Assembly: GCA_017303505.1 (NCBI GenBank) | Contig: JAFLCP010000013.1 | Coordinates: 2,446-66,445, forward strand | Reading direction: 5' to 3' | Source: Planctomycetota bacterium | GTDB taxonomy: Bacteria > Planctomycetota > Planctomycetia > Pirellulales > Pirellulaceae | DNA length: 64,000 nucleotides | Shown here: piece after piece, positions 1 through 64,000 of the stretch | How the letters are laid out: each line of letters begins with the position of its first letter | Position numbering within the stretch: the stretch's first letter is position 1 | Notes under the pieces: model-generated | Told to the model about the DNA's origin: nothing | Database searches by the model: none | What the model saw: the letters and a program-made list of their open reading frames with translations, nothing else | Program-made: the position numbers and the translations under genes

Positions 1-351
1 ATGCTGCCAACTCCGGAGCTCTTGGAATGTGTAAAGCCACCAACTCATGGCGTCGGTACGGAACTCGATGAACTCATCGAGAAAACTCGAAGCTTCCTTC
101 AGCGAGTCTGGCTCGGTTGGCTCATCCCTCCGCGAGTCCAGTGCGGCTGTTCAGCAACCCGAGCGTTGATGAATCAACAAGGTCCTCGCGGATGCGTGCA
201 CAATCGCGCTCAACTCGCCAATGAAATCCACGAGCGTTGGCGCAAGCATCTACCACTCGTGCGCTACTTACCACTGTCTCGATGTTTGGTCGGGATCTAT
301 CTCACCCAGGCGATTCGCCGATTTCAGAACAAGGAGACTGCCAATGGCTAG
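1..351 (+). CDS. hypothetical protein, possibly 5'-truncated by the window edge
   Basis: Open frame from position 1 to TAG at 349-351. It overlaps the next gene's start (344) by 8 nt, an operon-like junction. No recognisable motif. Confidence 0.3.
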   Translation: MLPTPELLECVKPPTHGVGTELDELIEKTRSFLQRVWLGWLIPPRVQCGCSATRALMNQQGPRGCVHNRAQLANEIHERWRKHLPLVRYLPLSRCLVGIYLTQAIRRFQNKETANG

Positions 352-2338
352 TTGCATGGAAGCTACACCCAACATGACCCCAGAAGCGATGATGGAACTG
401 ATCGCTCAGTGTCCACCTGGACCTTGGCCGAACGCCTGGGGCACTTGGGACAACACCATCGAAGCCCACCGTCGAGTAGTTGACCAGTACATCGACAACT
501 TGATGCCCAGTCGAGTGACCTATGCGCAAGATCGCGGCATCGTCATCGCTGGGGGTGGTCTCAAGTACTTCCCGAGCGTGTGGGTCAATGTGAGTCTGCT
601 TCGGCACTTCGGCTGTACGCTTCCGATCCAGCTTTGGTACCTCGGCGACACCGAGATGGATCCGTACATGAAACGATTGCTTGAACCACTCGGTGTCGAA
701 TGCATAGATGCCAGAGAGATTGAGAAACAGCACCCCTGCCGGATCCTTTGTGGCTGGGAACTGAAACTCTACGCGACGCTCCACTCACCGTTCGCCCAGG
801 TTCTATTCCTGGACGCAGACAATGGGGTCGTGTGCGATCCAACGTATTTGTTCGACTGCGAAGAGTACAAACGACACGGCGCGGTCTTCTGGCCAGACTA
901 CGCGTGCTGGACTTTGAAACCCGGAGTCTGGCGAGTGTTTGGGATGATGGACATGGCGGAGCCCGAAGTGGCCGAGCATGAGCGAGCCTTCGAGTCCGGG
1001 CAATACCTTATCGACAAACGCCGCTGCGATCGCGAGCTGCGATTGTCGCTTTTCTATGCCGAGCATTCGGACTTCACATTCCAGCACGTCTATGGTGACA
1101 AAGAATGCTTTCACCTTGGTTGGCGACGACTGGGTTCCGACTACGCGATGCCCAGCGCCGGTCCTGGCTGGAATGTTCACACGATCGTTCAGTTCGACTT
1201 CCGAGGTCAGATCGTTTTCCAGCATCGCTGCCAGGACAAATGGCGTTTCGGAGGCAACCGTTTCGTGGACTCATTGGCCAACGAGGAACTTTGTTTCCAA
1301 CTCGTCCGCGATCTGGCAAGCAAATGGAGCGGCAACTTATGGAAGAACGAGGCACCAACCAACATGGAAACCGAAACAATTGAACAACTGATCAACACCC
1401 GAGTTCTTTATCGACGGGTTGGATACGACCAGCGAGTGATCAAACTAGGTCCCGACCGCGAAGTGATCGAAGGGGCCGCCGAGTGCGAACGCCTCTGGCA
1501 CGTGAATCACGTTGATGGTGAGCCGGTACTGACGCTTGCCAGGCTCGATCGACCAACGTGCCACTTACGTCGCGACTACGAAGGGATCTGGCGAGGATCG
1601 TGGCTAGAATACGAACGGATGCCGATCGAAGTCATCCCTGAGGTGCAGTGGAAGCCAACGGTCGATGCGATCGATCCAACCAAGTCGCGGTTGCTCATCA
1701 CCGTAGCCACTGGAGATTCGTTCCAACAGTTGCTTCGGTATACCGGCCCTTTGATGGAAGCCTACGCCAAACGGATCGGAGCCGACTTCGTGGCGATCAC
1801 CACACCAACTCAGGATTGGTGGGGACTAGAAAAGTTCCGAGTGCTGCCGTTTGCTCAATCCTACGAGCGAACTCTTTATGTCGATGCCGATGTGTTCCTC
1901 TCAGAGGAGACACCGGATCTGTTCGACGTGGTTCCCGCCGGTCACGTGTCGATGCACGATGACTGGAGTCAATTGCCAAGCTTTGAGTGGGTCTTTGAAG
2001 AGCGTCGCAACATCCTCCAGTCTCAGGAACTCCCAATGGATAACAGTAGATCGGTTCTCAACACAGGGGTGGTGATGTGCGATCGCAAGCATGCGCACAT
2101 TTGGAAGCCACCAATGCGTCCTTTCTTTCCGACCCATTGTTCCGAGCAGTTCTGGATACAGAACAACGCTAGCGGGCTGCCATTCTTCCAGTTGCCAACC
2201 GAATTCAACACCCAGTATTGGATGCCGAATTTCCGAGACCTAGTGCCGACAGCCAAGGTCGTTCACTTGGCCAATTGTCCGTCGGCGAAGCGGCTCGAGT
2301 TTGCGCGTCAATTCACTTCTTCCCTCGCGACTGCTTAG
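344..2338 (+). CDS. two-domain GT-A fold glycosyltransferase (N-terminal Mnn2/GT71-like mannosyltransferase-type domain, C-terminal GT8-like domain)
   Basis: AAGGAG lies 7 nt upstream of the ATG at 344, so the track start at 221 is rejected. There are two DxD motifs in Rossmann-like context: VLFLDADNGVVCDP and LYVDADVFLSEE. The GIVIAGGGLKYFPSVWVNVSLLRHFGCTLPIQLWY block resembles putative mannosyltransferases. Confidence 0.7.
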   Translation: MASCMEATPNMTPEAMMELIAQCPPGPWPNAWGTWDNTIEAHRRVVDQYIDNLMPSRVTYAQDRGIVIAGGGLKYFPSVWVNVSLLRHFGCTLPIQLWYLGDTEMDPYMKRLLEPLGVECIDAREIEKQHPCRILCGWELKLYATLHSPFAQVLFLDADNGVVCDPTYLFDCEEYKRHGAVFWPDYACWTLKPGVWRVFGMMDMAEPEVAEHERAFESGQYLIDKRRCDRELRLSLFYAEHSDFTFQHVYGDKECFHLGWRRLGSDYAMPSAGPGWNVHTIVQFDFRGQIVFQHRCQDKWRFGGNRFVDSLANEELCFQLVRDLASKWSGNLWKNEAPTNMETETIEQLINTRVLYRRVGYDQRVIKLGPDREVIEGAAECERLWHVNHVDGEPVLTLARLDRPTCHLRRDYEGIWRGSWLEYERMPIEVIPEVQWKPTVDAIDPTKSRLLITVATGDSFQQLLRYTGPLMEAYAKRIGADFVAITTPTQDWWGLEKFRVLPFAQSYERTLYVDADVFLSEETPDLFDVVPAGHVSMHDDWSQLPSFEWVFEERRNILQSQELPMDNSRSVLNTGVVMCDRKHAHIWKPPMRPFFPTHCSEQFWIQNNASGLPFFQLPTEFNTQYWMPNFRDLVPTAKVVHLANCPSAKRLEFARQFTSSLATA

Positions 2339-2357
2339 ACAACGAAAGGAATCCACA

Positions 2358-3062
2358 ATGACGACCTCTGTTTGCTACAAGATCTATGGACACGACTTCC
2401 ACATCGAGCCCGAGAGTGTTCAGTTCGCCAACTGCGTTTTTCACGACGAGTACCGAATTAATGACCTGCGTCCCCACAATGTCCGAACGATCGTAGACGT
2501 CGGTTCGCACGTTGGAAGCTTTACTGTCATGGCCCACCACTATTGGCCCAACGCCAAGATCGTGGCAGTCGAACCCCATCCGCAGAGCTTTGAGCTGATG
2601 GCGAAGAACACGAGTCATATTCCTGAATCGCAGATTCTTCGGATCAACGCAGCGATCTCATCCAAGCCAGGAAAATGCCTGCTGTCGTTCCCTGTGTCGA
2701 ACAGTCGCGTTGCCGATTATGTTCCGGACGTTTGGGAATCGCTCGAGCCTCGATTCAGAGAGTTTGGCATCGAGGTTCCATCGCTGACCGTCGAGCAGTT
2801 CTGGACACAGGTAACGGACTTTGGGATCGACGAAGTCGACCTAATGAAACTCGATTGCGAGGGGGCCGAGTATCTAATCGTTTCTGAACTTGTCGCTTTG
2901 GGGTTGATGGACCGTATCGGCTGGATCCGTGGCGAGTGGCACTGCCGCAAGGACAATCTGCTGCTTGCCAATCTCCTCGGCCAGACGCACGTTTTCAATA
3001 TCGATCCCAACTACCCGCACTCGGTGGGGATGTTTGTAGCGCACCGAATCCTCAAATCGTAG
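2358..3062 (+). CDS. FkbM-family SAM-dependent methyltransferase
   Basis: AGGA RBS precedes the ATG at 2358. SAM-binding block IVDVGSHVGSFTVMAHHYWPNAKIVAVEPHPQSFELMAKN and a later KLDCEGAEY block are typical of the FkbM family. Confidence 0.8.
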   Translation: MTTSVCYKIYGHDFHIEPESVQFANCVFHDEYRINDLRPHNVRTIVDVGSHVGSFTVMAHHYWPNAKIVAVEPHPQSFELMAKNTSHIPESQILRINAAISSKPGKCLLSFPVSNSRVADYVPDVWESLEPRFREFGIEVPSLTVEQFWTQVTDFGIDEVDLMKLDCEGAEYLIVSELVALGLMDRIGWIRGEWHCRKDNLLLANLLGQTHVFNIDPNYPHSVGMFVAHRILKS

Positions 3063-3212
3063 GGTCAATAATCACAAAATCCCGAAATGATTGAGAAACA
3101 TAGTGTGCATCGTGGCGACAACAAACCCACTAACGCATGATGAACCGTCATCGCAACTAGATCAGTTTTCTTGTTTACACGTATAGGCGAGGAGGTTCAG
3201 CCAACATCGCAT

Positions 3213-5591
3213 TCAAGTTGCTGCCCCTTCAATTATGACTGTTACATTTCGCATACTTGACTCGATGGGGAATACCCATCCCTTCAATTCGCCAACGGTC
3301 ATCTTCTCAGGATCGAATCCACAGATGAGCATTATTGGGCAGTTCGTCGTGTAATTTGAAGATTGAGCGATGCCAGTGAGGGAAAGAACGTCCATTCCAC
3401 TCGGAACTGGGTTAGCAACTAAATGTGAATGCCACTCTCCGATGTAGACCATGGACGCGTCTTTCGACGACTCTGCATCAAGTTCCTGTTGGGCGAACTC
3501 GACGTCACGCTCGAATCGAGTTGCAGTTCGAACAGCTTTTGGACCAGGACCAGTTGCTCGAATAACAATCGCTGTGCCACCATCAATTTTTCCAATAAGA
3601 ATTCCTCCGGTTTCAGCAGTTGGAGATAATGCGACTTCGGTAAAGATGAAATCTCTTACGGTACTCGGTAGTGAAATACTACTTATTCTTGCGGGTCCGC
3701 ACGACGGGCATCCAGGCTGAGGTTCGAAGTTAGATTGAACGATGCTAAATGGAGAGTTGAGCTTTCCATCAAATTCTTCCATCGCCCGCAACGTCCACAC
3801 CAAGTGGTTCTTGAGCGCGGAGTTGGATTCCAAGAAGTCGATGGCAGTACGGGCGATATAGCCCGAGACAAAAACAAGATCTACAGCGCTACCTGCGATC
3901 ACTGGACGACCACACTCATGTAACAACGCGTCCTCAGTTCGCTCAGGCACCGATATCCAATCGGGCGTATCTTGGTATGCGATCATTCCCAAGCAAGTCT
4001 TGCACGCGTCAACGCCTGGACGCACAACGAATACTCGCCCCATTTGACCACGCCGCATTGATCTTCCGTATATGACAGGAATACCCATATCAACTGCGAG
4101 ATCGTTGAATCCTGACTCAGCTCCCTCATCGGCGATCGTGCATACAATTAGGTCAACGTCTGCAAACAGCTCACGAACTTCTTCCTGCGAAGGGCTGTTG
4201 ATGTACTTATCGAATACAGTTATCCGCGCATATGGATTTACGTCCCAAATTCTATTGGCAACCACTTCAGTCTTTGGAGAACCACTGTCTCGAAGTCCGC
4301 CGACGTGCCGTGCAACATTCCCTACGTGAAGAATGTCGCCGTCGCAAAGCTTAAATTGGGACACACCGGCTTGAGCAAGCATCTCACCCACCTTCGAACC
4401 AAGTGCTCCCAAACCGACGAGCGCAACTCTCTTTGAAGCAATCTGCGGTGCCACTACTGTCTCATTCCGCTTTCCGATTTCATTTGGAGTCATGCCGTGG
4501 ACCGGTACACATGCAACTCTGGCAGACTCAAAGCGAGCTCGTTTTTGATCGTCTGTTAAGACGGCGGGAAGTCCGTTGGATTTTTCAGCTCCAGCAAGAA
4601 CAACGACGAACAACCACTCTCGTTCTCCAAACCTTCCGGGATAGCAAAGGCCGATGTGGTGCATATTCTTCAATGTGAAATCAACTCCGATCGATTTGCT
4701 AACCATGGACCAAGCATCGCCATTAGGCGCTACTGAAGACAGTACTCCCAACAACCCTTTGCCATCACGAAAAACGCATGGCTCTTCGCCGAGTTCCCAC
4801 CAGTATCCGTTTACTCGCGCAATGTCACCAAAATCAATTGACTTGTGTTGTCGCTGTCTTTCTTGACATTCAACGAATTTTTTAGGTTCCCAGGCGTCGT
4901 TCGAAATCCAGGGGAAGATTGCTTGAAGATCTTCACGAGAATCGACGACCTGATAAACCGAAGTTAAAACTGTTGCAGATGTTGCGATCAAGGGTGGTTC
5001 TTCCTGACTTCGGCCGACGTAGAACCGATGAACATCTTTGACCGCGAAAAACTCACCATTCCCTTTTAGCAGTTCGGAGTAAAAGGTCTTACCCAAGAGT
5101 ATTCCAAAGCCGACCCGATAGAAATGTGCCTGAAGCTCAGTCTCTTTCGAATCTGGTGGCCAGCGGCCGGTAATATGTCCTAGGAACCACGCTTCAGCGC
5201 GGTTAAGAACGTCGATTACGCTGATCGCTTCTCCGCCTTCTGTTGTTCGAGTTTCGTATTGAAACAAACAAAGGGAGCCGGCAGGCATCTGGTGACGATG
5301 ATCGAACATTCTCGCTTTGGGGAAAGATATCGCGGCATTGTTACCATCGAAAGTTGGCATGCTTTCAAGGGGCGTGACGACTGGGAACGCATATGGCGAA
5401 TTACTGGGAAAATCCACCCGCACCGGAAATCTTTTGGCACCACCCTGTGGTCGAATAACAAGTTCCCCATATACGGAAACGTGTCCGTTCAAAAGGCTTC
5501 CTTCGTCGAGGACGAACTTTGGGTAGTTGCGTTTAAGTGCGGCAAGTTCTGCTGCGAACCACTGCGGGTGGCGAGTGTACCAAGCGTGCAT
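3213..5591 (-). CDS. E2(UBC-like)-E1(ThiF/MoeB-like)-JAB/MPN triple-fusion protein (Cap2+Cap3-like ubiquitin-type conjugation/deconjugation enzyme)
   Basis: aa 1-135: prokaryotic E2-like, YAFPVVTP ... HRHQMPAGSLCLF with candidate catalytic Cys108. aa ~386-635: E1 Rossmann fold, VALVGLGALGSKVGEMLAQAGV, plus paired CxxC motifs (DACKTC, GCPSCG). aa ~640-792: JAMM motif, AETGG ... EWHSHLVANPVPSGMD (HxHx7Sx2D). The ATG overlaps the upstream MBL stop (TAATG at 5589-5593). Confidence 0.85.
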   Translation of the reverse strand: MHAWYTRHPQWFAAELAALKRNYPKFVLDEGSLLNGHVSVYGELVIRPQGGAKRFPVRVDFPSNSPYAFPVVTPLESMPTFDGNNAAISFPKARMFDHRHQMPAGSLCLFQYETRTTEGGEAISVIDVLNRAEAWFLGHITGRWPPDSKETELQAHFYRVGFGILLGKTFYSELLKGNGEFFAVKDVHRFYVGRSQEEPPLIATSATVLTSVYQVVDSREDLQAIFPWISNDAWEPKKFVECQERQRQHKSIDFGDIARVNGYWWELGEEPCVFRDGKGLLGVLSSVAPNGDAWSMVSKSIGVDFTLKNMHHIGLCYPGRFGEREWLFVVVLAGAEKSNGLPAVLTDDQKRARFESARVACVPVHGMTPNEIGKRNETVVAPQIASKRVALVGLGALGSKVGEMLAQAGVSQFKLCDGDILHVGNVARHVGGLRDSGSPKTEVVANRIWDVNPYARITVFDKYINSPSQEEVRELFADVDLIVCTIADEGAESGFNDLAVDMGIPVIYGRSMRRGQMGRVFVVRPGVDACKTCLGMIAYQDTPDWISVPERTEDALLHECGRPVIAGSAVDLVFVSGYIARTAIDFLESNSALKNHLVWTLRAMEEFDGKLNSPFSIVQSNFEPQPGCPSCGPARISSISLPSTVRDFIFTEVALSPTAETGGILIGKIDGGTAIVIRATGPGPKAVRTATRFERDVEFAQQELDAESSKDASMVYIGEWHSHLVANPVPSGMDVLSLTGIAQSSNYTTNCPIMLICGFDPEKMTVGELKGWVFPIESSMRNVTVIIEGAAT

Positions 5592-6673
5592 TACTCTAGT
5601 CCCATAGGGCGTTGATCTATGCGTGTAGCGACAGTTGGTGCTGCACTTTGGATCACCCTCGCTGACGACGAGTTCTTCTTTTCTGATTTTTTGTCCTTCT
5701 TCTCGTTTTCGCGGCCGTACTCCTCAACAAGTTTGGTATCCAAGCGAACTTCATAGGTGCCATCGGTGAAAATGTCACAGATGACTGACTCACGATTAGC
5801 TCCGGTATGAATTACGTTATCGTCTCCAACATGATCTTCGTAGAGTTCCATTGCATCATCGTGTGGGTGGTCATGCCGACTTTCTGACTGTTTTGGAGCA
5901 GAAACAATAACGTACTCCGGATCAATTGTTTCAAGTGCTGTCATGTACGGGTCGTCGTCTTTGTCATGCTTGAAGAATGTTCGAGAACCATGGTGGGAAG
6001 CATTCAGAATCTTCGATGGCAATCGATCCTTGTGGTGATCGGTAATGTGATCTTCCCATGCAGTTCGATCAGCGTCACCTGTAAAGAGAATCCAGGTGTC
6101 GTCTTTTCCAATTCGCAAGACCGCGCAATGCTCGTGAATTCGCTTTCGACGTCCAGCAGCATCCTCGCCGGCAATATCCGTCTTCACATAGTCCGCAGGA
6201 GATAGGATGTAAATCTCCGCCTCGCCAAACGCTGTCGCACTGTCGCTTCCACGCATTTCGCTTGCTGCTTTGGAGCCGTGCTTTTTTTTGACTGCTTTTA
6301 TAACCTTCTGAAGCTCGTCGTAGGACGCTTTGTCGTCTTCGCCAGGTACGTGCCCGGATTCCCATACCTCATGGATATCTACTGATTCGTTCAGTTCTGT
6401 GATATCGTCAAGGTGGTCATTGTGCGGATGTGTATTGACGAACAGGTCCAGTCGCCCATCCTGGTCCGTGAGCAGATCTTTCATCAGCCTCGGGACGTTG
6501 ATTCCGTTGTGCCCTTCAGCATCCCGGTTTATGTCAATCAAAATTGTCTTGTAGGTCGTTCCGTCTTTTACCAAAACAACGGACGCATCACCTTGACCAA
6601 CGTAGAGCATACCTACACGAATCAACACGTCTGAATCAGTTGGCCAGAGAACATCTTGAGCAACGTTTGTCAT
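5591..6673 (-). CDS. metallo-beta-lactamase-fold hydrolase (ComEC/Rec2-type MBL), with a long charged C-terminal tail
   Basis: Motifs YVGQGDASVV, NTHPHNDHLDD (HxHxDH), FTGDAD and NASHHGS. GGAG RBS before the ATG at 6673. The last ~45 aa are K/E/S-rich and low-complexity, ending ...RIDQRPMGLE. Confidence 0.85.
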   Translation of the reverse strand: MTNVAQDVLWPTDSDVLIRVGMLYVGQGDASVVLVKDGTTYKTILIDINRDAEGHNGINVPRLMKDLLTDQDGRLDLFVNTHPHNDHLDDITELNESVDIHEVWESGHVPGEDDKASYDELQKVIKAVKKKHGSKAASEMRGSDSATAFGEAEIYILSPADYVKTDIAGEDAAGRRKRIHEHCAVLRIGKDDTWILFTGDADRTAWEDHITDHHKDRLPSKILNASHHGSRTFFKHDKDDDPYMTALETIDPEYVIVSAPKQSESRHDHPHDDAMELYEDHVGDDNVIHTGANRESVICDIFTDGTYEVRLDTKLVEEYGRENEKKDKKSEKKNSSSARVIQSAAPTVATRIDQRPMGLE

Positions 6674-6730
6674 ACTAAACTCCGTTAAATAACTTGAGGC
6701 TTGGAGACGTCAGTCAAACATCTGACATGC

Positions 6731-9700
6731 CTAGGTCAATTTCAATCCATCACGAATTTTCGCAAGTACCGAGTTCATCTCCGTTACAATCTCTGCCGAT
6801 GGCTTTTGTTGTGCATCGCCGAAATCGATTTGGATACTAAAGGTCAGCGGAGCATCACACTTGTTCTTGATATCCAGCAAAGCGGCCACATACTCGCCAA
6901 GTTCTTGCAGCTCAAATGCCTCAAGCTCCGACACAGCCCTGACACCATGCTTTTCGCTGACGCTTCCGAGCCCGAGGCCGGCAGGTCCTTGGTAAGCACC
7001 AGCTGATGTCCCGCCATTGCTACCACCAGAACTATTGACGACCGTGAACTTGGCTTTTGATGCCATCGCGAACTCACATGGCCAATCGTTCGAATCGTCT
7101 GTCAACGACAGAAAACGACCTGTGATTGCCGCGCTAATGGCAGATGCGACATTCTTCCATGGCAGAGTAACTCCGCTTTGATGTGACAATGCTGTGGCAA
7201 TTGCTGCGGCGTTTGTTGTTTCGTTCTTCCATGCAGTTGGCAACGTGGCTGGCAAAAGCGCCGCAGGAGCAATGCTCTCGGGGGGCACTCGAAGCTTCGC
7301 CGCTGGTGTCAGAATCCCTGGTGGTACATCCTCGGCCCAAAGACTTGATGGCCCAGAGAGCAACCAAATGTACCCCGCAGCAACCGCATTTCGGATTGCC
7401 AACTCAATCGCATCTTGGCTTGTCTTAGGAACGTGCACTGATTCTTTGTACCCACCACGGTCAACTTCAACCACGTGCCTTCCGCTGAAGTAGTCGATAA
7501 CGGTTTGCGCCGTGATTTCCTCGCCAGCCCAAAGGCCAGGAAGCACGCTTGGGGCGAGAAGTTTTGGTAGCACTTCTGCAAGTTCGGCATACTCCGGTAA
7601 AACAAGCTCAAGCGATGGGTCAGCCAAAGCTGCATCATCCGGGCGATCTCGCCACCAGGTTCGATATGAACGATCGGGTCGCGTAACCTTCAAAACGAAT
7701 GAACCCTGCAAACAACCCTCGACTAGTGTTTCAACAATCGCCGAAGACTTGAGCATCTTCGGAAGATGCGGGAGTTGAGCAAATGCACCAGCTAGATCTT
7801 TGACGCGTCGACTCTTATCCCCGTCTTGCCACAAATTGTATGGACCATCAGGCAGCAGTGCGTCGGCAGTGATTGCTGTGTCTCGCACTCGAGAGCGTGA
7901 ATCATTCTTGATCGTTTCAAAATGGTTCTGATCGCTAATCGACAACTTAAAGGCATGAGCCTCGTCCTTTTCGGAGACGGTAACGACAATGCAATACGCC
8001 TGACGGATCGCATCGGGAATTCTCTCTCGAGCCTTATCGATGTTGATCTTGAGTGTTTGCATCCGAGCAACGTCGATTGGCCCCTTCTGCTGCTTTTCCT
8101 CGTCTGTGCTTGGGGTCAATTCATCGCGAACTAATTCCCATGCCATGGAATCTTGAATTCGGGCTTCGGCAGCGCTCAGGCCGTCGCGAGATGGTGTGAG
8201 AAGAATGACTGCGTTGCGATGAACTCTCGGTTTATTTGATCCCGAAGTCTCATCCAGAAATCGTTTCGCTTCACTGCTAGGTTTACCGGATTCTGAAGCA
8301 GCACTTGGGGGCATCACAGCGTAATGAAATAGCCCGTCATCCTCAATGTCCTTTGGTTTCGATGGAAGTGTATGGACTTTAACGCCCGCAGCGCTCGCAC
8401 CGGCAGTTAGCGTCTTGAGTTTTCCAACATCCTCGAGCAATCGAGCGCGAACGAGTTCAGTGTCAATCGTCGCGAATGCGGCCGACTGCATTTGAGTGAG
8501 GTTAGGCCGGTTACCCAGTTTCCAATCAGACGGAAGCTCGCCATCTGTTGTCGGAAGATTTTGATCGTCGAGCCAATAACTTTTCCGAGCCCAACGCATT
8601 AGCCCTTTCTCGTATTCGATTCTGTCTGGGCGACATGGACCGACTAACAACATCAAATCGCGAGTCTTTGCGCTGCGGCCAGTTGGCTGTGAGTGCAGGA
8701 AGGTAGCCATTGCAGCTTGTTCGATCTCTCGCAACTTTAGTCCAACCGACTCTTGCTCGACTTGTCGCGCACACTCCAGTTCGGTTTCTAAAATACCGGT
8801 CCAGCGTGTGGCTGCTCCGTCAGACACGATTGTGTCTGCGATTGAAACGAGTTCGCGTGCCGCCTCGGATAAGCCATGTGTCTTGGGTGCGCTAAGAAAG
8901 ACGGCAGGGCCGACTAGGGGGCTTTCGTCCCACTTAACCGCTTCCCGAAGCGCTAGCGCGAACGTTCGCAAAACACCACGAGTCTTTTGAAATCGCTCGA
9001 TCCCCGATGACCATTTGGAGTAAAACACCTCGGTCAATTCAGGATGAAACGGGTAACTCTTCTGGTAACGCTCTTCAGCAAGGGAGCCTTTCTTGGCAGT
9101 CTGTTCGTCTAAAGCATTGATACCCTTGAGCGCTGCGATAATGTGCGTTGGCCAGGTTCCTTTATGCTGAATTGAATCAGGATCAAATAGGCGGCGTCTA
9201 AGCACCTCGGCCACATCGTCTTTTTCAACTGGTTGGACCGCCTCTTCACGCTGCCGCTGGAAGATATCGTTCAAAGCCGAAACGATGTTTTTGCCAAGGG
9301 TGTCGGCCTGATCTTTGGGCTCGCTCGACAACAGTGAAGCCACGATGCAACAACGCTCAACCTTGGCTGCCGCCTGAGTGAGATACTGGAAGAATGACGT
9401 CAGGACATCCAGCCATCCTGGTTCTGCATGCACGCGAACTTTGGCGTAGAGCAGAACTTCATCAAGTAAAATCAACGTTCCCATGCCATCTTTGAGCGGA
9501 ATCGATAGCAAGTCGGACAGGACATTCTCCGCCGGTGGTGTATTTCGTTCTTCCGCCTTTTTGTCAGCGTGAAGAAGCTTCAATCCCTCATCCCCCGCGA
9601 TCTGGTAAGCCAATAAGCTCCAAGGTTCGCGCAATCGCCTTACCGAACCATCCGGCGAACGAACATCGCAGCCGGTTTCTACGTCGACTTTGTCGAAGCA

Positions 9701-10102
9701 AAGTGCGGCCACTCGAGTCTTGGGCGGGTCTTGGCCAATGTGTCCCACAAATTCTGCAACTGCGGGCACTTCGGGCAATTTTGCGGGATCATGAACCAAG
9801 TGCCGCATCGTGATCAACGTATGCGTCTTGCCTCCGCCATAGTTCAATTCAAGCTGCCGAACAGCTTTGTCGTTCTTGCCCGCTAGTCGTAGCACGACGT
9901 CGCGCACGAGCCCACGCAGATTATGCGTAGGGTAGGTAAGCGCAAAAAAATCGTCGGCGTTCTCGTAAATGGGACGTTTCCCATTCTGCATCATCACTTC
10001 GTACAGGTCCGCTGCAAATAAGTGCAGTGGTAAGTCACCCGTCTCTAAATCTTTTCGGATCTTGACTACTTCGTGCCAGGCTTTCCAAGGTTGCTTTGCC
10101 AT
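6731..10102 (-). CDS. DUF499-family P-loop ATPase
   Basis: The N-terminus (PWKAWHEVVKIRKDLETGDLPLHLFAADLYEV) is typical of DUF499. Walker A-like NYGGGKTHTL and Walker B LILLDEVLLY. 1123 aa. Confidence 0.8.
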   Translation of the reverse strand: MAKQPWKAWHEVVKIRKDLETGDLPLHLFAADLYEVMMQNGKRPIYENADDFFALTYPTHNLRGLVRDVVLRLAGKNDKAVRQLELNYGGGKTHTLITMRHLVHDPAKLPEVPAVAEFVGHIGQDPPKTRVAALCFDKVDVETGCDVRSPDGSVRRLREPWSLLAYQIAGDEGLKLLHADKKAEERNTPPAENVLSDLLSIPLKDGMGTLILLDEVLLYAKVRVHAEPGWLDVLTSFFQYLTQAAAKVERCCIVASLLSSEPKDQADTLGKNIVSALNDIFQRQREEAVQPVEKDDVAEVLRRRLFDPDSIQHKGTWPTHIIAALKGINALDEQTAKKGSLAEERYQKSYPFHPELTEVFYSKWSSGIERFQKTRGVLRTFALALREAVKWDESPLVGPAVFLSAPKTHGLSEAARELVSIADTIVSDGAATRWTGILETELECARQVEQESVGLKLREIEQAAMATFLHSQPTGRSAKTRDLMLLVGPCRPDRIEYEKGLMRWARKSYWLDDQNLPTTDGELPSDWKLGNRPNLTQMQSAAFATIDTELVRARLLEDVGKLKTLTAGASAAGVKVHTLPSKPKDIEDDGLFHYAVMPPSAASESGKPSSEAKRFLDETSGSNKPRVHRNAVILLTPSRDGLSAAEARIQDSMAWELVRDELTPSTDEEKQQKGPIDVARMQTLKINIDKARERIPDAIRQAYCIVVTVSEKDEAHAFKLSISDQNHFETIKNDSRSRVRDTAITADALLPDGPYNLWQDGDKSRRVKDLAGAFAQLPHLPKMLKSSAIVETLVEGCLQGSFVLKVTRPDRSYRTWWRDRPDDAALADPSLELVLPEYAELAEVLPKLLAPSVLPGLWAGEEITAQTVIDYFSGRHVVEVDRGGYKESVHVPKTSQDAIELAIRNAVAAGYIWLLSGPSSLWAEDVPPGILTPAAKLRVPPESIAPAALLPATLPTAWKNETTNAAAIATALSHQSGVTLPWKNVASAISAAITGRFLSLTDDSNDWPCEFAMASKAKFTVVNSSGGSNGGTSAGAYQGPAGLGLGSVSEKHGVRAVSELEAFELQELGEYVAALLDIKNKCDAPLTFSIQIDFGDAQQKPSAEIVTEMNSVLAKIRDGLKLT

Positions 10103-10191
10103 TGTTTTTTATCTCTTTCTCTTCGCTCATTTCGTTTGATTTGTATTATTCAGTGTTTGTCAGTTAATAGGAGCAGGATCGATTATCCAAC

Positions 10192-13100
10192 TCACTCATC
10201 CTCTTCGAACTCAAAAGCGAGGAGGGGGCCGCGATCGGCGATTGCCCCCTTAGCTCCGATGTGGTTACTAATGCTCTCCAGCAGCGAACGCTCACCATTC
10301 GTGGATAGCTCAATCAACGATTGCACTACACGTTTGAATAATTCATTTCGACGCAAGCCATGTTCATCGAGAAACTCATCAACCTTTTGAACGTCGCCAC
10401 TCTTCCATAGATGCATAACCCGATGGATGCGATCGATTAGTGGTACCGGGCGACCCTCGGGCGCCTCGATCCCCATACTGCGATGTGTCCGGCGATCCCA
10501 CGCTTTCAACTTCACCTTGTTTCCGCTTCCCGACGGTTCGGAATCGGGATCGTCATCGTCAGGATTGCTTTCGACGTCGTCATCGCCGCCGGAGGTAACA
10601 CCACCTCGAACTAGAATATCCCAGGTTCGTTCCAATTCAGTATCTGTCAGTCCGCAAGCAGTCGCGTAGAGGATGCAGGCGCCTATAGGAGCTTCGTCCA
10701 TACGGAAATCGTAGCGGTGGAGAAGGTAGTAGGCTGTTACTTCATCAAGTCGATCCGCGGCAACCGTTTCCTTTTCCTTTGCTCCAGTTAGCACTTGGCC
10801 GACTACGTAATCGACAACCATCCGGCGGACATGAGTTAGAAACTCGCCTACCGTCATGATTTCGCCATCGACTAAAGCTTTACGAACAACAGGGTGCTTG
10901 CTATACGCTTCCATCGCTGGCCCAGTTGCAGCCCACACAAAGTCGGGCCCGCGAATTCCTGCATCCCAAAATTCACGAAGCTGAGTCGCAATTTTGGTAC
11001 GCATCTCTTCGAGTACTTTGTTGTCCCAACCAGGCTTAGCTGATGTAGGACGTTTCTTGCACACGAGCCAGACTGATGAAGACAATGCAGCTGCTGATTG
11101 TGACCGAGTACGAGCAACTCGTTCAGTTTGTATGGGCCAACTGCCATCAACAACGAAACCGGCACGAATCACAGCCGAAACGAGTGTTTCCCATGCATCA
11201 GGATGCTTATGCGCAAATACCAACACTAAGCGTCCATTGCTATTTAACGCTTGCCCGCATGCAACAAAAGCTTTTGCCATGCCGTTTTCATAAGCGTCTT
11301 TTGAGTCCTTCTTATTTCCGCCGAATCGACTCGCATCATCAACCAATTCACCATCGTTCGTTTCACTGTTCCATTTTGGAGCTAAAGGCTGATCTGAATC
11401 GTAGCTGCCGTCCTGGATAATTCCATGCAGCGCTCTTCGGTGCCAAGTATAGAAGAAATCCATAAGCACCGAATATCCAATCGCATCGTAGTATGGTGGA
11501 TCAGTTATGATTACGTCATACAGCCCTGTCCCAGGTGGGTTTATGGCGGAACCACGCAAAACAGAAGGTGGTTCTGCTTGAAGCGTGGCATTGCATGTAT
11601 GCTCGGTCGCACGACAGATCCATTCCACGGCGCCCCGATAGTTGCCGCTAGTTTCACCCAGCGGATTGCCTTCACAGTAGTCCCATATAAATGGTAACGC
11701 CCAACGGACAAACGTATGCCCTAAGAACTCTCCGCCGGAAGTCCACGTAACACATCGGCTGGAGAAATCTGCGAGGCGACCGACTGCCAGCGTGAGTAAT
11801 CCAACTAGCCCCTCGGTCCATTCAGCGTCGTAACTATACTTTCTGCCTTCAATGGAAATCTCACGGGTGGACAGCACTAATCTTCCAAGTGCAGCCATCT
11901 GCCTCGAGTTATAAAGTTTGTGAAACTCATTGATCCCATAAAGAGAGCACCAGGTATTTCCCTTGGCATCCAGGATCATTGGCTCATGGAGCATGCCAAA
12001 TGGAATTTTTGCAAAAATATTGTCTACCTCGCATTCAATTGATGATGAGGCAGCTAGGTCAATATCTGTCGGCTTTCTGTACTCTTTCCCATTTCCACCA
12101 TCGACTACTACAGCGGTTAGAGTTTGGCCAATACGATCATTCATTCCCTCAATTTGTATGTCGGCCTTGGTCATGAAAACGCCACATGCTGGACATTTAC
12201 CGCCGGACTTTGTTACAGTTCCCTCACCAACACGTTTGTCATGTTCTCTCTTTTGTGCTGCGTTGCCTCCCTTTGCCGGTTCATTTTGATTAATGTTGAA
12301 GCCAACAACTCTTGTTGCTTTGTCAATCGTTAGTTCGAGCTTGATGCGTTTAGTCTCGGATTTAGCCAGCCAAAGTGTTTTGATCAAGGGAAATACGACG
12401 CGGCAATTCTTGCAAGCAACAGTTCTGGCCCAAAGAAAAGCGACAGTTGGCTTAACAACCCATCGAGGGTTACCTTTAATTGCAAGATAATCATCAGAAA
12501 ACTCATCATTTAGAACTTCTATATCTGGCGTGCCGTCTTCCTTTAACTTGAGCAATTTTGTTGGTTGATACTCGTAAGCGACGCTATTCTTCTTCAACGG
12601 CTCAAAATCTGCGTATGTCGGGTAGTATTTTGCTAGGTCGCGACGCGTTTGTTGAAGCACCCACTGCCCCCAAGCGCGAACATGCCAAGCAAGATCTGCC
12701 TGCAATTCGCCTTCATCCTCAGCACCGTCGTTTACGAATCCAAAGGTCTGTTGCGGTTGGCTGCTATCATTCCACTTTTTTCGCTTCTTCAATCGCGCGT
12801 GCAACTTCGCCAGTGCCGCCCGAACCTCCGTCTTGGAATATCCCTTGGCCTTTTTGAAAAAGTCCGTCATGAACTCATCATTGCGCAAGATAAATTCCGG
12901 TAGCGGCCGTGTTTGCCCTGCTAGCTTTTGTGGATACTCAAGAGTGCATTTCAGGATAAACCAAGCCACTGGGTTGATATCCACGGCAGTTGTTTCGCAG
13001 CCCAATCGCATCGCTTCCAGTGGGATTGCTCCACCACCAGCGAATGGATCGAGTACCTTGGGAGCTCGCCCTCCATAAGCCTTACGAATTTCGTCACGAA

Positions 13101-13452
13101 ACCACTGCAGCGTCTCCTCGTTTTCTGTTTCACGGCCCCAGTGCAAAATGCCGCCTTCGGTCTCCTTCTTCACGCGTTCGACGATTTGACCATTGGGCAT
13201 TTTCTTGCGTTCAATCTTCTTGACGACCTTGCCTGCGATCTTCTCGCACAGCTCACGTCGCCCTTCCGCCGTTCCAGGATCAGGCAGCAGCGTCGCAATC
13301 AGCGCCGCGCGACAAGCGGCCAATGGCCGACGTGCGGGCCAGATGTGAAGTGTCGAGATATGACCATGCCGCACGTTCTTCTCATGCACTGAGTCAAGGG
13401 ACGTTGCTTCCAATGGGAAAGCGTGTTCGATCAATCGCGGGAAATCACTCAT
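10192..13452 (-). CDS. DUF1156-family N6-adenine DNA methyltransferase with internal Zn-ribbon
   Basis: DUF1156 signature IEHAFPLEATSLDSVHEKNVRHGHISTLHIWPARRPLAACRA. SAM motif I VLDPFAGGGAIPLEA, motif IV IITDPPYYD, and Zn-ribbon GGKCPACG. Confidence 0.9.
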   Translation of the reverse strand: MSDFPRLIEHAFPLEATSLDSVHEKNVRHGHISTLHIWPARRPLAACRAALIATLLPDPGTAEGRRELCEKIAGKVVKKIERKKMPNGQIVERVKKETEGGILHWGRETENEETLQWFRDEIRKAYGGRAPKVLDPFAGGGAIPLEAMRLGCETTAVDINPVAWFILKCTLEYPQKLAGQTRPLPEFILRNDEFMTDFFKKAKGYSKTEVRAALAKLHARLKKRKKWNDSSQPQQTFGFVNDGAEDEGELQADLAWHVRAWGQWVLQQTRRDLAKYYPTYADFEPLKKNSVAYEYQPTKLLKLKEDGTPDIEVLNDEFSDDYLAIKGNPRWVVKPTVAFLWARTVACKNCRVVFPLIKTLWLAKSETKRIKLELTIDKATRVVGFNINQNEPAKGGNAAQKREHDKRVGEGTVTKSGGKCPACGVFMTKADIQIEGMNDRIGQTLTAVVVDGGNGKEYRKPTDIDLAASSSIECEVDNIFAKIPFGMLHEPMILDAKGNTWCSLYGINEFHKLYNSRQMAALGRLVLSTREISIEGRKYSYDAEWTEGLVGLLTLAVGRLADFSSRCVTWTSGGEFLGHTFVRWALPFIWDYCEGNPLGETSGNYRGAVEWICRATEHTCNATLQAEPPSVLRGSAINPPGTGLYDVIITDPPYYDAIGYSVLMDFFYTWHRRALHGIIQDGSYDSDQPLAPKWNSETNDGELVDDASRFGGNKKDSKDAYENGMAKAFVACGQALNSNGRLVLVFAHKHPDAWETLVSAVIRAGFVVDGSWPIQTERVARTRSQSAAALSSSVWLVCKKRPTSAKPGWDNKVLEEMRTKIATQLREFWDAGIRGPDFVWAATGPAMEAYSKHPVVRKALVDGEIMTVGEFLTHVRRMVVDYVVGQVLTGAKEKETVAADRLDEVTAYYLLHRYDFRMDEAPIGACILYATACGLTDTELERTWDILVRGGVTSGGDDDVESNPDDDDPDSEPSGSGNKVKLKAWDRRTHRSMGIEAPEGRPVPLIDRIHRVMHLWKSGDVQKVDEFLDEHGLRRNELFKRVVQSLIELSTNGERSLLESISNHIGAKGAIADRGPLLAFEFEEDE

Positions 13453-14167
13453 TATCTTTTTCTTCCTTGGAAGGTGCTTCTTCGTTGGCGTTGGGCTTAG
13501 TGGCAGTTACTGCAGGTGCATTCTGCGTTGGCATTGGAAGCTGAAGAAATTGCACCAGTAGTTCACGGGCATAGTGCTTTCCAAACCGATGCATTCGCAG
13601 AGCCGCGAGCACTGCTCCGAAGCCAAGTAGCCCAATCGCACTCCAGTTCGTAGGCACCTTGAAGATCGCGACAATCGCGACGAACACTAGCGAAACGCAC
13701 AGGCCGCGGTTTAGACCATAGTTGCCATTGAAGATGTCGACCCTGGACGCACGGCTCTGGGCAGCAACGGCGGCGTAGATTTGACGCGTAATTCCATACC
13801 ACTCTTTTCTGCCAATTGCAGAAAGATCTGCGGGTACGCTCAAACCTAATTTTGTTTGTAATTGGCTGATAATCGCTGTGCGCTGCGAGTCATGGATCAG
13901 CTTCAATTTGTTCGAGCGAATCCAGTCGCTCGGCATTCCGTACCAATACCACCAAGCCGTTTCCAGGAAACCTCCGAGGGTTTGCACTAAATGTCCCGCA
14001 GCATATGACAAGATCAAGAACACACCCAAGCTGCCGAGTGACATGTCCTTCAACGGCACCGTCTGCGCTATCAGAGTCTCTGCTTGAGCTAATCCGAAAA
14101 TCAGAATCGCACCGGGCATCACGATTCCAGCAAACTCATAAAAGTCGAAATTTTTGTCTGCCTTCAT
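13445..14167 (-). CDS. four-TM membrane protein of unknown function
   Basis: Two N-terminal and two C-terminal hydrophobic helices flank a ~85-aa soluble segment. ATGA overlap with the upstream MBL gene and an 8-nt overlap with the downstream methyltransferase. Confidence 0.6.
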   Translation of the reverse strand: MKADKNFDFYEFAGIVMPGAILIFGLAQAETLIAQTVPLKDMSLGSLGVFLILSYAAGHLVQTLGGFLETAWWYWYGMPSDWIRSNKLKLIHDSQRTAIISQLQTKLGLSVPADLSAIGRKEWYGITRQIYAAVAAQSRASRVDIFNGNYGLNRGLCVSLVFVAIVAIFKVPTNWSAIGLLGFGAVLAALRMHRFGKHYARELLVQFLQLPMPTQNAPAVTATKPNANEEAPSKEEKDNE

Positions 14168-15150
14168 CGATCGTACTCCGAGTCAATGGTTGGTTGGCTG
14201 TATGCAGGGATGTTTACTACGATGTCCCCTTTCCATCGAGTGGACCAAACGTTGTTGCTATACGCTCGGTACTTGTTAGATGCGTCAGTAGATGGTTTCT
14301 TGCCCACAGAGACGATCGTGTATTCCGGCTTCATCGCGGCGACCGCAGGTTGATAGTAACCTGAGTCACGACCATGGTGACTGGCTTTCAAAATGTCACA
14401 TTTCAAATTGCTGCCATAGTAGTCATGAATGGACTCCCAGACTTCAGCCTCGGCATCGCCGCCAAGTATGATCCGCGTGCCATTTGCCACCAGATAGAGA
14501 ACATAGCTGAGGTTATTGTGATTTTTCGATGTGTTAGCCGCTGTATTGGTCTCTATTGTCGGCGCGAGGATATGAATGCCGTCTCCTCCATCAGTCAAAT
14601 CGGCGTTTTGGTTGAAATATGGTCTATGCATGCCCCGATAGTATCGCAACACCGTCACGTCGCCTGGACTGCGCCATTCGCCGTTGCGCAACCGTTGGTA
14701 GCGTCCCCAGTCGATTCGATCGTTGTCTGTTTTGAAGTCTGGGACTTTGGAGTGCCAAGTATCCCAGACGTTGCGGATCGCGATGCCCTCGCGCCACAAT
14801 GCGTTGAGCCCACGCATGTGGTCAAGGTCCGGATGAGATTGGATGTACCGAAAAATCTCTCGACCAGGAAAGTGCTGCTTAAAGTACTCCACCGGATTGG
14901 TCAGTTGAACGTTGTAACCGGCAGTTTTGAGAACACCTTCAATCAACCGACCTGACAGTTTTATACCGAGGGCCTTTGCGAGCGCGAGCTGTGCGTTATC
15001 GTACGACGACGGGGTCTCATCCGCTATTTCTTGTGCGGATGTGTCGTCGAGGCTGTCTCCGTTGTTGATGTCGATCATCGTAATGCGACCACTATCATGC
15101 TCGATGATGGTGCAGTCACCGTGGCCAACATTTAAGAAGTGAATCTTCAT
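14164..15150 (-). CDS. metallo-beta-lactamase-fold hydrolase (second, divergent ComEC-type MBL paralog)
   Basis: Motifs FLNVGHGDCTIIEH, QSHPDLDHMRG (variant HxDxDH), LGGDAE and KASHHGRDSGY. Alignable by eye with the 5591-6673 product. ATGA overlaps on both sides. Confidence 0.85.
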   Translation of the reverse strand: MKIHFLNVGHGDCTIIEHDSGRITMIDINNGDSLDDTSAQEIADETPSSYDNAQLALAKALGIKLSGRLIEGVLKTAGYNVQLTNPVEYFKQHFPGREIFRYIQSHPDLDHMRGLNALWREGIAIRNVWDTWHSKVPDFKTDNDRIDWGRYQRLRNGEWRSPGDVTVLRYYRGMHRPYFNQNADLTDGGDGIHILAPTIETNTAANTSKNHNNLSYVLYLVANGTRIILGGDAEAEVWESIHDYYGSNLKCDILKASHHGRDSGYYQPAVAAMKPEYTIVSVGKKPSTDASNKYRAYSNNVWSTRWKGDIVVNIPAYSQPTIDSEYDR

Positions 15151-18100
15151 TCCTTCCCTCCTAACCGTTCTGCCCGGAGGACTTCTGCTCTCTTGATCAA
15201 CACACTTCCCTTTGCACTCGCTAGTAGGTTCCCGAATGGATCTTGAACTCGGGCAAGTTTTGGCGAGGGCGTTGCGCAGTCGTACACTACGTAGAGCCAG
15301 TACTGATCACGAAGGTTGGCTGCCCGAGCCCATTCGTTTGACGAGACTTCAACGTCGCCCGTACTTGCGCGACCTTTCACTTCAATGGCTCGTCGACCTC
15401 GTGGATCGGTAGATGGGTAGATCGCTAACAGGTCGAAGCCAGGATTGTCAGTTAAGCCTGCCGCTCGGGCGAGTTCGGGTGTAGACACATCCTTAACCTC
15501 CGCGCCTTGAGCTTCTTCGAAAGCTCTGGCGACATCCATGGCCACGCGTTCGACGTCGGCGTCGTGTCTGGCTAAGTCATCTGGATCGGACGAGGGGACA
15601 ATCAGGGCATGAGCGACGAAGACCACCTTGCCTGGTCTGATCAACTCGGGTTCTCGATGGATTGTATCGATCGCTAATTGTCGTCGTCCGGACAGGGATT
15701 TTTGTTGATTTCGTATATCAGTGAGAGCCTTGAGTGCACCAGGATTTCCAGCTCGCGCTTTCTCGGACAGCCTGTTTCGAGCTGCTGCCAACTCACTCTC
15801 TTGAAAGCTGAATCCACGCCGAATGAATTGCTCGCGCTCTGCTAAAGTAGCAAGCATCTGATTGCGACGCCCCATAGCAATGTCGCGGGAAACGCGTTCT
15901 GTTAGATAGGCCTCAGCCAGCTCACACATCTTGCTCGCTTCTGCGGCCAAACGCTGGGCGGTAGCTGGCAGTCCTTTACTTGGACCAAGAAGCATTAAGT
16001 GCTCAACTGGACATAGTTCAGTGTCAGCGCCTTCGTACTGGCGAATGCCAATCAATCGACACTCCAATCGTTCCGGCGTGGCCAAATCGGGAAAGTCTTT
16101 GTCGGCAGCGCGATCAACGGTCGCCAACGCCACATGGAACAGATAGGGTTTGCTGGCTGTAGGATCGACAAACACAGCGCCGTTTAGCGCATCTTGGCCA
16201 ATCCGCTCGGATACTAAATCGCGAAAAGCCTCAAAGACAGGTTCGCCTGGATGCACCCACACCGCAGCTCCGCGTTCTTGTGGGCGAACGACAGAGAGGC
16301 ATTGTCTTTGTCGAGCGTTATAAAGCTCCAGTGTTGGCAGGATCGGATCAATCGAGCCGGGGTGGAGGGGAATGAAGGAAAAGCACTTCTGCATGTCGCC
16401 TTCCATCCCAATTCCCGCGGGGGGGCCAGCGTTCTCTAGATACTGGCGAACGTATCCTGGCAATAGTCGACGATATGCTTCTTGCATCAAGTCGGCACGC
16501 AGTCTCGGCAGTTGCTTCTTGACGTCTCCGCCATCGCCGTAAAGCATTCGTTCTTGAGCTGCGAGTGCTTGAACCTGTTCAGCGGTTAGCTTGCCAGACA
16601 ACTCACTGATCGCTTGGTCCGCACCATCGACTACCGCTTGCTCCATGTAAGTGCTCAACGATACGCCTTCGAACAATCGCCCGATCGAATCAAAGACTTT
16701 CTCGCTGCCAAGCGAATCGCGAATGATCTCAAGTTTCGCAAGCAATGTTTCGATCACCTTGCCTTCGCGAGTGTCGGGCGAAACCAAGTTAATTATGTGA
16801 ACTGGGTCGTGCTTCTGTCCGTAGCGATGAATTCGGCCCATGCGCTGTTCGAGACGAGCCGGGTTCCAAGGGACATCAAAGTTAATCATGATCCAGCAAA
16901 ACTGGAGGTTGATGCCTTCGGCCGCCGCATCCGTGCAAATCATGAATCGCGCTCCGTCCGCTTGGGTATGATCGCGTCGAAAGCGCTCAACTGCTTCTTG
17001 CCTGGCCTTGTAGTCCATTCCGCCATGGATTTGCGCAATACGACCTGTATGGCCCAATCCGCCTAAGCGGCCAACTAGATAGTCGAGCGTATCTCGATGC
17101 TCGGTGAAGACGATTAGCTTTTCGCCAGCGAACCTAGGGCTATTCAGGATCTCTTGGAGTTTTTCGAACTTCGATTCGCTACCATCCGCTTGAACGCGGC
17201 GGGCTAGTTGGAGCAGCACCGCAACCTGTTCTCGTTCAACGTATAGATCCGTCAGCGATGTCGCGATCACGCCTGAAAGGAGCTTTCCTTCGGCCACTTC
17301 GCTTTCTTCACGGTCACCAATCGCCCGTTCTTCATCAGCGGTTTTGGTGTCAAAGACGTCTTCTTGATCCGAAGCCAGGCGACGCTGCAAAAGATTGATC
17401 TCTTCGCCAGTCAAATTATTGTCCTGGACTCGCTGGATCAACTCGTCTAGCTTTTCAATGCGTCGCTCGAATGATCGGGTTAGTGCGTATGTCGAGCTTG
17501 CAAGGCGACGCTGCATAACGCTCATTGCCAATCGAGCCGCCGATCGATTGAGCAACTTGGCACGATTGTAAACGTGCCTCATGTAATCGGTCGTTTCGTT
17601 GTACAGGACCTGTTCACTGAAAGGTCCTTGGCTGAGGCGGAATCCAAGCGTGTCGGAAATGCGCTTGGGATAGAGCGGCTCTCCCGACAATAGCACCATC
17701 TCCTCCTTGGTGCGTCGGATGAAGTGGGACTGGCGACGCTCGACAGGATAGTTTTCGAACGCCTCGGGCGTTGAGAGCACATCCGGCTCGAGTAACCGCC
17801 AAAGACCGTAGTAAGGATAAGGCTTGCCTTGGTGCGGCGTCGCGGTTAGCAACAGCAAGTGGTGCGGAGACCAATTCAGCTGCCAAGCTGGATCAAGTCC
17901 TCGGACGCCAGCGAGTGATTCAGCTAACTCATATCGGCCCGTCTTTCGGACGCGTAGGTCGCTACTCCGATTAACGGAGAGCTTGTGTGCTTCATCGAAG
18001 ACAACCAGGTCGTATGGTTCTACATCAGGTTCCTGCAATCGAGCGAACATTTTAGGGCCAGCAAGCGTGTCTACGCTTACGACGATTCGATCACTGCCTG

Positions 18101-18719
18101 GGCCAATGAAGGGATTCCCGGCCCGCGTGTCCGATCCTGTGACGACGTTGAAAGGCAGATTGAACAAAGACTGCATTTCGCTTTGCCAGTTACCAATCAG
18201 TCCGGCGGGTGGCACGATCAGCACGCGACGAATCAAGCGTCGGGACAACATCTCGCGAATATACAAGCCCGTCATGATGGTCTTGCCAGCACCGGCGTCG
18301 TCAGCAAGCAGGAACCGCAACCTAGGGTGCTTTAAGAGGTAGTCATAGACAGCAATTCGTTGGTGTGGCAACGGGTCAATACTGGACGTTTCCGTCGCAA
18401 AAGCGGGGTTCGACAGGTGGCCAAAAGACAACCGTTCCCCCTCAACCACGGCGCGGACAATTTCAGGATTCGCCGTGAATTCGACTTTGCCAGCATTGGA
18501 AACCAGGTGTCCACCAAACGTTGTTTCGTGGTCCTCTCCCACAAGCTTCTGAAGTTGTTCCCAGGCAAGCTGCGAAGGCTTAGCATGCCCATTCTCCCAC
18601 CGGCTTACGGTTGGGAAAGACACGTTAAGTCGTTTGGCAAACTCGGTTTGCGTCAATCCTATTCGCGCACGAATCCGCCGAATTTCAGCTGGCAAGTCTT
18701 CAATTTCTGCTAGATCCAC
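15147..18719 (-). CDS. HTH(XRE)-SNF2 helicase-DUF3883 fusion protein
   Basis: GTG start with GGAG 9 nt upstream. N-terminal HTH IGLTQTEFAKRLNVSFPTVSRWENGHAKPS. Helicase motifs LLADDAGAGKT, VVFDEAHKL and QRMGRIHRYGQK. C-terminal DUF3883-like GFDLLAIYP...RRAIEVKGRASTGDVEVSSNEWARAANLRDQYWLYVVY. Confidence 0.9.
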   Translation of the reverse strand: MDLAEIEDLPAEIRRIRARIGLTQTEFAKRLNVSFPTVSRWENGHAKPSQLAWEQLQKLVGEDHETTFGGHLVSNAGKVEFTANPEIVRAVVEGERLSFGHLSNPAFATETSSIDPLPHQRIAVYDYLLKHPRLRFLLADDAGAGKTIMTGLYIREMLSRRLIRRVLIVPPAGLIGNWQSEMQSLFNLPFNVVTGSDTRAGNPFIGPGSDRIVVSVDTLAGPKMFARLQEPDVEPYDLVVFDEAHKLSVNRSSDLRVRKTGRYELAESLAGVRGLDPAWQLNWSPHHLLLLTATPHQGKPYPYYGLWRLLEPDVLSTPEAFENYPVERRQSHFIRRTKEEMVLLSGEPLYPKRISDTLGFRLSQGPFSEQVLYNETTDYMRHVYNRAKLLNRSAARLAMSVMQRRLASSTYALTRSFERRIEKLDELIQRVQDNNLTGEEINLLQRRLASDQEDVFDTKTADEERAIGDREESEVAEGKLLSGVIATSLTDLYVEREQVAVLLQLARRVQADGSESKFEKLQEILNSPRFAGEKLIVFTEHRDTLDYLVGRLGGLGHTGRIAQIHGGMDYKARQEAVERFRRDHTQADGARFMICTDAAAEGINLQFCWIMINFDVPWNPARLEQRMGRIHRYGQKHDPVHIINLVSPDTREGKVIETLLAKLEIIRDSLGSEKVFDSIGRLFEGVSLSTYMEQAVVDGADQAISELSGKLTAEQVQALAAQERMLYGDGGDVKKQLPRLRADLMQEAYRRLLPGYVRQYLENAGPPAGIGMEGDMQKCFSFIPLHPGSIDPILPTLELYNARQRQCLSVVRPQERGAAVWVHPGEPVFEAFRDLVSERIGQDALNGAVFVDPTASKPYLFHVALATVDRAADKDFPDLATPERLECRLIGIRQYEGADTELCPVEHLMLLGPSKGLPATAQRLAAEASKMCELAEAYLTERVSRDIAMGRRNQMLATLAEREQFIRRGFSFQESELAAARNRLSEKARAGNPGALKALTDIRNQQKSLSGRRQLAIDTIHREPELIRPGKVVFVAHALIVPSSDPDDLARHDADVERVAMDVARAFEEAQGAEVKDVSTPELARAAGLTDNPGFDLLAIYPSTDPRGRRAIEVKGRASTGDVEVSSNEWARAANLRDQYWLYVVYDCATPSPKLARVQDPFGNLLASAKGSVLIKRAEVLRAERLGGKE

Positions 18720-18888
18720 CCTGTCTGCTCCGGAACGACAAAAAACTGGTTCGCTTGAAGTATATCACTTGATAGGTTGCTGGCCAGCTGTCACGCGATA
18801 TGATATTTCCGTAGCTGGGGCAGTGACTTAAGATTCTCAATCTGGTGGGTCTTCCCATATGGATGGACACTTTGTTTAGGAGGCTGAT

Positions 18889-20877
18889 ATGCTCAATCGC
18901 GGAAGGTCATTTATTCTGACATTCGGGATGATGTTCGCGCCCATGGCGATAGCGGACGCACAGGAAACGCAGAATGCTTCTGCGAGCTTGGGTAACCATT
19001 TGCCCGTGCATGCTTTCGACCAACTTCAAGCGATGCACTCGGAAGACTCTCCGCTCCTTGTCTTGCAAGGCGAAATGGATGACTTGATTGGGCCCGATGG
19101 CGGAGGCGCTTGCCCACTGGCAGCCGGTCTAACAGCAATTCAAAGTCTTCGGCTCATGGCTGGAATGGCAGCCGAGCATCAGCCTCACCGATTAGCATTG
19201 CGGTTGTTGAACGAAAATCCAGAGTTGCTGAAGGGACGCATCAGCAACGATAGATTTGTTGAAGTGATTGAGTATCTGGGCAAATCACTGGATGAGAAGC
19301 CGCTCGCAATTCAGGTTATCTCTTCGCCAACTAGCACTCATTCCAAAGGTGGCGAGCATTGGTCGGTCTCTAAGGGACCTGAACTTTCGGTTAATCCCCG
19401 CGAGTTAAAGATATTGGCTTACACGGTAACTTTGCCAAATGGGACGGTGCGAGGTCGGCACTTCGTCCTGCTCCAAGAGAGCGACGGCAACCAGATTTCG
19501 TTTGTAAATCCCACTAAGCCAACAAAAGACTACAAGTTCGTCGTCGAGTATCGAGGGGATCGAACCAACCCGCGTCGCCAAGTATTCTTTCACAGCCCCG
19601 CTGGACTCGATACATCGAATCAAACGTACGAGCTGAACACGATCTTCACAATCCGGCTTATTGTCGAGACCTCTGACGCTGACTTAGGTCGAGTAATGTC
19701 AGTCGATCAGGCCAAAGCAAGAATCGATGAGCTTGCGGATCGACTTCGTAAGGAAAATGAACTTACGAATCCCACTGCTTGGCGAAAGCTTGGGGCATCG
19801 TTCGGGCTTCCTGGCCTCGACCTACCAGAAGATGTCGGTGGAAGCAGTTGGTCCACTGTGGACATGATTGAAGTCTTCAGACACGCAGGCAAACTCAATC
19901 TCAACCTTCGCGATGTTGTTGGTGCCGCCCATGGCCGACCTTTGGCAAAGTCAAATTCCGAGTATGCAAAACAAGTATTAACGGACATTGTCAGTGGAAA
20001 AGCGTATGTCGCGGTCGCCATTACTGAGCCAGTCGCCGGCAGCGACATGAGGGCGATGGAAAGTCGAGCCACGAAGGCTGGAGATGGGTTTGCGTTGAGC
20101 GGACAAAAGCTATGGAATGCTCGACTGCGGCAGGCAACTCATGTCGTACTGTATACTTTAGCGTCCAACGGCAAGCCAGGAGCAAGAACCGCCTTCTTGT
20201 TACCCATCGATCACCCCGGTCTTCAGATCGTCGACGAATATGCCCATGGATTGACCGGCAACTCATTTGGCGGCCTGAAATTCAACGATATGCACGTAGG
20301 ACCTGAGTATTTACTTGGACAAGACGGTGATGGAGGAGATATATTCAACGAACATTTTACATACTGGCGACTAATGCAGTCTGCTGCTGCCATAGGATGT
20401 GGGGAGGCTGCGCTTCAGCAAATGGCCGATCGCATTAAAGAGCGACATGCATACGGTGGTCCGATCGGTCGTTTCACACACCTGCAGCAGCCAATCGGCG
20501 AGTTCACAACCAAGCTACGAATGGCAATGGCACTGTCACGTCAAGCAGCCGAATTAATCGACCAAGGAAATTATGAGGCCGCGTCTCCGCTCGTGAACGG
20601 TATTAAGGCTGAGGGCGTCGAGATTGCACTCGCTGCTTCCGATGCGGCAATGCGTGCTCACGGAGCCCTTGGATACAGTCGCCAGGTCGATCTGGGTGAT
20701 CGTGTGCGAGACCTCATGGGCCTACGAATCGCAGATGGAACGACCGATGTGATGAGGATGCAAGTTGTCAGGGAGTTATACGGAGACGAGTATTGGGATA
20801 TGGCAATACGAGGCGACAAGTCCACCACACAGGAATCGGAATCTGTACGTCAGCCTGTCGAGCCAGTGAAGCAATAG
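18889..20877 (+). CDS. acyl-CoA dehydrogenase-family flavoprotein with an N-terminal signal peptide and a ~270-aa unknown (possibly papain-like) domain
   Basis: TAGGAGG RBS. N-terminus MLNRGRSFILTFGMMFAPMAIADAQ looks like a signal peptide. ACAD blocks AVAITEPVAGSDMRAMESRATKAGDGFALSGQKLWNA and HGALGYS. The usual YEGT catalytic-base block reads IADGT. Confidence 0.8.
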   Translation: MLNRGRSFILTFGMMFAPMAIADAQETQNASASLGNHLPVHAFDQLQAMHSEDSPLLVLQGEMDDLIGPDGGGACPLAAGLTAIQSLRLMAGMAAEHQPHRLALRLLNENPELLKGRISNDRFVEVIEYLGKSLDEKPLAIQVISSPTSTHSKGGEHWSVSKGPELSVNPRELKILAYTVTLPNGTVRGRHFVLLQESDGNQISFVNPTKPTKDYKFVVEYRGDRTNPRRQVFFHSPAGLDTSNQTYELNTIFTIRLIVETSDADLGRVMSVDQAKARIDELADRLRKENELTNPTAWRKLGASFGLPGLDLPEDVGGSSWSTVDMIEVFRHAGKLNLNLRDVVGAAHGRPLAKSNSEYAKQVLTDIVSGKAYVAVAITEPVAGSDMRAMESRATKAGDGFALSGQKLWNARLRQATHVVLYTLASNGKPGARTAFLLPIDHPGLQIVDEYAHGLTGNSFGGLKFNDMHVGPEYLLGQDGDGGDIFNEHFTYWRLMQSAAAIGCGEAALQQMADRIKERHAYGGPIGRFTHLQQPIGEFTTKLRMAMALSRQAAELIDQGNYEAASPLVNGIKAEGVEIALAASDAAMRAHGALGYSRQVDLGDRVRDLMGLRIADGTTDVMRMQVVRELYGDEYWDMAIRGDKSTTQESESVRQPVEPVKQ

Positions 20878-21329
20878 CTCGAAAACTCCAGTCTTATTTA
20901 TTTCACTACCTCGTATGTAGTGTGCCCTCGCAGCAATCGTTGCACATTTCGAAAGTAGACGTTGCTCTCGACTCTCGGCACCAACGTCTTGCGTCGATGA
21001 GGAGGCCGGAGAGGGCTCTCTTCTCCGGTTCGAGAGGAGTGTGATTCCCGCAACTGAATTAAGGGTTTCAAACTCAGTTTGACCCTCGTGTTATACCAAC
21101 AGGCCGACGCCTCAAAACGTCGGCCTGTTCGCGTTTCTGGCCCTTGCTTTCCCAGTGTTTCGCGAGTTTCTCGCCTCTCGAACTCTCTCCACCGCGGCCA
21201 CTCTCCGATTGCCGGCGCGACATCCGTTTGGGCTGATTTCTCTCCCTCCACCCCCAACTCTCCCGAGTCTCAAAGTCTCTTGACCCCGGGGTTATGGAAA
21301 TGCCTCTAAGTCCATAACCCTGTTTTGGA

Positions 21330-21680
21330 AAATCAGAGTTTCGAACCGAGGTGATCGTAAACACATGACAGATGCCAATAACCCGTGCGATCTTCGGTCG
21401 TTTTTCGGTCGCGATTCCCTCACCCATGGCCCCTCCTCGGATATTGCTCGATTCGGTTTACCTGAGTGGTCGTTTTCATTGGACCATCGCACTTCCATGG
21501 CGCGAAGTCTACAACGACTATAGACCTCATAGTTCACTTAACAGCCTGAGCTCTACCGAATCGCACGACGCTGTGCTGCTTCCGTTCCGGCTACGCCTCC
21601 ACTCCACCAGCACAGCGAACCATCATTCCATTCCCAACCCATAATCTCATAACACCTGGTCGAAAATTGGGGCACTCCAG
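21330..21680 (+). pseudogene. 3' remnant of an IS3-family transposase (OrfB/rve C-terminus), frameshifted
   Basis: One frame reads RGDRKHMTDANNPCDLRSFFGRDSL...PEWSFSLDHRTSMA, comparable to the typical [37 protein letters not shown]. The frame then shifts to WREVYNDYRPHSSLN (the YNxxRPHSSLG motif). There is no N-terminal catalytic part and no intact ORF. Confidence 0.55.
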
Positions 21681-21979
21681 AAGCTCTTGGACAGCGTCCC
21701 AAGAGCCGCCTGGAACATCTGCCTCCAGCTTACAGGCCCTCAGCTTTACAAGCCCTGCTAATCGAATTATCCCGCTCTGGTTTACCACTCGATCATGGCC
21801 CGCCCCCCTGTTAACGACCCTGCTTGCAACTCTTACGCGACTACCAGGCCTGCCTGCCAACGAACAAGTCCGCGTTTTTTTCGAAACCAACTGGATCAGG
21901 CAGTGCCGCCACTGCCCATGAAGACAAATTGCGTTCCAGCAAAGTGATTCAAACTACGAAGGCCTCGACGAACCGTAAT

Positions 21980-23053
21980 TTATGAAGCCACAATGATATC
22001 TAAACTTCGAAGCAATCGCACTAGTCCTTCAATAGTGATATACGGAGCACATGTGCCTTCATACGATGCAGCTACAGTTTCCCAGTTATCGCACAGTCGA
22101 CGCCGTACCTTATCAGCTACTTCTATGGAGTCACACTCCAGTGCGATTACACAATCAGATAGAGCCAACTTCCTTCGACCCAGATAAATTGCACACTTTG
22201 CTGTTTTCTGGGACCCCACTCGCGTAATCAAAACCGACGGTGAGGAGACCAAACGACTTCCCAAATCAACGTAACGATCGCAACAAGTAATCTTTTGCCC
22301 TACTATCTCAGTACTATGCACGAAAGGGAATTTCGTTCCAGCTAAGCCATTTAACGCCCGGTGCACTGGAATACAACCGCGAATCAAACGAACCGTGAGC
22401 GTTCTGCTTCCAATTTTTGGGGAAATCGTCATATTAGGAGGGGTGATGGCGGTGCTATTGTCACTCTTTTTGAAGCGAACAACGACAGTCGAGGCAGAGC
22501 ATCCCATGAATGTCGACTTAGAGAATCGCTTGATTACAGTCATGCTAGCCATGCTCATAATGAGGTCTCTGCATCTAGCGTCTTTACTACTAGAAAGACA
22601 GGACGGCGGAAGAATTGCAATGAGCTCACCACCCATCTTTAGATAGTCGAATGCAGTAAGCACAAACGCAAACGCCCGACTGCATCTTATCCTTCCCGCA
22701 CGCGACTCTGCAATACACGCAGCACTTCCTCTTCCGCTAAATGGAGGATTCAATAAGACAATATCACATGCGTTGAGCAGCGATTTAAGTATTTTTGATG
22801 CCTTGCGCGAGCGTTCGTCAAGGAAGTCGCAGCAAGAGACCGAGTGGATAGATTTCAGCTTGCGAAGAGTACGCGCGCACAAAGGATCGATGTCGTTCGC
22901 GAAGATCTGGCAAGAGGGCCAACGGTCGATAGCAGCCGCGAGCAAATCGCCATGGCCTGCCGCAAAATCTGCGACAATTTGAACCTTTCTGATCTTTGCC
23001 GCCCGCACAGCGGCGAATGCGAGGTTCTTTGGCGTGAAGAACTGATCTTTCAT
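21980..23053 (-). CDS. N6-adenine DNA methyltransferase (gamma-class, Eco57I/N6_Mtase-like)
   Basis: Motif I VADFAAGHGDLL and motif IV VLLNPPFSG. ATGA overlap with the upstream gene. Last gene of the six-gene operon. Confidence 0.8.
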   Translation of the reverse strand: MKDQFFTPKNLAFAAVRAAKIRKVQIVADFAAGHGDLLAAAIDRWPSCQIFANDIDPLCARTLRKLKSIHSVSCCDFLDERSRKASKILKSLLNACDIVLLNPPFSGRGSAACIAESRAGRIRCSRAFAFVLTAFDYLKMGGELIAILPPSCLSSSKDARCRDLIMSMASMTVIKRFSKSTFMGCSASTVVVRFKKSDNSTAITPPNMTISPKIGSRTLTVRLIRGCIPVHRALNGLAGTKFPFVHSTEIVGQKITCCDRYVDLGSRLVSSPSVLITRVGSQKTAKCAIYLGRRKLALSDCVIALECDSIEVADKVRRRLCDNWETVAASYEGTCAPYITIEGLVRLLRSLDIIVAS

Positions 23054-23982
23054 TGATTCAGTAGCCCAGTCACTTCATAAATATGCAACCGACCAAGGCC
23101 CTCTGTGCGTTTAGCTTTTCTGACGGGATGGTCGTAGACAATTTCAACTCGATCGGGGTTTCTCAGGGCGCACACAATGGCCGCAAGCGCTTGCGGCTTT
23201 GTTCCTATGTGGGCAACAGTAACCGTACTGGATGCGTGTCTACATAAAAGCCATTCCAAAATGCTTAACGTTGCGAAAGGACAATTGGCAGGAGCCAAAA
23301 GCACCTTCTTCCACGCCTGACTCTCTCTCAAAGCGGTTCGATTTGCCCAGTAGGTTTCAAACGGATACTCAAGCCTGAACCCAGGGACGCCGATTACCGG
23401 GAAAACGAATTGCCCCGGTGGTTCCAGCTGATTTAACAGGTAGAGCAGTCTCGCGCCTTCAAATCCAAGAAGTGGAGCGAAAACACTAACGCCACTGGAT
23501 CGTCGAAAACGAGCGAACCCTGGAAGTGGCTTGATACCTTCAATCTTGTCGCTCAGGTCGTAAATCTCATTCTGAGTGGGACGTGGGCTCATCCGGTAGT
23601 CTAAAGGTTCAACATAAACTACCCGCAGTCTTCTCTCGGGCCTTCCAGTGTAGCCCCGAAGAAGTGAAGCCCATGTCCCGTGCTTAAGGCCAGTAATGTC
23701 TAAATACACTATTCCACTAGGAACCGAATTCCAGAACTCTTTCAGCTTCGCATTACTTCGCAACGGAATTTCACAAGAAATCGCGCCGCCGACTTCAATC
23801 CGTTCGGACTCCTCTCGCAATACATCAATGATGCTAACGTCGCCTCGCGAACTTTGCCAAGACTTACTATGATGACTTCGATCTTCAACAGAGCGCCCAG
23901 ACAAATAAACACTTCCAGCCTCCGCCTGGAAGTCAAATGCATTCTCGAACGCACACGAAAGTGGGAAAGGCTCAATCTTCAT
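23050..23982 (-). CDS. hypothetical protein (operon B component, unknown fold)
   Basis: 310-aa ORF, overlapping the ATPase gene by 11 nt and the MTase gene by 4 nt. No motif recognised. Confidence 0.6.
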   Translation of the reverse strand: MKIEPFPLSCAFENAFDFQAEAGSVYLSGRSVEDRSHHSKSWQSSRGDVSIIDVLREESERIEVGGAISCEIPLRSNAKLKEFWNSVPSGIVYLDITGLKHGTWASLLRGYTGRPERRLRVVYVEPLDYRMSPRPTQNEIYDLSDKIEGIKPLPGFARFRRSSGVSVFAPLLGFEGARLLYLLNQLEPPGQFVFPVIGVPGFRLEYPFETYWANRTALRESQAWKKVLLAPANCPFATLSILEWLLCRHASSTVTVAHIGTKPQALAAIVCALRNPDRVEIVYDHPVRKAKRTEGLGRLHIYEVTGLLNQ

Positions 23983-25849
23983 AACCGTAGAACCTCGAAA
24001 ACAGCGTCAGTTGTTGCGGCAGCTGTGTAATGGTTTCTCGTTTGTGTTGCTTCAGATGGTACCTAATTGATTCCTTGGGGTTCTCAATCAGAGTCGCAAG
24101 CTCCTCGGCGGAAATATCCATCTTGCGTTTCCGACGAGGACTAAATTCAAACATCGCGGCAAAAATTGGATGTATAGCGTAGTCAAAATCTAGTGTCTCT
24201 GACGGACCTCCTAACTTCGTCCCAGGAAACCGGACTACAGCTAAGTGCATCACCGCGTGTCGAAGCAATTCGTCCACCTGAGGAGTAACAGTCGTAAGTC
24301 GAAATTGATTGACCTCGGGAGCGTGTCCAAAAGGGTCAATTGCCATTTGCTGGAAAATTCTGCCAACAGCAAGCAACATTTTCGTCAACTTAGCTCCATT
24401 AACAGAAAGCCCCTCAAGTTCCGAAAGGTTGACCGCGCCAACGCGCTGGGCAGTGATAGTCTGCGTTTCAGGCGGCACAGGGCTAGAAAGATCGCCACCA
24501 TCGCGTAAGTGCGCAATGAAGCTTTGGTCAACAAGCTCAAGCATGTAGCGAATATTGCCGCATGCAAGTAGGGCATAAGTATCGAGTCCACAGTAGAATT
24601 TATCGATCCCCCGTTTTCTTTTTCGAATCGAAAACAATGTCGCATACTTGTGATTATCGAAACGCTCTTTGAACTTTTTCGGCTGTTCTCGCACAAATCG
24701 TAATTCATCGGATAGCGTAGAATCGTGGCTCTTCGCCCAAGCGTGAACAAAGTACTTCTGTAACGGCGTCAACCCAAGAAACGCATCGATATCTTCCCTC
24801 GCAAGCTCCTGGAGATTCTCGCTTTCAATCCGCTTTGTATGTTCGAGTACTCCAAGTGCAATTGCTTCATCTTCGTTTGAAATACCGGGTAGTGCCTTCT
24901 CAAGCTCCGTTGATATCGTTTCTCCGTTAATTCGCACTTGTGCAAGTCGCGTTTCACAGACATCTTTTGCAAATTTGACAAACACGTCGCCAGTCATTCG
25001 ATCACTGATTCGTATCAAAGCATAATCGGCGGGAGCAATCAGTTGCTCCGATGCCTGCAGTGTCGTTTTACAGGTCCAGCCAAGCTCTTTGACGCCAATC
25101 TTGAAGAAGTACTGTCCATTGGAGTGCTTAATGTATGTGTTCGCGACCTTCTGCTGATACGGCAATAGATTCTCGTATTCATCAAGCAAAAAGAAAAAGT
25201 GTCTGCCCTTAAAGCAGCCACTGGAGAGAGTCGCCTCACACAACAGCTCGACTGGGCGTTGCTGAAGGGACAATCGGAGGCTTTGTTCGTCAACTATGTT
25301 GTTTACTTGCGACTCAAAATCGAGTCGTGATTCGATCAATGCCTGATGCAAAAGATCAAAGCGATCAATCTCACCAAGATGTAGTGATTTGCTAACCCGC
25401 CTCACAAGATGAGGAGAGGCATCCGATACCGGAGCAACGGACAATTCATACCATGATACGTACTCAAGTATCAGTTCGCATAGAAGCAAATTGAAGTAGT
25501 GCGCAAAAGGACGAATCCATTCTTCGTCTTTAACGCCGGCACCCGAGAATGCCGCAACGTGGTTTGTGTTAACGCGATGATAAAGCCCGATAAAGTCAGA
25601 CGTTCTAGAAATGGGTTCCCCCATTTTTTTTGCGAGCGCTGATTGACCTGCGTAAGACAGCCCCCTTAAAGCTGTAGTTTTTCCCGTACCTCGGCCTCCA
25701 ACCAAGACACAGGACTGCTTAGTGGTAAGTTCTGGGAAGTAACGAGGCTCCGTGAAGAGATCGAACACTTTTTCCTGAAGCCACTCTGCTCGGTAACTTC
25801 CAAACAATTCGCTTAACTGTTTCTGAACTTCGTCAAAGGAATCTTTCAT
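23972..25849 (-). CDS. P-loop ATPase (ORC/Cdc6-like AAA-type)
   Basis: Walker A VLVGGRGTGKTTALRGL and Walker B HFFFLLDEYENL. 625 aa. ATGA overlap with the upstream PRTase-like gene. Confidence 0.75.
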   Translation of the reverse strand: MKDSFDEVQKQLSELFGSYRAEWLQEKVFDLFTEPRYFPELTTKQSCVLVGGRGTGKTTALRGLSYAGQSALAKKMGEPISRTSDFIGLYHRVNTNHVAAFSGAGVKDEEWIRPFAHYFNLLLCELILEYVSWYELSVAPVSDASPHLVRRVSKSLHLGEIDRFDLLHQALIESRLDFESQVNNIVDEQSLRLSLQQRPVELLCEATLSSGCFKGRHFFFLLDEYENLLPYQQKVANTYIKHSNGQYFFKIGVKELGWTCKTTLQASEQLIAPADYALIRISDRMTGDVFVKFAKDVCETRLAQVRINGETISTELEKALPGISNEDEAIALGVLEHTKRIESENLQELAREDIDAFLGLTPLQKYFVHAWAKSHDSTLSDELRFVREQPKKFKERFDNHKYATLFSIRKRKRGIDKFYCGLDTYALLACGNIRYMLELVDQSFIAHLRDGGDLSSPVPPETQTITAQRVGAVNLSELEGLSVNGAKLTKMLLAVGRIFQQMAIDPFGHAPEVNQFRLTTVTPQVDELLRHAVMHLAVVRFPGTKLGGPSETLDFDYAIHPIFAAMFEFSPRRKRKMDISAEELATLIENPKESIRYHLKQHKRETITQLPQQLTLFSRFYGYED

Positions 25850-26739
25850 GATCGTTTCTTCAGTGGAACCCAGTTTCTCGACTCATGCCAGAATAACGGA
25901 ATCGTAGCGTCCGGGATGCAATGCTCAAACGCAATTGTCAGGCCCAAGTCATTGAACCCTCGCCAGTCTCTTCCAATCCCAGCTCGCTTGCTCGCTTTGC
26001 GAATATCGGACTCAATTTTTTGAACGTACTCGGCAGGCCAAAACCTACATGCTTCGGAAAAGACTGAGTAGGACTCATCTATGTCGTGAGCTGCAAGCAC
26101 ATTCACCCTCGGTGCTCTACGTTTTATTGCTGCATTTCCCTTCCAAGTGCAAATCACCGGACAATAGAACGTAGCGACATCTACCTGTGCGTTCTCAGTC
26201 ACTGTAGAAAACGACTCGTGACGTGCGGGATTTCCAAAGCCGTGGGTGCGATCCCAGGTTTCGCAAAATTGTTTCCCTGATCCAACGAAGTCGTCAACAA
26301 ATATGACCGCGCGAGAGTCCCCAAAAGAAAGCCTTTCAATTGCCTCCTCATTAGTTACGATTTGAGTGGGTTCAACACCGACAATCTGCCGTGACATTCG
26401 CGAGAAGTGATATCCGCTATCCGAAGGGTTAGGGTCTTCGCCCGTTACATGTGTTACCAAGACATTTTTTGTAAATTCATCCCATTGGGCCTGAGCTGAC
26501 GGCATGGAAAAATCGCATACCTGTGATACAAGCTTGCTTATGGCGTATCGAAACAACTGCTGCGTCAATTCATTGGAGTAGTAGATGAAGTGCGAAAGTA
26601 GTAGTACGGCCGTTTCCATCTCGTCTTCTTCGAAATTCTGCAGCCACCCTTGAAAGTCCAGGGTGCGATGAGTCGGCCAAAGCTGAGCTTCAACGAAGAA
26701 GTCGCACTTTGCAAGAAGCATTTCTTTGTCAATCGACAT
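25846..26739 (-). CDS. phosphoribosyltransferase (PRTase)-like protein
   Basis: PRPP-loop-like motif RAVIFVDDFVGSGKQF (four hydrophobic residues + DD + hydrophobic-x-SG). The N-terminal ~140 aa are helical and of unknown function. Confidence 0.6.
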   Translation of the reverse strand: MSIDKEMLLAKCDFFVEAQLWPTHRTLDFQGWLQNFEEDEMETAVLLLSHFIYYSNELTQQLFRYAISKLVSQVCDFSMPSAQAQWDEFTKNVLVTHVTGEDPNPSDSGYHFSRMSRQIVGVEPTQIVTNEEAIERLSFGDSRAVIFVDDFVGSGKQFCETWDRTHGFGNPARHESFSTVTENAQVDVATFYCPVICTWKGNAAIKRRAPRVNVLAAHDIDESYSVFSEACRFWPAEYVQKIESDIRKASKRAGIGRDWRGFNDLGLTIAFEHCIPDATIPLFWHESRNWVPLKKRS

Positions 26740-26765
26740 TACTACACCTATTCCACCGAAATTCT

Positions 26766-27293
26766 TCAGCTTAGTTTGGGCTTGTAAACGGTTGGCTTTT
26801 CTGCATTCATGTATCTTCCAGCATATGGAGGAACATTTTTTGTACTCGTTCTCAAGATGAAAAGCTGTGCCACCGGGGCTAGTCGCGGTATTCGCACTTT
26901 CAGGTGCCCTAGATTAAGTAGCTCAAAAGTGACTCGGCCACAGAATCCCGAGTCGATTTGACCATCATTGCATGTAGCCGAAACGAACAGTCGAGCTAGG
27001 GAGCCTTTTGTTTGAACCAGGCCAAAGTAGCCAATGGGCATTTGGATAACTTCCTCAGAGCAGCCTAGTAGACCAACATTGCGCTTCAACTCGATCCCCT
27101 CCTCAGGAATGTCGAATTCGTTTATCCAGCTTTGCTTCAATGGTTTGCCGTAGTCTACGACAGCTTCTGTATTGATCGATGTGACCCTGATGTTGAGCCT
27201 AAGGGTTAAGGAGGTGATGTCGTAAGAATCGAGATTGCTTACGACCGCATGCTGTATGCACAAATCTCGCAGGTTGTCACCAACTATCAACAT
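26766..27293 (-). CDS. dCTP deaminase (Dcd)-like protein, catalytic residues apparently retained
   Basis: KGSLARLF aligns with E. coli Dcd RSSLARLG, and GQIDSGFCGRVTFELLNLG aligns with RIDPGWSGCIVLEFYN (Glu retained). The ATG at 27293 with a GAGGA RBS is preferred over the track's TTG start at 27332. Confidence 0.75.
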   Translation of the reverse strand: MLIVGDNLRDLCIQHAVVSNLDSYDITSLTLRLNIRVTSINTEAVVDYGKPLKQSWINEFDIPEEGIELKRNVGLLGCSEEVIQMPIGYFGLVQTKGSLARLFVSATCNDGQIDSGFCGRVTFELLNLGHLKVRIPRLAPVAQLFILRTSTKNVPPYAGRYMNAEKPTVYKPKLS

Positions 27294-27312
27294 TGAAAAT
27301 GTCCTCGCATAA

Positions 27313-27927
27313 TTATCTCCCCCATAGCCCAAGCAACCGGGTGACTACCGTAAGCCCGGCAAGAAATGTACCTATTATCCATTGCCAATACGCACTCCAA
27401 AATGCACGAATTGCCTGCCCGATTGTTGGGCGCGGTGGCTTCACCGGCTCGCGAGCTGACGTTCGTGACACGTCGTGCATGTGCGAGTCCATCTGAAAAA
27501 AGCTGCAGGAGCAGATCAGCATCCCCGGCTTTATCTGAATCGGACGATTGCTTCCGTTTAAAATTCCTACACGAAGATTATCTTGAAAGCCGGGGTCGAT
27601 CTTCCCGTGAGAAACAAAGACACCGTGGTAGATTAGGCTGCCTTTTCCTGAAACGATCCCAAAGATATTGTGCGGGACGCACACACGTTCGCTGGTATAC
27701 ACAACAATCGATCGCCGCGGCCGAAGTGTTATGCCTTCGGCAGGAATTCCTCGCTGGATGCTAGTCTCGGATTCGAAGATCCTGTCCCCTACAGACAAAT
27801 CAACTGAAACCGGATCGCAGGTCTCCGGCAAAGGGGAAATGAATATGCGGCTATCGTCAGAGCGAAGCGACTTACGAAAGTCTTCTTCGCTTGATGTTAG
27901 TCGCCTCTTTAAGAGGATCGCGCTCAT
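27313..27927 (-). CDS. dCTP deaminase/dUTPase-fold protein with C-terminal TM anchor, deaminase Glu/Arg not conserved
   Basis: VDLSVGDRIF, GIVSGKGSLIYHG and GKIDPGFQDNLRVGILNGS show the Dcd/dUTPase beta-barrel signature but lack the LE(F/L)xN Glu. The C-terminal segment AFWSAYWQWIIGTFLAGLTVVTRLLGLWG is hydrophobic. Confidence 0.7.
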   Translation of the reverse strand: MSAILLKRRLTSSEEDFRKSLRSDDSRIFISPLPETCDPVSVDLSVGDRIFESETSIQRGIPAEGITLRPRRSIVVYTSERVCVPHNIFGIVSGKGSLIYHGVFVSHGKIDPGFQDNLRVGILNGSNRPIQIKPGMLICSCSFFQMDSHMHDVSRTSAREPVKPPRPTIGQAIRAFWSAYWQWIIGTFLAGLTVVTRLLGLWGR

Positions 27928-28141
27928 TGCTTTGCCCTCATTTCTAGGTATTCAGCCTGCCACTCGGCACCTTCAAAAGGGGCAGATGAGCTGTTCGCAG
28001 CCTCGTTATCACGGATACTTGATTCAGCTCGACGCTAAGCAGACAACCACTATCGCAGATGTTATACTCTCCCCACAGCTGGGCGTCAGCCCTGGGGACG
28101 AGTTCGGACTAAAACCGCCCAGTTTTTTAGGAGACTGGATA

Positions 28142-28369
28142 ATGACCAAGACTAAAGACGATTTCGGCGTCCGTGTTAAGGAACTGCGTGAACAGCTGCA
28201 CCTCACCCAAGAAGCGATGGCAGAGACCTTGGGCGTAAGCTTCGCGACTGTGAATCGATGGGAAAACGGATGGACAGCCCCCTCAAAACTAGCCCAGCGT
28301 CAGATCGACTTTTTGTGCAAAGAGCACCACATAGCGGCAATTACAGATAACAAGGTCTACGCCAGATAA
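28142..28369 (+). CDS. XRE-family HTH transcriptional regulator (75 aa)
   Basis: TAGGAG RBS before the ATG at 28142. HTH VKELREQLHLTQEAMAETLGVSFATVNRWENGWTAPS. Divergent from operon B. The long track ORF starting at 27668 is antisense to the Dcd-like gene and is rejected. Confidence 0.8.
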   Translation: MTKTKDDFGVRVKELREQLHLTQEAMAETLGVSFATVNRWENGWTAPSKLAQRQIDFLCKEHHIAAITDNKVYAR

Positions 28370-28549
28370 ATTTTCCCCGCATAGTTATTTGGAGATGGCA
28401 ATGGATTCCAGCGGCCATCGAAGATGATGTCGGGCCGAATTAGTGTGTTTTATTGACGTCTATTGCGCAGTCTATCCCGCACGGCATACATAACCCGGGT
28501 GAGCTGAATCGTCGTCAGCTCGAACGTTGCCAACCCGGTGGGATATGTC

Positions 28550-28759
28550 ATGTCGAATCTATCGTTCTCGGATCTCTCCGTAAGCCAGCGTCGTGAGCGC
28601 ATCGCGGCTGTATTGGCTATTGGCCTTCAACGCGTACTCGATCAAAGAGCCCGAATCTCTGCCGACACTAGCGACTCAAGCCTTGAGGTTTCCTCGGACT
28701 TGAGGCTCTCTGTGTCTCAACCCGAAATCGGGGAACCAGACGACGCCGTCGAAACATGA
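28550..28759 (+). CDS. small hypothetical protein (recombinase-module accessory?)
   Basis: ATG at 28550 (the track uses GTG at 28538). It sits immediately upstream of the DUF2924 gene. No motif. Confidence 0.4.
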   Translation: MSNLSFSDLSVSQRRERIAAVLAIGLQRVLDQRARISADTSDSSLEVSSDLRLSVSQPEIGEPDDAVET

Positions 28760-28817
28760 TCGTCGTCGCCTAGCAAGAGTGAGTACGCAGAGACACCACA
28801 AACCAAGGGAGGTGCTT

Positions 28818-29300
28818 ATGGACTCGGTAACAGCAGCCGAGATTGCCAAGCTGGACACAATGACTGTTTCCAAACTGGTCGAGAAATTCGAATTGCTCGT
28901 CAGCGAGAAATGCTGGAGCAGAAACAAACGATACCTCGTTCGGCGAATCGCCTGGCGACTTCAGGCCAACGCCGAAGGTGGCCTATCGGAACGGGCGTTG
29001 AAGCGTGCGGCCGAGTTGACACTCGACTCAGAGGTCCGAGTCACACCTCCACGCGAACACAAACGGTCGCGGGTTGTCGTGGCGACCGTTGAATCGAAAC
29101 CAGTTCGTGACCTTCGCTTGCCGCCCAACGGCACGATGCTTCATCGCGATTACAAGAGCCGGCCGATCCGAGTACTTGTCCTGGAAGATGGATTTGAATA
29201 CGAGGGGCAGCACTTCAATTCACTCACCGCGGTCGCCAACACGATCACGGGCTCCCACGTCAACGGATTTCAGTTCTTTCGATTGAGGAGTACCCAATGA
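28818..29300 (+). CDS. DUF2924-domain protein (typical partner of large serine recombinases)
   Basis: AAGGGAGG RBS before the ATG at 28818. Blocks RRIAWRLQANAEGGLSERALKRAAEL and LPPNGTMLHRDYKSRPIRVLVLEDGFEYEGQHFNSLTAVANTITGSHVNGFQFFRL match the DUF2924 pattern. Confidence 0.8.
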   Translation: MDSVTAAEIAKLDTMTVSKLVEKFELLVSEKCWSRNKRYLVRRIAWRLQANAEGGLSERALKRAAELTLDSEVRVTPPREHKRSRVVVATVESKPVRDLRLPPNGTMLHRDYKSRPIRVLVLEDGFEYEGQHFNSLTAVANTITGSHVNGFQFFRLRSTQ

Positions 29301-29380
29301 ACACACAACTCAAAAGCACGGGGCCAAAGAACCGCTGTGCCATCTACATACGGATGTCTGCGAAGAGGGACTCGAACTAG
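29297..29380 (+). pseudogene. truncated serine recombinase (first 27 codons only)
   Basis: ATGA overlap with the DUF2924 stop. MNTQLKSTGPKNRCAIYIRMSAKRDSN* contains the N-terminal RCAIY(T/I)R(V/M)S catalytic-Ser block, then TAG at 29378. No recombinase domain follows. Confidence 0.55.
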
Positions 29381-29993
29381 TATTCCACTCAAAGCACGCC
29401 TAGCTTGAATCGGCCGACGTGTTTGTTGGCTACGTCAGCCAGCGACGCTTCTCGCAACACCTCAGCCAAACGATGCTAACCCCAAAATGAGAATCCGAAT
29501 CCCTGCGATTTCAACTTAGACGAACGAGCAACTCATCGGGAATCGCTGTAAAGCACCTTTTAAAGTGGCCCCAGTCCCAAAGAACTCATGATTGATATGC
29601 TGCCCAGCACTCACTTTCGCCCCTATTCGAAAAACTCTTCTCTCCAAATTTCCTTCTCTAGTCCTAAATACGGGATAGGATTCCATCAGCAAAGCAGGTA
29701 ATGCTTTACACATGCCGACCGGTTACGCGAATACATAAACTTAGCCGTACAGATGAAGTCATCAGATGAGTGAATCCCGTTAGCACGATCACCTGTTCGA
29801 ACTTTCTATGAAGACAGGTACCAACCTTGTACCTATCACGGTATTAGCATCGTCCCCATTATTTTGAACGGAATAACGACACTTCGTAAATGACGATATG
29901 CACTTTTGCCATTCCATCGTCTTGCCTGTTGCACTTGCGAGACACATTCTTCCTCAAGCCAACGGCAAAGTCACTCAGTGGAGAGGGTAGCCG

Positions 29994-31640
29994 CTACTTG
30001 TCCGTTGGTGCCTCAAATAAACCCTCTTTGAACTCAGGATCGAATATCATGTCGAATTGAGTCGTAGTCGTGATTTGGCTATACGATTTCGTATCTTGAG
30101 AAATGACGGGCATGTTCATTTCAATCGATCGCGCCACCCAGGTTCCATTGGTGGCATCTCGAAAGTCTTTCATCACGACTGTTTGCCGCAAATCGGTCGA
30201 CTCGGGCTCTGCTTGCTGGTTAGCGGAAACAGTGAACAATTCGGCTTTGACGACAGCGTGACCTTTCTTGGGATCGATGAAATACCATTCATGCCCTACT
30301 TGAGGTGTCGCGGTTGCCAAGCGAGCGGAGCGCTTAATCACGACCAAACCAAGATTATCTTCCGGCGTTTCGTCAAAAGTGAACTCCCAGCCTGCCTTCC
30401 GTGACAAATCGGGATAAAGCAACGAGGGAAACTTGATGTTGCCTGCGTCAGCCAAGTTGCCCAAGCCTTCACCCGACATAAGATCTGTCGGGGCAACGTG
30501 GCTTGAGCGCTCCCAGACTGCCTTAGTACTGCCAAGCGGGGATTGGTTGTGCCAAACCGTCTGGCCATCACAAATATATAGTGGCACCCGTTCCGTTTTC
30601 CCCAGTTGTTCCTCAAACCACTGAGACCGATTAGCGCTTTCCTCGAGAGGCGTAGATGGCCAGGCTCCTCCTGAATTCATCAGGTAACAGAGATCAACTC
30701 GCCAGCACTTGCCTCGTCGCCATATGGCATGACCCAAAAAGGCCTGAGTTGTCGACACCAACATCTGAAAATCGCCAATTCTAGCGCGACTGGCAGCCAT
30801 AGCATCAATAATACGTTGGGCGTTGTCGCTTGGTCTTAGGTCGACAATAGGCAATTCCCGTTTGACGCCCATCTCATAAATGTCACTTGGTCCCGACGCT
30901 GGGTAGTCAAATTCGTATACGATTGGCTTAACGAGATCTTTTGCCGAACGCAGTTCCATTCGGACGGGAAGACGAGTCTCTGGATCAACGCGTAGGATCG
31001 CAATACTGTGCTCCCCTCGCCATAGCTTCATCTCAAACTCAATCCATTCACGTCCGTTGTCACGGATTCGGCGTTGCTCTTGATGAACCACCTTCTCGGT
31101 ATTAAACAGCCAGGAGATCGATGGCGATTCTTCAGTCAGGGTCTGTGTAGGAAATGCGCCTGATTTATCTTCCTCACTGAAAGGAAGTATGTTGATGGCA
31201 TCTTCGCTCTCGCTGAGCTCATACCTTGCTCGCTGTTGGCCATCATAAAAGCATCGGGAAGAACCGAACCGATAGGCCCAGAGGTTTTGATCCAGTGATA
31301 CCCACATGTGCCCTTGCTCACCATTTGGAAACTGAGCTTGCGCGTGAAGCCACTTTTGTTGACGAACGGCTTCGATGACCTGGGTGTACGCAAGCGTTGC
31401 CGTCGACGTGGATAAAATACTCCACAAGAGAGTCGCAACTGTTGCAACCAATGACGAGGAGATTGCTAGTCTACGATATTGCTTGTGGTTACCATACATT
31501 GACAAATTTTGACCCGAGTTCTGAATGGATGGAAGTTCCGCTTCCAATTGCCGCTGGACATGTTCAACTAAAGTTGGCCGACTTTGCAACTGCTGCCCCA
31601 ATCTATTGAGTCGATCTTCAATATGATTATTTAGATTCAT
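29994..31640 (-). CDS. membrane-anchored protein, candidate anti-sigma factor/sensor for the upstream ECF sigma
   Basis: 14-nt overlap with the sigma gene. Short cytoplasmic N-terminus, a single TM (LAISSSLVATVATLLWSILS) and a ~460-aa extracytoplasmic domain. No ZAS motif. Confidence 0.6.
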   Translation of the reverse strand: MNLNNHIEDRLNRLGQQLQSRPTLVEHVQRQLEAELPSIQNSGQNLSMYGNHKQYRRLAISSSLVATVATLLWSILSTSTATLAYTQVIEAVRQQKWLHAQAQFPNGEQGHMWVSLDQNLWAYRFGSSRCFYDGQQRARYELSESEDAINILPFSEEDKSGAFPTQTLTEESPSISWLFNTEKVVHQEQRRIRDNGREWIEFEMKLWRGEHSIAILRVDPETRLPVRMELRSAKDLVKPIVYEFDYPASGPSDIYEMGVKRELPIVDLRPSDNAQRIIDAMAASRARIGDFQMLVSTTQAFLGHAIWRRGKCWRVDLCYLMNSGGAWPSTPLEESANRSQWFEEQLGKTERVPLYICDGQTVWHNQSPLGSTKAVWERSSHVAPTDLMSGEGLGNLADAGNIKFPSLLYPDLSRKAGWEFTFDETPEDNLGLVVIKRSARLATATPQVGHEWYFIDPKKGHAVVKAELFTVSANQQAEPESTDLRQTVVMKDFRDATNGTWVARSIEMNMPVISQDTKSYSQITTTTQFDMIFDPEFKEGLFEAPTDK

Positions 31641-32181
31641 GTTTGTACTCCATATGAACCTTTTTCTCTAAGGTCTTGATTGCACGGGAAAGCTGTTTTG
31701 TGATACTGCCCACGGGACGTCCTAAGATCTGCGCAATTGCTGCAAAGTCATGTCCATCGAAATAGCGTAAACCGATGAGCAATTGATCTGCTTCGGACAA
31801 GTTTTGAACGAGTTCATGAATGAACTCCCGGTCGATCCAGTCGCTTACGTCCTTGTTCTCGACGACAAGCAGTGGAGTCGATTTCTCAGCGAAATCCGTT
31901 GAAGTAACGGGAAGCTGCTGTCGCTTCATCTCGATCGCTTTGCGTCGAACGGTCGTGAGCAACCAACTCCCAAATTTCGCATCATCTTCGAGCGTATGAA
32001 GTTTTCGAAAAGCGATCAGCATCGAGCTCTGTACGGCATCCTCAGCAGAGTGCCATTCCGCGAGGATCGAAAGAGCTATCGCAATGGCAGTGCGTTCATA
32101 ACGCTGACACAATTTACCGAAAGCGTTAATGCCGCCCTTTTTGGATTGCCTTACAAGTTCACTATCCGATTCAATTTCCAT
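31627..32181 (-). CDS. ECF (sigma-70 family, group IV) RNA polymerase sigma factor
   Basis: Region 2 AEDAVQSSMLIAFRKLHTLEDDAKFGSWLLTTVRRKAIEMKR and region 4 HTH FDGHDFAAIAQILGRPVGSITKQLSRAIKTLEKK. The ATG at 32181 is preferred over TTG at 32199. Confidence 0.9.
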   Translation of the reverse strand: MEIESDSELVRQSKKGGINAFGKLCQRYERTAIAIALSILAEWHSAEDAVQSSMLIAFRKLHTLEDDAKFGSWLLTTVRRKAIEMKRQQLPVTSTDFAEKSTPLLVVENKDVSDWIDREFIHELVQNLSEADQLLIGLRYFDGHDFAAIAQILGRPVGSITKQLSRAIKTLEKKVHMEYKHESK

Positions 32182-32926
32182 TTCGTTGTCCAGTTCCAAG
32201 ATCAGGACTGCCGTTTCTCGAAAGGCTGCATCTGTCTAACAAGATGCGCCGAATTGGTGATTTGCGGCCAAATTTCAAAAAAAGGAATTGAATGAGCTTA
32301 CTTAGGGGGCACCCAAGCAACCGGTATTCCACCGAAATCGTAGGTTTTGGCTCTGTTTGGTTAGATGATTACGCCAGCTAGTCTACAACGATGTCGATTA
32401 TGTCGTAAGAACTGGAAAGCTGCTGCCAAAAGAACTCGCCGAAGCATTGGGGGTGTGGGGCCCTGCTGACAAATACGGGTTACGCGTTAACTGGGATTTG
32501 CAGCCTCGCCACGATCTCCAAGTCGAGTGGGCGAACCGTTCACCTCGTGGGGCAAGGAAGTCAACGGCTTGCACTCCTGCAACACATCGGCTTCTTTCGT
32601 GCTCGCCGTACCTTTTCTGGATCACCAACAGCCTATACATATTCACAATCCAGTGACAACTCTCACCAAAGCAGCCCTCTCAGGAGGCTATCCAGACACA
32701 AAATATCATTAAGTCACCCCCTTATCACAACCTCCGGGTGATTGATTTTCTATCATGAGCCCCTTGTGTCATTCCAGTTCTATTTCGCTGCTGTGTCTCA
32801 ATACGAGGCCCATAGTTGCGAGACGTTTGCACTACTTATGCTTCACTTCTTTCTTAAAAGCGTTTTGAGAGGGCCGCAACTTTCTCCGCCGCACCTAGCC
32901 TCCGCTGCGGTTGAAACGACGCCCAG

Positions 32927-35032
32927 CTACTTCGCCGATTCGGATTCGACGCGTAGTTCTTGTTCTACGATTCTGGGAGTCAAGGCAACAATGATTGTCG
33001 TTTCTGCGTCGGCACCTGGGGCATTGTCGAACACTCGTGGAATTGCCACGACAATCGATTCACCCGCCGCAAGCTTTGCCGATGAACTCACCTCATACTG
33101 TTCGATTGCGGGCACTTGTACCGTAAGTTGCGGCGCCACTTCGGTCGCAGACTTGATCGGTAAGTTTGCATAAGAGACCTTACCAACACTGGATACTTTA
33201 ACCTCGAAGTCCAAAGTGATGCTGTCGTCTTCGCTACTTTTCGGCGTGAGGACAAAGGTCAACCCTTCGTTCGCAATAGACACTATCGGCTGTATCCTGC
33301 CATCGGCTTTCGGATTAACCCCGGTCACAAATGGACGCTTCACTTCATCCGCGATCACTCCCATTTGACCATCGAAAAGTACTACCCTAGGTGCAAACAT
33401 AATATTTCCTCGAGGGTCCGACGATACAGTCTTAACTAGTTGGTTTAACTTAGGTTGGTCAATGCGTGCGGCAATCGCTGGTCCTATCCCTTTGATGGTC
33501 AGCCCATCAATTCTGCTTCCTATCCAGTCGATTGAGCTGGCCGTCAGCGTATCGGTTTGAATGAATCTAGCTTCAATCATAATTTGCTTAGGTTCGCCGT
33601 TCTTCCAAATCTCTAGTCTCTGCCCCAGTAAGAGGTGCTGGCGTGGAGTCAGTTCTGCCGAAAGCGACATGCCTTCCAAATGCAACTTCGCTTTTAGTGA
33701 CGAAGGCAAGCCCAGCCAAGACACCAACTTTTCTACGCCTGAATTTTGGCTTCCTGATATGGATTCCGGCATCGTTTCGAAAATGGAAGCGACATGATAG
33801 CGCTCAACGAATGCTGGACCGTCAGTTTCTTGCACACTCCATGCTTCATTCCACATCGGCTCCACATGCTGCTCGACGGAATCGCCAGCCACAAGGTGCA
33901 TTGCAGGCATCTTTTGCCCCGAAGCATCTCGTGCGTCTGTCAGGCCCGCGCCAGCGATTACTGTTACAACTGCCGCAGACAAGATTTTGGCGGTCAGACT
34001 AGTGGGTTTTCGATCTTGTACCAACAACTCGATTCGGCGTTTGAGGTCCTTACCAGAGGCAATAGAAATGAGGCCAAGCGTTGGACCATTCTTCCGCTTG
34101 TCGCGGACTTCAGCAAATCCTAGCAAGAGCTCTCCATAGGCCACAGTGTCACCTGGCGATACGTTCTGCAATGCCAACCGATCAGCGGCTGCTTCCATGG
34201 CAGTTCGTAGGCGTTTTTCGATCAACCAAACAACAGGGTTGAACCAATGGAGTGCACCAGCAATCGAAGCGATGATCGCAACGTGAATATCGTATCGTCT
34301 AACATGCGCCAACTCGTGTCGAATAACCCACCGCAGTTCTCGTTCGCTTAATCTCTCGATAAGGCCTGGCGGAAAACAAATCGTGTGTCGAAATAGACCA
34401 AACACAGCAGGTGCTTCGAGCGAAGCCACTTCACGTACCACAGGCCGACGCCCAACCGCTAGAGAATCGCATTCGCGAAGCAACAGATCGATGAGCTTCT
34501 GGTCATCGAGCACCGGGCAAGAGCGGAGCTTTAGCGCAAAGCGAATATGCGATACGACACTACGAATAAGCAGCGCTGTCGACACGAATATCACAACGCA
34601 TAGAGAGGCGAACAAAATCGCTTCCCAAGCATCGCTAAATGAGATAAAAGGTTGAGCCTGAGCCTGAATGGGAACCCATTGTGTCTCAGCAGCATCGGTA
34701 CTTGGTAAAACTCCATAGGAATTGCTGTACGAGTGCTCGCGAACTTCTCCGTTCCGCCGTTGGTTGACCGCCCCATCAGACTCGCTTAAAAGCCAACTGT
34801 CGATGGGCTTATGGAAGCTGAGCGGGCTACCAAGCGAAACAGGAATGAGCAGCCTGATAACAACAATCGTCAGTAGCATGGCATGTAGTGAAGGACTTAA
34901 CTTTCGGCGAAACGCCAATGTGATCGCTGTCACCAAAATCAAAATGGGTAGTGCTCTCCAGGTCGCCAGCGTAAGTAACCAAAACCAAGTTGTCGCCAAC
35001 TCAAACAATCGATCCATCCAATCAAAATTCAT
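32927..35032 (-). CDS. BlaR1/MecR1-like M56 metallopeptidase sensor fused to a C-terminal secretin-like domain
   Basis: Four N-terminal TM segments, Zn motif RHELAHVRRYD, and a C-terminal IEARFIQTD...PRVVLFDGQMGVIAD...GLTFVLTP pattern resembling GspD/PilQ secretin domains. ATGA overlap with blaI-like gene. Confidence 0.8.
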   Translation of the reverse strand: MNFDWMDRLFELATTWFWLLTLATWRALPILILVTAITLAFRRKLSPSLHAMLLTIVVIRLLIPVSLGSPLSFHKPIDSWLLSESDGAVNQRRNGEVREHSYSNSYGVLPSTDAAETQWVPIQAQAQPFISFSDAWEAILFASLCVVIFVSTALLIRSVVSHIRFALKLRSCPVLDDQKLIDLLLRECDSLAVGRRPVVREVASLEAPAVFGLFRHTICFPPGLIERLSERELRWVIRHELAHVRRYDIHVAIIASIAGALHWFNPVVWLIEKRLRTAMEAAADRLALQNVSPGDTVAYGELLLGFAEVRDKRKNGPTLGLISIASGKDLKRRIELLVQDRKPTSLTAKILSAAVVTVIAGAGLTDARDASGQKMPAMHLVAGDSVEQHVEPMWNEAWSVQETDGPAFVERYHVASIFETMPESISGSQNSGVEKLVSWLGLPSSLKAKLHLEGMSLSAELTPRQHLLLGQRLEIWKNGEPKQIMIEARFIQTDTLTASSIDWIGSRIDGLTIKGIGPAIAARIDQPKLNQLVKTVSSDPRGNIMFAPRVVLFDGQMGVIADEVKRPFVTGVNPKADGRIQPIVSIANEGLTFVLTPKSSEDDSITLDFEVKVSSVGKVSYANLPIKSATEVAPQLTVQVPAIEQYEVSSSAKLAAGESIVVAIPRVFDNAPGADAETTIIVALTPRIVEQELRVESESAK

Positions 35033-35412
35033 CCCTGATCTCCTTCGTTTCGGTTCGCCTTCTTGTTCAGTAGTGCTCGAATCTCTTCCACATCCTTTGC
35101 GGTCAACTTGGCCGTTTTCACAAAGTGGATTAGGGCCGGTGTCGCATCACCTCCGAAGACGCGTTCGATGAATGAGCGACTCGCTTCGCGTACGCAAGCT
35201 TCCCTGCGAACCGCTGGTGTGTACAGATATTTCTTCCCATTCTGCTCCGTTGCCAGTGCTCCTTTTCGAACCAGTCGATGTAGCATTGTCTTAACGGTGG
35301 CCGGGCTCCAACCATTGACTGCTGCGATCTGATCGACTACTTCCGCCGCCTCAATCGGCGAGGAACTCCAGATCAAGTTCATGACAATCCATTCAGCGTC
35401 CGAGATTTGCAT
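35029..35412 (-). CDS. BlaI/MecI/CopY-family winged-helix transcriptional repressor
   Basis: MQISDAEWIVMNLIWSSSPIEAAEVVDQIAAVNGWSPATVKTMLHRLVRKGAL is a typical BlaI N-terminal wHTH. Confidence 0.9.
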   Translation of the reverse strand: MQISDAEWIVMNLIWSSSPIEAAEVVDQIAAVNGWSPATVKTMLHRLVRKGALATEQNGKKYLYTPAVRREACVREASRSFIERVFGGDATPALIHFVKTAKLTAKDVEEIRALLNKKANRNEGDQG

Positions 35413-35441
35413 GCGAACCTCCTTACATCGCGCTCACCTAC

Positions 35442-35483
35442 GATTACATGCGTAAACGTGACGGAAAGATTACACCTGTAATC
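35442..35483. promoter_or_regulatory. putative BlaI operator pair (TACA/TGTA palindromes)
   Basis: Perfect palindrome GATTACAccTGTAATC at 35468-35483 and a weaker TTACatgcGTAA site at 35445-35456. They lie 30-70 bp upstream of the blaI-like start. Confidence 0.5.
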
Positions 35484-35982
35484 GATCTTCCGTCAAGACC
35501 GGTTGCCGGCTTGGTTACGGCTACACCTAAGCCGAGCAACCAGCAAGCGCGTCGAACGTGTCCGCTGTAACACCGATTGACACGACGATGCACTGCGACG
35601 ACGGGGCATTTAATGAGTCCAAGTACGATCGCAAAACTAACAGACTTGTGGAATTTGCCAGCGGTCAATTTGCTGCTGAGAATGAAAGGCCAATCGGCGG
35701 GAAACAGTGAGCTGGCAACGGTTTGTGTCAAATCGCAGTTCAGAAGATGTTGCCCGCGATCTCAGATTTCACCCACAAAAAACGTCCGAAAAACCCGATT
35801 TTCCCGAATATTCCAACTGCAACCCAACTAGTAGCGGCTCGTCCTCCGTTGAGAGGATGCGTGTGGGGGCAAATCATAAACTAGACTTTCGCGTCGCATT
35901 CTCACGCTGGATGGTTACAGTCGGCTGATTGGCTCGGTCGTCGCCTCGAGTTTGCGGCCAACCTCACTACGCTGGACTCGAT

Positions 35983-37731
35983 ATGCAGAAATTCAGCATC
36001 ATTGTTTTGATCATTACCGGCATCACTGCCGCCATGGTAATTTTATGCCCGATGCTGGTCGTACTCGGCTTTGTGGCACTCATCATTCCAGGATTGATGC
36101 TTCTCTCGACACCAACTCTGTTCGTTTACTTGGCCGCCACGATTGGATTCCAACTAGTTTTGCCGAAGAAGCTTGGATGGGGCGTGATACCGATCGCGAT
36201 CTTACTGGCCCTTGGAGTAAGTTGGCTGATCATGCAGCCCCAACGATCCGCAGCAATTTCTGAATTCCAGGCGGAGCTTCTTCCCGACATTCTGCCTGAT
36301 GAACCGGTCCGCTTAAACGGAAATGTGTACGTCGAGAATGGCGAACTCTATCGCGCTCCCGAATGCGACTACCTATGCGCGATGCTCTTAGATTTACCGG
36401 GCGTGAAAAGTGTCACGATCGAAAACACCAATTCGAAAATCGGCAGCATGACTCACTCGGTTGCTGCATTCGCCTTGGTCCGTCCTGGTGCTGACGCGGC
36501 TCCGGGAGTGTTGCCGTCGAACCCTGGTCAATTAGTTCGCAAGCATCGGGGGCCGGCTATTGGCCGAATTTTAAACGAAATGGGGTCGATCGAGGCTGAG
36601 AGAGCGCTCGATGCCCATTGGGCTCTTCGACTCGCCGGCGCGGAGCGAATTGATGTAGTTGAGCCAACCCCGTCCGAAAAAGCCGACTGGATCGTACGAC
36701 TCGTTTCGATCGATACCGAAAAGCATCCGCACATCAAACGAATCGAAATTGATCGTGCCGGAAGCGACGTTCAGTATCGCAAGAGCCATGTTAGCCACTT
36801 TGTTCCCAGCCGCTTTTTGTATTTTGGATTCAACGTCAAATTTGGTGCCGGTACGGTCTCCGACGCGTCGTTTGGTCTTGGCGGGAGCACTTGGAAGTCA
36901 CCGGGCGAGGATTTTGATTTGGAGCCAACATTGTTGGAAGCGATTGAGATACCACGTCTCGCCGATCTTGCCAACACCCGCGAGCGTTTACGCAGGGAAG
37001 TCCAACTTGCGATCGATGACCCCAACGCAACGCCTGCGAGGCTTGAACTGGCACGACGTTGGCTGGCGCTCTTTTTCGACAACGCGACCAAGGACGATTA
37101 CGCGTTAATCGCTCGCATCGTGGGCGACCGGCGGATCAAAGACCTCGCAGCTCCGCTCAGGTGTGTATTTCAGATGGGCAAGACGCCCGATGAACTCAGC
37201 ATAGCCTATGCGCAAAGGATCACGTTCGATGATTCAACGCATGAAGAGCGAGCAGAACTCGCGGCGGCGTTAGCCTCCATGTCGCCTGGCATCTTCGCAA
37301 ATCCCGATCCGGCGCACCTCGAAATCTGGACTCGTCCAGAACTCTATGAGCAGGCCGGGCCATTTCTTTCAAGGCTGGCTGATCTGGACGCGCAACGAGC
37401 GATTCCCATGCTTAACGAAGCATTGGATCACGCAATGACAAAAGAATACTGGAATGAACGACGCGGTATGATCGCGGGAATTCGGGAAGCCTACGCATCA
37501 CTTGGCCCGGCTGCAAAACAGGATGCCACAAAGATTAGCAGGCTGATATTACTGCGACCATCGCCCATTACATATGATTATGAAGATGCGCAAGCGTGGC
37601 GATTGACTTTGGCGCGAATGGGAGTGCCTATCGATGAATTGCCATTCTTTCCCCAATCAAGCCAGCAAGAGACCGACAGAATCAAGTCTGAAATTCATGA
37701 GCGACTGCAACGAGTTCAAGTAGGAATCTGA
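35983..37731 (+). CDS. multi-pass N-terminal membrane protein with large soluble domain, unknown function
   Basis: ATG at 35983 (MQKFSIIVLI...), while the track starts at TTG 35929. There are 3-4 N-terminal TM helices. No known motif. Confidence 0.6.
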   Translation: MQKFSIIVLIITGITAAMVILCPMLVVLGFVALIIPGLMLLSTPTLFVYLAATIGFQLVLPKKLGWGVIPIAILLALGVSWLIMQPQRSAAISEFQAELLPDILPDEPVRLNGNVYVENGELYRAPECDYLCAMLLDLPGVKSVTIENTNSKIGSMTHSVAAFALVRPGADAAPGVLPSNPGQLVRKHRGPAIGRILNEMGSIEAERALDAHWALRLAGAERIDVVEPTPSEKADWIVRLVSIDTEKHPHIKRIEIDRAGSDVQYRKSHVSHFVPSRFLYFGFNVKFGAGTVSDASFGLGGSTWKSPGEDFDLEPTLLEAIEIPRLADLANTRERLRREVQLAIDDPNATPARLELARRWLALFFDNATKDDYALIARIVGDRRIKDLAAPLRCVFQMGKTPDELSIAYAQRITFDDSTHEERAELAAALASMSPGIFANPDPAHLEIWTRPELYEQAGPFLSRLADLDAQRAIPMLNEALDHAMTKEYWNERRGMIAGIREAYASLGPAAKQDATKISRLILLRPSPITYDYEDAQAWRLTLARMGVPIDELPFFPQSSQQETDRIKSEIHERLQRVQVGI

Positions 37732-37874
37732 AGTTGATCGATCTGTGATCACGCCTTTTATGTCCAACACACACTACACTGTGCCGACATGCTAGAAGCC
37801 AAGTGCGGCGAATGTCGTGATCACAAGCAAGCCCAGCTGTGAAATTTCTTGGATACGCATCGATGACTCAGCTT

Positions 37875-38777
37875 TCATTTGGCGACGACGATTTCTATAG
37901 TGGGAATCGTTAGCCTAAGTTTTGGTTGGTCTTTCACCAGTGCTTCATTCTCATGCCAAGCTTTCTGGGTAAACGCGATTCGAGCCTGTACGCTACCGGT
38001 GATCAGATACTTTCCAGGTTTGAGATGCCATGCATCGTAACCCGCATTAAATCGCTTTTGCCCACCAACGATTCCCATTCCCTGGTCATGGGTTGAAAAA
38101 ACGGTGTAACCTGCGGGCGGTATCAGTGCTTGGCAAACGGGAAGGGTAGGGCCACTTCGTTCGACACTGGATCGCGGTACGTTCTGCCCACTCTCGTCTG
38201 TGAATTCCAGTTTCACATCCTGAGCATCAAACTCGACCCACGCAGTACTACCCAATGATTGGTTTTCAAGTTCAACACCGAAGGAATACAAGTCGCCTCC
38301 GTGTACTAGTCCGTGTTCGTGAAGAACGATTCTTGCGAGAATCTTTTCCCGGTCAGCGTCAAATGTGTTCGCCAACGGTGCTGGACGACGCGAGATCGGC
38401 AATGGCTCAGCATCGAATTCAGCAGCCATGGCTTGATGCAGAATCAATTCCTTGCCCCAACAAAAGACACGGTAGGAAACGCCAACAATCAGGACTGGAG
38501 TTAGCAGCGCCGGTACCAACACACGGAGAAATGCCGCAGTGCTGATTGGAGGCTCATCGGGAGCGACTTGTTTTCCATGCAGATCGACTTCAATCTTGCA
38601 AGCAGGGCAAACAAAACCGACTTTTATCCATTGCCGGCGAGTCTTCCGCCACGGCACGATGTACATGGAAAGCACACTATGGCAATAGGGACATTCGCGA
38701 GGTGCCTGCCTCCAGAGAAACCACAACGGTACCGATGCCAACAGGCCGATAAGGAAGACAGTCATAGAGAATTCCAT
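37875..38777 (-). CDS. membrane protein with CxxC...CxxC zinc-ribbon, unknown function
   Basis: TM helix, then CPYCHSVL...CPACKIEVD, then a second TM and a ~190-aa C-terminal domain. Start is ambiguous (ATG at 38777 or 38765; the track uses TTG at 38792). Confidence 0.55.
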   Translation of the reverse strand: MEFSMTVFLIGLLASVPLWFLWRQAPRECPYCHSVLSMYIVPWRKTRRQWIKVGFVCPACKIEVDLHGKQVAPDEPPISTAAFLRVLVPALLTPVLIVGVSYRVFCWGKELILHQAMAAEFDAEPLPISRRPAPLANTFDADREKILARIVLHEHGLVHGGDLYSFGVELENQSLGSTAWVEFDAQDVKLEFTDESGQNVPRSSVERSGPTLPVCQALIPPAGYTVFSTHDQGMGIVGGQKRFNAGYDAWHLKPGKYLITGSVQARIAFTQKAWHENEALVKDQPKLRLTIPTIEIVVAK

Positions 38778-38831
38778 ATGAGCATACTTCAATGAACTGT
38801 GAGTTAAGGAAGTGTGTCGAGTCGTAGTTCC

Positions 38832-40604
38832 TTACTTGATCGTGGCTGGCACGGTGCCTTCATTCTCTTGAATCATTTCCTGATGAGCCTTCGTCCAGGG
38901 AAACATCAGAAGCCTATGGTCCGTATGAAAACCGCCGGGATGACTGGGGCGTTCCCAGTAGTCGAAGGCGAGTTTTCTCAGCTCTGGATCAGTGATCTGG
39001 AACTTGCCCGCTTGCTCTAGCTCGAGCAATAGTTTTCGTCGGGCATCGAGAGCTTCTGGTCCGAACTGCTGGTGAATGATCCGACCGCCACCATAGTTGT
39101 TGAAGAGGTACAACTCGAACTTGCGGCGGTGCATACTGAGCCATACTTCGCTGGCATGTGGGTGCGTTGATTCCAACGCGGCTACTCGCATCGCGGTCTT
39201 TAGCAAGGGGCGTTCGTTATCGGGAGTCGCGGGGTTATCGAGTTGACTTTTGATCTCAGCCAGCCTCTTATCCACCTCCGATTTCTGCTGCTTCGATTGG
39301 GCCTGCCACTGTTCCCATCTCGCGCCCCCCTGTTTTTTTGCTTCTGCTTCCATCCACTTGAGCCCAGCGAGGATTTCATCGTCCGTCATTTCGAAGGTTT
39401 CCCACTTCTCTCGCTCGTACTCTTCCATCGCCGTAGCCATGAACAGTTGAACGACCTGGTGGTAAGTCGGCGGGTTGTCTTTCAACTCGTCGCGATAGAT
39501 GTCCTTCCCCAGTGCGGCACCAATGCGATCTCGTTCAATCGAAATCACCCATTGCTGATTAACGATTAGCTTTGCAGGTTGCACTCCATCGAAGGCTAGT
39601 TCTTCGACTTTGCTGGTTGAAGTGCCCTTCGACGGCTTGAAGTTCCATTCAATCTCATAAATATCTGATATGCCTTCCTTTCTAAGAAGCCGCCACTTGA
39701 TGCTTCCTTTCCAGTCGGTCTTCCCTGAGTCACCATAGTTGAAGCCTGTATTCATCTGGCCTGAACTCGACAAAGCAGTGCGGCCTCCGGTACCAGACCC
39801 ATAGGAAACGATGTGTGAGACAGTCGCACCGTTATGCCCTGCCTTCACACGGCTCTCACCCGTCCGCAAAAAAGGAGGTGTGGCAAGGAGTTGTTGAAGT
39901 TGTTCTCCTGTTGGGTACGTGTCGGCAAAATGTTCTCGCTGAGCATACTTCCAAAATGCAGCTTCCATATCAGCATCATGGAACTTGATATCGCCCGCTT
40001 GGTGATGTTCCCTTAGCAGAGCATGTTGTCCATCCAGCGCTATCCAAGCGCCGAGGCTTCCCATACCAACGCGTCCGCCGTATTTCTCGTAGAGCGACTT
40101 GCAGATCTTCCAGTCGATGAGCACTGCGCGTGAGTAGGCGTTTGCAATCCCCCTGTCCTCCAGGGACGGAAACGGCGAATCATCGGAACTGCCGGGCCTG
40201 GACTTCAAACTTTGCTCGACGGACTTTGTGAGAGTGGCAAATTCCTCATCCGACACATTGAATTTTTCACGCTCTTGGTATCGGCGACATACGGTGCCCC
40301 AGATATGGTCGTAAATACGAGCAACCTGGTAATTGCGAAGCCAATCACTGAACTCTTGAGGTGAAAATTCCTTGCGTTTGACATCCGCTTCGGCAGGCGT
40401 CAGCGCTTCGAGATAAAGCGGCTCGCCGAACAGAGTCACGGCCAGCGTCCTTTTGTTGTGGCTATCACTGGTCGTTTGTGATAAATGAGGTTGGCGCGGA
40501 CCGTTGCTTCCAGAAGTCTGAGCAAGTGCCGAGTCCCCCCACATCAGCAGAGAAACGACTGTTAATACTGCGAAGAATTGCCTCGCCAATAAAATCGTGT
40601 TCAT
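38832..40604 (-). CDS. secreted hypothetical protein
   Basis: The start at ATG 40604 gives the signal peptide MNTILLARQFFAVLTVVSLLMWGDSALAQ and an ATGA overlap with the upstream gene. The track's upstream extension to 40901 is rejected. Confidence 0.6.
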   Translation of the reverse strand: MNTILLARQFFAVLTVVSLLMWGDSALAQTSGSNGPRQPHLSQTTSDSHNKRTLAVTLFGEPLYLEALTPAEADVKRKEFSPQEFSDWLRNYQVARIYDHIWGTVCRRYQEREKFNVSDEEFATLTKSVEQSLKSRPGSSDDSPFPSLEDRGIANAYSRAVLIDWKICKSLYEKYGGRVGMGSLGAWIALDGQHALLREHHQAGDIKFHDADMEAAFWKYAQREHFADTYPTGEQLQQLLATPPFLRTGESRVKAGHNGATVSHIVSYGSGTGGRTALSSSGQMNTGFNYGDSGKTDWKGSIKWRLLRKEGISDIYEIEWNFKPSKGTSTSKVEELAFDGVQPAKLIVNQQWVISIERDRIGAALGKDIYRDELKDNPPTYHQVVQLFMATAMEEYEREKWETFEMTDDEILAGLKWMEAEAKKQGGARWEQWQAQSKQQKSEVDKRLAEIKSQLDNPATPDNERPLLKTAMRVAALESTHPHASEVWLSMHRRKFELYLFNNYGGGRIIHQQFGPEALDARRKLLLELEQAGKFQITDPELRKLAFDYWERPSHPGGFHTDHRLLMFPWTKAHQEMIQENEGTVPATIK

Positions 40605-41050
40605 GATTCCACCTTCGCTTCCCCAAAGATCGCCTTTTTGCCAGTTGGCATCAACCAGCCGATAAACCCGCCGATGAGCATCGGAATCGGGAGCAGCAAA
40701 GTTGCTGCCAGTGCGAGTATTCCAAGACCAATATTTGCCCCACCTCCGTTGTAACTCAGAGAGTCGTACCAGAGTGAATAGTACACGGATGCGATCACTA
40801 TGAGTCCTCCTGTGTAGGCTCCGATGGTTATCCGCAGCGGGACTTTCCTGACGAGTGCGAGGCCAGCCAGAACGACAAACTGAGCCCCCGGCAATATCCA
40901 TTTCAGCGGTGAACTATTGGGACCGGCAGACAGGTAGCCCCATCCAAACATCCCTAGCCCGATCATCGCCAGAATTGCAAAGGTAATGAAGCGTCCATTA
41001 GATGGAGCAATGAACGATTGACGGGCGCCAAAATTCAATGATTCAGACAT
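40601..41050 (-). CDS. four-TM small membrane protein
   Basis: 149 aa, very hydrophobic and Gly-rich. Coupled to the downstream gene. Confidence 0.6.
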   Translation of the reverse strand: MSESLNFGARQSFIAPSNGRFITFAILAMIGLGMFGWGYLSAGPNSSPLKWILPGAQFVVLAGLALVRKVPLRITIGAYTGGLIVIASVYYSLWYDSLSYNGGGANIGLGILALAATLLLPIPMLIGGFIGWLMPTGKKAIFGEAKVES

Positions 41051-41083
41051 ACATGGATCCTGTCCAATTTGTTTGTTAAAAGA

Positions 41084-41443
41084 CTAGCTAAGTCCCGCTA
41101 ACGCATTCCCGAGAAAATCCAATAAGCCAGACAATGCCGTTGCCTTTCTTTCTGTTTGCCCCTGGGCCTTGATAATCGACTGCATACTTGCCACTCGCTC
41201 GACGATCTCTTTAGCAAAGTCTTTTGGGTCCATTTGCTTATAGCGTTTCGATAAAGCCGCTTCAGCTCCAAACAACAAAGTTACGGTCGCCTGCCGATCG
41301 GCAGATTTCAGTTGCTGAATACTTTGGTAGCTTGAAAGTACCGGATGACCATACTTCGCCAAAAGTAAATCGTAGACTGTTTGCCCAAATGCTTGTTCTG
41401 CTGATGCCGCTTGCTCTTCAGAATGAGTCCCGTTACTCGTCAT
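41084..41443 (-). CDS. hypothetical protein
   Basis: ATG at 41443 with an AGGAG RBS. 11-nt overlap with the upstream gene's end. No motif. Confidence 0.5.
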   Translation of the reverse strand: MTSNGTHSEEQAASAEQAFGQTVYDLLLAKYGHPVLSSYQSIQQLKSADRQATVTLLFGAEAALSKRYKQMDPKDFAKEIVERVASMQSIIKAQGQTERKATALSGLLDFLGNALAGLS

Positions 41444-42116
41444 TGGATTCTCCTGTTGCAGTTGCTGGCTGAGTGAGTGTTGCTGCCATCGCATCCACCT
41501 TCGCTCGATCACCAACGGCCAGCTTCACATCCACACCAAACGCATTGCCGATCACGATTGGATCGTTCAGCGAATAGATGCCGTCTTTGGCTGTGATCTC
41601 AAGCACGCGATTCAATGGTGTCTTGAGCGGCACTGCCATCGTGGTCGCACCGCCACCAAGACTCATGCGAGCCAGTTGCTGATCGCGATAGGAGATTTGT
41701 GTGCCAGTCAGCGTATCGGTGCCTGTAAAATAACCATCAGGCCTCTGGCGTTGATCAATCGTTCCGGAACTTGCTTGGCCACCACTCTGGCCGAACCATG
41801 TCGTTCCTCGCGACCAAACGCTATGCCACTGTGGCTGAAGTGTTTCGATGGTCAACAAAACTATGATTTGATCAGACTCATCGACCAATCGCCGAACCGT
41901 CAAGCGGAACTTGTCTGGACCTAAAGCCGACTCGTGCCAATCAGGCAGTTTTGACTCTTCAACAACAACCCAAGGTGCCTCCCGCCGAACCAGTTCAACA
42001 GCATTCGCTGTGTTCCGCTGTTGTTGCCGATGGTCCAAGTACCAACCTAAACCAATCGCGATCAGCAACGTCAGTGTCAACAGAGTATTCAACCGAAAGC
42101 GTGTCAGCAGTTTCAT
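41433..42116 (-). CDS. N-terminally anchored protein sharing a domain with the ectodomain of the 1874-aa kinase
   Basis: N-terminal TM LNTLLTLTLLIAIGLGWYL. FRLTVRRLVDESDQIIVLLTIETLQPQWHSVWS and LEITAKDGIYSLNDPIVIGNAFGVDVKLAVGDRAKV align by eye with the kinase segments YQLTVTRLVDDANQLVVTLRIESVEPQWFEIWS and LLITAKDGVYEFLHPLVIGKLANQTELKLCVGDRESV. Confidence 0.6.
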   Translation of the reverse strand: MKLLTRFRLNTLLTLTLLIAIGLGWYLDHRQQQRNTANAVELVRREAPWVVVEESKLPDWHESALGPDKFRLTVRRLVDESDQIIVLLTIETLQPQWHSVWSRGTTWFGQSGGQASSGTIDQRQRPDGYFTGTDTLTGTQISYRDQQLARMSLGGGATTMAVPLKTPLNRVLEITAKDGIYSLNDPIVIGNAFGVDVKLAVGDRAKVDAMAATLTQPATATGESNDE

Positions 42117-42118
42117 GG

Positions 42119-42445
42119 TCAATCCTCTAGCTTGGGGTGTTCAGTGGCTTGCCTCAGCGAGTCGACTGAGCCTGTTCTTGCAACAACTCGTAAATCAAAA
42201 GCAAACAGGAGTGTGCCGAAGAGGACCGTCATCAAAACAACACCTCCCGAACATGGAACAAGTCCAAGTTGCTTGCTTACTCCATCCACAAAGCCGAGCA
42301 TGGAAAGCGGAATCATAAAACCGAGCATTGAATAAACGACATGGCGACGACGGCTGATTGGGACGATCAAGAATGCGACGGCTACAGCGCATCCGATCAT
42401 TACTCCCCATACCATGATTGAAAAGAGATACTCACGTTCGATCAT
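42119..42445 (-). CDS. small three-TM membrane protein
   Basis: 108 aa, hydrophobic. ATGA overlap with the upstream gene. Confidence 0.5.
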   Translation of the reverse strand: MIEREYLFSIMVWGVMIGCAVAVAFLIVPISRRRHVVYSMLGFMIPLSMLGFVDGVSKQLGLVPCSGGVVLMTVLFGTLLFAFDLRVVARTGSVDSLRQATEHPKLED

Positions 42446-42795
42446 CGACGTTCTCCGTTGTCGATGGTCATCGGCGTTCTAAGAAAGTGCAACCGCACGG
42501 CTCCACCCCAGGACCACAGACTGACCCATGGCGACACTTCGCTCATCTTCAAATAGGTCCAGCCTTGCTCTTGCATTGCCTGGATGCGGCGACTGATTTC
42601 GTTTTGTTTTCCTAAGGCCCAACTGGATTGCAAAGCGATGACTTCGTCGAATCGCTCTGCGTCTGGAGTCTCCACTATGAGCGTTGCAGCCAGTAACTCC
42701 TGCTTTCGTCGAACAGGGCTCCAGCGCCAAGCCACGAAAACTACAGTCAAGAAAATGAATGGCTGTATCAACAAAAAAGCAGATGCTGGGGTCAT
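42442..42795 (-). CDS. small membrane-anchored protein
   Basis: N-terminal TM FLLIQPFIFLTVVFVAW. ATGA overlaps on both sides. Confidence 0.5.
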   Translation of the reverse strand: MTPASAFLLIQPFIFLTVVFVAWRWSPVRRKQELLAATLIVETPDAERFDEVIALQSSWALGKQNEISRRIQAMQEQGWTYLKMSEVSPWVSLWSWGGAVRLHFLRTPMTIDNGERR

Positions 42796-43040
42796 TGTGT
42801 TTCTCCAAGAGGTTGTTGAATGATTAATGCTTCAGCTTCCTGTACGTCGGTATAAAACACGGGATCATCCGTCGATACATAAGGCTCCCACCCACGCCAC
42901 TCGTGGTAAAGCGTCATCGCTTCATGCCAACTGGCGGCATCTACCGTCCACACCAGCGTCGCTCCTGGTTCCAATTGCTCTGCGGCGGAACGATTGATCA
43001 CGGGGAAGAAGCTGCCATCGCTCCAGGCTTCGTGTCTCAT
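42792..43040 (-). CDS. small soluble hypothetical protein (immunity-protein-like)
   Basis: 82 aa. ATGA overlaps on both sides. No motif. Confidence 0.5.
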   Translation of the reverse strand: MRHEAWSDGSFFPVINRSAAEQLEPGATLVWTVDAASWHEAMTLYHEWRGWEPYVSTDDPVFYTDVQEAEALIIQQPLGETQ

Positions 43041-44476
43041 GGTTTAGGGAGCTCCTTTCCATCGACGTACTCGACTTCCTTCATCAATACGGGCTCATCT
43101 TTGTTGCGATCCCAGATTCGATACGTACCGGTTCCCTGTACCAGCTTTGATGTGCCGAGCAACTTACCTTTGCGGTTAAAGAATCGGCTCTCACCATCCA
43201 TTAGGCCGTTTCGATAATGGATTTCTACAAGCAGCGTTCCCTCTTCTGACCAGCGACGAACCTTGCCATGCAACTGCCCATTCTGATAGTGAAGTTCCAT
43301 GACGGCGAGGAAAACCAAAGGTTCAGACGTCGATCTTGTGCTCTGCTGGCTGACGAAGAACACAACTCGTTCGCCGCTTAATGTTGGAAACTTTAGACCG
43401 ATCCAGTCTTCGTCAAAAAGACACTCTTCATCCCAGAGGATTGAAAGACCTAACAAGTCCTCCTTCGCAACGATCTTCAGACTCTCAGCTTCGTTGGCAA
43501 TTAACGTACGTGTTGCCGCATCCGATTCCAATGTCGCGATATCCTGCTTTGCTACTGTTGCGGGTGGCGCGTCGTTGGGTAGCGCATCGTTGTGTGGCGC
43601 GTCGTGGAATGGTTGCGGGCCGTAGGGTAGTGCGATACTTAAAGAAGGTGCGGCCCCTGAGATGTTGTATCCCTGCCCTAAGGTTGATCGATGTGGCAAG
43701 ACAATCGCATCCACCGTCTTGGTTGTGCATTTCGGTTTAGGGAGTCCCAGAACTACCTCGCAGGCGAGGCAGCCCGCTTCGCCAACGGAGATCTTGGATA
43801 CTCGCTGCACAATCGACTTCGGCGTCAGTTGCCAGACAAGTTGATATTCACCCGGGGAAACGTCACCCGCAAGATAAACACCAGGGCTGAATTGCACGAA
43901 ACCGCCGGGGGATACTCCTGGTGCGGTGAGAGTGAGCTTTGTGGGTTCGAGAATGTCGCCAGACTTGGAGCGTATCGTAACCATCACCTTGGCTCTTTGA
44001 AGTAGGCTCGCACCTTGCTGATCGTCGATGCTCGTTTGAACGGGCGGTAGCCAATTCGATGCCAACTTGGCGCTAAGTTCCCGAATATCGGATTCGGTCT
44101 GTTTCAGGCCGCGTTCCAACTGTTCGATTACGGCTGCATTTTCCTTGTTGTCAATCTTGGTTCCCGGCTCGGTTTCCAACTCTTCCACATTGTATGCGCG
44201 ACGTTCGGTCAAATGTCCTTGAAGGCCCAAGTATACCGTCAGGCGATTACTGAGTGCGGCCTTAGCAACTTTTGCTTCGGCTTCGGCAAGCAGAACATCA
44301 GCAGGTCGACTGAGGTCTCCAAAGAGGATCTCTATGGCTTCCTCCGTAAGATCGTCTTGGCCTTGAGCTGACTTCTCGCAACTGTATGTGAGCAGGAAAA
44401 GGATCGCAACGAAAATGTTTTTTTGAATCTTCAAAGGTATGTTCATCATAAGTATTCGAGATTGGTATATTTGCAT
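43037..44476 (-). CDS. lipoprotein-like protein with C-terminal MORN-variant (YwqK-type) repeats
   Basis: N-terminus ...IFVAILFLLTYSC is lipobox-like. The C-terminus has YQNGQLHGKVRRWSEEGTLLVEIHYRNGLMDGESRFFNRKGKL, a MORN/YwqK-like repeat. Confidence 0.65.
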   Translation of the reverse strand: MQIYQSRILMMNIPLKIQKNIFVAILFLLTYSCEKSAQGQDDLTEEAIEILFGDLSRPADVLLAEAEAKVAKAALSNRLTVYLGLQGHLTERRAYNVEELETEPGTKIDNKENAAVIEQLERGLKQTESDIRELSAKLASNWLPPVQTSIDDQQGASLLQRAKVMVTIRSKSGDILEPTKLTLTAPGVSPGGFVQFSPGVYLAGDVSPGEYQLVWQLTPKSIVQRVSKISVGEAGCLACEVVLGLPKPKCTTKTVDAIVLPHRSTLGQGYNISGAAPSLSIALPYGPQPFHDAPHNDALPNDAPPATVAKQDIATLESDAATRTLIANEAESLKIVAKEDLLGLSILWDEECLFDEDWIGLKFPTLSGERVVFFVSQQSTRSTSEPLVFLAVMELHYQNGQLHGKVRRWSEEGTLLVEIHYRNGLMDGESRFFNRKGKLLGTSKLVQGTGTYRIWDRNKDEPVLMKEVEYVDGKELPKP

Positions 44477-44510
44477 CCAGCCACCACGATGATTGCCGCA
44501 CTGAGACTCT

Positions 44511-44984
44511 TCACGCAGTCACGCCCTTTGATTTTGCTAACTGCCAGACTATCCCCGCAGCGATGATCACAGCCAACGTGTTGAGAATGATTGACCTACC
44601 ATTCACCGGTGGCGGATTGTAATTCGCCATGACAGCCGCAATCTTGAGTTCCTTCTGTTTCGCAATTTGTTCCAGTCGCTCCACTTCTGCCTTTTTGTTT
44701 TCGACTTCCTGGGCGGCCAGTGCTTTTGACGCTTCGCCGATCGCCGTTGCCTCGTTAACGTAAGAAACTGCAAGTATTTGATTTGCGCCCGAAAGTTGCC
44801 ATTGCGTACTGTGCCATGAATCGGAAGCTGCATTCAGTCGCCCCTGGTGCGTTCTTCCCGCGTTCTCGATCTCGCGATTTCTCGCGATGATGTTTCCCAG
44901 GCCAATTAGCGGACTAAGACAGACAACAAAAAAAGCAACCTGAGAGATATACCTGTTCAATGAAGCTTTAGCTTTCCTGCTCAT
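44511..44984 (-). CDS. two-TM coiled-coil membrane protein
   Basis: The ATG at 44984 with an AAGGAG RBS is preferred over the track's GTG at 45053. N- and C-terminal TM helices flank an A/E/K-rich helix. Confidence 0.5.
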   Translation of the reverse strand: MSRKAKASLNRYISQVAFFVVCLSPLIGLGNIIARNREIENAGRTHQGRLNAASDSWHSTQWQLSGANQILAVSYVNEATAIGEASKALAAQEVENKKAEVERLEQIAKQKELKIAAVMANYNPPPVNGRSIILNTLAVIIAAGIVWQLAKSKGVTA

Positions 44985-45031
44985 ATTGACTTGCTCCTTT
45001 AGAATGACACGCCTTGTTGCGATGCAGGTGA

Positions 45032-48000
45032 TCAATCGCGTGAGGGAATCCACTGCCAGTAAACGCTTGTTGGCCGATAGAGTTGGTGTATTGAGGGTTT
45101 CACTTCGGGGCTCGGTCGTGCATCACCACCTGCGCCTAGTTGCAGTTCCAGTGTTCCATTCTTGATTTCGACCAGACCGAGAGCGTGTGTTCCATCGGAA
45201 TACTTGAGATCGATTTCTGCAGGCGAAGTGGAGGCATCGATGGTATAGGTGAACTTGCTTTCGTATTCACCTATACCTTGCGAGATGTAGCCTGCCTTGT
45301 CGTCAAAGCGGATCGTCATTCCTGTTTCTGCCGGTTTAGATACAGTGCCCAATTGACCGTTCGGCAGGACCATTGCAGTCGCGGTCCACCTGCCTTGCAA
45401 TTGCGCCAACAGAACGCGATTAGGATCTTTCAATTGATGATTGGCTTCTCGAATCACAGCCTCCTGCTGCTGTAAGTCTTCGGGATTTAAGGCGCCTTCG
45501 GTTTTCTGTTCGCCAAGTGCTATAAGAGACGCAGGGTTACGCCGGTACTGGTAATGAACCGCTGGTTTGATCGAGTCACTTGGCCGCTCGCCGCCGGCTT
45601 CGCCCAGTTGTAAGTGCAACGTTCCGTTCTCGGTTTCGATGAGTCCCAAAGTGAATACTCCATCGTGCCCCTCAATGTCGATCTCTGGCGTCGGTGTGGA
45701 TGCATCGATTGTGAAATTCAGTGGTAACGGTTCTTCGCCATTGCCTTGATGGAGAGCCACCGTTGAACCTTTGAAATGAATGGAGTGACCCGCACCCGCA
45801 GGATCGCTGACAGATTCGATGGTTCCATCTGCCGCGACGATTGCCGTCATGAGCCACGTTCCTTGTAGTTCCGCAAGCAACGCTGCGTTGGGATCGCGAA
45901 GTCGACGATTTGCGGCTCTGACTTTGGCCTCTTCCGTGCTGTTCGCCAGGACGTTCAAGTCGACGATGCCTTCTGACGGAAGAACTGCGTTCAGGCTGTC
46001 ACTAACCATTCCGTTGCGGTCCGAGGTCAACGAAATGGCTGCAACGGATTCACGATCTCCCACACAGAGTTTGAGCTCGGTTTGGTTTGCCAACTTTCCA
46101 ATGACCAGAGGGTGAAGAAATTCGTACACGCCATCTTTGGCCGTAATAAGAAGAGATTTGTCAACAGCCCAATCCAATGGCAAATCGTAAACGATTGGAG
46201 TACCTTCCAGAGTAAGGCGAGTCAGGCGCTTATTGTCGTTAGAAATTTGTGTTGCCGTGAATGTAAGAAGCTTTGAGAAGTATCTCCCATCGGCTGATCT
46301 CTCGTCAGCCAAGTTCGCAATCCAATGCTCTTGCGATCCTCGATGCCAATAGTTGTCGCCGGACCAAATCTCAAACCACTGCGGTTCAACGCTCTCGATT
46401 CTTAAGGTTACAACCAGTTGATTGGCATCATCGACCAATCTCGTGACAGTTAATTGATATTGACGTGGCCCCAGTATGGCCGTGGTATCTTTTGGCTCCG
46501 CATTCCCGTCAGGAGCTAACGAGCTTTGGCTCGATCCATCCTGTACTTTCGGTGCAGAGGATCCGGCAGGAATTCCATAACATCGCCAAACAACCATGCC
46601 ATCCATCCGTCGATCGATAATCACATGGGTGACCTGAACAGCGTCCGCATTCTTCAGAAACAACTCTTGCTCTGCCACTTTCCAGGCCACTTTCGCCGAG
46701 GGTTCGGCGAGCGCGTGGTAACCGCGCTCTCCCGCTCGCACTTCTTCACGGCCACGGCTACTGATGAAGACGAGCGTCTCATCCTTCTTAATCGGATGAC
46801 TCTCCTCGAACAGGAACACCGTCGCCGGATCGACCGACTCCTGCAGCTTCCGAATCTGGCGAATCATCTCACTATGCTCGATCGCGCAGTACAGGTGTGC
46901 GAACTCAAGATGCGTTTTCGCTTCCTCTGCAATCCGCAGATGATCTTCATGCATGCCCGTATGAGGCACATTGGCACCGCTTTCACGTAGCTTGCGTTGC
47001 AGATTGAAAAGTTGGTCTTTGGCCAAGTCAAGAAACAGTTTCTCTACGGTCTCATCCGTCGGATTATCACCGAGTTGTTTGTGTGCTTCGGCCAATCGCT
47101 CTTTCGGCACTCCAGGAATGTCCTCTGATTCAATCAATAACTTGGCCACCGTCACCATCATCTCATGAGCATCGTTGTTTTGGTCGAACAGCTCGGGGAT
47201 GACCTCGGTCACTCGGATGACGTCGCGATAATCGCTTTGCCAGGCTTCGAACGCCTTGGCCAAATCAGGATGGTCCGTAGCATACTGTTCACGATCTTCC
47301 TTTACGGGCTTCTCAAGGACTTCAAGTCCACCACCTTCAAGCAGGCGGAGATCTTCACGGTAATAATCAAGCAGAGGGAAGCGACTCAGTTCATGCTCCA
47401 TGTCTTGCTGTAGGACATCGAGTAGCAGCGTCGAACTGGATGTAGAATCCTGCAATGGAGCGGGGGAATCAGCAGGAAACATGGTGGGACGATAACCCGA
47501 GTCGAATACGGGATCCTGCAATTTTGAAAGATACTGCTCACGTTGCTGGTGAGTAAGTACGGCTGCTAGGTCGCCGAGTACCTGCTCATAAGAGTCTGTG
47601 CCGTCAGCCAACCAGCCATTGTTTTCTCGCACTTCTTTCTCAAACTTGTTCCAGATATCATCAATTCGCCGACGCTGTTCAGAGTCCAGGCTAAGTTGAT
47701 CGTGCACCAGATGTGCTCGTAATCTCGTTGCGTTGATGGCAAACCATATCTCGTTCCGAATCAATTGATCTTGCTCCGCCGTTAAGACCTTCTCGATCTC
47801 CGCCTGAGCTCGCCTTTCTTCAGCCTCGCGCGTGATTGGAGTCGCCGTACGCAGAAATGTCATTGAAATCTGCAGGATGCGTTGGTTTTGCTCAACGTTA
47901 ATCTGATGCCATTTGGCTAACTGCGGCTCCATGGCTCGTCCGATATAAAGCTGCCGCCAATTGACTGGCGGGAAGGCTTGCTGCATTTGCAATCCGGGCG

Positions 48001-50656
48001 AAGCAGGGATTGCGTGGATAACCTCACGAGGGACTGCAAGAGCTCGTTGAAGAGGGTCTGTCAGCAAACCATCAACGATCGGATCTTGAATCTCCCTTAG
48101 GAACTTACTGCGTTGTTCGTCGGCGAGAATTGCATAGATTTCATCGAAGACGCGTTGCCATTCCGAAGGCCCTTCAACCGCAAGTTGTTCGGGGGTAAAT
48201 GCCGTTGGAATGCCCGCCATTGCGGAACGCTCTTGAAGCGGACCAATACGTTCTTGCGATGCCCTCCAAATCGCGTCGATCCGTTGCTGTTGCTTGTCGC
48301 TGATTTGAAGCTGCGCGAGTCTCTTGGCATCGCGGAACTTGGTCACGTTCCAGCCAAGCCAGATTTCGCGCCGTACGGCTACGTCCTGCTCACGAGTTAA
48401 CACTTCTTGTACCTTCGCTTGTGTCAGCTCTAGAAGCTGCTCATGAGTCTCGATCGTTGCGGTTCGCACGAATTCGTCAAACAACTTCCTTATCTCTTGC
48501 TCTTGCGATTCACTCAACGCATGTCGTTTCGCCGTTTGATGATGGGTGGCAATCGCAAGATACAGCGGACGCCAGTTGACGCCGACAAACTGTGGACGCT
48601 GAATGCCGTGCCCGGGTTGTTCTGGCGCTCCATTCTTGCGAACAAGAATTCGAAACGCAGTTTTAAATTTTCCGATACTGGGGTGATTTCCAAAGATGAT
48701 TCCTTTGTCCTCCTGTCCCCCATTTTTCGAGTTGGCTCTACGCTGCGCAGCGAGCAGAGAAATATCACCGCAAGAGGCCAATTGCATCGCGGCAACAGCG
48801 GCCGAATCGTTATCGGGGAAAATGAATGCGACCTTGTAACCTTGGGAAGCAAGCGGCAACGCAATCAAGGGTGATCCCGTTCCGACGAATGCCACGGAAT
48901 GTTGCGGAAGTAGGACCGTCTTTGCATCTGGGCCAGGACCAGTCCAAGTAAACGGCATCGCTTCCTCGCAAAGAAACTGAACTTGCAGTACTCCCAATGC
49001 CCCTTCGGGAAAGTTACGTTGGTTCAGCGTGAAGTACAACACTTGACCTTCAGCTCTTACATCGGTGATGAAGATCGCATCTTCCATCAGCTTCAATTGT
49101 TGTTCCGAAGAGCCAACTTCAGCAGTAGTAGAACCAACTTGTGGCGACGCTGTTTCCACAGGACGTTGATACGTTAGCTTGACGATTCCGGTTTGGCCTC
49201 GTCGCAAATTCACTTTGTTATTTTCAATGGCAATTCCATCGACGTTCCCTTCGATCTCAACGAGGTAACTCCCCGCCGCTACATTAATCTTGGTGCCAGC
49301 CTTGGTTACCGTAAGCTTACGGACAACGGTATCTCCCTGCGAAACTTTTACGGTAACATCATCGACGCTACTTTCGATCAACAGAGTTCCGTCCTGAGAT
49401 TGCAAGCTGATCACAACGCCAAATAACCCGAGAAGGCCAAGTAAGAGCGCGCCGATCGCGACCATCGATCGACCACTTCGTATTCTCTGACCAGCCGTCT
49501 TTTTACTTTGCAGTTGTTCTGGCACCGGTGCAACCGTGGGTTGCTGGACATGCGCCAGACATTGTTCCAGCAGCGTCGCAACTTCAGCCGCCGAACTGAA
49601 ACGGTCATTGGGTGACTTGGCCATCAGCCGATGAATCAATCGACATAACCACTCGGGTATCTCAGGATTGATCTCTCGAATCGGGCGAGGCTCTTCGTCG
49701 GTGATTAACCGCAAAACGGCGTAACTGTTCTCGGCTCGAAACGGTGGCCGCCCCGTACACATCGCGTAGAGCACACAACCCAAGCCGAACAGATCGGAGC
49801 GTGCATCGACGCTGCCGCCGCGAGCTTGTTCTGGCGACATGTACTGTGGTGTTCCGGCAATGACACCGGTTCGTGTAATACTCGCATCATCAACGGCGCG
49901 AGCTAAACCAAAGTCGGTGAGTAAGGCACGTTCCACGGTACCATCGAGCAAGATATTGGACGGTTTCACATCGCGATGAACCAAACCTTGCGCATGAGCT
50001 GCGGCCAAGCCTCGCGCCGTTTGCATGCCGATTCTGAGAATTTCTTTCAGCTCTAGCGGCCCTTGATCCTGGATCCTCTTCTGTAGTGTCGTACCACGGC
50101 AGTATTGAGTGACCAAGTACGGAACGTCTTGCCACTCAGCCACGCTATAGATCGGCATGACATTGTCATCGATGACTGCGGCAGCCGCTTGGCCTTCACG
50201 GGCAAATCGTTTGCGTGCAGCTCCGGAGACGGCCAAATGGGGCAGCAGCATTTTGATTGCCACAAAGCGATTGAGGGCTGCATCAAACGCTTTGAATACA
50301 ACGCCCATACCACCGCGACCGATAACGCCCGTAACTTCGTAGGTCCCGATCCGACCGAGTTTGTGAGGATCATCGGTTGGGCCGAGCAGTTTCAGGATAG
50401 AATCCAGCGGTTGTTCCTCATGGCCCTCTCCCTGGTCCTCTTGAAGTCTTTTGGAATCTGCGGCGGTTGTCTTCAGGACGGGCAGGACATTGTCATGCCA
50501 CATCGAGTCGAGCGACGACTCCAGCATGTTGCGACATTTTTCACATCGCTCCAGATGCTCTTCGATGAGTGTCATTTCGGCGGCTGGCAATTCACCGTGA
50601 GCGAGGCGCGACATGGATTCAGCAGTCAAGCAGACTTGGCTTTGGTCGATTGTCAT
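45032..50656 (-). CDS. giant Ser/Thr protein kinase with N-terminal ZAS anti-sigma motif, one TM and a ~1400-aa ectodomain ending in two TIGR03067-type repeats
   Basis: ATGA overlap with the sigma gene at 50653-50656. ZAS motif HLERCEKC. Kinase motifs GRGGMGVVFKA, VAIK, HRDVKPSNIL, DFG and TPQYMSPE. TM segment MVAIGALLLGLLGLFGVVISL. Two C-terminal LQG(T/R)W...IDI/IDL...GTL(H/E)LQLG modules. Confidence 0.9.
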   Translation of the reverse strand: MTIDQSQVCLTAESMSRLAHGELPAAEMTLIEEHLERCEKCRNMLESSLDSMWHDNVLPVLKTTAADSKRLQEDQGEGHEEQPLDSILKLLGPTDDPHKLGRIGTYEVTGVIGRGGMGVVFKAFDAALNRFVAIKMLLPHLAVSGAARKRFAREGQAAAAVIDDNVMPIYSVAEWQDVPYLVTQYCRGTTLQKRIQDQGPLELKEILRIGMQTARGLAAAHAQGLVHRDVKPSNILLDGTVERALLTDFGLARAVDDASITRTGVIAGTPQYMSPEQARGGSVDARSDLFGLGCVLYAMCTGRPPFRAENSYAVLRLITDEEPRPIREINPEIPEWLCRLIHRLMAKSPNDRFSSAAEVATLLEQCLAHVQQPTVAPVPEQLQSKKTAGQRIRSGRSMVAIGALLLGLLGLFGVVISLQSQDGTLLIESSVDDVTVKVSQGDTVVRKLTVTKAGTKINVAAGSYLVEIEGNVDGIAIENNKVNLRRGQTGIVKLTYQRPVETASPQVGSTTAEVGSSEQQLKLMEDAIFITDVRAEGQVLYFTLNQRNFPEGALGVLQVQFLCEEAMPFTWTGPGPDAKTVLLPQHSVAFVGTGSPLIALPLASQGYKVAFIFPDNDSAAVAAMQLASCGDISLLAAQRRANSKNGGQEDKGIIFGNHPSIGKFKTAFRILVRKNGAPEQPGHGIQRPQFVGVNWRPLYLAIATHHQTAKRHALSESQEQEIRKLFDEFVRTATIETHEQLLELTQAKVQEVLTREQDVAVRREIWLGWNVTKFRDAKRLAQLQISDKQQQRIDAIWRASQERIGPLQERSAMAGIPTAFTPEQLAVEGPSEWQRVFDEIYAILADEQRSKFLREIQDPIVDGLLTDPLQRALAVPREVIHAIPASPGLQMQQAFPPVNWRQLYIGRAMEPQLAKWHQINVEQNQRILQISMTFLRTATPITREAEERRAQAEIEKVLTAEQDQLIRNEIWFAINATRLRAHLVHDQLSLDSEQRRRIDDIWNKFEKEVRENNGWLADGTDSYEQVLGDLAAVLTHQQREQYLSKLQDPVFDSGYRPTMFPADSPAPLQDSTSSSTLLLDVLQQDMEHELSRFPLLDYYREDLRLLEGGGLEVLEKPVKEDREQYATDHPDLAKAFEAWQSDYRDVIRVTEVIPELFDQNNDAHEMMVTVAKLLIESEDIPGVPKERLAEAHKQLGDNPTDETVEKLFLDLAKDQLFNLQRKLRESGANVPHTGMHEDHLRIAEEAKTHLEFAHLYCAIEHSEMIRQIRKLQESVDPATVFLFEESHPIKKDETLVFISSRGREEVRAGERGYHALAEPSAKVAWKVAEQELFLKNADAVQVTHVIIDRRMDGMVVWRCYGIPAGSSAPKVQDGSSQSSLAPDGNAEPKDTTAILGPRQYQLTVTRLVDDANQLVVTLRIESVEPQWFEIWSGDNYWHRGSQEHWIANLADERSADGRYFSKLLTFTATQISNDNKRLTRLTLEGTPIVYDLPLDWAVDKSLLITAKDGVYEFLHPLVIGKLANQTELKLCVGDRESVAAISLTSDRNGMVSDSLNAVLPSEGIVDLNVLANSTEEAKVRAANRRLRDPNAALLAELQGTWLMTAIVAADGTIESVSDPAGAGHSIHFKGSTVALHQGNGEEPLPLNFTIDASTPTPEIDIEGHDGVFTLGLIETENGTLHLQLGEAGGERPSDSIKPAVHYQYRRNPASLIALGEQKTEGALNPEDLQQQEAVIREANHQLKDPNRVLLAQLQGRWTATAMVLPNGQLGTVSKPAETGMTIRFDDKAGYISQGIGEYESKFTYTIDASTSPAEIDLKYSDGTHALGLVEIKNGTLELQLGAGGDARPSPEVKPSIHQLYRPTSVYWQWIPSRD

Positions 50657-51267
50657 GAACGCTCCTCCTGAAGGTCCCAATGCTGTGACACTTCTTGAAT
50701 TTTCTCTTTAAGTCTGGTGACGACTCGAAAACGAGCGACGTAGATGGAACCGACGGATCGACCGCTGGACTCGGCGACCTGGGCGATGGAGACACCTTCG
50801 ATTGCCGTCCATTGAAAGAGCTTCCAAATCTCGTCACTGAATTCGGCTCGGATTTGTTCGGTGGCCCAGCGGATGATTTCTCTGCGAGCTTCAGCCAGAA
50901 ATTCGCTAGCGGTGGCTTCGGGTTCGGGCTGAGCGGCGAGCAGTTCGGCCACCGAAGTCGTACCGGTCGCTTGGTCGTGTGGTCTGCGGATGAGGGCTTT
51001 GGTGATTGCGTTACGAGCGATTGTCGTCAACCAGGCGCGAAACGGCGGTTGCCCGACGCCGGGCTCCCAGCGTTCGATGGATTTGGCGATCGACAGAAAC
51101 ACTTGTTGTGCCACGTCGTGTGCATCCGCCTCCTGGAGATGCCGCCGCCGAGCCATTCGGTAAACAACCGGCTGATAAATCCCCAGAAACTCCGCCCACG
51201 AAGCTCCATCCCCCAGGTCTTGGACCCGGGCAATGAGGCTGTGGTTGGTTTCTGGAAAATCTGACAT
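50653..51267 (-). CDS. ECF sigma factor (kinase-associated type)
   Basis: Region 2 DAHDVAQQVFLSIAKSIERWEPGVGQPPFRAWLTTIARNAITK and region 4 IEGVSIAQVAESSGRSVGSIYVARFRVVTRLKEKI. Confidence 0.9.
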   Translation of the reverse strand: MSDFPETNHSLIARVQDLGDGASWAEFLGIYQPVVYRMARRRHLQEADAHDVAQQVFLSIAKSIERWEPGVGQPPFRAWLTTIARNAITKALIRRPHDQATGTTSVAELLAAQPEPEATASEFLAEARREIIRWATEQIRAEFSDEIWKLFQWTAIEGVSIAQVAESSGRSVGSIYVARFRVVTRLKEKIQEVSQHWDLQEERS

Positions 51268-51762
51268 AAACGGGTTTCTCCTACAGGTATCATCCCGTCA
51301 CTCCGCTTTCCTTACAAGAAAATCAAAAATTCTTGTGCACCGCCACTATTCCAGCGCCGGACAAGGGTATTTCCAATGGAAAACCGGACTCGCGCCGGAA
51401 ATCTCCGAAATACTGGAGTTTGGAGGGCGAGCGAGACCTCCAAAAAGAAGTTAATTGTGTGCAAGGAAGATGAGGAATAATAAGTCACAGCGATTTTGGC
51501 CAGCGGTTTGATTCGCGGCAAGATGCAACCATTTCTTCAGGCAGGCCTACAGCTGCTTCCTGCGAGAGGGTTGCTGTGACCGCCACATCGAATTTCTCAC
51601 TGAGTTGTCAAGCTAGTATACGGCGATAGACGTTATCAAGTACACTTGAAAGTAGACGCGACTACCCACCAATTCCAACCGCTGAAATTGAAGGTGAAAA
51701 GGAACAGGTTTTAGACTACAATACCTGCGAACGGATTCGACTGCATCGTAAGGAAGTATCCA

Positions 51763-51981
51763 ATGATTAGAAGCAACGCTCCCGACTCGTTGATCGCCAA
51801 GGCTGATATGGCATTCGAGGCAGCTTGGCGAAAAGTCATCGATCGAGCTCGTCAATCGAAGACCGAAATCGTTATTTGGCGTGACGGGCAAATCGTAGAG
51901 CTGTCGCCAGACGAAGCAACCGCGGAATTAGAAGCCAACTTAGCCAAACGGGAATCCAATTTCCCACGCAATCCGAACTAA
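51763..51981 (+). CDS. small hypothetical protein
   Basis: AAGGAAG lies upstream of the ATG. 72 aa. No motif. Confidence 0.4.
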   Translation: MIRSNAPDSLIAKADMAFEAAWRKVIDRARQSKTEIVIWRDGQIVELSPDEATAELEANLAKRESNFPRNPN

Positions 51982-52083
51982 ATCACAAAACTTCCCGCTT
52001 CGCTTAAGCCTATGCGTAATTGTGTATCGGAATTAATGTCGGAACTCAGACCGCAATAAGCGCAAGTTACCCAATAGAGATGT

Positions 52084-52533
52084 ATGATCCTATTTAGATT
52101 CAATGTCGCAACCGTTTTCCTCATAGCCTTGACGGGATGTGACTCAACCACACCTCCGATTTCGTCTCCTGACGTGACAGTTGAGAAGATTGGGCACGGA
52201 GAATCTAATCCATTTGCTAATCCTGAAGTTAGCCCTGATTTCGATTTAAGCGCAATTCCAACCTTAGACGACTTCGAAACCGCCGGGGAGAAATATGAGA
52301 TTAGTATCGATAGGAACGGACAGCTGTACCGCCATGGTAAAAAAATAAGCCAATCTGCTGTCATTGAAGAATTGAAGGCCAACAAGAACATCTCTGACAC
52401 AGTCGTCATCGTGACAGGTGATGCTGAAATTCGCATTTCGATCAGCGAAGCGTTACGCCGAACACTTAGCGCGTCCGTGCCAGAACTTCGGCAGATAACT
52501 TTTGTCTTCGAACCTAACACCGAAGGCAAGTGA
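52084..52533 (+). CDS. lipoprotein, C-terminal ExbD/TolR-like segment (tentative)
   Basis: Signal + lipobox FLIALTGC. The C-terminus DTVVIVTGDAEIRISISEALRRTL resembles an ExbD-type fold. Confidence 0.55.
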   Translation: MILFRFNVATVFLIALTGCDSTTPPISSPDVTVEKIGHGESNPFANPEVSPDFDLSAIPTLDDFETAGEKYEISIDRNGQLYRHGKKISQSAVIEELKANKNISDTVVIVTGDAEIRISISEALRRTLSASVPELRQITFVFEPNTEGK

Positions 52534-52693
52534 ATCCGCTAAATGCCTGCTGCCAAGTGCTCACTTCCAAGCCATTTTAGGTCAGCGATCATTTGCTTGT
52601 TTTTGCCTGGATTCCTGAGAGACATACGCAAGGAACAAGCTTGTAAATCGGTACTCGAAATGTATTGGTTCACGATTTGCCGAGATTCTTATT

Positions 52694-53320
52694 ATGGCCA
52701 ACGAAAACCTTCAGCAACCACTTGTTCGAATCGATGGAAACAAATGCCTTACGATCCAAGGCAAAGAGACTCCTCACACGGTTCTCGATTTCTGGCAGTG
52801 GTCGTCCTCAGATTTGCTTGGCAACACGATGCGCGGCGTTCTGGCAGAGTATATCGTCGGTACGGCGCTCGGTATTCTCAAAGATGTGCGCATCGAATGG
52901 GCAGAGTATGATCTACTCACTCATGATGGCATCAAACTTGAAATCAAGTGTTCCGCTTACCTACAGTCATGGTCCCAGAAGAGGCTGTCCAAGATCAGCT
53001 TCGGCATTGAACCAAAGATGCCGCAGAATCCACCGCCAGAACCAACCACGGAACCACTTCTTCGTCGACAAGCTGATGTGTATGTCTTCTGCCTTCTCCA
53101 CCATCGCGACATGCTTACGGTCAACCCACTCGATCTCGACCAATGGACCTTCTATTGCTTAGCGACGAAAAAACTGGACGCGGAATGCCGAGATCAAAAG
53201 ACGTTATCGTTAAGTCGACTGCTTTCACTTGGACCGCTAGTGGCCACATACGGGGAGTTAGCTAGCCAGGTCAGGAAGTTGGGGATAATCGATCAAGGTC
53301 AGCCTACGAGTTCTTTATAG
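52694..53320 (+). CDS. putative PD-(D/E)xK-fold nuclease-like protein
   Basis: Ordered motif elements GVLAEYIV ... EYDLLT ... LEIKCSAY ... ADVYVFCLL. Tentative, based on pattern only. Confidence 0.45.
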   Translation: MANENLQQPLVRIDGNKCLTIQGKETPHTVLDFWQWSSSDLLGNTMRGVLAEYIVGTALGILKDVRIEWAEYDLLTHDGIKLEIKCSAYLQSWSQKRLSKISFGIEPKMPQNPPPEPTTEPLLRRQADVYVFCLLHHRDMLTVNPLDLDQWTFYCLATKKLDAECRDQKTLSLSRLLSLGPLVATYGELASQVRKLGIIDQGQPTSSL

Positions 53321-53336
53321 CGCGCTTTCACAGCGG

Positions 53337-53447
53337 TTAAGCAAAGTTAACGAAGCCAATGATGTAGGGAAAGTATTTCATTGGCTTGAGACGCGTCTGA
53401 CCAAAAGCGACTGCGACTCCTTCGGGATGACGAGATATTACTCGGCT
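53337..53447 (-). pseudogene. decayed ParE/RelE-like toxin fragment
   Basis: The frame directly after the antitoxin stop reads SRVISRHPEGVAVAFGQTRLKPMKYFPYIIGFVNFA*. This resembles the central hPE...R...FPYxIxY part of ParE/RelE toxins. N- and C-terminal thirds are missing and an upstream in-frame TGA is present. Confidence 0.3.
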
Positions 53448-53665
53448 CACTTTCCAAAGAGTTCCTCACTCACGACGTTCCATGCTTCGCCGCGGCTTGG
53501 ATCCGCAAAGAACGCTTCCTCGCGTCGTGAGAATTCCGATTTAAGCTGCTCGGATACCGGTAAGGAACCCTCTGCTGCCAAACGATCGAGCACTGTAGTC
53601 GCCAAAGCGAACTGAACTTCTTTAGGTAAGGCTTCAATTGCCGCTAGCAGGTCGTTTTGTGTCAT
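53447..53665 (-). CDS. putative addiction-module antitoxin component (TIGR02574-like)
   Basis: GGGAGGA RBS before the ATG at 53665. LLAAIEALPKEVQFALATTVLDRL ... FSRREEAFFADPSRGEAWNVV is typical of this small antitoxin family. Confidence 0.65.
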   Translation of the reverse strand: MTQNDLLAAIEALPKEVQFALATTVLDRLAAEGSLPVSEQLKSEFSRREEAFFADPSRGEAWNVVSEELFGK

Positions 53666-53903
53666 CTTGTTCCTCCCAGCTAACTCTCTATCTCCCCATT
53701 CTAGCGTGCTTTGGCCCAAAAAGAAGAAATCAGATACAAATCACTTCTGACGAATCCGATGTGATCTAGGTTTCTCGAAAACGGAGACGGATTGCCGTTT
53801 TCCGACATGCGACACAACTTGTCTCGTCCCCGCCCCAAACAACTCGTCTTTATCCAGCCCACACCTATTGTAACCGCCGCAGTTACAATTTACATTAACG
53901 CTC

Positions 53904-54383
53904 ATGGACACCAGCTTTTACGTTGCTTCACATCTACTTGGATACCTTGCTTGGCGGCAAGGTGCTGGCGATACGTGGGTTTCTTCCGAGGAACTTGGAA
54001 AGAGCATCAATACGCATTCCGTTGTAGTGCGGCGTGTTGTTTCCATGCTTCGCTCCAAAGGTCTAATCGTCACGCGTCGCGGCGCTCAAGGTGGTTGCCA
54101 ATTGGCTCGACCCGCTCGTTCCATTAGTTTGGCCGATGCGTTTGAGGCGGTGATGCCTCCCGACGCTTCGCTGATCAACTTCGGCGCGTCAGACGATTCC
54201 GAGTGCCCAGTCGGCCGGCATATAGAAGCTGTATTGAAAGAGGTTGTGGCGGAGTCCGAAGCCGTATTTCGAAAAAAGCTGAAGCAAACCTCCATTGAAG
54301 AATTTTCAGATAGAGTCGTCCAACGCTTGACGTTGGAAGTCGCGTGTACGTCCAAAGCCAAACGACGATCAACAGATGTCTAA
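53904..54383 (+). CDS. Rrf2-family transcriptional regulator
   Basis: YVASHLLGYLA...VSSEELGKSINTHSVVVRRVVSMLRSKGLIVTRRGAQGGCQLARPARSISLADAFEAV. Confidence 0.85.
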   Translation: MDTSFYVASHLLGYLAWRQGAGDTWVSSEELGKSINTHSVVVRRVVSMLRSKGLIVTRRGAQGGCQLARPARSISLADAFEAVMPPDASLINFGASDDSECPVGRHIEAVLKEVVAESEAVFRKKLKQTSIEEFSDRVVQRLTLEVACTSKAKRRSTDV

Positions 54384-54449
54384 ATAACGTTTCGTATTTG
54401 TTACAGCACACAAACTAAACCAACCATCATCGAACCAGAGGGAATAGAG

Positions 54450-56192
54450 ATGTCGGAAACTCAGGAACAGAAAACGACGGCCGCTGTGCCAGCACTGCGA
54501 GTATGGCCTGCAGCTCTGCTCGTGATCGCGATGGTATTGATTCGCAAGTTACCCGACAGCATGGAATCACCCAGCATCGCTGTGTTCATGCTTGGATTTA
54601 TGGGGCCTGCTGGTATCGGTGCGCTCATCATGGTGTGGTGGCTGGCCGCAAGCCGAGCAAGCTGGAAAGAAAAACTGATTGGATTCGCTGCGGTCAGTGT
54701 CATCGGCGCGGTTTCAACCTGGCTTTGTCATTTCACCATGCAAGGGATGGGAGTCATTATCTTCATGATTCCTGTCGGTATGGCCGCTTTCGCGATCCCT
54801 TTGATTTTGTTTGGCAGATCACCATCGATTCGCTTGCCATTAGCTCTTGTTTCAGCCTTCATCGGTTTTGGTTACTGGGATCTGCTTCAGTCCTCAGGCG
54901 TTAACGGAAAGTTTGAGTCTGATTTTGCTTGGCGTTGGGAAGCCACCGCAGAAGAGAAATACCTCAAGAGCTTGGCAGACAAAGAATCGATAAAGAATGC
55001 GGAAACGACTGAAACACCGATAACACTCGCATCATCCGCTTGGCCCAGTTTTCGCGGGGCGGGACGAGACGGTAAAGTCGCCGGAGTGTCGCTGGCCGAA
55101 GATTGGAAGACAACACCTCCCAAACTTATTTGGAAAACTTCCATTGGACCAGGTTGGTCATCTTTTACCATTGCGGGTGACAGGTTGTTTACTCAGGAAC
55201 AACGTGGGGAAAAGGAAGCGATCGTATGCCTGGATGCAACCTCGGGCAAAACCATTTGGGTCTACGAATACGAGGGCCGCTTCTGGGAGTCAGTCGCGGG
55301 GGCTGGCCCAAGAGCGACTCCGACGATCGCCGATGAAGGACTCTTTTCACTCGGAGCCAATGGCCTATTAACCTGCTTGAATGCAACCACAGGCCAAAAG
55401 ATCTGGGAACGCGACCTTCAAGTGGATGCCAAACGCAAACCACCGATGTGGGGTTTTGCTTCATCGCCTCTAGTCACAGAGGGTGTTGTGGTGGTCCATG
55501 CAGGTGGGAGCGATGAACTGGGACTATTGGCCTACGATGCCAAGTCAGGTGAATTGCGTTGGTCCATTCCCTCCGGCGATCATTGCTATAGTTCAGCGCA
55601 GCTCGCAAGCTTTGATTCGGTGTCAGGAGTCTTGATGGCGACCAATGCGGGACTGCAGTTTGTGAGCGCAAAGGATGGGAGCAAGATATGGCAGTACGAT
55701 GCCCCCAGCGCGAACTATCGAACGCTCCAGCCTCTGGTACTCGGCAACTCCGTCCTGTTGGCCGATAGTTTGGGTGACGGTACCAAACGAATCACCGTTT
55801 CACGAGCCAATGAAGAATGGCAGTTGAAGCTGGATTGGGCGTCGAGAGACATCAAGCCTGACTTCAATGACTTTATAGAATATCAGGGCAATCTGTACGG
55901 CTTTGATGGAAGTATCTTTGGCAGTGTGGATATGGCCACCGGGAAACGCAATTGGAAAAAAGGGCGCTACGGAAACGGACAAATTCTGTTGCTTTCCGAT
56001 TCAGGGCAATTACTTCTAACATCCGAAACAGGGGACTTAGTGTTGCTGCAAGCTGACCCGAAGTCGCTGGTAGAGCTGGCGAAGTTTCCGGCGGTTGAGG
56101 GGAAAACTTGGAATCACCCTGTACTGATTGGCAACCGCATCTACATTCGCAATGCTGAACAGGCTGCATGTTATGAGCTGCAAGTTCGTTAA
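54450..56192 (+). CDS. membrane-anchored PQQ-like (BamB-type) beta-propeller protein
   Basis: About 5 N-terminal TM helices, followed by repeated blade motifs SGKTIWVYE, TGQKIWERD, SGELRWSI, GSKIWQYD and TGKRNWKK. Confidence 0.8.
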   Translation: MSETQEQKTTAAVPALRVWPAALLVIAMVLIRKLPDSMESPSIAVFMLGFMGPAGIGALIMVWWLAASRASWKEKLIGFAAVSVIGAVSTWLCHFTMQGMGVIIFMIPVGMAAFAIPLILFGRSPSIRLPLALVSAFIGFGYWDLLQSSGVNGKFESDFAWRWEATAEEKYLKSLADKESIKNAETTETPITLASSAWPSFRGAGRDGKVAGVSLAEDWKTTPPKLIWKTSIGPGWSSFTIAGDRLFTQEQRGEKEAIVCLDATSGKTIWVYEYEGRFWESVAGAGPRATPTIADEGLFSLGANGLLTCLNATTGQKIWERDLQVDAKRKPPMWGFASSPLVTEGVVVVHAGGSDELGLLAYDAKSGELRWSIPSGDHCYSSAQLASFDSVSGVLMATNAGLQFVSAKDGSKIWQYDAPSANYRTLQPLVLGNSVLLADSLGDGTKRITVSRANEEWQLKLDWASRDIKPDFNDFIEYQGNLYGFDGSIFGSVDMATGKRNWKKGRYGNGQILLLSDSGQLLLTSETGDLVLLQADPKSLVELAKFPAVEGKTWNHPVLIGNRIYIRNAEQAACYELQVR

Positions 56193-56204
56193 GGTTGCGA
56201 CCAC

Positions 56205-56274
56205 GTAGGATGGGCTTCCAGCCCGTCCTACTCAACTCCTTACCTACATAGGCCGGGCTGGAAGCCCATCCTAC
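56205..56274. repeat. pair of inverted copies of a 27-nt palindromic element (REP-like; probable terminator)
   Basis: GTAGGAtGGGCTtccAGCCCgTCCTAC at 56205-56231, and its reverse complement (GGGCTggaAGCCCaTCCTAC) at 56255-56274. They lie just after the stop at 56192. When translated the element gives the GWKPIL-type pseudo-ORF. Confidence 0.6.
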
Positions 56275-56642
56275 CTACCGCAATCCGTCTCTGAGGCACG
56301 TCCTCTATCGTTCAACTTTCTCCGCATCTGTGCGGCTTGAAAATGAACGATACCGTACACTGAAGAGGACAAGGCTGCGGAAACACATTTTGACCGAGGG
56401 CCGCAGGAGCGTGAGTCGATCGAGATCCTTGTCTTTTGAAGAATAGACAATGAAAGTCAATTCCGGGACCTGAAGTACTTAGAGAGATTTTGGCCTCAAT
56501 CGAAAACTGAAGTCCGGGGACTAAGCGAGTTCTTCAACTGAGGCTGCTTTGATGGCAAAGTAAAACTGCCTGCTGACCACCCTGCCGAGGTACAAGTTTT
56601 CGCGTTTCACCAGCCTTTCCCGTGCAGGAAAACTTGACTAAA

Positions 56643-56722
56643 CACGAAAACCACGTATATTTTCGTGAAAGACGCACTTTTCCCGAGCGAGAAAATGGAC
56701 GAAAACACGAAAAATGGACGAA
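56643..56722. promoter_or_regulatory. candidate operator region: 8-bp inverted repeat plus 12-bp direct repeat spanning the start codon
   Basis: CACGAAAA-n9-TTTTCGTG at 56643-56667. AAAATGGACGAA occurs at 56692-56703 and again at 56711-56722, the second copy containing the ATG at 56714. Confidence 0.3.
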
Positions 56723-57787
56723 GCCCCGAAAGTAGATCACCAGTCTATGCTTGATCGGCTGCGGCCGGGCACACCACTTTTGCCTCCGCTCCTGATTCAA
56801 AACGCTGTATTTGAGGCCGATCGAGCTATCGACGCGATGATTGAGGTAACGGTCAAGAACGATGTTGCCGTCGAGCAGTTCAACGTCGAATGCAAGACTC
56901 GCTCGACAAAAGAAGATTTTCGAAAAGCCATCCAGCAAGCCTCTGACAATGCCAAGCGACTGGTCTCTCATCCGTTGATTTTTCTTCCGTATCTCGCACC
57001 GGATCGATTGGCAGAACTTGAGAGTTTAGCGGTCAGCGGAATCGATTTGTGTGGCAATGGCATTGTCTACGTTCCCAACCGCATCTGCGTTGTCCGCACA
57101 GGTCAGCCAAATCTTTATCCCGATTCACGACCTGTTGCGAATCCCTTTCGTGGGCGATCAGGACTTGTTGCACGGATGCTTATCGAGAAGCCTTATTGGG
57201 AAACCCTAAGCGAACTGACTGAAGCCATTGAGAAGCGAGCGCAACTGAAAGGCCCTTCGCTTTCTCAAGTCTCCAAAACGATCGCCGCATATGCTGAAGA
57301 GATGTTGGTGCTCAAAAATGGGAATGCCATTAAGCTCGCAGATCCTATTGGGATGTTGGATCATCTGCTTAAGCATTGGCGTTTGAATCCGGCCGTTCGA
57401 AATCGCCTCTATCGCAGTGCAAAAAGCCCGCTGAAGCTCAAGGACTTGTCGAACTCAACGAAACTCGTTTGGTCACTTACCGGTGAGTCCTCTGCGACAC
57501 GTTACGGCACAATAGCTCAAGGCGGACCGTTAAAGGTGGCCGTTAGCGATCTTAGACTTGCAGAATCGATTCTCTCCCTGACGCCTGAAAATGTTCCTAG
57601 CTTCGCCAACATTGAACTTATCGAAACACTAGACGACTCAGCCTATTTTGCCAACGAGAGAGATGACGACGGTGTCCGCTATGCCAGTCGAATACAGACT
57701 TGGCTTGAGCTGAATTCCGGCGACGCTCGCCAACGCGAAACAGCCAAGGATCTTTACCAGTCCATCATCAGAGATTTGAGGCTTTAG
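56714..57787 (+). CDS. hypothetical protein (possible nuclease-like N-domain + wHTH), partner of the downstream nucleotidyltransferase
   Basis: 357 aa with an 8-nt gap to the next gene. IDAMIEV...FNVECKTRS is PD-(D/E)xK-like, and LSQVSKTIAAYAEEMLVLK is HTH-like. Tentative. Confidence 0.55.
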   Translation: MDEAPKVDHQSMLDRLRPGTPLLPPLLIQNAVFEADRAIDAMIEVTVKNDVAVEQFNVECKTRSTKEDFRKAIQQASDNAKRLVSHPLIFLPYLAPDRLAELESLAVSGIDLCGNGIVYVPNRICVVRTGQPNLYPDSRPVANPFRGRSGLVARMLIEKPYWETLSELTEAIEKRAQLKGPSLSQVSKTIAAYAEEMLVLKNGNAIKLADPIGMLDHLLKHWRLNPAVRNRLYRSAKSPLKLKDLSNSTKLVWSLTGESSATRYGTIAQGGPLKVAVSDLRLAESILSLTPENVPSFANIELIETLDDSAYFANERDDDGVRYASRIQTWLELNSGDARQRETAKDLYQSIIRDLRL

Positions 57788-57795
57788 GTGATATC

Positions 57796-58674
57796 ATGGA
57801 CGATCTTTTGTGGCCGCATTTTCAGCCGCTGTGGAGAGATCTCGCTGCTGCATCTTCCACAAACATTCTGGTCGCTGGCGGATATGGTCTATTCCTTAAG
57901 CAGAGATGGCTATCCAACTCCTCGAGCTTGCCCACGGTAGTACCCATCCCGAACTGGTTGGATGCGACACCCCGCGTTACGAAAGACGTTGACCTCGTTC
58001 TCGGACTTGATCTGATAAGGAGCGCAAATCATCAGAAGTCTATAGTCGCTGCACTGACAAAGAACGGTTTTGCAGCCAGTGATCGCGCGCATGAACAGCG
58101 ATGGAAGTTCTTCAAGCAACTTTCAGTAGATCAGCTAATCATTGTCGAAATGCATGCTCAGCATCCAGGTTCTAAATTAGATGGAATCACCGTAACGGAC
58201 AAACGAGTCAAACACAAACCATCTCTTGGAGACCAAGGAATTCACGGCCGAACCAATCCAGAAGCCATAGGCTCAGAGCTGTATCCGTTTCAATTCGAAT
58301 TAGAAAATCTCCGGTTGCTTGTTCCCAACCCAGTAACTTGGTGCATGATGAAATTGACTGCAACAAGCGATCGTTGGGCCGTATCGCAGAACTTAGAGCA
58401 TAGCGAAGAGTATCGGGATTTCAATCGTTTGCAAACCGCAAAACATGCTTATGACGTGTATCGTGTCATTGGGATGATGACGATGGAAGAACGTGATCAT
58501 GCAAATGAAGTCATCGAATCGCTTATCAAAGCGGACGCATTCACTACCGCAAGACGTTGCTGGCAGAACGATTTTGCGGAAAATCCGATTCCTGCTGTTC
58601 GAGCACTTGGATCAAAATGGCGCCAAGGAGATATAGCCGTTATCCAACAGGTCCTCGCCAGTTGGTTCGGTTAA
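57796..58674 (+). CDS. nucleotidyltransferase-fold protein (AbiEii/DUF1814-like toxin candidate)
   Basis: The NTase pattern ILVAGGYGLFLKQRW ... RVTKDVDLVLGLD (GG...DxD) near the N-terminus resembles AbiEii-type proteins. Confidence 0.55.
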   Translation: MDDLLWPHFQPLWRDLAAASSTNILVAGGYGLFLKQRWLSNSSSLPTVVPIPNWLDATPRVTKDVDLVLGLDLIRSANHQKSIVAALTKNGFAASDRAHEQRWKFFKQLSVDQLIIVEMHAQHPGSKLDGITVTDKRVKHKPSLGDQGIHGRTNPEAIGSELYPFQFELENLRLLVPNPVTWCMMKLTATSDRWAVSQNLEHSEEYRDFNRLQTAKHAYDVYRVIGMMTMEERDHANEVIESLIKADAFTTARRCWQNDFAENPIPAVRALGSKWRQGDIAVIQQVLASWFG

Positions 58675-58797
58675 TTCGTCGAGTGCTGACTCGAACTCAT
58701 CTCCCCATTCAGAAGTAGCGAATCTCACTTTCTCGTCGCAGAAAGATTCTGGGAAAGATAAGATGGAGTCCTGTGTGATACTTACAGAGGGACTCCG

Positions 58798-59406
58798 ATG
58801 CACCAGTGGCCAGAAACCAACGAAAGCTTGATTTGTAGGGTCAAAGACCCAGCAGATGCGGCTTCGTGGTCGGTCTTTCTGGCGATTTACCGCCCCGTAG
58901 TAGTGCGGATGGCCTGCGGGCAAGGCTTACAGCATGCAGATGCCGAAGACCTCGCTCAGCAAGTTTTCTTGTCGGTTTCGAAAGCCATCGCGGCCTGGGA
59001 GCCTGACGCAAACCAACCGCCATTTCGAGTCTGGCTCGCTCGCATCACGCGAAACGCGATCGTAAACAAGCTGACTCGCCAAAAGCCTGATGCCCCGGGT
59101 GGCTCAACCAGTGCCCTAAACCTCCTGCATGAATTACCCGAACGTAAAGATGAAACCGCTCAACAGTTGATCGCAGAGAGTCGCCTCGAGGCGATGCGTT
59201 GGGCAGCGGACGAGATACGAGGTGAATTCACGGAAGTGACTTGGGCAATGTTTTGGCTCACGGCAATCGAAGGGGTAGCTGTTGCCGAAGTCGCTCAGCA
59301 ACAGAATAAATCACCTGGCGCAGTTTACATGGCTCGCTTCAAAGTGATGCAACGCTTGAAAGAAAAAGTACTTGAAGTTTCTGAAGTATGGAGTGACCTG
59401 AAATGA
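58798..59406 (+). CDS. ECF sigma factor (paralog of 50653-51267)
   Basis: WPETNESLICRVKDPADAASWSVFLAIYRPVVVRMA...DAEDLAQQVFLSVSKAIAAWEPDANQPPFRVWLARITRNAIVNK aligns along its whole length with the other kinase-linked sigma. Confidence 0.9.
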   Translation: MHQWPETNESLICRVKDPADAASWSVFLAIYRPVVVRMACGQGLQHADAEDLAQQVFLSVSKAIAAWEPDANQPPFRVWLARITRNAIVNKLTRQKPDAPGGSTSALNLLHELPERKDETAQQLIAESRLEAMRWAADEIRGEFTEVTWAMFWLTAIEGVAVAEVAQQQNKSPGAVYMARFKVMQRLKEKVLEVSEVWSDLK

Positions 59407-62400
59407 ATCTGTCGACCGAATGTCTAGCAGCGTCGCAAGTCGATTCGCTCCTAAAAGGAAACTTGACTCCTGAAGAATATGAAGCTGCACAGGATCATTT
59501 AGAACTGTGCGAAACATGTCGAGCACGCATCGAATCCACCATAGGTCCTAAGCAATGGTGGTCCGATGTCCAAAACGTCTTGTTGGATTCTCGAACAGAT
59601 TCATCGTCGCCGCGCGGCGTTTCCGCTACCGACTCGACTCGATTCGAAACATCAACCGCAAAACTTCTCGACCTGCTTGGCCCAACCGATGACCCCAACA
59701 TGCTTGGTCGCATCGGCCCTTATGAGATTATCGGGCTGTTAGGGCAGGGGGGCATGGGCGTGGTCTTCAAGGGTTTTGATCGATCGCTTCATCGCTTCGT
59801 AGCCATCAAAATGTTGCTTCCCCACTTGGCCGCCTCAGGAGCAGCGAGAAAGCGATTTGCTCGCGAAGGTCGAGCCGTTGCTGCCGTGGTCGATGACCAT
59901 GTGATGGCCATTCATTGTGTCGACGAATGGCAAGGCGTCCCATATATCGTGATGACCTATGCACGTGGTGTTTCCTTGCAAAAACGTTTGAGCGACCACG
60001 GGCCACTAGAAACTCGCGAGATTCTGCGCATCGGTATGCAAGCGGCCAAGGGACTCGCTGCAGCACATGCCCAAGGTATCGTGCATCGCGACATCAAGCC
60101 GGCCAATATCTTTCTCGACCAAACTGTCGAACGAGTTCAGCTAATGGATTTCGGTTTGGCTCGCGCCGTGGACGATGCGAGTCTCACATGCACTGGAATC
60201 TTGGCGGGTACTCCACAGTACATGTCTCCCGAACAAGCTCGTGCAGAAACAGTCGATCAACGCAGCGATCTGTTTAGTCTTGGCAGCGTGATGTACGCCA
60301 TGTGTACAGGACACGCACCTTTTCGAGCCGACTCCAGCTATGGCGTTCTGCGATTGATCACCGACAAAGAACCTCGTCCCATTCAGGAGATCAATCCTGA
60401 TATTCCCGATTGGCTATGTACTATCATCGCCAGGTTAATGGCCAAGCAGTCCTGCGATCGATTTCAAACTGCCAAAGAAGTTTCATTGTTGCTGGAGGAA
60501 TGCCTGGCCCATGTCCAGCAACCTTTGCTAACACCTTTGCCCAAACAACTTGCACCACACGCCTCAGGTCAGTCTTACTTCTCCTCGAATCGTAAAGGAC
60601 TCTGGATCATGTTGGGAACACTGGGGATCTTTCTCATGGGTTTGCTGTTGTGGTCGGAAACACAACCGCCCGACATCAGCGGCCAATGGACTAGCGACGA
60701 ATGGGGGACTGTGGAGCTTACGGAAACACAACCTGGCCGGTATGAAGGCAAATTGCAAAACGGCCTTTTTGTTTTCGGCAGTGCACCTTTCGATCACAAA
60801 CAATGGACCAACATGGCCTGCTCGAACTGCCACCAAGGGAACAATGAACTCGTTGGAAAAATCGAACTAAAGTGGTCGAGGCTGGAAAACCGTTTTAACG
60901 GCACTTGGAGTATTCCCGAAAACCACTCCGGCAAACTCTCTATACGGCTAGTCCAAAATGAAATTCGTGGCGGCTGGACGACAAGTAAGAAGTCGGATGC
61001 CTATCCGAGCACACCTCGACTGGGCGATTTGACGTGGAAGCGAATCGCAATAGGTGCTGACGCGTCCGATGCGATTAGCTTGAAGAAGGAATCATTGAAC
61101 CCCTCCACGGGAGAAACTGATGAAGCTCTCACGAAATGGTACGGAAGATTCTGGGATGCCGCACGAAACAAATCATCTAAACCATATCGACGGATTGAAG
61201 TTGATGGCAAAGTCTATTTCGTCCCAGAGGATGAGGACTGGCAACACGTCGAGAGCAGTTTGCAAAGGCTTCAAGGAGAAACCAAAGTCTTAAATGTGGA
61301 CGCACTCTCCTTTGAGGTAGATCGCTTCAATGAGGAGATGAAAAAGAAGTTCCCGAATCATGACCAACCGCCCCTCACCAAAGACGAGCTGATGGCCTGT
61401 GCCTCTTGGCATAAGCTCTACAAAAAGAACTCGGTGGCGGTCAGCGAATTACTCCCCACACTTGCCACAGGACATATTTGGATTGAAGGCTGGACCATCA
61501 TCGGCTATTTTATCGAATTGCCCCCGATAGAGACGCCAGTTCGAGCCTACCAGATCGTTTTGCAAAACAATAAAACTCAGGAGCGATTCATCGTTCGCGA
61601 GCGATTTATTGCTCCGCTCAAAAGCCCGAATGACTCCGACTTACCAACCGAAGAGGCTAAGGGAACTCCCCTAGCAGTTGCAATCAAGCGGTTTAATGAA
61701 ACAAACTTTCGTGTGGATGGAAAAAAGCAGCCGCCACTGACGGAAGATGAGGTCATTGCAGCCATACTCCATCAACAGACTCGGCGCGACGAGTATGACG
61801 TCAGCGATGCTCTATTCGAACGATTGCAGAATATTGCTCGCACACGGATCCTCCCTGAAGGTGCGGAGATCGAAGTGATTCCTACTTTCGGCACTGAAGA
61901 CAGCTCCATTCATAACATCTGGTCCGTGCGAGTGAGGCTTATTCAAGACGAGGCAGGCAGAGAAGGCTGGACCTACGCATTTATCCTGCGTGAACAGTTT
62001 TTATCCGTTAAGCATAGCGATGCGGGGAGAATCATCTGGGGAAAACCGGGAACCAATGGCGTCCAGGCCGGAGTTCGCCTCAGTCCAGCGGTTCCTCGAT
62101 TCATGCTGGGGCAAAAAATTGAGGTCGAGCTTTTCTATCGAAATGTTCTGACTCGATCGATTGAAACTACGATTATGAATTACCCGGTCTATGCCGTCGA
62201 GGCGTTCGACGAAACGGGCCTGCAACCCCGTATGCTAGAGTCTGGTGAACACCTCATTGCAGGAGCTAAACTAGAATCGCTTGGCGAGCAACCTATATCG
62301 CGTAAAGCTAAGCCGATAATACTGGCACCTTCAAATCTGGGACCGGAGGAGGAGGCTCGCATGCTTGCCGATTACGATGGAGCCAATCTTCTTTTCGTAA

Positions 62401-62522
62401 AACCGGGTTCGAACTATCGAATGAAATTCACGGTCAACAACATCGCTTCCGACGATGAGGCTCCTCTATCAACGGGCGAATTCGAGTTCGCAGTTGAAGA
62501 GACTGAGAAACTAACTCCCTGA
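59403..62522 (+). CDS. Ser/Thr protein kinase with N-terminal ZAS anti-sigma motif, one TM and a ~620-aa ectodomain
   Basis: ATGA overlap with the sigma gene. ZAS motif HLELCETC. Kinase motifs GQGGMGVVFKG, VAIK, HRDIKPANIF, DFG and TPQYMSPE. TM segment LWIMLGTLGIFLMGLLLW. Confidence 0.9.
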   Translation: MNLSTECLAASQVDSLLKGNLTPEEYEAAQDHLELCETCRARIESTIGPKQWWSDVQNVLLDSRTDSSSPRGVSATDSTRFETSTAKLLDLLGPTDDPNMLGRIGPYEIIGLLGQGGMGVVFKGFDRSLHRFVAIKMLLPHLAASGAARKRFAREGRAVAAVVDDHVMAIHCVDEWQGVPYIVMTYARGVSLQKRLSDHGPLETREILRIGMQAAKGLAAAHAQGIVHRDIKPANIFLDQTVERVQLMDFGLARAVDDASLTCTGILAGTPQYMSPEQARAETVDQRSDLFSLGSVMYAMCTGHAPFRADSSYGVLRLITDKEPRPIQEINPDIPDWLCTIIARLMAKQSCDRFQTAKEVSLLLEECLAHVQQPLLTPLPKQLAPHASGQSYFSSNRKGLWIMLGTLGIFLMGLLLWSETQPPDISGQWTSDEWGTVELTETQPGRYEGKLQNGLFVFGSAPFDHKQWTNMACSNCHQGNNELVGKIELKWSRLENRFNGTWSIPENHSGKLSIRLVQNEIRGGWTTSKKSDAYPSTPRLGDLTWKRIAIGADASDAISLKKESLNPSTGETDEALTKWYGRFWDAARNKSSKPYRRIEVDGKVYFVPEDEDWQHVESSLQRLQGETKVLNVDALSFEVDRFNEEMKKKFPNHDQPPLTKDELMACASWHKLYKKNSVAVSELLPTLATGHIWIEGWTIIGYFIELPPIETPVRAYQIVLQNNKTQERFIVRERFIAPLKSPNDSDLPTEEAKGTPLAVAIKRFNETNFRVDGKKQPPLTEDEVIAAILHQQTRRDEYDVSDALFERLQNIARTRILPEGAEIEVIPTFGTEDSSIHNIWSVRVRLIQDEAGREGWTYAFILREQFLSVKHSDAGRIIWGKPGTNGVQAGVRLSPAVPRFMLGQKIEVELFYRNVLTRSIETTIMNYPVYAVEAFDETGLQPRMLESGEHLIAGAKLESLGEQPISRKAKPIILAPSNLGPEEEARMLADYDGANLLFVKPGSNYRMKFTVNNIASDDEAPLSTGEFEFAVEETEKLTP

Positions 62523-62595
62523 AAGTTGAGGACCTTTTGAGATCGAAATCTATGTGGCAACCGGAGATCGTGCTGAAACCCGATGGATCGGCTTC

Positions 62596-62877
62596 TCAGG
62601 CGGACTCTTTCGCTTCTATGAGAAATCGTTTGGCAACTTTGGCATCGTTGATCTGATTCGAGTAACGCAGCCTTAATTCAAAGTCAAACCTTGCAGTACC
62701 GATGCTCCTGACTAATCCAACCGCGACTTTGGCTGAAAGCGAAAACTGTTCGTTCTGCAACAAAGATGGCTGCCAGGGACGACGGGAATGCCGTAGACCT
62801 CCGCTTGCCGAGCAAACTATGGCTAGTGTCGGCAGTAAATCCCTTCCTATCTTATCCTCCGCTTTCCCACTCATCAT
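62596..62877 (-). CDS. hypothetical protein (weak call)
   Basis: 93-aa ORF in an otherwise empty interval. No RBS or motif recognised. Confidence 0.2.
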   Translation of the reverse strand: MMSGKAEDKIGRDLLPTLAIVCSASGGLRHSRRPWQPSLLQNEQFSLSAKVAVGLVRSIGTARFDFELRLRYSNQINDAKVAKRFLIEAKESA

Positions 62878-63190
62878 GGAACTAGGGATTTAACGACCTA
62901 CACATCAGACACCTCCGCAGAAGCCGATCAGTTGCAACTCGAGTGCTTTCGTCGGACGACGCTTCATAGTTGACTGTAAGAAATCCGCGAACTTGCAATA
63001 AACAGCAAACTCTACAGAGGTAGGGTCATCTGAAATACGAATCGATCGCAAATTCCCATCGAAAAGACAGCAAATCCGAAGTCAAACCCTACCGAAAACA
63101 CTAAAGTTCTGCTATTGAGAACATCTTTACCTTGAATTCTATCGATTCCGCACCTAAACTTCTCGATAACAGAACCATGAGGTGCAAAAA

Positions 63191-64000
63191 ATGAGTTTTG
63201 GTGGTAGGTTACGTTACGCCAGGGAAGCTGCGGGAATGACCCAGAAGCAACTTTCTGAGGCCACAAATATCGGGATCTCGTCCCTTTCCGAATTCGAAAA
63301 CGACTCCAGGGCCCCGTCTTCCCTGCAGTTGGCTCAAATCGCTCACGAACTGCGGAGAAGCACGGATTTCTTTTTCCAGCCGGGAGAACCTGCACCTGAA
63401 ATAGTGCTCTGGCGAGAATGTCCAGCCGATGACACTGCCTCGTCGGTTCAGGTACAGCTTATTCAACTAGCAGAGCAGTATCATCGATTAGAACAACTAT
63501 GCGGTAATCCGGAACCGCCACAGTTTGAATTCGCTACTGGTTCCGCCGACAGTTTTACATTCGCCAAAGCAGAAGTATTGGCCCATACATTTCGGAACCG
63601 ATATGCCCTTGGGGAACGCCCTGGACAGATTCTACTGCGAGTTCTCGAGGACGTCATTGGTGTAAAGATCTTCTTTCTCGACTTCGAACCATCCGGCACA
63701 GCTGCTTGCTCTTTATCCGATCGATTTGGAGCGGCAATCTTATTGAACTCGAAGAATGTAAGTTGGAGACGAAATTTTGATTTAGCCCATGAGTTGTTCC
63801 ATTTGATAACCTGGAAGGTTTTTCGGGTACCAGGTTCAGAGTGTGCCGCAACTTCGTCAACGCGTGAGGAACAACTAGCCAACTGTTTTGCTGGTCACCT
63901 GCTCCTTCCAGCTGAAGCATTGAAGACAGCGGTTTCTAAACAACTGCGAGAGAAGAAAACACTCGACTTCGAAGATCTGTTTGACATCGCACGTCAATTC
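63191..64000 (+). CDS. XRE-HTH + ImmA/IrrE (HExxH) metallopeptidase fusion, 3'-truncated by the window edge; not in the supplied ORF track
   Basis: Manual translation from the ATG at 63191 gives 270 codons without a stop, reaching the end of the window. N-terminal HTH LRYAREAAGMTQKQLSEATNIGISSLSEFENDSRAPS. ImmA/IrrE motif FDLAHELFHLITW (HELFH), then EEQLANCFAGHLLLP. Confidence 0.8.
   Translation, partial: MSFGGRLRYAREAAGMTQKQLSEATNIGISSLSEFENDSRAPSSLQLAQIAHELRRSTDFFFQPGEPAPEIVLWRECPADDTASSVQVQLIQLAEQYHRLEQLCGNPEPPQFEFATGSADSFTFAKAEVLAHTFRNRYALGERPGQILLRVLEDVIGVKIFFLDFEPSGTAACSLSDRFGAAILLNSKNVSWRRNFDLAHELFHLITWKVFRVPGSECAATSSTREEQLANCFAGHLLLPAEALKTAVSKQLREKKTLDFEDLFDIARQF

Follow-up and report, generated by a model that had tools for sequence, protein, structure and literature searches.

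The two-gene operon considered here, in which the gene of a metallo-beta-lactamase-fold (MBL) hydrolase stands beside the gene of a single E2-E1-JAB chain, appears in exactly this form in Table 1 (row 6a) of Iyer, Burroughs and Aravind 2006 (PMC1779556). Papers citing van den Berg 2024 refer to it as "6A-MBL", a validated (jumbo-)phage defence in Pseudomonas aeruginosa, and a preprint from the Corbett lab places "MBL pathways" beside type II CBASS among E2-E1 systems whose conjugation substrate is their own enzyme. No chemical step is reported for the 6A-MBL family in the literature searched, to which the primary van den Berg 2024 report did not belong. In defence systems, ComEC-like MBLs are also described as DNase proenzymes under post-translational control; the gene of the partner protease that unmasks them lies immediately downstream (PMC12799240).

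The pair that we analyzed in the window (the whole 64,000-nt stretch of DNA) is a diverged copy of the described two-gene 6A-MBL anti-phage system and as such is real, but not new. As in 6A-MBL, the MBL gene (MBL1) precedes a single E2-E1-JAB gene with conserved linkage, no Ubl or nucleotidyltransferase (CD-NTase) accompanies the pair, and the surroundings form a defence island, here with Hma, ORC-CDC6-like/PRTase-CE, CARF-like and methylase genes. The E1 and JAB parts are recognized by Pfam and PADLOC models, the E2 and wing by a fold match to Cap2. The initial annotation had regarded the function as uncharacterized and the locus as highly novel, a view that cannot be upheld given type 6a of 2006, the validation cited for 6A-MBL in later papers and the existence of NCBIfam models.

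In contrast to those modelled proteins, which are presumably Pseudomonas-type, both members of the pair stay far below the equivalog cut-offs. The best NCBIfam family of the fusion is NF058523 (134.6 bits vs a cut-off of 320) and that of MBL1 is NF058524, "6A-MBL system MBL-fold protein" (59.1 bits vs 220). We therefore place the pair on a diverged planctomycete branch rather than among the equivalogs, and transferring the phage-defence phenotype from the Pseudomonas system is an extrapolation. Since no more of the 792-residue fusion than residues 347-756 aligns to the 665-position model NF058523, divergence affects its E2 and wing half. A further difference is a small protein with 3-4 TM segments that is frequently encoded by a third gene in this clade.

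Gene coupling and linkage across relatives

The fusion and MBL genes are as tightly coupled as first annotated: the MBL1 stop TAA and the fusion start ATG overlap and have base 5591 in common (...CCT ATG GGA CTA GAG TAATG CAC...; Table 1). The 150 nt downstream of the fusion (3063-3212) are bounded by a convergent FkbM-type methyltransferase gene, and all ORFs wholly inside them have 31 aa or fewer. PADLOC, Pfam and NCBIfam models revealed no CD-NTase in the operon or among the scanned neighbouring proteins. Likewise, no beta-grasp/Ubl gene was found among the scanned neighbours, the AF2 model of MBL1 contains no beta-grasp domain, and no small conserved ORF was detected alongside the pair across 27 loci. 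The proposed lack of both a Ubl and a CD-NTase gene is thus confirmed for the operon and the neighbours scanned.

Table 1 Features of the MBL1/E2-E1-JAB pair (positions within the window)
Feature	Position	Strand	Basis
E2-E1-JAB fusion ("6A-MBL cap2_3" component), 792 aa	3213..5591	(-)	ORF
JAB/JAMM metallopeptidase domain, residues ~638-792	3216..3680	(-)	Pfam Prok-JAB, PADLOC, NCBIfam
JAB motif H721-S-H723-x7-S731-x2-D734	3390-3431	(-)	Invariant H721, H723, D734
E1 adenylation domain, residues ~347-632	3696..4553	(-)	Pfam ThiF, PDB profile matches, invariant residues
Cys560 of the E1 crossover loop	codon 3912-3914	(-)	Invariant
Linker/"wing" between E2 and E1, residues ~161-346	4554..5111	(-)	AF2 model, Cap2 match span
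E2 (UBC-like) domain, residues ~1-160	5112..5591	(-)	Invariant H100 and C108, AF2 model, Cap2 fold match
Cys108, candidate catalytic residue of E2	codon 5268-5270	(-)	Invariant
TAATG stop/start overlap coupling MBL1 to the fusion gene	5589..5593	(-)	Sequence read
MBL1 ("6A-MBL enzyme" component), 360 aa	5591..6673	(-)	ORF
Disordered MBL1 tail, residues 325-360, 36 aa, ending ...ATRIDQRPMG-LE	5594..5701	(-)	AF2, alignment
L359 and E360, last two MBL1 residues after PMG	5594-5599	(-)	Sequence read
P356-M357-G358, conserved "PMG"	5600..5608	(-)	Sequence read; proposed adenylation/conjugation site after trimming
HxHxDH metal-binding motif of MBL1 (H82-P-H84-N-D86-H87)	6413..6430	(-)	Invariant, 29 homologs
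GGAG, possible ribosome-binding site, 6 nt 5' of the MBL1 ATG	6680..6683	(-)	Consensus match only

Surveying the neighbourhoods of fusion homologs, we found an MBL1 homolog immediately upstream and on the same strand of a full-length fusion homolog in 25 of 25 loci, so that the linkage is conserved; gene overlaps or gaps of ≤10 nt are the rule. According to their sequence records, these loci belong to Planctomycetota, Armatimonadota, Bacteroidota, Myxococcota, Acidobacteriota, Candidatus Nealsonbacteria and Citrobacter, and the same arrangement occurs on a Paenibacillus plasmid. The 3-4-TM protein, for which no description was found in the literature searched, adjoins the pair in at least 18 of 27 related loci. 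Pairs without the TM gene include that of the window, the 89%-identical one of locus L001 and those of several other loci, and MBL+TM pairs occur both alone and within other defence operons.

Domain composition of the fusion protein

The assignment of a triple E2-E1-JAB fusion is borne out by the ORF, Pfam and PADLOC models, fold similarity and invariant residues. The AF2 model (pLDDT 80) has Cap2 (7to3_A) as its top PDB match in Foldseek (E 8e-23; 668 alignment columns vs a 568-residue target), and PADLOC models for CBASS E1-E2 and JAB match the chain down to 2e-31. At the sequence level the E2 is the weakest part: its domain yields no Pfam match even at E ≤ 5, no sequence profile recognizes it, and its top PDB sequence match, the E2 enzyme UBE2L6, is non-significant (E 0.23). 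Its region in the AF2 model comprises an N-terminal helix, a beta-meander, the Cys loop and a helix; His100, within RHQMPAGSLCLF, and Cys108 sit in RHQMPxGxLCLF. The wing matches no sequence family, is folded as alpha/beta in the AF2 model and lies inside the whole-chain Cap2 match.

The E1 domain, matched by Pfam ThiF (residues 383-590, 7e-27) and by PDB profiles of MoeB, UBA5, Cap2 and ThiF, bears GLGALG, R428, K440, D488, two CxxC pairs and the crossover-loop Cys560. The loop carrying this cysteine (residues 554-570) is modelled with pLDDT <50, consistent with a flexible loop. The JAB domain is identified by Pfam Prok-JAB (residues 652-756, 5e-8), PADLOC JAB models (to 7e-25) and NCBIfam Cap3 (1e-11), with the catalytic E660 preceding the H721-S-H723 motif. 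It is the only peptidase that Pfam, PADLOC and NCBIfam models detect in the pair; no trypsin-like protease was found. The motifs quoted initially for all three domains are present, and an alignment of 23 homologs (41-89% identity) shows every catalytic residue to be invariant: H100 and C108 in E2; G393xG395xxG398, R428, K440, D488, C530xxC533, C560 and C628xxC631 in E1; E660, H721xH723 and D734 in JAB.

With its Cap2-like E2-wing-E1 and Cap3-like JAB, including the invariant Cap2-type cysteines C108 and C560 and the JAMM motif, the fusion resembles the machinery of type II CBASS, which also has a large partner enzyme without a beta-grasp fold whose flexible C-terminal tail ends in Gly/Ala. However, Cap2 and Cap3 are joined in one chain here, most members hide the terminal Gly behind 1-6 residues, and an MBL hydrolase takes the place of the CD-NTase, with no cyclic-nucleotide receptor. 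Membership in type II CBASS was rejected on the absence of a CD-NTase from the operon and its neighbours. Bil/Bub systems likewise use E1, E2 and JAB chemistry in phage defence, and their JAB also matures a precursor C-terminus, but they encode a true beta-grasp Ubl as well as separate E1 and E2 proteins in another architecture; this assignment was rejected as well, as the operon contains no beta-grasp Ubl gene or domain.

MBL1 and its C-terminal tail

The AF2 model of MBL1 (pLDDT 85, pTM 0.85) suggests a ComEC-type MBL-fold binuclear phosphodiesterase and putative DNase. Its top PDB fold match is the beta-lactamase-like domain of ComEC (9ic4, E 1e-17, TMt 0.82), followed by phosphorylcholine esterase. 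The HxHxDH site is intact, and H180, D200, H227/H228 and H269 are also invariant in 29 homologs. MBL1 shares the identical metal-ligand set with the C-terminal nuclease domain of ComEC/Rec2 but is a stand-alone, soluble protein that lacks the channel and OB domains of ComEC and has a unique C-terminal tail. Its substrate, to which only the fold similarity points, may be DNA, RNA or a small phosphodiester, and MBL1 could be a signal-making enzyme instead of an effector.

Weak PADLOC and NCBIfam matches connect MBL1 to the LmuA-associated, RTasMBL and Avs1a families. The MBL nuclease-protease pairs of Hachiman, Avs1, Lamassu and DRT (HamM-type proenzymes) have post-translational control of a nuclease in common with the present pair. 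They differ from it in their trypsin-like protease, compared with a JAMM metalloprotease joined to E1 and E2 here, and in carrying internal cleavage-site insertions, compared with a conserved C-terminal Gly. Membership in these trypsin-MBL pairs was rejected, the sole peptidase domain being JAB/JAMM.

Residues 325-360 of MBL1, a low-complexity linker followed by a conserved motif, have pLDDT <50 in the AF2 model. In 25 related loci the motif reads [ST][RK][IL]Dxx-PMG and is either terminal or extended by 2-4 variable residues; in the wider MBL1 family, TR[IL]DxxPMG precedes 0-6 variable residues, which in MBL1 are LE. A conserved Gly or Ala is found at the end, or at most 6 residues from it, in 114 of 120 family representatives. 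Most family members carry a short variable extension of 1-6 residues after the conserved Gly, and in about half of the related loci the Gly is already the last MBL residue, so that trimming is not the sole role of JAB. The MBL beside a JAB-less Cap2-like protein (locus L084) ends directly in ...KKFG. MBL2-type, TM-paired paralogs without an E2-E1 partner, which occur in Hma, type I R-M and stand-alone contexts, have no such tail; their conserved terminus is SEYDR.

Judged by these sequences, only MBLs with an E2-E1 partner possess the Gly/Ala-ended tail. Taken with the modelled disorder, MBL1 thus appears to offer the flexible Gly/Ala-ended tail of a CBASS-like substrate. The initial proposal that the MBL enzyme itself is the conjugated or primed substrate, or acyl donor, gains support from this conserved tail and from its absence in E2-E1-less paralogs. 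The idea agrees with the working view of the field, to which the tail adds new supporting evidence.

Proposed mechanism and competing explanations

Our main reading, with a probability of roughly 0.6, is that the pair forms a 6A-MBL-type anti-phage module akin to type II CBASS, with a nuclease-type enzyme replacing the CD-NTase. The JAB domain would trim the residues after Gly358 of MBL1, and the E1 domain would adenylate the exposed Gly carboxylate. MBL1 could then pass as a thioester to the crossover-loop Cys560 and on to Cys108 of E2, and an isopeptide bond would finally link it to a lysine of a target, which could be a protein of the phage or of the host or a second MBL molecule. Conjugation may prime, localize or activate the hydrolase, while the JAB domain would also reverse the linkage and thereby restrain toxicity. 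Activated MBL1 most likely would degrade DNA and halt phage replication.

More tentatively, and at somewhat under even odds, a whole nuclease-type enzyme may serve as the "ubiquitin": JAB would take off two residues and so unmask Gly358, E1-E2 would tether the hydrolase to a target or into chains, and the nuclease would be delivered or switched on only during infection, together with the 3-4-TM partner in most relatives. If true, this would establish a second family of non-Ubl E1 substrates after CD-NTases, and the first case in which the conjugated cargo is the killing enzyme itself.

Two further explanations appear improbable to about the same degree. JAB cleavage might activate an MBL proenzyme, with E2-E1 modifying something else or acting as a sensor or scaffold, as suggested by the precedent of ComEC-like MBL nucleases with trypsin-like proteases in Hachiman, Avs, Lamassu and DRT (PMC12799240), by the weak matches of MBL1 to those very families, by its lower-confidence internal loop around residues 160-180 (AF2) and by the variable extension after the Gly. 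Yet conservation of the catalytic residues is as strict in E1 and E2 as in JAB, the conserved Gly/Ala at or next to the extreme C-terminus of the MBL marks an E1 substrate and not an internal cleavage site, and even the JAB-less Cap2-like protein is paired with a Gly-ended MBL. Alternatively, the fusion might conjugate an unlinked Ubl, a phage protein or a membrane partner, leaving the MBL as an independent effector or as a signal-making enzyme that controls a membrane effector. The frequent 3-4-TM gene parallels TM-effector CBASS operons and its product could be the real effector; MBL+TM pairs also stand alone or form part of other defence operons, and the phosphorylcholine esterase match leaves room for non-nucleic-acid substrates. 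Against this speak the lack of a Ubl or other small conserved gene alongside the pair, the TM-less loci, including the window itself and L001, and the tail specific to MBLs with an E2-E1 partner. A metabolic ThiF/MoeB-type sulfur-transfer or cofactor enzyme with a hydrolase as chance neighbour, as the database names "ThiF family adenylyltransferase" and "competence protein ComEC" might imply, is effectively excluded by the missing ThiS/MoaD partner, the fusion of E2 and JAB to E1, Cap2 as top fold match, the defence-island location and ThiF and MoeB equivalog scores far below their NCBIfam cut-offs.

A last alternative, which we consider very improbable, extends the operon to one seven-gene Hma-MBL-ubiquitin unit in which E2-E1-JAB regulates Hma proteins, in line with the initial suggestion of "another operon protein" as substrate. 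HmaA, HmaB and HmaC are present upstream of the pair, with MBL2 and a TM protein as further neighbours; all seven genes are read from one strand and either overlap or lie at most 89 nt apart, no minus-strand terminator-like site was found between HmaC and MBL1, and one related locus (L002) keeps the same gene order. Nevertheless, Hma adjoins the pair in just 2 of 25 loci, on the opposite strand in one of them, the 89%-identical pair of L001 has no Hma neighbour, and HmaA-MBL2-TM-HmaB-HmaC occurs without an E2-E1-JAB gene in Candidatus Accumulibacter. With Hma rarely found beside the pair and the same Hma variant existing without it, we rejected the pair as a conserved part of the Hma system. 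The intergenic gaps of 57 nt (6674-6730) and 89 nt (10103-10191) that the initial annotation attributed to a common operon are correct in size, but the upstream genes at these gaps, hmaC and hmaB, belong to the separate Hma system. The pair lies directly downstream of this restriction-type system and may be co-transcribed with it.

Gene layout, class and genomic setting

Re-reading of the ORFs and the sequence confirmed the coordinates, gaps and motifs given for the gene pair in the initial annotation. The ORFs of the metallo-beta-lactamase-fold protein (MBL1) and the E2-E1-JAB fusion overlap at a TAATG stop/start site, base 5591 being common to both, and a GGAG is found 6 nt 5' of the MBL1 start codon. 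Within the 150 nt downstream of the fusion, no fully contained ORF exceeds 31 aa, and past these nucleotides lies a convergent FkbM-type methyltransferase gene. This gene and the neighboring mannosyltransferase-like gene form the island boundary at about 3.1 kb. Promoter and terminator scans gave counts no higher than the shuffled expectation.

Features of the defence island and its boundary (positions in the window)
Feature	Coordinates	Strand	Remarks
Mannosyltransferase-like gene (705 aa) and FkbM-type methyltransferase gene (253 aa)	221-3062	plus	both converge on the defence operon end
E2-E1-JAB fusion, 792 aa	3213-5591	minus	
MBL1, 360 aa	5591-6673	minus	
HmaC	6731-10102	minus	DUF499 ATPase, PADLOC 2e-69
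HmaB	10192-13452	minus	DUF1156 methylase, PADLOC 2e-109
4-TM protein, 240 aa	13445-14167	minus	
MBL2	14164-15150	minus	
HmaA (HTH + SNF2 + NOV_C)	15147-18719	minus	SNF2 helicase, PADLOC 2.5e-150
N6 DNA methylase	21980-23053	minus	
CARF-like protein	23050-23982	minus	PADLOC 2e-102
ORC-CDC6-like ATPase	23972-25849	minus	Pfam 3.5e-136
PRTase-CE	25846-26739	minus	
Two dCTP-deaminase-like genes	26766-27927	minus	

The pair is a diverged planctomycete member of an already named kind of system, 6A-MBL. Iyer, Burroughs and Aravind (2006) described, as their first operon type, a triple-module E2+E1+JAB protein with a specialised metallo-beta-lactamase (Table 1, row 6a; PMC1779556). A review of 2026 and a preprint of 2025, citing van den Berg et al. 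2024, list 6A-MBL as a validated defence system among the jumbo-phage defences of Pseudomonas aeruginosa. The best NCBIfam match of the fusion is NF058523 (“anti-phage 6A-MBL system cap2_3 protein”; score 134.6 bits, cut-off 320), with an alignment covering residues 347-756 only, and that of MBL1 is NF058524 (“6A-MBL system MBL-fold protein”; 59.1 bits against a cut-off of 220). The initial interpretation was right in substance but does not describe a new kind of system. An exact-sequence look-up of the fusion returned no record. According to database matches, the window belongs to a Planctomycetes or Pirellulaceae MAG.

To place the pair among its relatives, we scanned one genome per GTDB species and obtained 80 loci (L001-L080), 25 of which encode full-length triple-module homologs at 27-89% identity. 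The taxa named for these 25 are Planctomycetota, Armatimonadota, Bacteroidota, Myxococcota, Acidobacteriota, Candidatus Nealsonbacteria and a Citrobacter MAG. In each of the 25, the gene immediately upstream, in the same orientation, encodes an MBL1 homolog (40-93% identity), and in nearly all of them the two genes overlap or are at most 10 nt apart. The MBL linkage is complete across these loci. Full-length fusion homologs are also present on Paenibacillus and Hymenobacter plasmids; in the one Paenibacillus plasmid examined, the MBL gene again lies directly upstream. In L026-L080 the similarity is confined to the E1/JAB portion of the fusion, with a weak MBL match nearby in just three (L037, L066 and L072), and these sparse, weak neighbors yielded no Pseudomonas-type 6A-MBL example for direct comparison.

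The genes upstream of the pair, across gaps of 57 and 89 nt, are HmaC and HmaB of the separate Hma defence system, with HmaA further upstream. Their tight spacing prompted us to consider Hma as part of the system. Hma adjoins the pair in only two of the 25 loci, namely L002, which is closely related and shares the gene order, and L023, where Hma is encoded in the other orientation. The L001 pair, 89% identical, has no Hma neighbor, and the Hma variant also occurs without the pair. Hma is thus an island neighbor and no component of the system, which makes the upstream genes an unlikely source of “another operon protein”, the alternative conjugated substrate offered initially. Co-transcription of HmaC and MBL1 in this genome is possible, since the terminator scan found no terminator-like site between them.

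A second defence-type gene block at 21980-27927 on the minus strand extends the island to roughly 3-28 kb. Elsewhere in the window, the large ORFs that were scanned gave non-defence Pfam matches only (Ser/Thr kinases, a BlaR1-type M56 peptidase, a PQQ propeller) or none.

Predicted architecture of the fusion and MBL1

The fusion contains a ThiF domain (residues 383-590, 7e-27) and a Prok-JAB domain (residues 652-756, 5e-8) according to Pfam, and is matched by the PADLOC models for CBASS E1-E2 and JAB proteins (down to 2e-31). The structure predicted for it by AlphaFold2 from 23 homologs (pLDDT 80) has as top PDB match Cap2, the type II CBASS E1-E2 protein, of Enterobacter cloacae (7to3_A; E 8e-23; 668 alignment columns, target 568 residues), followed by UBA5, BubCD, ATG7, MoeB and ThiF.

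Alignment of homologs at 41-89% identity confirmed that the catalytic residues are conserved, all of them being invariant: H100 and C108 of the E2, within RHQMPxGxLCLF; G393xG395xxG398, R428, K440, D488, two CxxC pairs and C560 (in HECGRP) of the E1; and E660, H721xH723 and D734 of the JAMM site. Paired by motif rather than by structural alignment, the first four E1 elements appear to correspond to Gly41, Arg73, Lys86 and Asp130 of MoeB (PMC12355090). C560 sits in a low-confidence loop of the model (residues 554-570), as expected for a mobile crossover loop.

By sequence, the E2 is the weak point of the fusion. This region has no Pfam match even at E ≤ 5, its best PDB profile match is an E2, UBE2L6, at a non-significant E of 0.23, and hhalign against UBE2D2 aligned only a short FPxxYPFxPP-like motif at 2% probability. 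We base the E2 assignment on the whole-chain structural match, the predicted helix/beta-meander/Cys-loop/helix topology and the invariant His and Cys.

MBL1 gave nothing above the Pfam threshold. Its HxHxDH motif (H82, H84, D86, H87) and H180, D200, H227/H228 and H269 are invariant in 29 homologs. The model (pLDDT 85, pTM 0.85) is globular over residues 1-324 and disordered over 325-360, and shows no beta-grasp domain. The top PDB match is the ComEC beta-lactamase-like nuclease domain (9ic4; E 1e-17, TMt 0.82), ahead of phosphorylcholine esterase and then RNase J and CPSF73-type nucleases. One MBL1 homolog (P0177, 465 aa) has a C-terminal PF18134 domain in place of the Gly-ended tail; we take PF18134 to be the AGS-C sensor domain of SMODS nucleotidyltransferases and cyclases.

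The C-terminal tail of MBL1 as candidate substrate

The MBL1 family shares the C-terminal motif [ST][RK][IL]D-x-[RKQ]-PMG. Gly is the last residue in 12/25 loci; elsewhere, 2-4 variable residues follow it (LE in the window; LK, NQ, RQ, SRSR, RTS, DR, SK, KR, TR or AAHE in other loci). Across 120 cluster representatives of the family, 74 contain the P-x-G motif, followed by 0 (8 representatives), 1 (8), 2 (36), 3 (18), 4 (3) or 6 (1) residues, while other subfamilies terminate without extension in ...PFA, ...RKYG, ...GRYA, ...GRWG or ...RSA. In total, 114 of the 120 have a conserved Gly or Ala at the C-terminal end or within 6 residues of it, the 6 exceptions being mostly truncated or fused. 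MBL2, the second MBL of the window, and its homologs lack an E2-E1 partner and end in a conserved ...SEYDR with neither linker nor tail; judged from these ends, MBL2-type paralogs are a built-in control for the Gly-ended tail.

For an E1 enzyme to act, as Cap2 does on CD-NTases, the substrate needs a flexible tail ending in Gly or Ala, such as the MBL1 family has. In Bil and Bub systems, JAB peptidases cut a short masking extension off Ubl precursors, and the Gly of MBL1 is likewise followed by a short extension. Both likenesses support MBL1 as the substrate; this initial proposal has thereby gained bioinformatic backing, with the conserved tail absent from MBL2-type paralogs, but is not proven. 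In the accessible literature, we found no paper demonstrating MBL-family chemistry, and the Ledvina preprint on Cap2 makes no mention of MBL operons.

The mechanism we infer builds on three observations: MBL1 is an intact ComEC-type hydrolase whose disordered tail has a conserved Gly end, the fusion is likewise intact and Cap2-Cap3-like (Cap3 being the CBASS JAB protein), and the two genes are obligatorily linked. The JAB domain would trim L359-E360 off MBL1, the E1 domain would adenylate Gly358, and the MBL1 thioester would move from C560 to C108. MBL1 would then be linked to a lysine of a target protein and so be primed, localised or activated, a linkage that the JAB domain could also undo, and activated MBL1 would degrade nucleic acid. 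We propose this nuclease role because of the ComEC fold match and the DNase activity of related ComEC-like MBLs. Hachiman, Avs, Lamassu and DRT systems recruit such MBLs as DNase proenzymes, which a partner protease then unmasks (PMC12799240), a precedent that also points to the main rival explanation, in which the JAB domain may simply switch the MBL on by cleavage. However, the E1 and E2 residues are as conserved as those of the JAB domain, and the conserved Gly/Ala of the MBL is strictly C-terminal; both count against cleavage being the whole story.

As the class is named and known, this locus by itself changes little and would not surprise a specialist. It offers a compact model for what the E2-E1-JAB protein of 6A-MBL systems acts on, and its comparative details give three handles for testing: the PMG-plus-extension tail, the tail-less MBL paralogs as contrast, and a recurrent 3-4-TM partner.

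A small transmembrane partner and reuse of the MBL

Of the 27 loci that we examined, at least 18 encode, directly beside the pair and on its strand, a protein of 165-262 aa with 2-4 predicted TM helices. Two sequence families occur. The first, akin to the 240-aa ORF of the window, is found in L004, L005, L006, L008, L011, L013, L014, L024 (about 2.2 kb upstream), L025 and the Paenibacillus plasmid, and the second, starting with “Y(F)xRARLFPALITSIP”, in L003, L007, L012, L015 and L018-L021. The small 3-4-TM proteins, seen in the window (13445-14167) and in L003-L025 and L081-L087, have 710 homologs, belong to no Pfam or NCBIfam family and give a weak PADLOC match to Csx27. In the accessible literature, we found no mention of a TM partner.

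In the window, the 240-aa TM gene shows translational coupling to MBL2 and sits between HmaA and HmaB, within a five-gene Hma variant (HmaA, MBL2, TM, HmaB, HmaC; 6731-18719, minus strand) of which PADLOC matches the HmaA, HmaB and HmaC models only. Overlaps of 4 and 8 nt flank the inserted MBL2 and TM genes. Because its homologs flank the pair elsewhere, we considered this TM gene as a displaced third 6A-MBL gene, and rejected the idea since the same five-gene order is kept in Candidatus Accumulibacter (L083); it also occurs in L002.

A ComEC-like MBL adjoins the TM family in all six genomic contexts looked up. Such TM+MBL pairs stand alone (L086, L087) or lie in a type I R-M operon (L085), in Hma (L082, L083) and with Cap2-type E2-E1 proteins (L084 and many of L003-L025). 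Systems of the Hma, type I R-M and Cap2 types thus reuse ComEC-like MBL genes, either alone or together with the TM gene, and MBL plus small TM protein is a reusable module that resembles a mobile two-gene effector. Where the pair has this third gene, the TM protein is possibly the effector or the conjugation target.

Two loci depart from the usual arrangement. At 6001-9562 of L084 lies a three-gene variant in which the genes for a TM protein and for an MBL that ends directly in ...KKFG are joined by that of a 608-aa Cap2-like protein (Cap2_linker + ThiF); this protein lacks a fused JAB domain, and no JAB gene is evident in the vicinity. At 2099-3493 of L008, a Planctomycetales MAG, the MBL ORF continues in frame past ...GRPVG into the E2 N-terminus (MAMSWITLHPQWY...) before the frame breaks. 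All four parts, MBL, E2, E1 and JAB, are either naturally fused here or separated wrongly through an error of assembly or a frameshift; the upstream TM gene is likewise split.

What the first reader, a model, noticed from the sequence alone, without database searches (positions are those of the whole stretch)
5591..5728. Only the E1/E2-adjacent MBL has a long disordered K/E/S-rich tail ending PMG-LE
MBL1 ends with ...EEYGRENEKKDKKSEKKNSSSARVIQSAAPTVATRIDQRPMGLE. That is about 45 residues of low-complexity linker plus a short terminal peptide with a Gly two residues from the end. Its paralog MBL2 (14164-15150) ends right after the fold (...QPTIDSEYDR).

Ubl precursors, and CD-NTases in type II CBASS, use flexible C-termini. 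These are trimmed by the JAB peptidase to expose a terminal Gly/Ala for E1 adenylation. The tail is the sort of feature expected if MBL1 is the conjugation substrate.
Basis: inference. Interest (0 to 1): 0.6.

Follow-up and report, generated by a model that had tools for sequence, protein, structure and literature searches.

The report
Glycine-tailed hydrolase for ubiquitin-like conjugation
A nuclease-like enzyme in a phage-defence gene cluster carries a floppy tail with a strictly conserved glycine that the ubiquitin-type enzyme encoded next door most likely uses to attach the nuclease itself to other molecules; this is a diverged copy of an already named anti-phage system (6A-MBL), and the idea is already the field's working model.

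Summary
MBL1 (5591-6673, minus strand, 360 aa) ends ...TRIDQRPMGLE. AlphaFold2 gives a confident MBL fold for residues 1-322 and a disordered tail. The paralog MBL2 has no tail.

Of 184 distinct homolog C-termini, 116 carry T-[RK]-[ILV]-D-x-[RK]-P-M-G followed by 0-7 unconserved residues. P, M and G are invariant in 46 distinct loci, and the Pro, Gly and Asp codons of the motif vary synonymously. Tail type tracks the neighbouring enzyme:
- PMG tails sit before an E2-E1-JAB fusion (48 of 49 loci).
- Tails ending aromatic-Gly/Ala sit before a split E2E1 gene plus a separate JAB gene.
- MBL paralogs not next to an E1 have no tail.

The fusion's best structural match is CBASS Cap2 (7TO3, E = 1e-25). 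All E2, E1 and JAMM catalytic residues are invariant.

The most likely mechanism is that JAB trims Leu-Glu, E1 adenylates Gly358, and E2 transfers the whole enzyme to a target.

This matches operon type 6a of Iyer et al. 2006, the "6A-MBL" anti-phage system. Both proteins fall far below NCBIfam's 6A-MBL cut-offs. The same genome also holds a canonical 6A-MBL system whose MBL ends ...PRAG. I rate it a diverged variant of a known kind, of modest interest.

The parts
5717..6673 (-). MBL1 catalytic domain (residues 1-319). It is a ComEC-like metallo-beta-lactamase fold with an intact HxHxDH motif (H82, H84, D86, H87) and further invariant His/Asp residues (H180, D200, D202, H227, H228, H269).
   Evidence: AF2 pLDDT is above 90. 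The best Foldseek match is the ComEC beta-lactamase-like domain 9ic4, E = 1.4e-18. A profile search hits ComEC chains. Invariant residues come from the 95-sequence alignment.
5627..5716 (-). Disordered low-complexity linker (residues 320-349, RENEKKDKKSEKKNSSSARVIQSAAPTVA). Its length and composition are not conserved in the family.
   Evidence: pLDDT falls to 61 for residues 321-330 and below 50 from residue 334. These alignment columns are variable and gapped.
5600..5626 (-). Conserved terminal motif T350-R-I-D-Q-R-P-M-G358. Gly358 is the proposed residue for adenylation and conjugation.
   Evidence: 116 of 184 distinct homolog C-termini carry [RKQS]-P-M-[GA]. P, M and G are invariant in 46 distinct loci, with 4 Pro codons and 4 Gly codons in use.
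5594..5599 (-). Two unconserved trailing residues, Leu359-Glu360. They are proposed to be removed by the JAB domain. They also space the Gly codon (GGA) 8 nt upstream of the fusion gene's ATG.
   Evidence: In the family 0-7 trailing residues follow the Gly, with 2 as the mode, and 16 different residues occupy the first position.
5589..5593 (-). TAATG overlap between the MBL1 stop and the E2-E1-JAB start (translational coupling).
   Evidence: Read directly from the sequence. The same -1 or -4 overlaps occur in most related loci.
3213..5591 (-). E2-E1-JAB triple fusion (792 aa).
- E2-like N-terminal domain: R99-H100-Q101...C108.
- ThiF-type E1, about residues 371-635: G393xG395AxG398, D417, R428, K440, zinc CxxC pairs C530/C533 and C628/C631, and invariant E559-C560.
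- JAMM peptidase, about residues 640-792: E660, H721xH723, S731xxD734.
   Evidence: Pfam ThiF 7e-27 and Prok-JAB 5e-08. PADLOC E1-E2 2e-31 and JAB 7e-25. Invariant residues come from 42-51 fusion sequences. AF2 mean pLDDT is 88. The best Foldseek match is Cap2 7TO3_A, E = 1.4e-25 over 669 columns.
6731..18719 (-). Upstream genes of the same operon. They form an Hma helicase-methylase-ATPase system: HmaA 15147-18719, HmaB 10192-13452, HmaC 6731-10102. Between them sit the tail-less MBL2 (14164-15150) and a Csx27-like 4-TM protein (13445-14167).
   Evidence: PADLOC HmaA 2.5e-150, HmaB 2e-109, HmaC 1.8e-69, Csx27 2e-05. The 57-nt gap between HmaC and MBL1 has an RBS and no promoter-like or terminator-like site.

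Best explanation
MBL1 is a ComEC-like metallo-beta-lactamase-fold phosphodiesterase, probably a nuclease. Its own C-terminus acts as the 'ubiquitin tail' for the Cap2/Cap3-like E2-E1-JAB protein encoded immediately downstream.

What the data show:
- A folded MBL domain is followed by a disordered tail of about 40 residues.
- The tail ends in the family-conserved motif T-R-I-D-x-R-P-M-G plus two unconserved residues.
- The tail motif co-varies with the type of E1/E2/JAB neighbour.
- The E2 cysteine, the E1 adenylation site, the candidate E1 cysteine and the JAMM site are all intact.

What is inferred, by analogy with type II CBASS (Cap2 conjugates the CD-NTase C-terminus and Cap3 reverses it) and with Bil (the DUB pre-processes the Ubl):
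1. The JAB domain removes Leu359-Glu360 and exposes Gly358.
2. The E1 domain adenylates the Gly358 carboxylate.
3. MBL1 passes as a thioester from the E1 cysteine (probably C560) to the E2 cysteine (C108).
4. MBL1 is then ligated to a lysine, or another nucleophile, of an unknown target. This primes or localises the nuclease during phage infection.
5. JAB also reverses the conjugation.

The pair is a diverged form of the 6A-MBL anti-phage system. Here it is appended to an Hma defence operon and is probably co-transcribed with it.
For: - Tail and motif.
- Disorder.
- Selection acts at the protein level, because the Pro, Gly and Asp codons of the motif vary synonymously.
- Linkage: 48 of 49 PMG-type loci have the E2-E1-JAB fusion directly downstream, usually overlapping by 1 or 4 nt. 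The 11 loci whose tails end in aromatic-Gly/Ala or another small G/A residue have a split E2E1 gene (about 580-695 aa) plus a separate JAB gene (about 160-280 aa).
- The motif spans phyla: Planctomycetota, Bacteroidota, Bacillota (Paenibacillus plasmid...LDRKPMGGQ), Acidobacteriota, Gemmatimonadota, Chloroflexota and others.
- MBL paralogs not next to an E1 have no tail.
- The fusion is Cap2-like in fold (7TO3, E = 1.4e-25) and its catalytic residues are invariant.
- The same genome's canonical 6A-MBL enzyme also ends in a free glycine (...SAPRAG*) directly before its cap2_3 gene.
- Literature: the operon was described as type 6a (PMC1779556). 6A-MBL is listed among known anti-phage systems (10.1101/2025.09.30.679545; PMC13276650). 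MBL pathways are grouped with type II CBASS as conjugating their own enzyme (PMC11601596). DUB pre-processing to expose the terminal Gly is shown for BilA (PMC10557695).
Against: - There is no biochemical or genetic evidence for this clade. All support is comparative.
- The primary 6A-MBL paper (van den Berg 2024, PMID 39094584) is not in the library. I could not check what was actually shown for MBL conjugation.
- Five E2-only loci (no E1, no JAB) keep a tailed MBL with other end motifs. A tail can therefore exist without adenylation, and it may primarily be a docking peptide.
- The trailing residues may simply reflect translational-coupling geometry rather than regulated pro-enzyme capping.
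- Both proteins score far below NCBIfam's 6A-MBL cut-offs.
- The target of conjugation is unknown.
Confidence: 0.75

Rival explanations
1. The tail is a non-covalent docking or regulatory peptide. It binds the E2-like domain or the E1 pocket, or it auto-inhibits the MBL active site. It is never adenylated or conjugated. The E2-E1-JAB enzyme acts on some other substrate, or only as a scaffold.
For: E2-only loci (L064, L066, L067, L025, and the Runella plasmid L085) lack E1 and JAB. They still keep a tailed MBL next to a protein with an E2-like H...C motif. No conjugation data are available for this clade.
Against: The E1 adenylation residues, the candidate E1 cysteine, the E2 cysteine and the JAMM residues are all invariant across 42-51 fusions. 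A pure scaffold would not preserve all of them. The invariant residue is a Gly or Ala at or near the extreme C-terminus, which is what E1 chemistry requires. In split-type systems 34 of 44 tails end exactly at G/A. No other candidate substrate gene (a beta-grasp protein or a CD-NTase) lies in the operon.
Confidence: 0.12
2. MBL1 is the acceptor rather than the donor. Its lysine-rich linker (6 Lys in 40 residues) is the site to which something else is ligated, for example another MBL1 molecule or an unlinked small protein.
For: The window's linker is K-rich. Conjugation targets in type II CBASS are still described as unknown (PMC11601596).
Against: The Lys content of the linker is not conserved. 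Relatives are mostly D/E/G-rich, and several have no Lys in the linker. The conserved part is the terminal PMG, not the lysines. This reading does not exclude MBL1 also being the donor, for example in self-conjugation.
Confidence: 0.08
3. The apparent conservation of the tail end is a nucleotide-level constraint, such as a ribosome-binding site or start context for the overlapping downstream gene. It is not a protein feature.
For: The Gly codon is GGR in 36 of 46 loci. In phyla that use Shine-Dalgarno sites it lies 6-9 nt upstream of the fusion's start codon, where it can form part of an SD-like GGAG or GGGG.
Against: Pro uses all four codons, Gly uses four and Asp uses both. Conservation extends 9 residues (27 nt) upstream. 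Bacteroidota largely lack SD-led initiation (established knowledge), yet they keep K-P-M-G exactly, with GGA-TAATG junctions. Coupling geometry can explain the trailing residues but not the motif.
Confidence: 0.02

Closest known systems
6A-MBL anti-phage system (operon type 6a of Iyer, Burroughs & Aravind 2006, PMC1779556; named and tested in Pseudomonas aeruginosa by van den Berg et al. 2024, PMID 39094584; NCBIfam NF058523 cap2_3 and NF058524 MBL enzyme)
   Same: It has the same two-gene core: an MBL-fold protein directly followed by an E2-E1-JAB triple fusion, in a defence context. The MBL carries a flexible tail with a terminal or near-terminal glycine. The canonical copy in this same genome ends ...SAPRAG*.
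   Different: - Both proteins are far below the NCBIfam equivalog cut-offs: 59 versus 220 bits, and 135 versus 320 bits.
- MBL1 is not detectably similar to the genome's canonical 6A-MBL enzyme by BLASTP (E = 0.45).
- MBL1 is ComEC-like, with HxHxDH (THPHNDH) where the canonical enzyme has THLDQDH.
- The motif is RPMG plus trailing residues, where the canonical copy in this genome (L086) ends in PRAG.
- Most relatives add a Csx27-like membrane protein.
- Here the pair is appended to an Hma operon and has no membrane-protein gene of its own.
Type II CBASS Cap2 (E2-E1) and Cap3 (JAB) acting on the CD-NTase C-terminus (Ledvina 2023; Jenson 2023, PMC10097602; PDB 7TO3/7TQD)
   Same: The fusion's best structural match is Cap2. 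PADLOC's E1-E2 and JAB models, which I take to be its CBASS Cap2/Cap3 models, are the best hits. As in CBASS, there is no beta-grasp protein, and the partner enzyme supplies a disordered C-terminal tail ending in Gly/Ala.
   Different: The conjugated enzyme is an MBL hydrolase, not a nucleotide cyclase. No cyclic-nucleotide effector is present. JAB is fused to E2-E1 in one chain. Three quarters of PMG-type tails need trimming before the Gly is terminal.
Bil (BilABCD) ubiquitin-like pathway (Chambers 2024, PMC10557695)
   Same: [quoted passage not shown] This is the step proposed here for Leu359-Glu360.
   Different: Bil uses a true beta-grasp Ubl and separate, canonical-type E1 and E2 proteins. 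Here there is no beta-grasp domain.
ComEC C-terminal beta-lactamase-like nuclease domain (PDB 9ic4; TIGR00361)
   Same: It is the best fold and profile match for the MBL1 core. MBL1 has the same HxHxDH metal site.
   Different: MBL1 is a soluble stand-alone protein without the ComEC channel domain. It carries the conjugation tail.

Membership tests
6A-MBL / Iyer type 6a operon | An MBL-fold gene adjacent to a gene for an E2 + E1 + JAB triple-module protein, in that domain order | tested here: met
   The two genes share a TAATG overlap.
6A-MBL / Iyer type 6a operon | The fusion protein reaches the NCBIfam NF058523 (6A-MBL_cap2_3) equivalog cut-off of 320 bits | tested here: not met
   The score is 134.6 bits. 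It is the best-scoring family, but the match covers model positions 262-665 only. The genome's other copy on contig C131 scores 675 bits.
6A-MBL / Iyer type 6a operon | The MBL protein reaches the NCBIfam NF058524 (6A-MBL_enzyme) equivalog cut-off of 220 bits | tested here: not met
   The score is 59.1 bits. The tail-less MBL2 scores 49.1, so this hit does not discriminate. The C131 MBL scores 415 bits.
6A-MBL / Iyer type 6a operon | Anti-phage activity | not testable with these tools
   Only the genomic context supports it: the same operon as Hma, with a further candidate defence cassette at 21980-27927.
Type II CBASS | Cap2-like E2-E1 and Cap3-like JAB enzymes | tested here: met
   Foldseek 7TO3_A E = 1.4e-25. 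PADLOC E1-E2 2.4e-31 and JAB 7e-25. NCBIfam Cap3 1.1e-11, which is below its cut-off.
Type II CBASS | A CD-NTase (cGAS/DncV-like cyclase) and a cyclic-nucleotide-activated effector in the operon | tested here: not met
   No such domain appears in any of the seven operon proteins. No other non-overlapping ORF of 60 aa or more lies between HmaC and the operon end.
Ubiquitin-like modifiers (beta-grasp Ubl precursors) | A beta-grasp fold preceding the C-terminal Gly | tested here: not met
   The AF2 model is an MBL alpha-beta/beta-alpha sandwich followed by a disordered tail, with no beta-grasp.
Ubiquitin-like modifiers (beta-grasp Ubl precursors) | A flexible C-terminal tail with a conserved Gly that is terminal or is exposed by a peptidase | tested here: met
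   Conservation of the Gly is shown. Its exposure by JAB is inferred.
ComEC-type MBL nucleases | An MBL fold with the HxHxDH motif and downstream His/Asp metal ligands | tested here: met
   H82, H84, D86, H87, H180, D200, D202, H227, H228 and H269 are invariant in 95 sequences. The best Foldseek hit is 9ic4.
ComEC-type MBL nucleases | DNA nuclease activity | not testable with these tools
   Inferred from fold only. The next-best folds are a phosphorylcholine esterase (Pce) and RNase J, so the substrate is uncertain.

The most novel reading that the evidence does not exclude
Tail motif and E1 lineage form a private recognition code, and one genome here runs two orthogonal 'enzyme-as-ubiquitin' systems. 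One is RPMG-LE with a ComEC-like MBL wired into an Hma operon. The other is PRAG with the canonical 6A-MBL enzyme next to a patatin-like protein. In the PMG clade most enzymes would be made as capped pro-forms, and the cis-fused JAB must trim them before they can be conjugated. In this Pirellulaceae lineage the module has lost its usual Csx27-like membrane partner and serves as an effector arm of Hma.
Probability: 0.25. Interest if true: 0.55.

Novelty: new variant of a known kind. Interest (0 to 1): 0.35.

Why it matters
If confirmed, this clade would extend the principle that an enzyme can act as its own ubiquitin from nucleotide cyclases (type II CBASS) to a second, sequence-unrelated group of MBL hydrolases. 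It offers a short portable tag (T-R-I-D-x-R-P-M-G) and a single-chain E2-E1-JAB ligase/peptidase that could be studied biochemically. The co-variation of tail motif with E1 architecture, and the presence of two systems with different tails in one genome, give a direct way to ask how bacterial E1 enzymes pick their substrates. The link to an Hma operon may also help explain how that poorly understood defence system kills or restricts. For the specialist field, however, the central idea is already assumed.

Tried and rejected
- Nucleotide-level constraint as the cause of motif conservation. I rejected this from codon usage. Coupling geometry may still explain the trailing residues.
- Reading the primary 6A-MBL paper (PMID 39094584) and the published Ledvina paper (PMC10292035). 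Neither is held. The Ledvina preprint mentions families 6a-6e but not the MBL.
- Pfam on MBL1 and MBL2. Neither reached any family at E <= 0.01. PADLOC gives only weak LmuA, PDC-M48B and RTasMBL hits.
- BLASTP of MBL1 against the genome's canonical 6A-MBL enzyme. There is no significant similarity, so I did not file MBL1 under the NCBIfam equivalog.
- Looking for a hidden ubiquitin-like or CD-NTase gene in the operon. None was found.
- A complex prediction of tail plus fusion was not possible, because the structure tool takes single native sequences only.
- Loci that first seemed to lack an E1 (L014, L027 and others) turned out, by phmmer, to have diverged split E2E1 + JAB genes or fragmented E1 genes. 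Only L025, L064, L066 and L067 truly lack E1 and JAB.
Full report
**1. The observation**

The minus-strand ORF at 5591-6673 encodes a 360-aa protein ending ...EEYGRENEKKDKKSEKKNSSSARVIQSAAPTVATRIDQRPMGLE.
- Its TAA stop (5591-5593) overlaps the ATG of a 792-aa ORF (3213-5591) as TAATG.
- In alignments of 27 and 95 homologs the last invariant fold residue is Tyr319.
- AlphaFold2 on the 95-sequence alignment gives mean pLDDT 90, with more than 90 for most of residues 1-322 and less than 50 for residues 334-360. The tail is about 40 residues and predicted disordered.
- The paralog MBL2 (14164-15150) is 27% identical over the core and stops right after the fold.
- The genome contains no other relative of MBL1.

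**2. What the genes are**

- MBL1 has no Pfam hit at E <= 0.01.
- Its profile hits ComEC beta-lactamase-like domains. Its model's best structural match is the ComEC MBL domain 9ic4 (E = 1.4e-18). A phosphorylcholine esterase and RNase J-type nucleases follow.
- The HxHxDH motif and the other metal ligands are invariant.
- The downstream protein has ThiF and Prok-JAB domains. Its best PADLOC hits are the E1-E2 models (2e-31) and the JAB models (7e-25).
- Across 42-51 orthologous fusions the following are invariant:
  - the E2-type R-H-Q...C108 motif
  - the E1 glycine-rich loop, plus D417, R428 and K440
  - two CxxC zinc pairs
  - E559-C560
  - the JAMM signature E660...H721xH723...S731xxD734
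- Its AF2 model (pLDDT 88) matches Enterobacter cloacae Cap2 (7TO3_A) at E = 1.4e-25 over 669 columns. That is ten orders of magnitude better than any other E1.

Upstream in the same orientation lies an Hma system (HmaA, HmaB, HmaC). MBL2 and a Csx27-like 4-TM protein are inserted in it. The 57-nt HmaC-MBL1 spacer has an RBS and no promoter-like or terminator-like site.

**3.

A protein search returned 969 homologs. I read the tails of the best 120. A scan of one genome per species returned 80 loci with flanks. I called ORFs in every locus and searched them with the window's proteins.

Tail classes among 184 distinct C-termini:

| Tail end | Count | Residues after the G/A |
|---|---|---|
| [RKQS]-P-M-[GA] | 116 | 0 in 29, 1 in 12, 2 in 47, 3 in 18, 4-7 in 10 |
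| aromatic-Gly/Ala | 44 | 0 in 34 |

- The first trailing residue after PMG is any of 16 amino acids.
- The fuller motif is T-[RK]-[ILV]-D-x-[RK]-P-M-G.
- In 46 loci with distinct DNA, P, M and G are invariant. Pro uses four codons, Gly four and Asp two. Selection therefore acts on the protein.

Tail class against the neighbouring genes:

| Tail class | Neighbour | Loci |
|---|---|---|
| PMG or close variants | E2-E1-JAB fusion directly downstream, usually overlapping by 1 or 4 nt | 48 of 49 |
| aromatic-G/A or another small G/A residue | split E2E1 gene (580-695 aa; ThiF plus a weak Prok-E2_A hit) and separate JAB gene (160-280 aa) | 11, plus 2 with a fragmented E1 |

- The motif crosses phyla. 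Examples are a Paenibacillus polymyxa plasmid (...TQLDRKPMGGQ) and a Hymenobacter plasmid (...TRLDDKPMG).
- MBL paralogs that are not next to an E1 have no linker and no such end. These are the window's MBL2, six second MBL genes in the fetched loci, Runella MBL #2, and the outgroups L079 and L080.

**4. A complication**

Four genome loci (L025, L064, L066, L067) and the Runella slithyformis plasmid pRUNSL03 lack both E1 and JAB.
- Each encodes an MBL1 homolog (38-49% identity).
- Next to it lies a 215-290-aa protein with an E2-like H...C motif, often with a SEC-C zinc motif.
- A Csx27-like membrane protein follows.
- These MBLs keep an acidic linker and a short end motif...PKPYFNGDVS...RPYYPYAS...KIYCPFSD...RPRPYYCG...KPWQRG.

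A tail can therefore persist without an adenylating enzyme. This keeps alive the rival reading that the tail is first of all a docking peptide. The PMG motif itself is confined to E1-containing systems.

**5. The trailing residues**

- Bacteroidota mostly end exactly at Gly with GGA-TAATG junctions.
- In Planctomycetota, Acidobacteriota and other phyla, two extra codons place the Gly codon (GGR) 6-9 nt upstream of the fusion's start. There it can form part of a Shine-Dalgarno-like element.
- PMG tails with a cis-fused JAB carry trailing residues far more often than tails in split-JAB systems: 87 of 116 against 10 of 44. Fisher's test gives p = 2e-9, but the sequences are not phylogenetically independent.

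My reading is an inference. The trailing residues are tolerated by-products of translational coupling, and the JAB domain must remove them. This resembles the way the Bil DUB pre-processes BilA (PMC10557695).

**6. What is known**

- It is now called 6A-MBL. It is listed among the known jumbo-phage defence systems considered in a P. aeruginosa analysis (10.1101/2025.09.30.679545). A 2026 review attributes its validation to van den Berg et al. 2024 (PMC13276650).
I could not read the primary 6A-MBL paper. I therefore cannot say whether MBL conjugation has been shown directly.

**7. Membership**

NCBIfam has equivalog models for both proteins.
- The window's fusion scores 134.6 bits against a cut-off of 320.
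- MBL1 scores 59.1 bits against a cut-off of 220.
- The tail-less MBL2 scores 49.1 bits on the same model.

Searching the genome with the cap2_3 model uncovered a canonical 6A-MBL system on another contig (C131, locus L086).
- Its fusion scores 675 bits.
- Its MBL enzyme scores 415 bits and ends ...VSAPRAG*.
- A protein with a patatin-like GGGxR motif (recognised by eye; no NCBIfam hit) follows.

MBL1 and that enzyme are not detectably similar by BLASTP (E = 0.45), and their metal motifs differ (THPHNDH versus THLDQDH).

The window's pair fits the architecture-defined type 6a and works like type II CBASS. It is not a member of the curated 6A-MBL equivalog families. I class it as a diverged variant of a known kind.

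**8. Mechanism and confidence**

The proposed steps are:
1. The JAB domain trims Leu359-Glu360.
2. E1 adenylates Gly358.
3. MBL1 passes as a thioester from the E1 cysteine (probably C560, which lies between the two zinc CxxC pairs) to the E2 cysteine C108.
4. MBL1 is ligated to an unknown target.
5. JAB reverses the conjugation.

What is shown: tail disorder, motif conservation, co-variation with the E1/E2/JAB architecture, intact catalytic residues, and Cap2-like fold. What is inferred: every chemical step, the nuclease activity and the defence role.

I put 0.75 on 'the tail is the conjugation handle'. The main rival, at 0.12, is a non-covalent docking or regulatory peptide.

**9. Earlier notes of this scan**

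Notes on other genomes reached the same classification and mentioned a PRAG motif. I treated them as leads. They prompted the NCBIfam scan. I verified the PRAG end independently on this genome's own second system, the motif-to-architecture co-variation, and the frequent Csx27-like third gene.

Noticed in passing
L086 (own genome, contig C131:4810-9789): MBL 186-1319, cap2_3 1273-3576, patatin-like 3587-4894: The same genome carries a second, canonical 6A-MBL system. Its MBL enzyme scores 415 bits on NF058524 and ends ...VSAPRAG*. Its fusion scores 675 bits on NF058523. A 435-aa protein with a patatin-like GGGxR motif follows; this was recognised by eye and it has no NCBIfam hit. One genome therefore holds two enzyme-as-ubiquitin systems with different tail motifs.
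   Followed up: partly
57 of 79 related loci, e.g. L002:5210-5998, L036:9474-10166, L083:6406-7083; window 13445-14167: In most MBL1-family loci a Csx27-like 4-TM protein (190-260 aa, homologous to the window's 13445-14167 protein) is a third conserved gene. It lies either just upstream of the MBL or just downstream of the fusion. In the window and in L001 the MBL1/fusion pair has no membrane-protein gene of its own. The only one nearby is paired with MBL2 inside Hma.
   Followed up: partly
L064:5974-8393, L066:5968-8300, L067:2402-4840, L025:5323-7768, L085 (Runella pRUNSL03):3995-6446: This is an E2-only variant. It has a tailed MBL1 homolog, then a 215-290-aa protein with an E2-like H...C motif (a SEC-C zinc motif in two of them), then the Csx27-like TM protein. 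It has no E1 and no JAB. The tails end ...PYFNGDVS, ...YYPYAS, ...YCPFSD, ...PYYCG and ...KPWQRG. How such a system could work without adenylation is unexplained.
   Followed up: partly
L005, L010, L015, L018, L021, L023, L027, L044, L054, L071, L072: In a sister clade of the MBL the tail ends exactly at aromatic-Gly/Ala or at ...GRSA/...TA. Examples are RPFA, PRKYG, GGRYA, GRWG and PRKFG. It is followed by split Cap2-like (580-695 aa) and Cap3-like (160-280 aa) genes, not by the triple fusion.
   Followed up: yes
Junctions in L028-L078 versus L001-L012; window 5589-5602: Bacteroidota copies end at Gly with GGA-TAATG. Copies from other phyla insert about two codons, so that the Gly codon GGR sits 6-9 nt upstream of the fusion's start, like a Shine-Dalgarno element. 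The number of trailing residues seems to be set by translational coupling.
   Followed up: partly
L001:3-9491; L069:1273-6315; L012:12372-13050; L009:6613-9618: The Hma-MBL1-fusion arrangement recurs in a Pirellulaceae MAG (L001: HmaB, HmaC, MBL, fusion). In a MAG labelled Pirellula staleyi (L069), HmaC appears as two ORFs and only a 104-aa MBL1 remnant follows it. Two more distant loci have an HmaA/DrmD-like helicase downstream of the fusion.
   Followed up: no
L016:2099-3493, L068:6615-7112, L073:5956-6549, L026:2719-4547, L014:7062-8033: Several loci show frameshifted or fragmented MBL or E1 genes. These could be pseudogenes or long-read assembly errors, and some are from nanopore-type MAGs. 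I excluded them from the tail statistics where the MBL was truncated.
   Followed up: no
L085:6459-7490 and 8200-8981 (Runella plasmid); L046:3797-4564, L055:10151-11026, L058:3802-4686: Many loci hold additional tail-less MBL2-like paralogs next to the tailed MBL system. This mirrors the MBL1/MBL2 pair of the window.
   Followed up: no

Follow-up and report, generated by a model that had tools for sequence, protein, structure and literature searches.

The Csx27 protein of type VI-B1 CRISPR-Cas (Smargon et al. 2017) has an experimental record that consists of the repression of Cas13b interference only, and a later family survey (Makarova, Gao, Zhang and Koonin 2019, FEMS Microbiol Lett 366:fnz088) reportedly connects the Csx27 family with proteins of the competence type, ubiquitin-like enzymes and DNA modification. 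The module described here had been predicted in earlier publications and represents no new kind of system, and no published experiments on the pairing of its two proteins were found in the searchable literature. The 6A-MBL anti-phage system reportedly combines an E2/E1/JAB 'cap2_3' protein with a metallo-beta-lactamase-fold (MBL) enzyme (van den Berg et al. 2024), and PDC-M48 is a PADLOC candidate system defined from cassettes embedded in BREX, DISARM and type I R-M systems (Payne et al. 2024, bioRxiv 10.1101/2024.01.29.577857). Hma has been validated experimentally against phage and has an insertion hotspot: embedding between the hma genes is the rule (embedded genes in 62.7% and 66.5% of Hma systems), and most published examples have unrelated cassettes at the hmaA/hmaB junction. 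The tested published cassettes HEC-01 to HEC-09 (ATPase/TOPRIM, GmrSD-like, RNases) include no pair of an MBL and a membrane protein.

The pair in its Hma host operon

The window, as we call the whole 64,000-nucleotide stretch of Planctomycetota DNA that was analysed, contains an operon opened by the HmaA gene and closed by an E2/E1/JAB gene, with an MBL gene (MBL2) and a gene for a protein with four predicted TM helices (4TM) embedded in it (Table 1). HmaA, HmaB and HmaC are all recognised by PADLOC profiles, making the Hma system complete, and like other Hma/DUF499-centred BREX-related systems it carries embedded genes. An earlier note, made from the sequence alone, had the two genes joined to each other and to both neighbours by overlaps of 4-8 nt, and direct reading of the junctions bears this out: ATGA between helicase and MBL2 and again between MBL2 and 4TM (4 nt each), and ATGAGTGA between 4TM and methylase (8 nt). 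The MBL2 start is preceded by AGGAGG, and GGAG lies upstream of the 4TM start within the final codons of MBL2. The placement at the helicase/methylase boundary proposed in the same note holds well beyond the window: all 25 Hma loci examined have the pair at the junction of hmaA and hmaB. The MBL2-4TM module occupies the standard hmaA/hmaB insertion point, in translational coupling with the Hma genes.

Table 1. Genes of the operon, with positions in the window.
Product	Position	Strand	Length	Description	Profile evidence
HmaA	15147-18719	(-)	1190 aa	HTH + SNF2 helicase + NOV_C (PD-(D/E)xK) nuclease	Pfam; PADLOC HmaA E 2.5e-150
MBL2	14164-15150	(-)	328 aa	Predicted cytoplasmic ComEC-type metallo-beta-lactamase-fold phosphodiesterase (probable nuclease)	
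4TM	13445-14167	(-)	240 aa	Predicted Csx27-superfamily membrane protein, 2+2 TM helices	
HmaB	10192-13452	(-)	1086 aa	DUF1156 N6-adenine DNA methyltransferase	Pfam; PADLOC HmaB E 2.1e-109
HmaC	6731-10102	(-)		DUF499 ATPase	Pfam DUF499; PADLOC HmaC E 1.8e-69
MBL1	5591-6673	(-)	360 aa	Second ComEC-type MBL	NCBIfam 6A-MBL_enzyme E 3.8e-16, below cut-off
E2-like/E1 (ThiF)/JAB fusion	3213-5591	(-)	792 aa	Cap2+Cap3-like	Pfam ThiF + Prok-JAB

Relatives of the two proteins

Judged by its sequence and modelled fold, MBL2 is a ComEC-type MBL with an intact metal site, probably a phosphodiesterase and most likely a DNase. Its phmmer matches in the PDB are ComEC MBL domains (9ic4, E 1.7e-7; 9vc6, E 9.2e-7), and the top Foldseek match of its AF2 model (pLDDT 88.6, pTM 0.88) is again the ComEC domain 9ic4 (E 7.9e-17, TMt 0.74). 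The motif set G(H/Q)GD, HxDxDH, D, HH(G) is intact. SHPDLDH (residues 105-111), which the earlier note had taken for a variant of the metal motif, has the HxDxDH pattern that marks the clade of ComEC-type MBLs, with THPDADH as its counterpart in 9ic4. A metal-site alignment with 30 homologs finds all ligands conserved (H10/D12, H106, D108, D110, H111, D232, H258 and H259), the middle position D108 toggling between D (26) and H (4). The family numbers 1,309 homologs. MBL2 itself has no Pfam match even at E<=10, and profile scores are far from family level both for NCBIfam ComEC_Rec2 (TIGR00361; 34.5 bits, cut-off 190, C-terminal part only) and for 6A-MBL_enzyme (49.1 bits, cut-off 220); PADLOC matches are to PDC-M48B (E 1.2e-25, 88.5 bits, partial at profile 41-242/296) and further to LmuA and RTasMBL.

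The likeness to the beta-lactamase-like domain of ComEC extends to fold and motifs (GHGD, GQGD in ComEC; HxDxDH; D; HHG). Unlike ComEC/Rec2 proper, however, MBL2 is a stand-alone protein of 328 aa, without the OB-fold and multi-TM competence channel domains, and it has a helical insert of ~55 aa (residues ~30-85, of lower pLDDT in the AF2 model), a predicted cytoplasmic location and a separate 4TM protein for a partner. Its motif I starts at residue 9, leaving no room for a signal peptide. ComEC's own MBL domain is extracytoplasmic, and the analogy with the predicted cytoplasmic MBL2 is therefore only partial. Since the second-best fold match is the phosphorylcholine esterase Pce (Foldseek E 1e-11), a non-DNA phosphodiester substrate is also possible. 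A trypsin-MBL of Hachiman is reportedly an autoinhibited DNase, and the related defence MBLs assayed so far are reported to be DNases.

For the 4TM protein, hydropathy places TM helices at ~13-33, ~45-66, ~153-172 and ~177-193, with a positively charged loop of 86 aa (67-152) between TM2 and TM3; the 2+2 layout with an ~85-aa cytosolic loop in the earlier note was thus well drawn, and the AF2 model is confident (pLDDT 86.3, pTM 0.75). Its soluble parts are a cytoplasmic helical loop, a basic juxtamembrane C-terminal helix and an acidic tail. That tail, also noted before, is indeed present in the window protein, but it is lineage-specific and not conserved across the family. From the positive-inside rule, both large soluble parts should be cytoplasmic, on the same side as the signal-less MBL2. 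Across the family (710 homologs) the alignment has 31 invariant columns, mostly polar or aromatic.

Profile comparisons indicate that the 4TM protein is a Csx27-superfamily member, related to but distinct from Csx27 proper. The window protein matches PADLOC Csx27 at E 2.3e-5, with residues 7-180 on profile 4-169/206; similarity extends over nearly the entire profile, and the four predicted helices in 2+2 arrangement and a length within ~200-240 aa are shared; 10 of 13 other family members tested also match (E 3.5e-8 to 3.3e-3), and two members match the tm_4 profile. Unlike Csx27 proper, family members score far under the NCBIfam CAS_Csx27 cut-off: the best relative tested, L006, reaches 20.6 bits (E 3.6e-4) against 65, and the window protein has no match at E<=1. 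It likewise has no Pfam match even at E<=10, and a fold search of the AF2 model against the PDB gave no meaningful match (best E 0.78). Also unlike Csx27 of type VI-B1, it has no adjoining cas13b or CRISPR array, its neighbours being MBL2, HmaA and HmaB. The family is reportedly linked with a ComEC-like MBL, ubiquitin-like enzymes and DNA-modification systems, and the 4TM protein keeps the same company: a ComEC-like MBL, E1/JAB enzymes and a DNA-modification system.

Both reading frames are genuine genes conserved at the protein level. Amino-acid identity of 70-84% is kept among relatives of MBL2 and 4TM despite saturated synonymous sites; the exception to saturation is the nearest relative, whose changes are too few for dN/dS. 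Doubt raised earlier as to whether the 4TM frame is a real gene is settled by this conservation and by its 710 homologs.

A recurrent pair in several contexts

About 100 loci from many phyla were gathered for comparison. Where at least 1 kb was available on both sides, an MBL on the same strand adjoins the 4TM homolog in 50 of 54 loci, a pairing far beyond chance that looks obligate and, given the breadth of the sample, is probably not confined to one lineage. The MBL partner may lie on either side of 4TM and belongs to several subtypes. Looking up neighbours in reverse, from MBL homologs, gave a Csx27-like 2+2 TM protein in three of four cases, and the distances of the two proteins are correlated (Mantel r 0.44, n 59). 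A ComEC-type MBL is the usual partner of the Csx27 family at the window locus and the roughly 100 related loci. In a close relative (L114/L115) the 4TM gene is deleted while MBL2 is intact; MBL2 is therefore not strictly dependent on 4TM, and a role for 4TM as obligatory antitoxin of a toxic MBL is unlikely.

The pair also occurs together outside Hma-type loci, a point on which the earlier note had made its reading depend. Among 34 large contexts of 4TM homologs, 18 contain Hma, five contain E2/E1/JAB genes only and 11 contain neither. Outside Hma the pair accompanies E2/E1/JAB genes, lies within or next to type I/III R-M systems, or stands alone. Examples are an HsdS-4TM-MBL-HsdM arrangement, a pair between glnA and a hydrolase, and a pair on a plasmid island of Polymorphobacter that also carries integrases and TA systems; the plasmid collection yielded this one 4TM homolog only. 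On these occurrences the earlier suggestion of a self-contained embedded module is a fair reading. The pair appears as a portable cassette in at least three kinds of host system, namely Hma, E2/E1/JAB '6A-MBL' and classical R-M.

Two named systems come close. In many Hma and type I R-M loci the 4TM family is accompanied by a 272-aa MBL subtype, and one such MBL, that of L109, is a full-length PDC-M48B (248 bits). MBL2, by contrast, is a partial match of another subtype than core PDC-M48B, and by HMM matches 4TM falls outside the PADLOC definition: PDC-M48A found no match in 4TM (searched to E<=10), in any neighbour or in the relatives tested, and we rejected PDC-M48 as a full match for the pair on this ground. 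The supplementary tables checked for PDC-M48 hold no annotation of FAM_01875 or FAM_00178. As for 6A-MBL, MBL2 belongs to the same MBL clade and the operon ends in an MBL1 plus E2/E1/JAB pair, but MBL2 scores 49 against the required 220 bits, ends in SEYDR without the C-terminal Gly of E1-linked MBLs, and is parted from E2/E1/JAB by HmaB and HmaC.

Possible roles of the pair and of the operon end

We hold with moderate confidence that MBL2 and 4TM form one conserved module, a membrane-docked phosphodiesterase or DNase serving as an accessory or embedded defence arm. Docking of MBL2 at the membrane would probably fall to the helical domain of 4TM, which is cytoplasmic and conserved, and to its basic C-terminal helix, and 4TM may position or gate MBL2 at the inner membrane, where incoming or replicating foreign DNA would be met. 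On a presumed trigger MBL2 would degrade nucleic acid, as a nuclease arm added to the Hma operon or as an independent layer inside it. Against this, HmaA has its own nuclease domain, so that Hma has no obvious need for another. The same module is also found with other defence systems that sense or modify nucleic acid (E2/E1/JAB '6A-MBL'-type, type I/III R-M) and by itself. A closer tie is possible, if doubtful, in which the pair is an integral effector arm of an Hma subtype that acts only with HmaA, HmaB and HmaC, Hma sensing unmethylated DNA and the membrane MBL degrading it. The invariable junction position and the overlaps with both neighbours would suit such an arm, as would one large all-Hma clade in the 4TM tree and the tracking of HmaA and HmaB by 4TM distances (Mantel r 0.70 and 0.68). 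However, Hma and non-Hma members are interleaved in that tree, Hma is absent from 16 of the 34 large contexts, and the MBL subtype is swapped among Hma loci (MBL versus HmaB, r 0.32). The 4TM correlations, moreover, lie below that of HmaA with HmaB (r 0.93) and may reflect shared host ancestry, and the same junction holds unrelated cassettes in most published Hma systems.

The remaining readings give one or other protein a different task. The earlier note likened the layout of 4TM to membrane-disrupting abortive-infection effectors, which would make it a toxic protein that permeabilises or depolarises the membrane, with the MBL as sensor, activator or antidote. We think this distinctly unlikely, even though a small 2+2 TM protein does sit within a defence operon and Csx28 of type VI-B2 reportedly forms membrane pores: the resemblance is one of layout, the relatives detected are Csx27 and not Csx28, and the one Csx27 datum is repression of Cas13b interference, not killing. 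The most conserved 4TM residues are polar and belong to the cytoplasmic domain rather than to an amphipathic pore-lining face, the acidic tail is not conserved, and nearly all family members come with an enzyme whose active site is intact. Very unlikely in our estimate is a DNA-uptake or processing channel in which 4TM conducts ssDNA and, in the manner of natural transformation, one strand or the incoming DNA is broken down by the MBL. Such a channel has been hypothesised in print for the Csx27 family and agrees with the closeness of MBL2 to the ComEC nuclease-type domain, but 4TM has four TM helices only and no ComEC competence channel domain, MBL2 lacks a signal peptide and is predicted on the cytoplasmic side, and the genes around the pair belong to defence rather than competence (pilus, ComEA/ComF). 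We give equally little credence to a phosphodiesterase whose target is no nucleic acid but either a nucleotide signal or a compound of the membrane or envelope (the head group of a phospholipid, or a phosphodiester like that of teichoic acid), presented to it by 4TM; the Pce match and the membrane partner point that way, against stronger ComEC matches by both sequence and fold, the DNase activity of related defence MBLs, and genomic contexts centred on DNA (methylases, helicases, R-M systems).

At the other end of the operon, the MBL1 gene abuts the E1-JAB gene and its product ends in ...RPMG-LE, and so resembles 6A-MBL in both adjacency and C-terminal end; MBL relatives linked to E1-JAB end in Gly. 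Scores remain below cut-off for both partners (MBL1 against 6A-MBL_enzyme, 59.1 bits versus 220; E2/E1/JAB against 6A-MBL_cap2_3, E 4.3e-39). MBL1 is likely a substrate of the adjoining E2/E1/JAB enzyme, and 4TM may have it as a second client. This 3' pair, which the earlier note had left unlinked to MBL2-4TM, recurs with the 4TM family and is even fused to it: there are 4TM-MBL1-E1JAB triads at five loci (L006, L045, L104, L032, L047), and in P0350 E2/E1/JAB is naturally fused to a 4TM domain. Because the operon ends with a 6A-MBL-like pair and such a fusion exists elsewhere, one 4TM may serve both MBLs.

Taken further, the seven genes from 3213 to 18719 might be one functional unit, a proposal we make tentatively and think unlikely. 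The 4TM protein would be a shared membrane hub that binds MBL2 directly, E2/E1/JAB would conjugate MBL1 by its C-terminus in ubiquitin-like fashion and so recruit or activate it, to the hub or at the membrane, and the Hma helicase, methylase and ATPase would discriminate self from non-self. In its support, the accessory genes are contiguous in L038 in the order MBL1-E1JAB-4TM-MBL2, L002 has the same seven-gene order as the window, Hma, E1-JAB and 4TM recur in other arrangements in L001 and L013, the P0350 fusion exists, and the operon has a single 4TM gene. The L038 MBL scores 393 bits against 6A-MBL_enzyme, a bona fide 6A-MBL directly beside a 4TM and MBL2-type pair. If true, an R-M/BREX-related system would here include a nuclease arm that is anchored at the membrane and under ubiquitin-like regulation.

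The two genes offer a handle for probing Csx27-like function, with the natural 4TM-deletion variant and the E2/E1/JAB-4TM fusion as guides, and a way to ask whether the membrane is a site of action of ubiquitin-like conjugation in bacteria. Of practical note for genome annotation, both MBL2 and 4TM are labelled 'hypothetical' in RefSeq and are without a Pfam family.

The MBL2-4TM pair in its operon

The genes for MBL2, a ComEC-type metallo-beta-lactamase-fold (MBL) protein, and for 4TM, a membrane protein, sit in a tightly packed minus-strand operon of seven genes that hosts the Hma phage-defence system (Table). The seven-gene order is also kept in one related locus (L002), and two others (L001 and L013) carry the identical gene set in other orders.

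Table. Genes of the Hma operon (3213-18719) and of a nearby four-gene cluster, in window coordinates
Gene	Position	Strand	Length (aa)	Matches
Helicase (HmaA)	15147-18719	-	1190	PADLOC HmaA, E 2.5e-150; Pfam SNF2/Helicase_C/NOV_C
MBL (MBL2)	14164-15150	-	328	
Membrane protein (4TM)	13445-14167	-	240	
Methylase (HmaB)	10192-13452	-	1086	PADLOC HmaB, E 2.1e-109; Pfam DUF1156
ATPase (HmaC)	6731-10102	-	1123	PADLOC HmaC, E 1.8e-69; Pfam DUF499
Second MBL (MBL1)	5591-6673	-	360	
ThiF-JAB protein	3213-5591	-	792	
N6_Mtase-like protein	within 21980-26739	-	357	
Unknown protein	within 21980-26739	-	310	
ORC-CDC6-like ATPase	within 21980-26739	-	625	E 3.5e-136
PRTase-CE protein	within 21980-26739	-	297	

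The helicase/MBL2, MBL2/4TM and 4TM/methylase junctions read ATGA, ATGA and ATGAGTGA, with overlaps of 4, 4 and 8 nt, and Shine-Dalgarno-like sequences lie upstream of the overlapping starts around the two inserted genes. The description of the pair in an earlier note was correct, its ORFs, overlaps and 2+2 TM layout all being reproduced. Both are real genes; synonymous sites are saturated against relatives at 70-84% amino-acid identity. At window 14164-14185, TCGGAGTACGATCGATGA encodes the conserved C-terminal MBL2 peptide SEYDR and contains both the start codon (ATG) of 4TM and its ribosome-binding site, GGAG. Translational coupling through such dual coding may therefore explain part of the conservation of this peptide.

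The locus has its best relatives in Pirellulaceae MAGs. In the nearest of these, L001 (4TM 96% identical), the MBL2 frame is split into ORFs of 271 and 108 aa (8850-10004), which is either a frameshift/pseudogene or an assembly error. The four-gene cluster at 21980-26739, separated from the Hma operon by about 3 kb, looks like a conflict or defence system distinct from it. Window 45032-50680 and 59403-62522 each hold a very large gene for a Ser/Thr protein kinase (1882 and 1039 aa), in keeping with a planctomycete origin.

A ComEC-type enzyme and a Csx27-related membrane protein

MBL2 has no Pfam match, and many of its 1,309 homologs carry the automatic name 'competence protein ComEC' or 'beta-lactamase superfamily II hydrolase'. 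Searched with phmmer against the PDB, it matched ComEC beta-lactamase-like domains (9ic4, 1.7e-7; 9vc6, 9.2e-7), with VGHGD aligned onto VGQGD and SHPDLDH onto THPDADH. The AF2 model (pLDDT 88.6, pTM 0.88) likewise has ComEC domain 9ic4 as its best structural match (E 7.9e-17, TMt 0.74), followed by the phosphorylcholine esterase Pce. Other matches were to 6A-MBL_enzyme, ComEC_Rec2 and Avs1a in NCBIfam, all sub-threshold, and to PDC-M48B (1.2e-25), LmuA and RTasMBL in PADLOC. The ComEC-type metal site is intact, every ligand being conserved across 30 homologs (26 have D and 4 have H at residue 108). Given this conservation and the clade-typical alignment, SHPDLDH, previously read as a variant motif, is the clade's ordinary HxDxDH and does not mark the enzyme as unusual or dead. 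With motif I beginning at residue 9, there is no signal peptide; the enzyme is cytoplasmic.

By hydropathy and charge, 4TM has 2+2 TM helices; the loop between the two pairs (67-152, 86 aa) is net positive, and a basic stretch follows TM4. This pattern agrees with an N-in/C-in protein whose loop is cytoplasmic. Homologs number 710 at E<=1e-3 in a 90%-clustered collection, and there are 1,429 representatives at 50% clustering. The cytoplasmic domain is conserved. When 25 homologs (43-89% identity) are aligned, 31 columns are invariant, among them many polar or aromatic ones: YEF near the N-terminus, GH, WW, GMPxDW, TRQ, RxDxFNxNYGLxRG and RMHRF...ARELxVQFL; the acidic tail once singled out as a feature shows no conservation among these 25. 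The protein matches the PADLOC Csx27 model (E 2.3e-5, residues 7-180 on profile 4-169/206), as do 10 of 13 other family members scanned (3.5e-8 to 3.3e-3), two of the 13 also matching the 'tm_4' type VI-B model and one NCBIfam CAS_Csx27 (3.6e-4). These matches make 4TM a member of the Csx27 superfamily. Csx27 proper was ruled out, as scores fall far under the cut-off and no cas13b lies nearby. The AF2 model is confident (pLDDT 86), and no solved structures resembling it were found.

Independent cassette or part of Hma

We gathered 106 loci with a 4TM homolog, of which 26 came from species-representative genomes and 80 from metagenomes. Adjacency to an MBL is near-obligate: where at least 1 kb was available on both sides of 4TM (n=54), a same-strand MBL directly adjoins it in 50 loci. 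This MBL is upstream in 26 loci and downstream in 20; three loci have one on each side, and in the last a downstream MBL is joined by a second, divergent one upstream. The other four are L026 (a partial gene), L079, L080 and L097. The partner MBLs comprise several subtypes, told apart by length and C-terminus. Tandems of two unlike MBLs, a 272-aa PDC-M48B-type and a ~320-aa MBL2-type, occur upstream of 4TM in L069/L070/L073 and in L109-L111 (7170-9636); in the latter the tandem extends a type I R-M operon and follows a YgjP-like fragment.

Contexts are defence-type. Of the 34 loci with 4.5 kb or more on each side, 18 are Hma (two with E1-JAB nearby), five have the order 4TM-MBL-E2/E1/JAB without Hma, and 11 have neither. 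Non-Hma examples include HsdS-4TM-MBL-HsdM (L039) and loci adjoining HsdR (L070), between glutamine synthetase and hydrolase genes (L004), beside an integrase (L095), after type III R-M (L006), and after a SNF2 helicase and Eco57I/MmeI-like methylase (L032). A reverse look-up starting from MBL2 homologs gave, among others, type I R-M with a 272-aa MBL, MBL2-type and 4TM (L109-111), HmaA-MBL-4TM-HmaB (L112/113), and an MBL ahead of a more diverged 2+2 TM protein that retains WGGxPT and NxNYGxxR (L116). On a Polymorphobacter megaplasmid the pair, both genes annotated 'hypothetical protein', lies in an island that also encodes integrases, HipA and VapBC, and in Pelotomaculum thermopropionicum SI (PTH_2400) beside a DUF499 gene and many IS elements. 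The pair thus recurs outside Hma, and 4TM is conserved at the protein level, contrary to both outcomes by which the earlier note would have abandoned its proposal.

Both tendencies, independent cassette and part of Hma, are visible. Published surveys put the share of Hma systems with inserted genes at 62.7% and 66.5%, and many of the insertions are independent defence systems; seven of nine tested cassettes were active alone, none of the nine being an MBL plus membrane-protein pair. The PADLOC candidate PDC-M48, defined on cassettes found inside BREX/DISARM/type I R-M, has as its B component the 272-aa MBL subtype accompanying the 4TM family (248 bits); no 4TM protein scanned matched PDC-M48A. 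In all 25 loci showing both HmaA and HmaB, 4TM lies between them. Its neighbour-joining tree contains one large clade that is all Hma-embedded, with Hma, E1-JAB and stand-alone contexts interleaved in the rest. Mantel correlations were 0.70 for 4TM-HmaA, 0.68 for 4TM-HmaB, 0.93 for HmaA-HmaB, 0.44 for 4TM-MBL and 0.32 for MBL-HmaB. Tree and correlations together indicate that 4TM is a long-term resident of Hma operons, though its tie to the core genes is looser than theirs to one another, and that its MBL partner is exchanged.

A natural deletion bears on how the two proteins relate. In L114 and L115, from two independent samples, HmaA (94%), HmaC (94%) and MBL1 (98%) match the window closely, whereas MBL2 (64%) and HmaB (71%) diverge much more, and 4TM is replaced by a 254-nt non-coding gap (L114 8972-9226, L115 1311-1565) in which just the final ~30 nt of the gene survive, overlapping the start of hmaB. 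This mosaic suggests a recombination or diversification hot zone in the operon middle. Their MBL2 (P0127) is among the 30 sequences with all catalytic residues invariant. MBL2 thus seems to be tolerated without 4TM, which argues against a simple toxin-antitoxin relation.

Links to 6A-MBL and a possible mechanism

Immediately after hmaC, the operon continues with MBL1 and an E2-like/E1(ThiF)/JAB fusion protein (window 3213-6673, minus strand). Both are related to the 6A-MBL anti-phage system, but score below NCBIfam thresholds (59 bits to 6A-MBL_enzyme and 135 bits to 6A-MBL_cap2_3), and we regard them as a distant 6A-MBL-type pair. E1-JAB-linked MBLs in related loci end in glycine (...KKPMG, ...PKKFG, ...PKKYG, ...PRAG), suggesting ubiquitin-like C-terminal conjugation. 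MBL1 of the window ends ...RPMG-LE; the SEYDR terminus of MBL2 lacks this glycine. The window has a single 4TM gene and two MBLs, so the pair, which the earlier note saw as possibly self-contained, may be less so than it looks.

The MBL domain of ComEC is a nuclease. By analogy with it, with one related defence MBL described as an autoinhibited DNase, and with the published hypothesis of the Csx27 family as an ssDNA channel or degradation system, the substrate of MBL2 would be nucleic acid. 4TM would dock or gate MBL2 at the inner membrane, and the module would form an added nuclease layer, alone or under control of its host system, Hma here and E2/E1/JAB or R-M elsewhere.

We rate the pair as a known but experimentally uncharacterised sort of module. 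A 2019 publication already linked the Csx27 family to competence-type MBLs, ubiquitin-like enzymes and DNA modification, the MBL falls within PADLOC candidate models, and embedding in Hma is well described. Added here are counts for the pairing, its unvarying position at hmaA|hmaB, the C-terminal glycine dichotomy between two MBL types, the natural 4TM deletion and an E2/E1/JAB-4TM fusion. This fusion, P0350 (985 aa, one representative), joins E2-like/E1/JAB to a C-terminal Csx27-like 4TM domain (residues 783-983, E 5.9e-55 to the 4TM profile; BLASTP to the window E1-JAB 2e-17). Separate genes form 4TM-MBL1-E1JAB triads in L006, L045, L104, L032 and L047, and L038 has the order bona fide 6A-MBL enzyme (393 bits), cap2_3, 4TM, MBL2-type.
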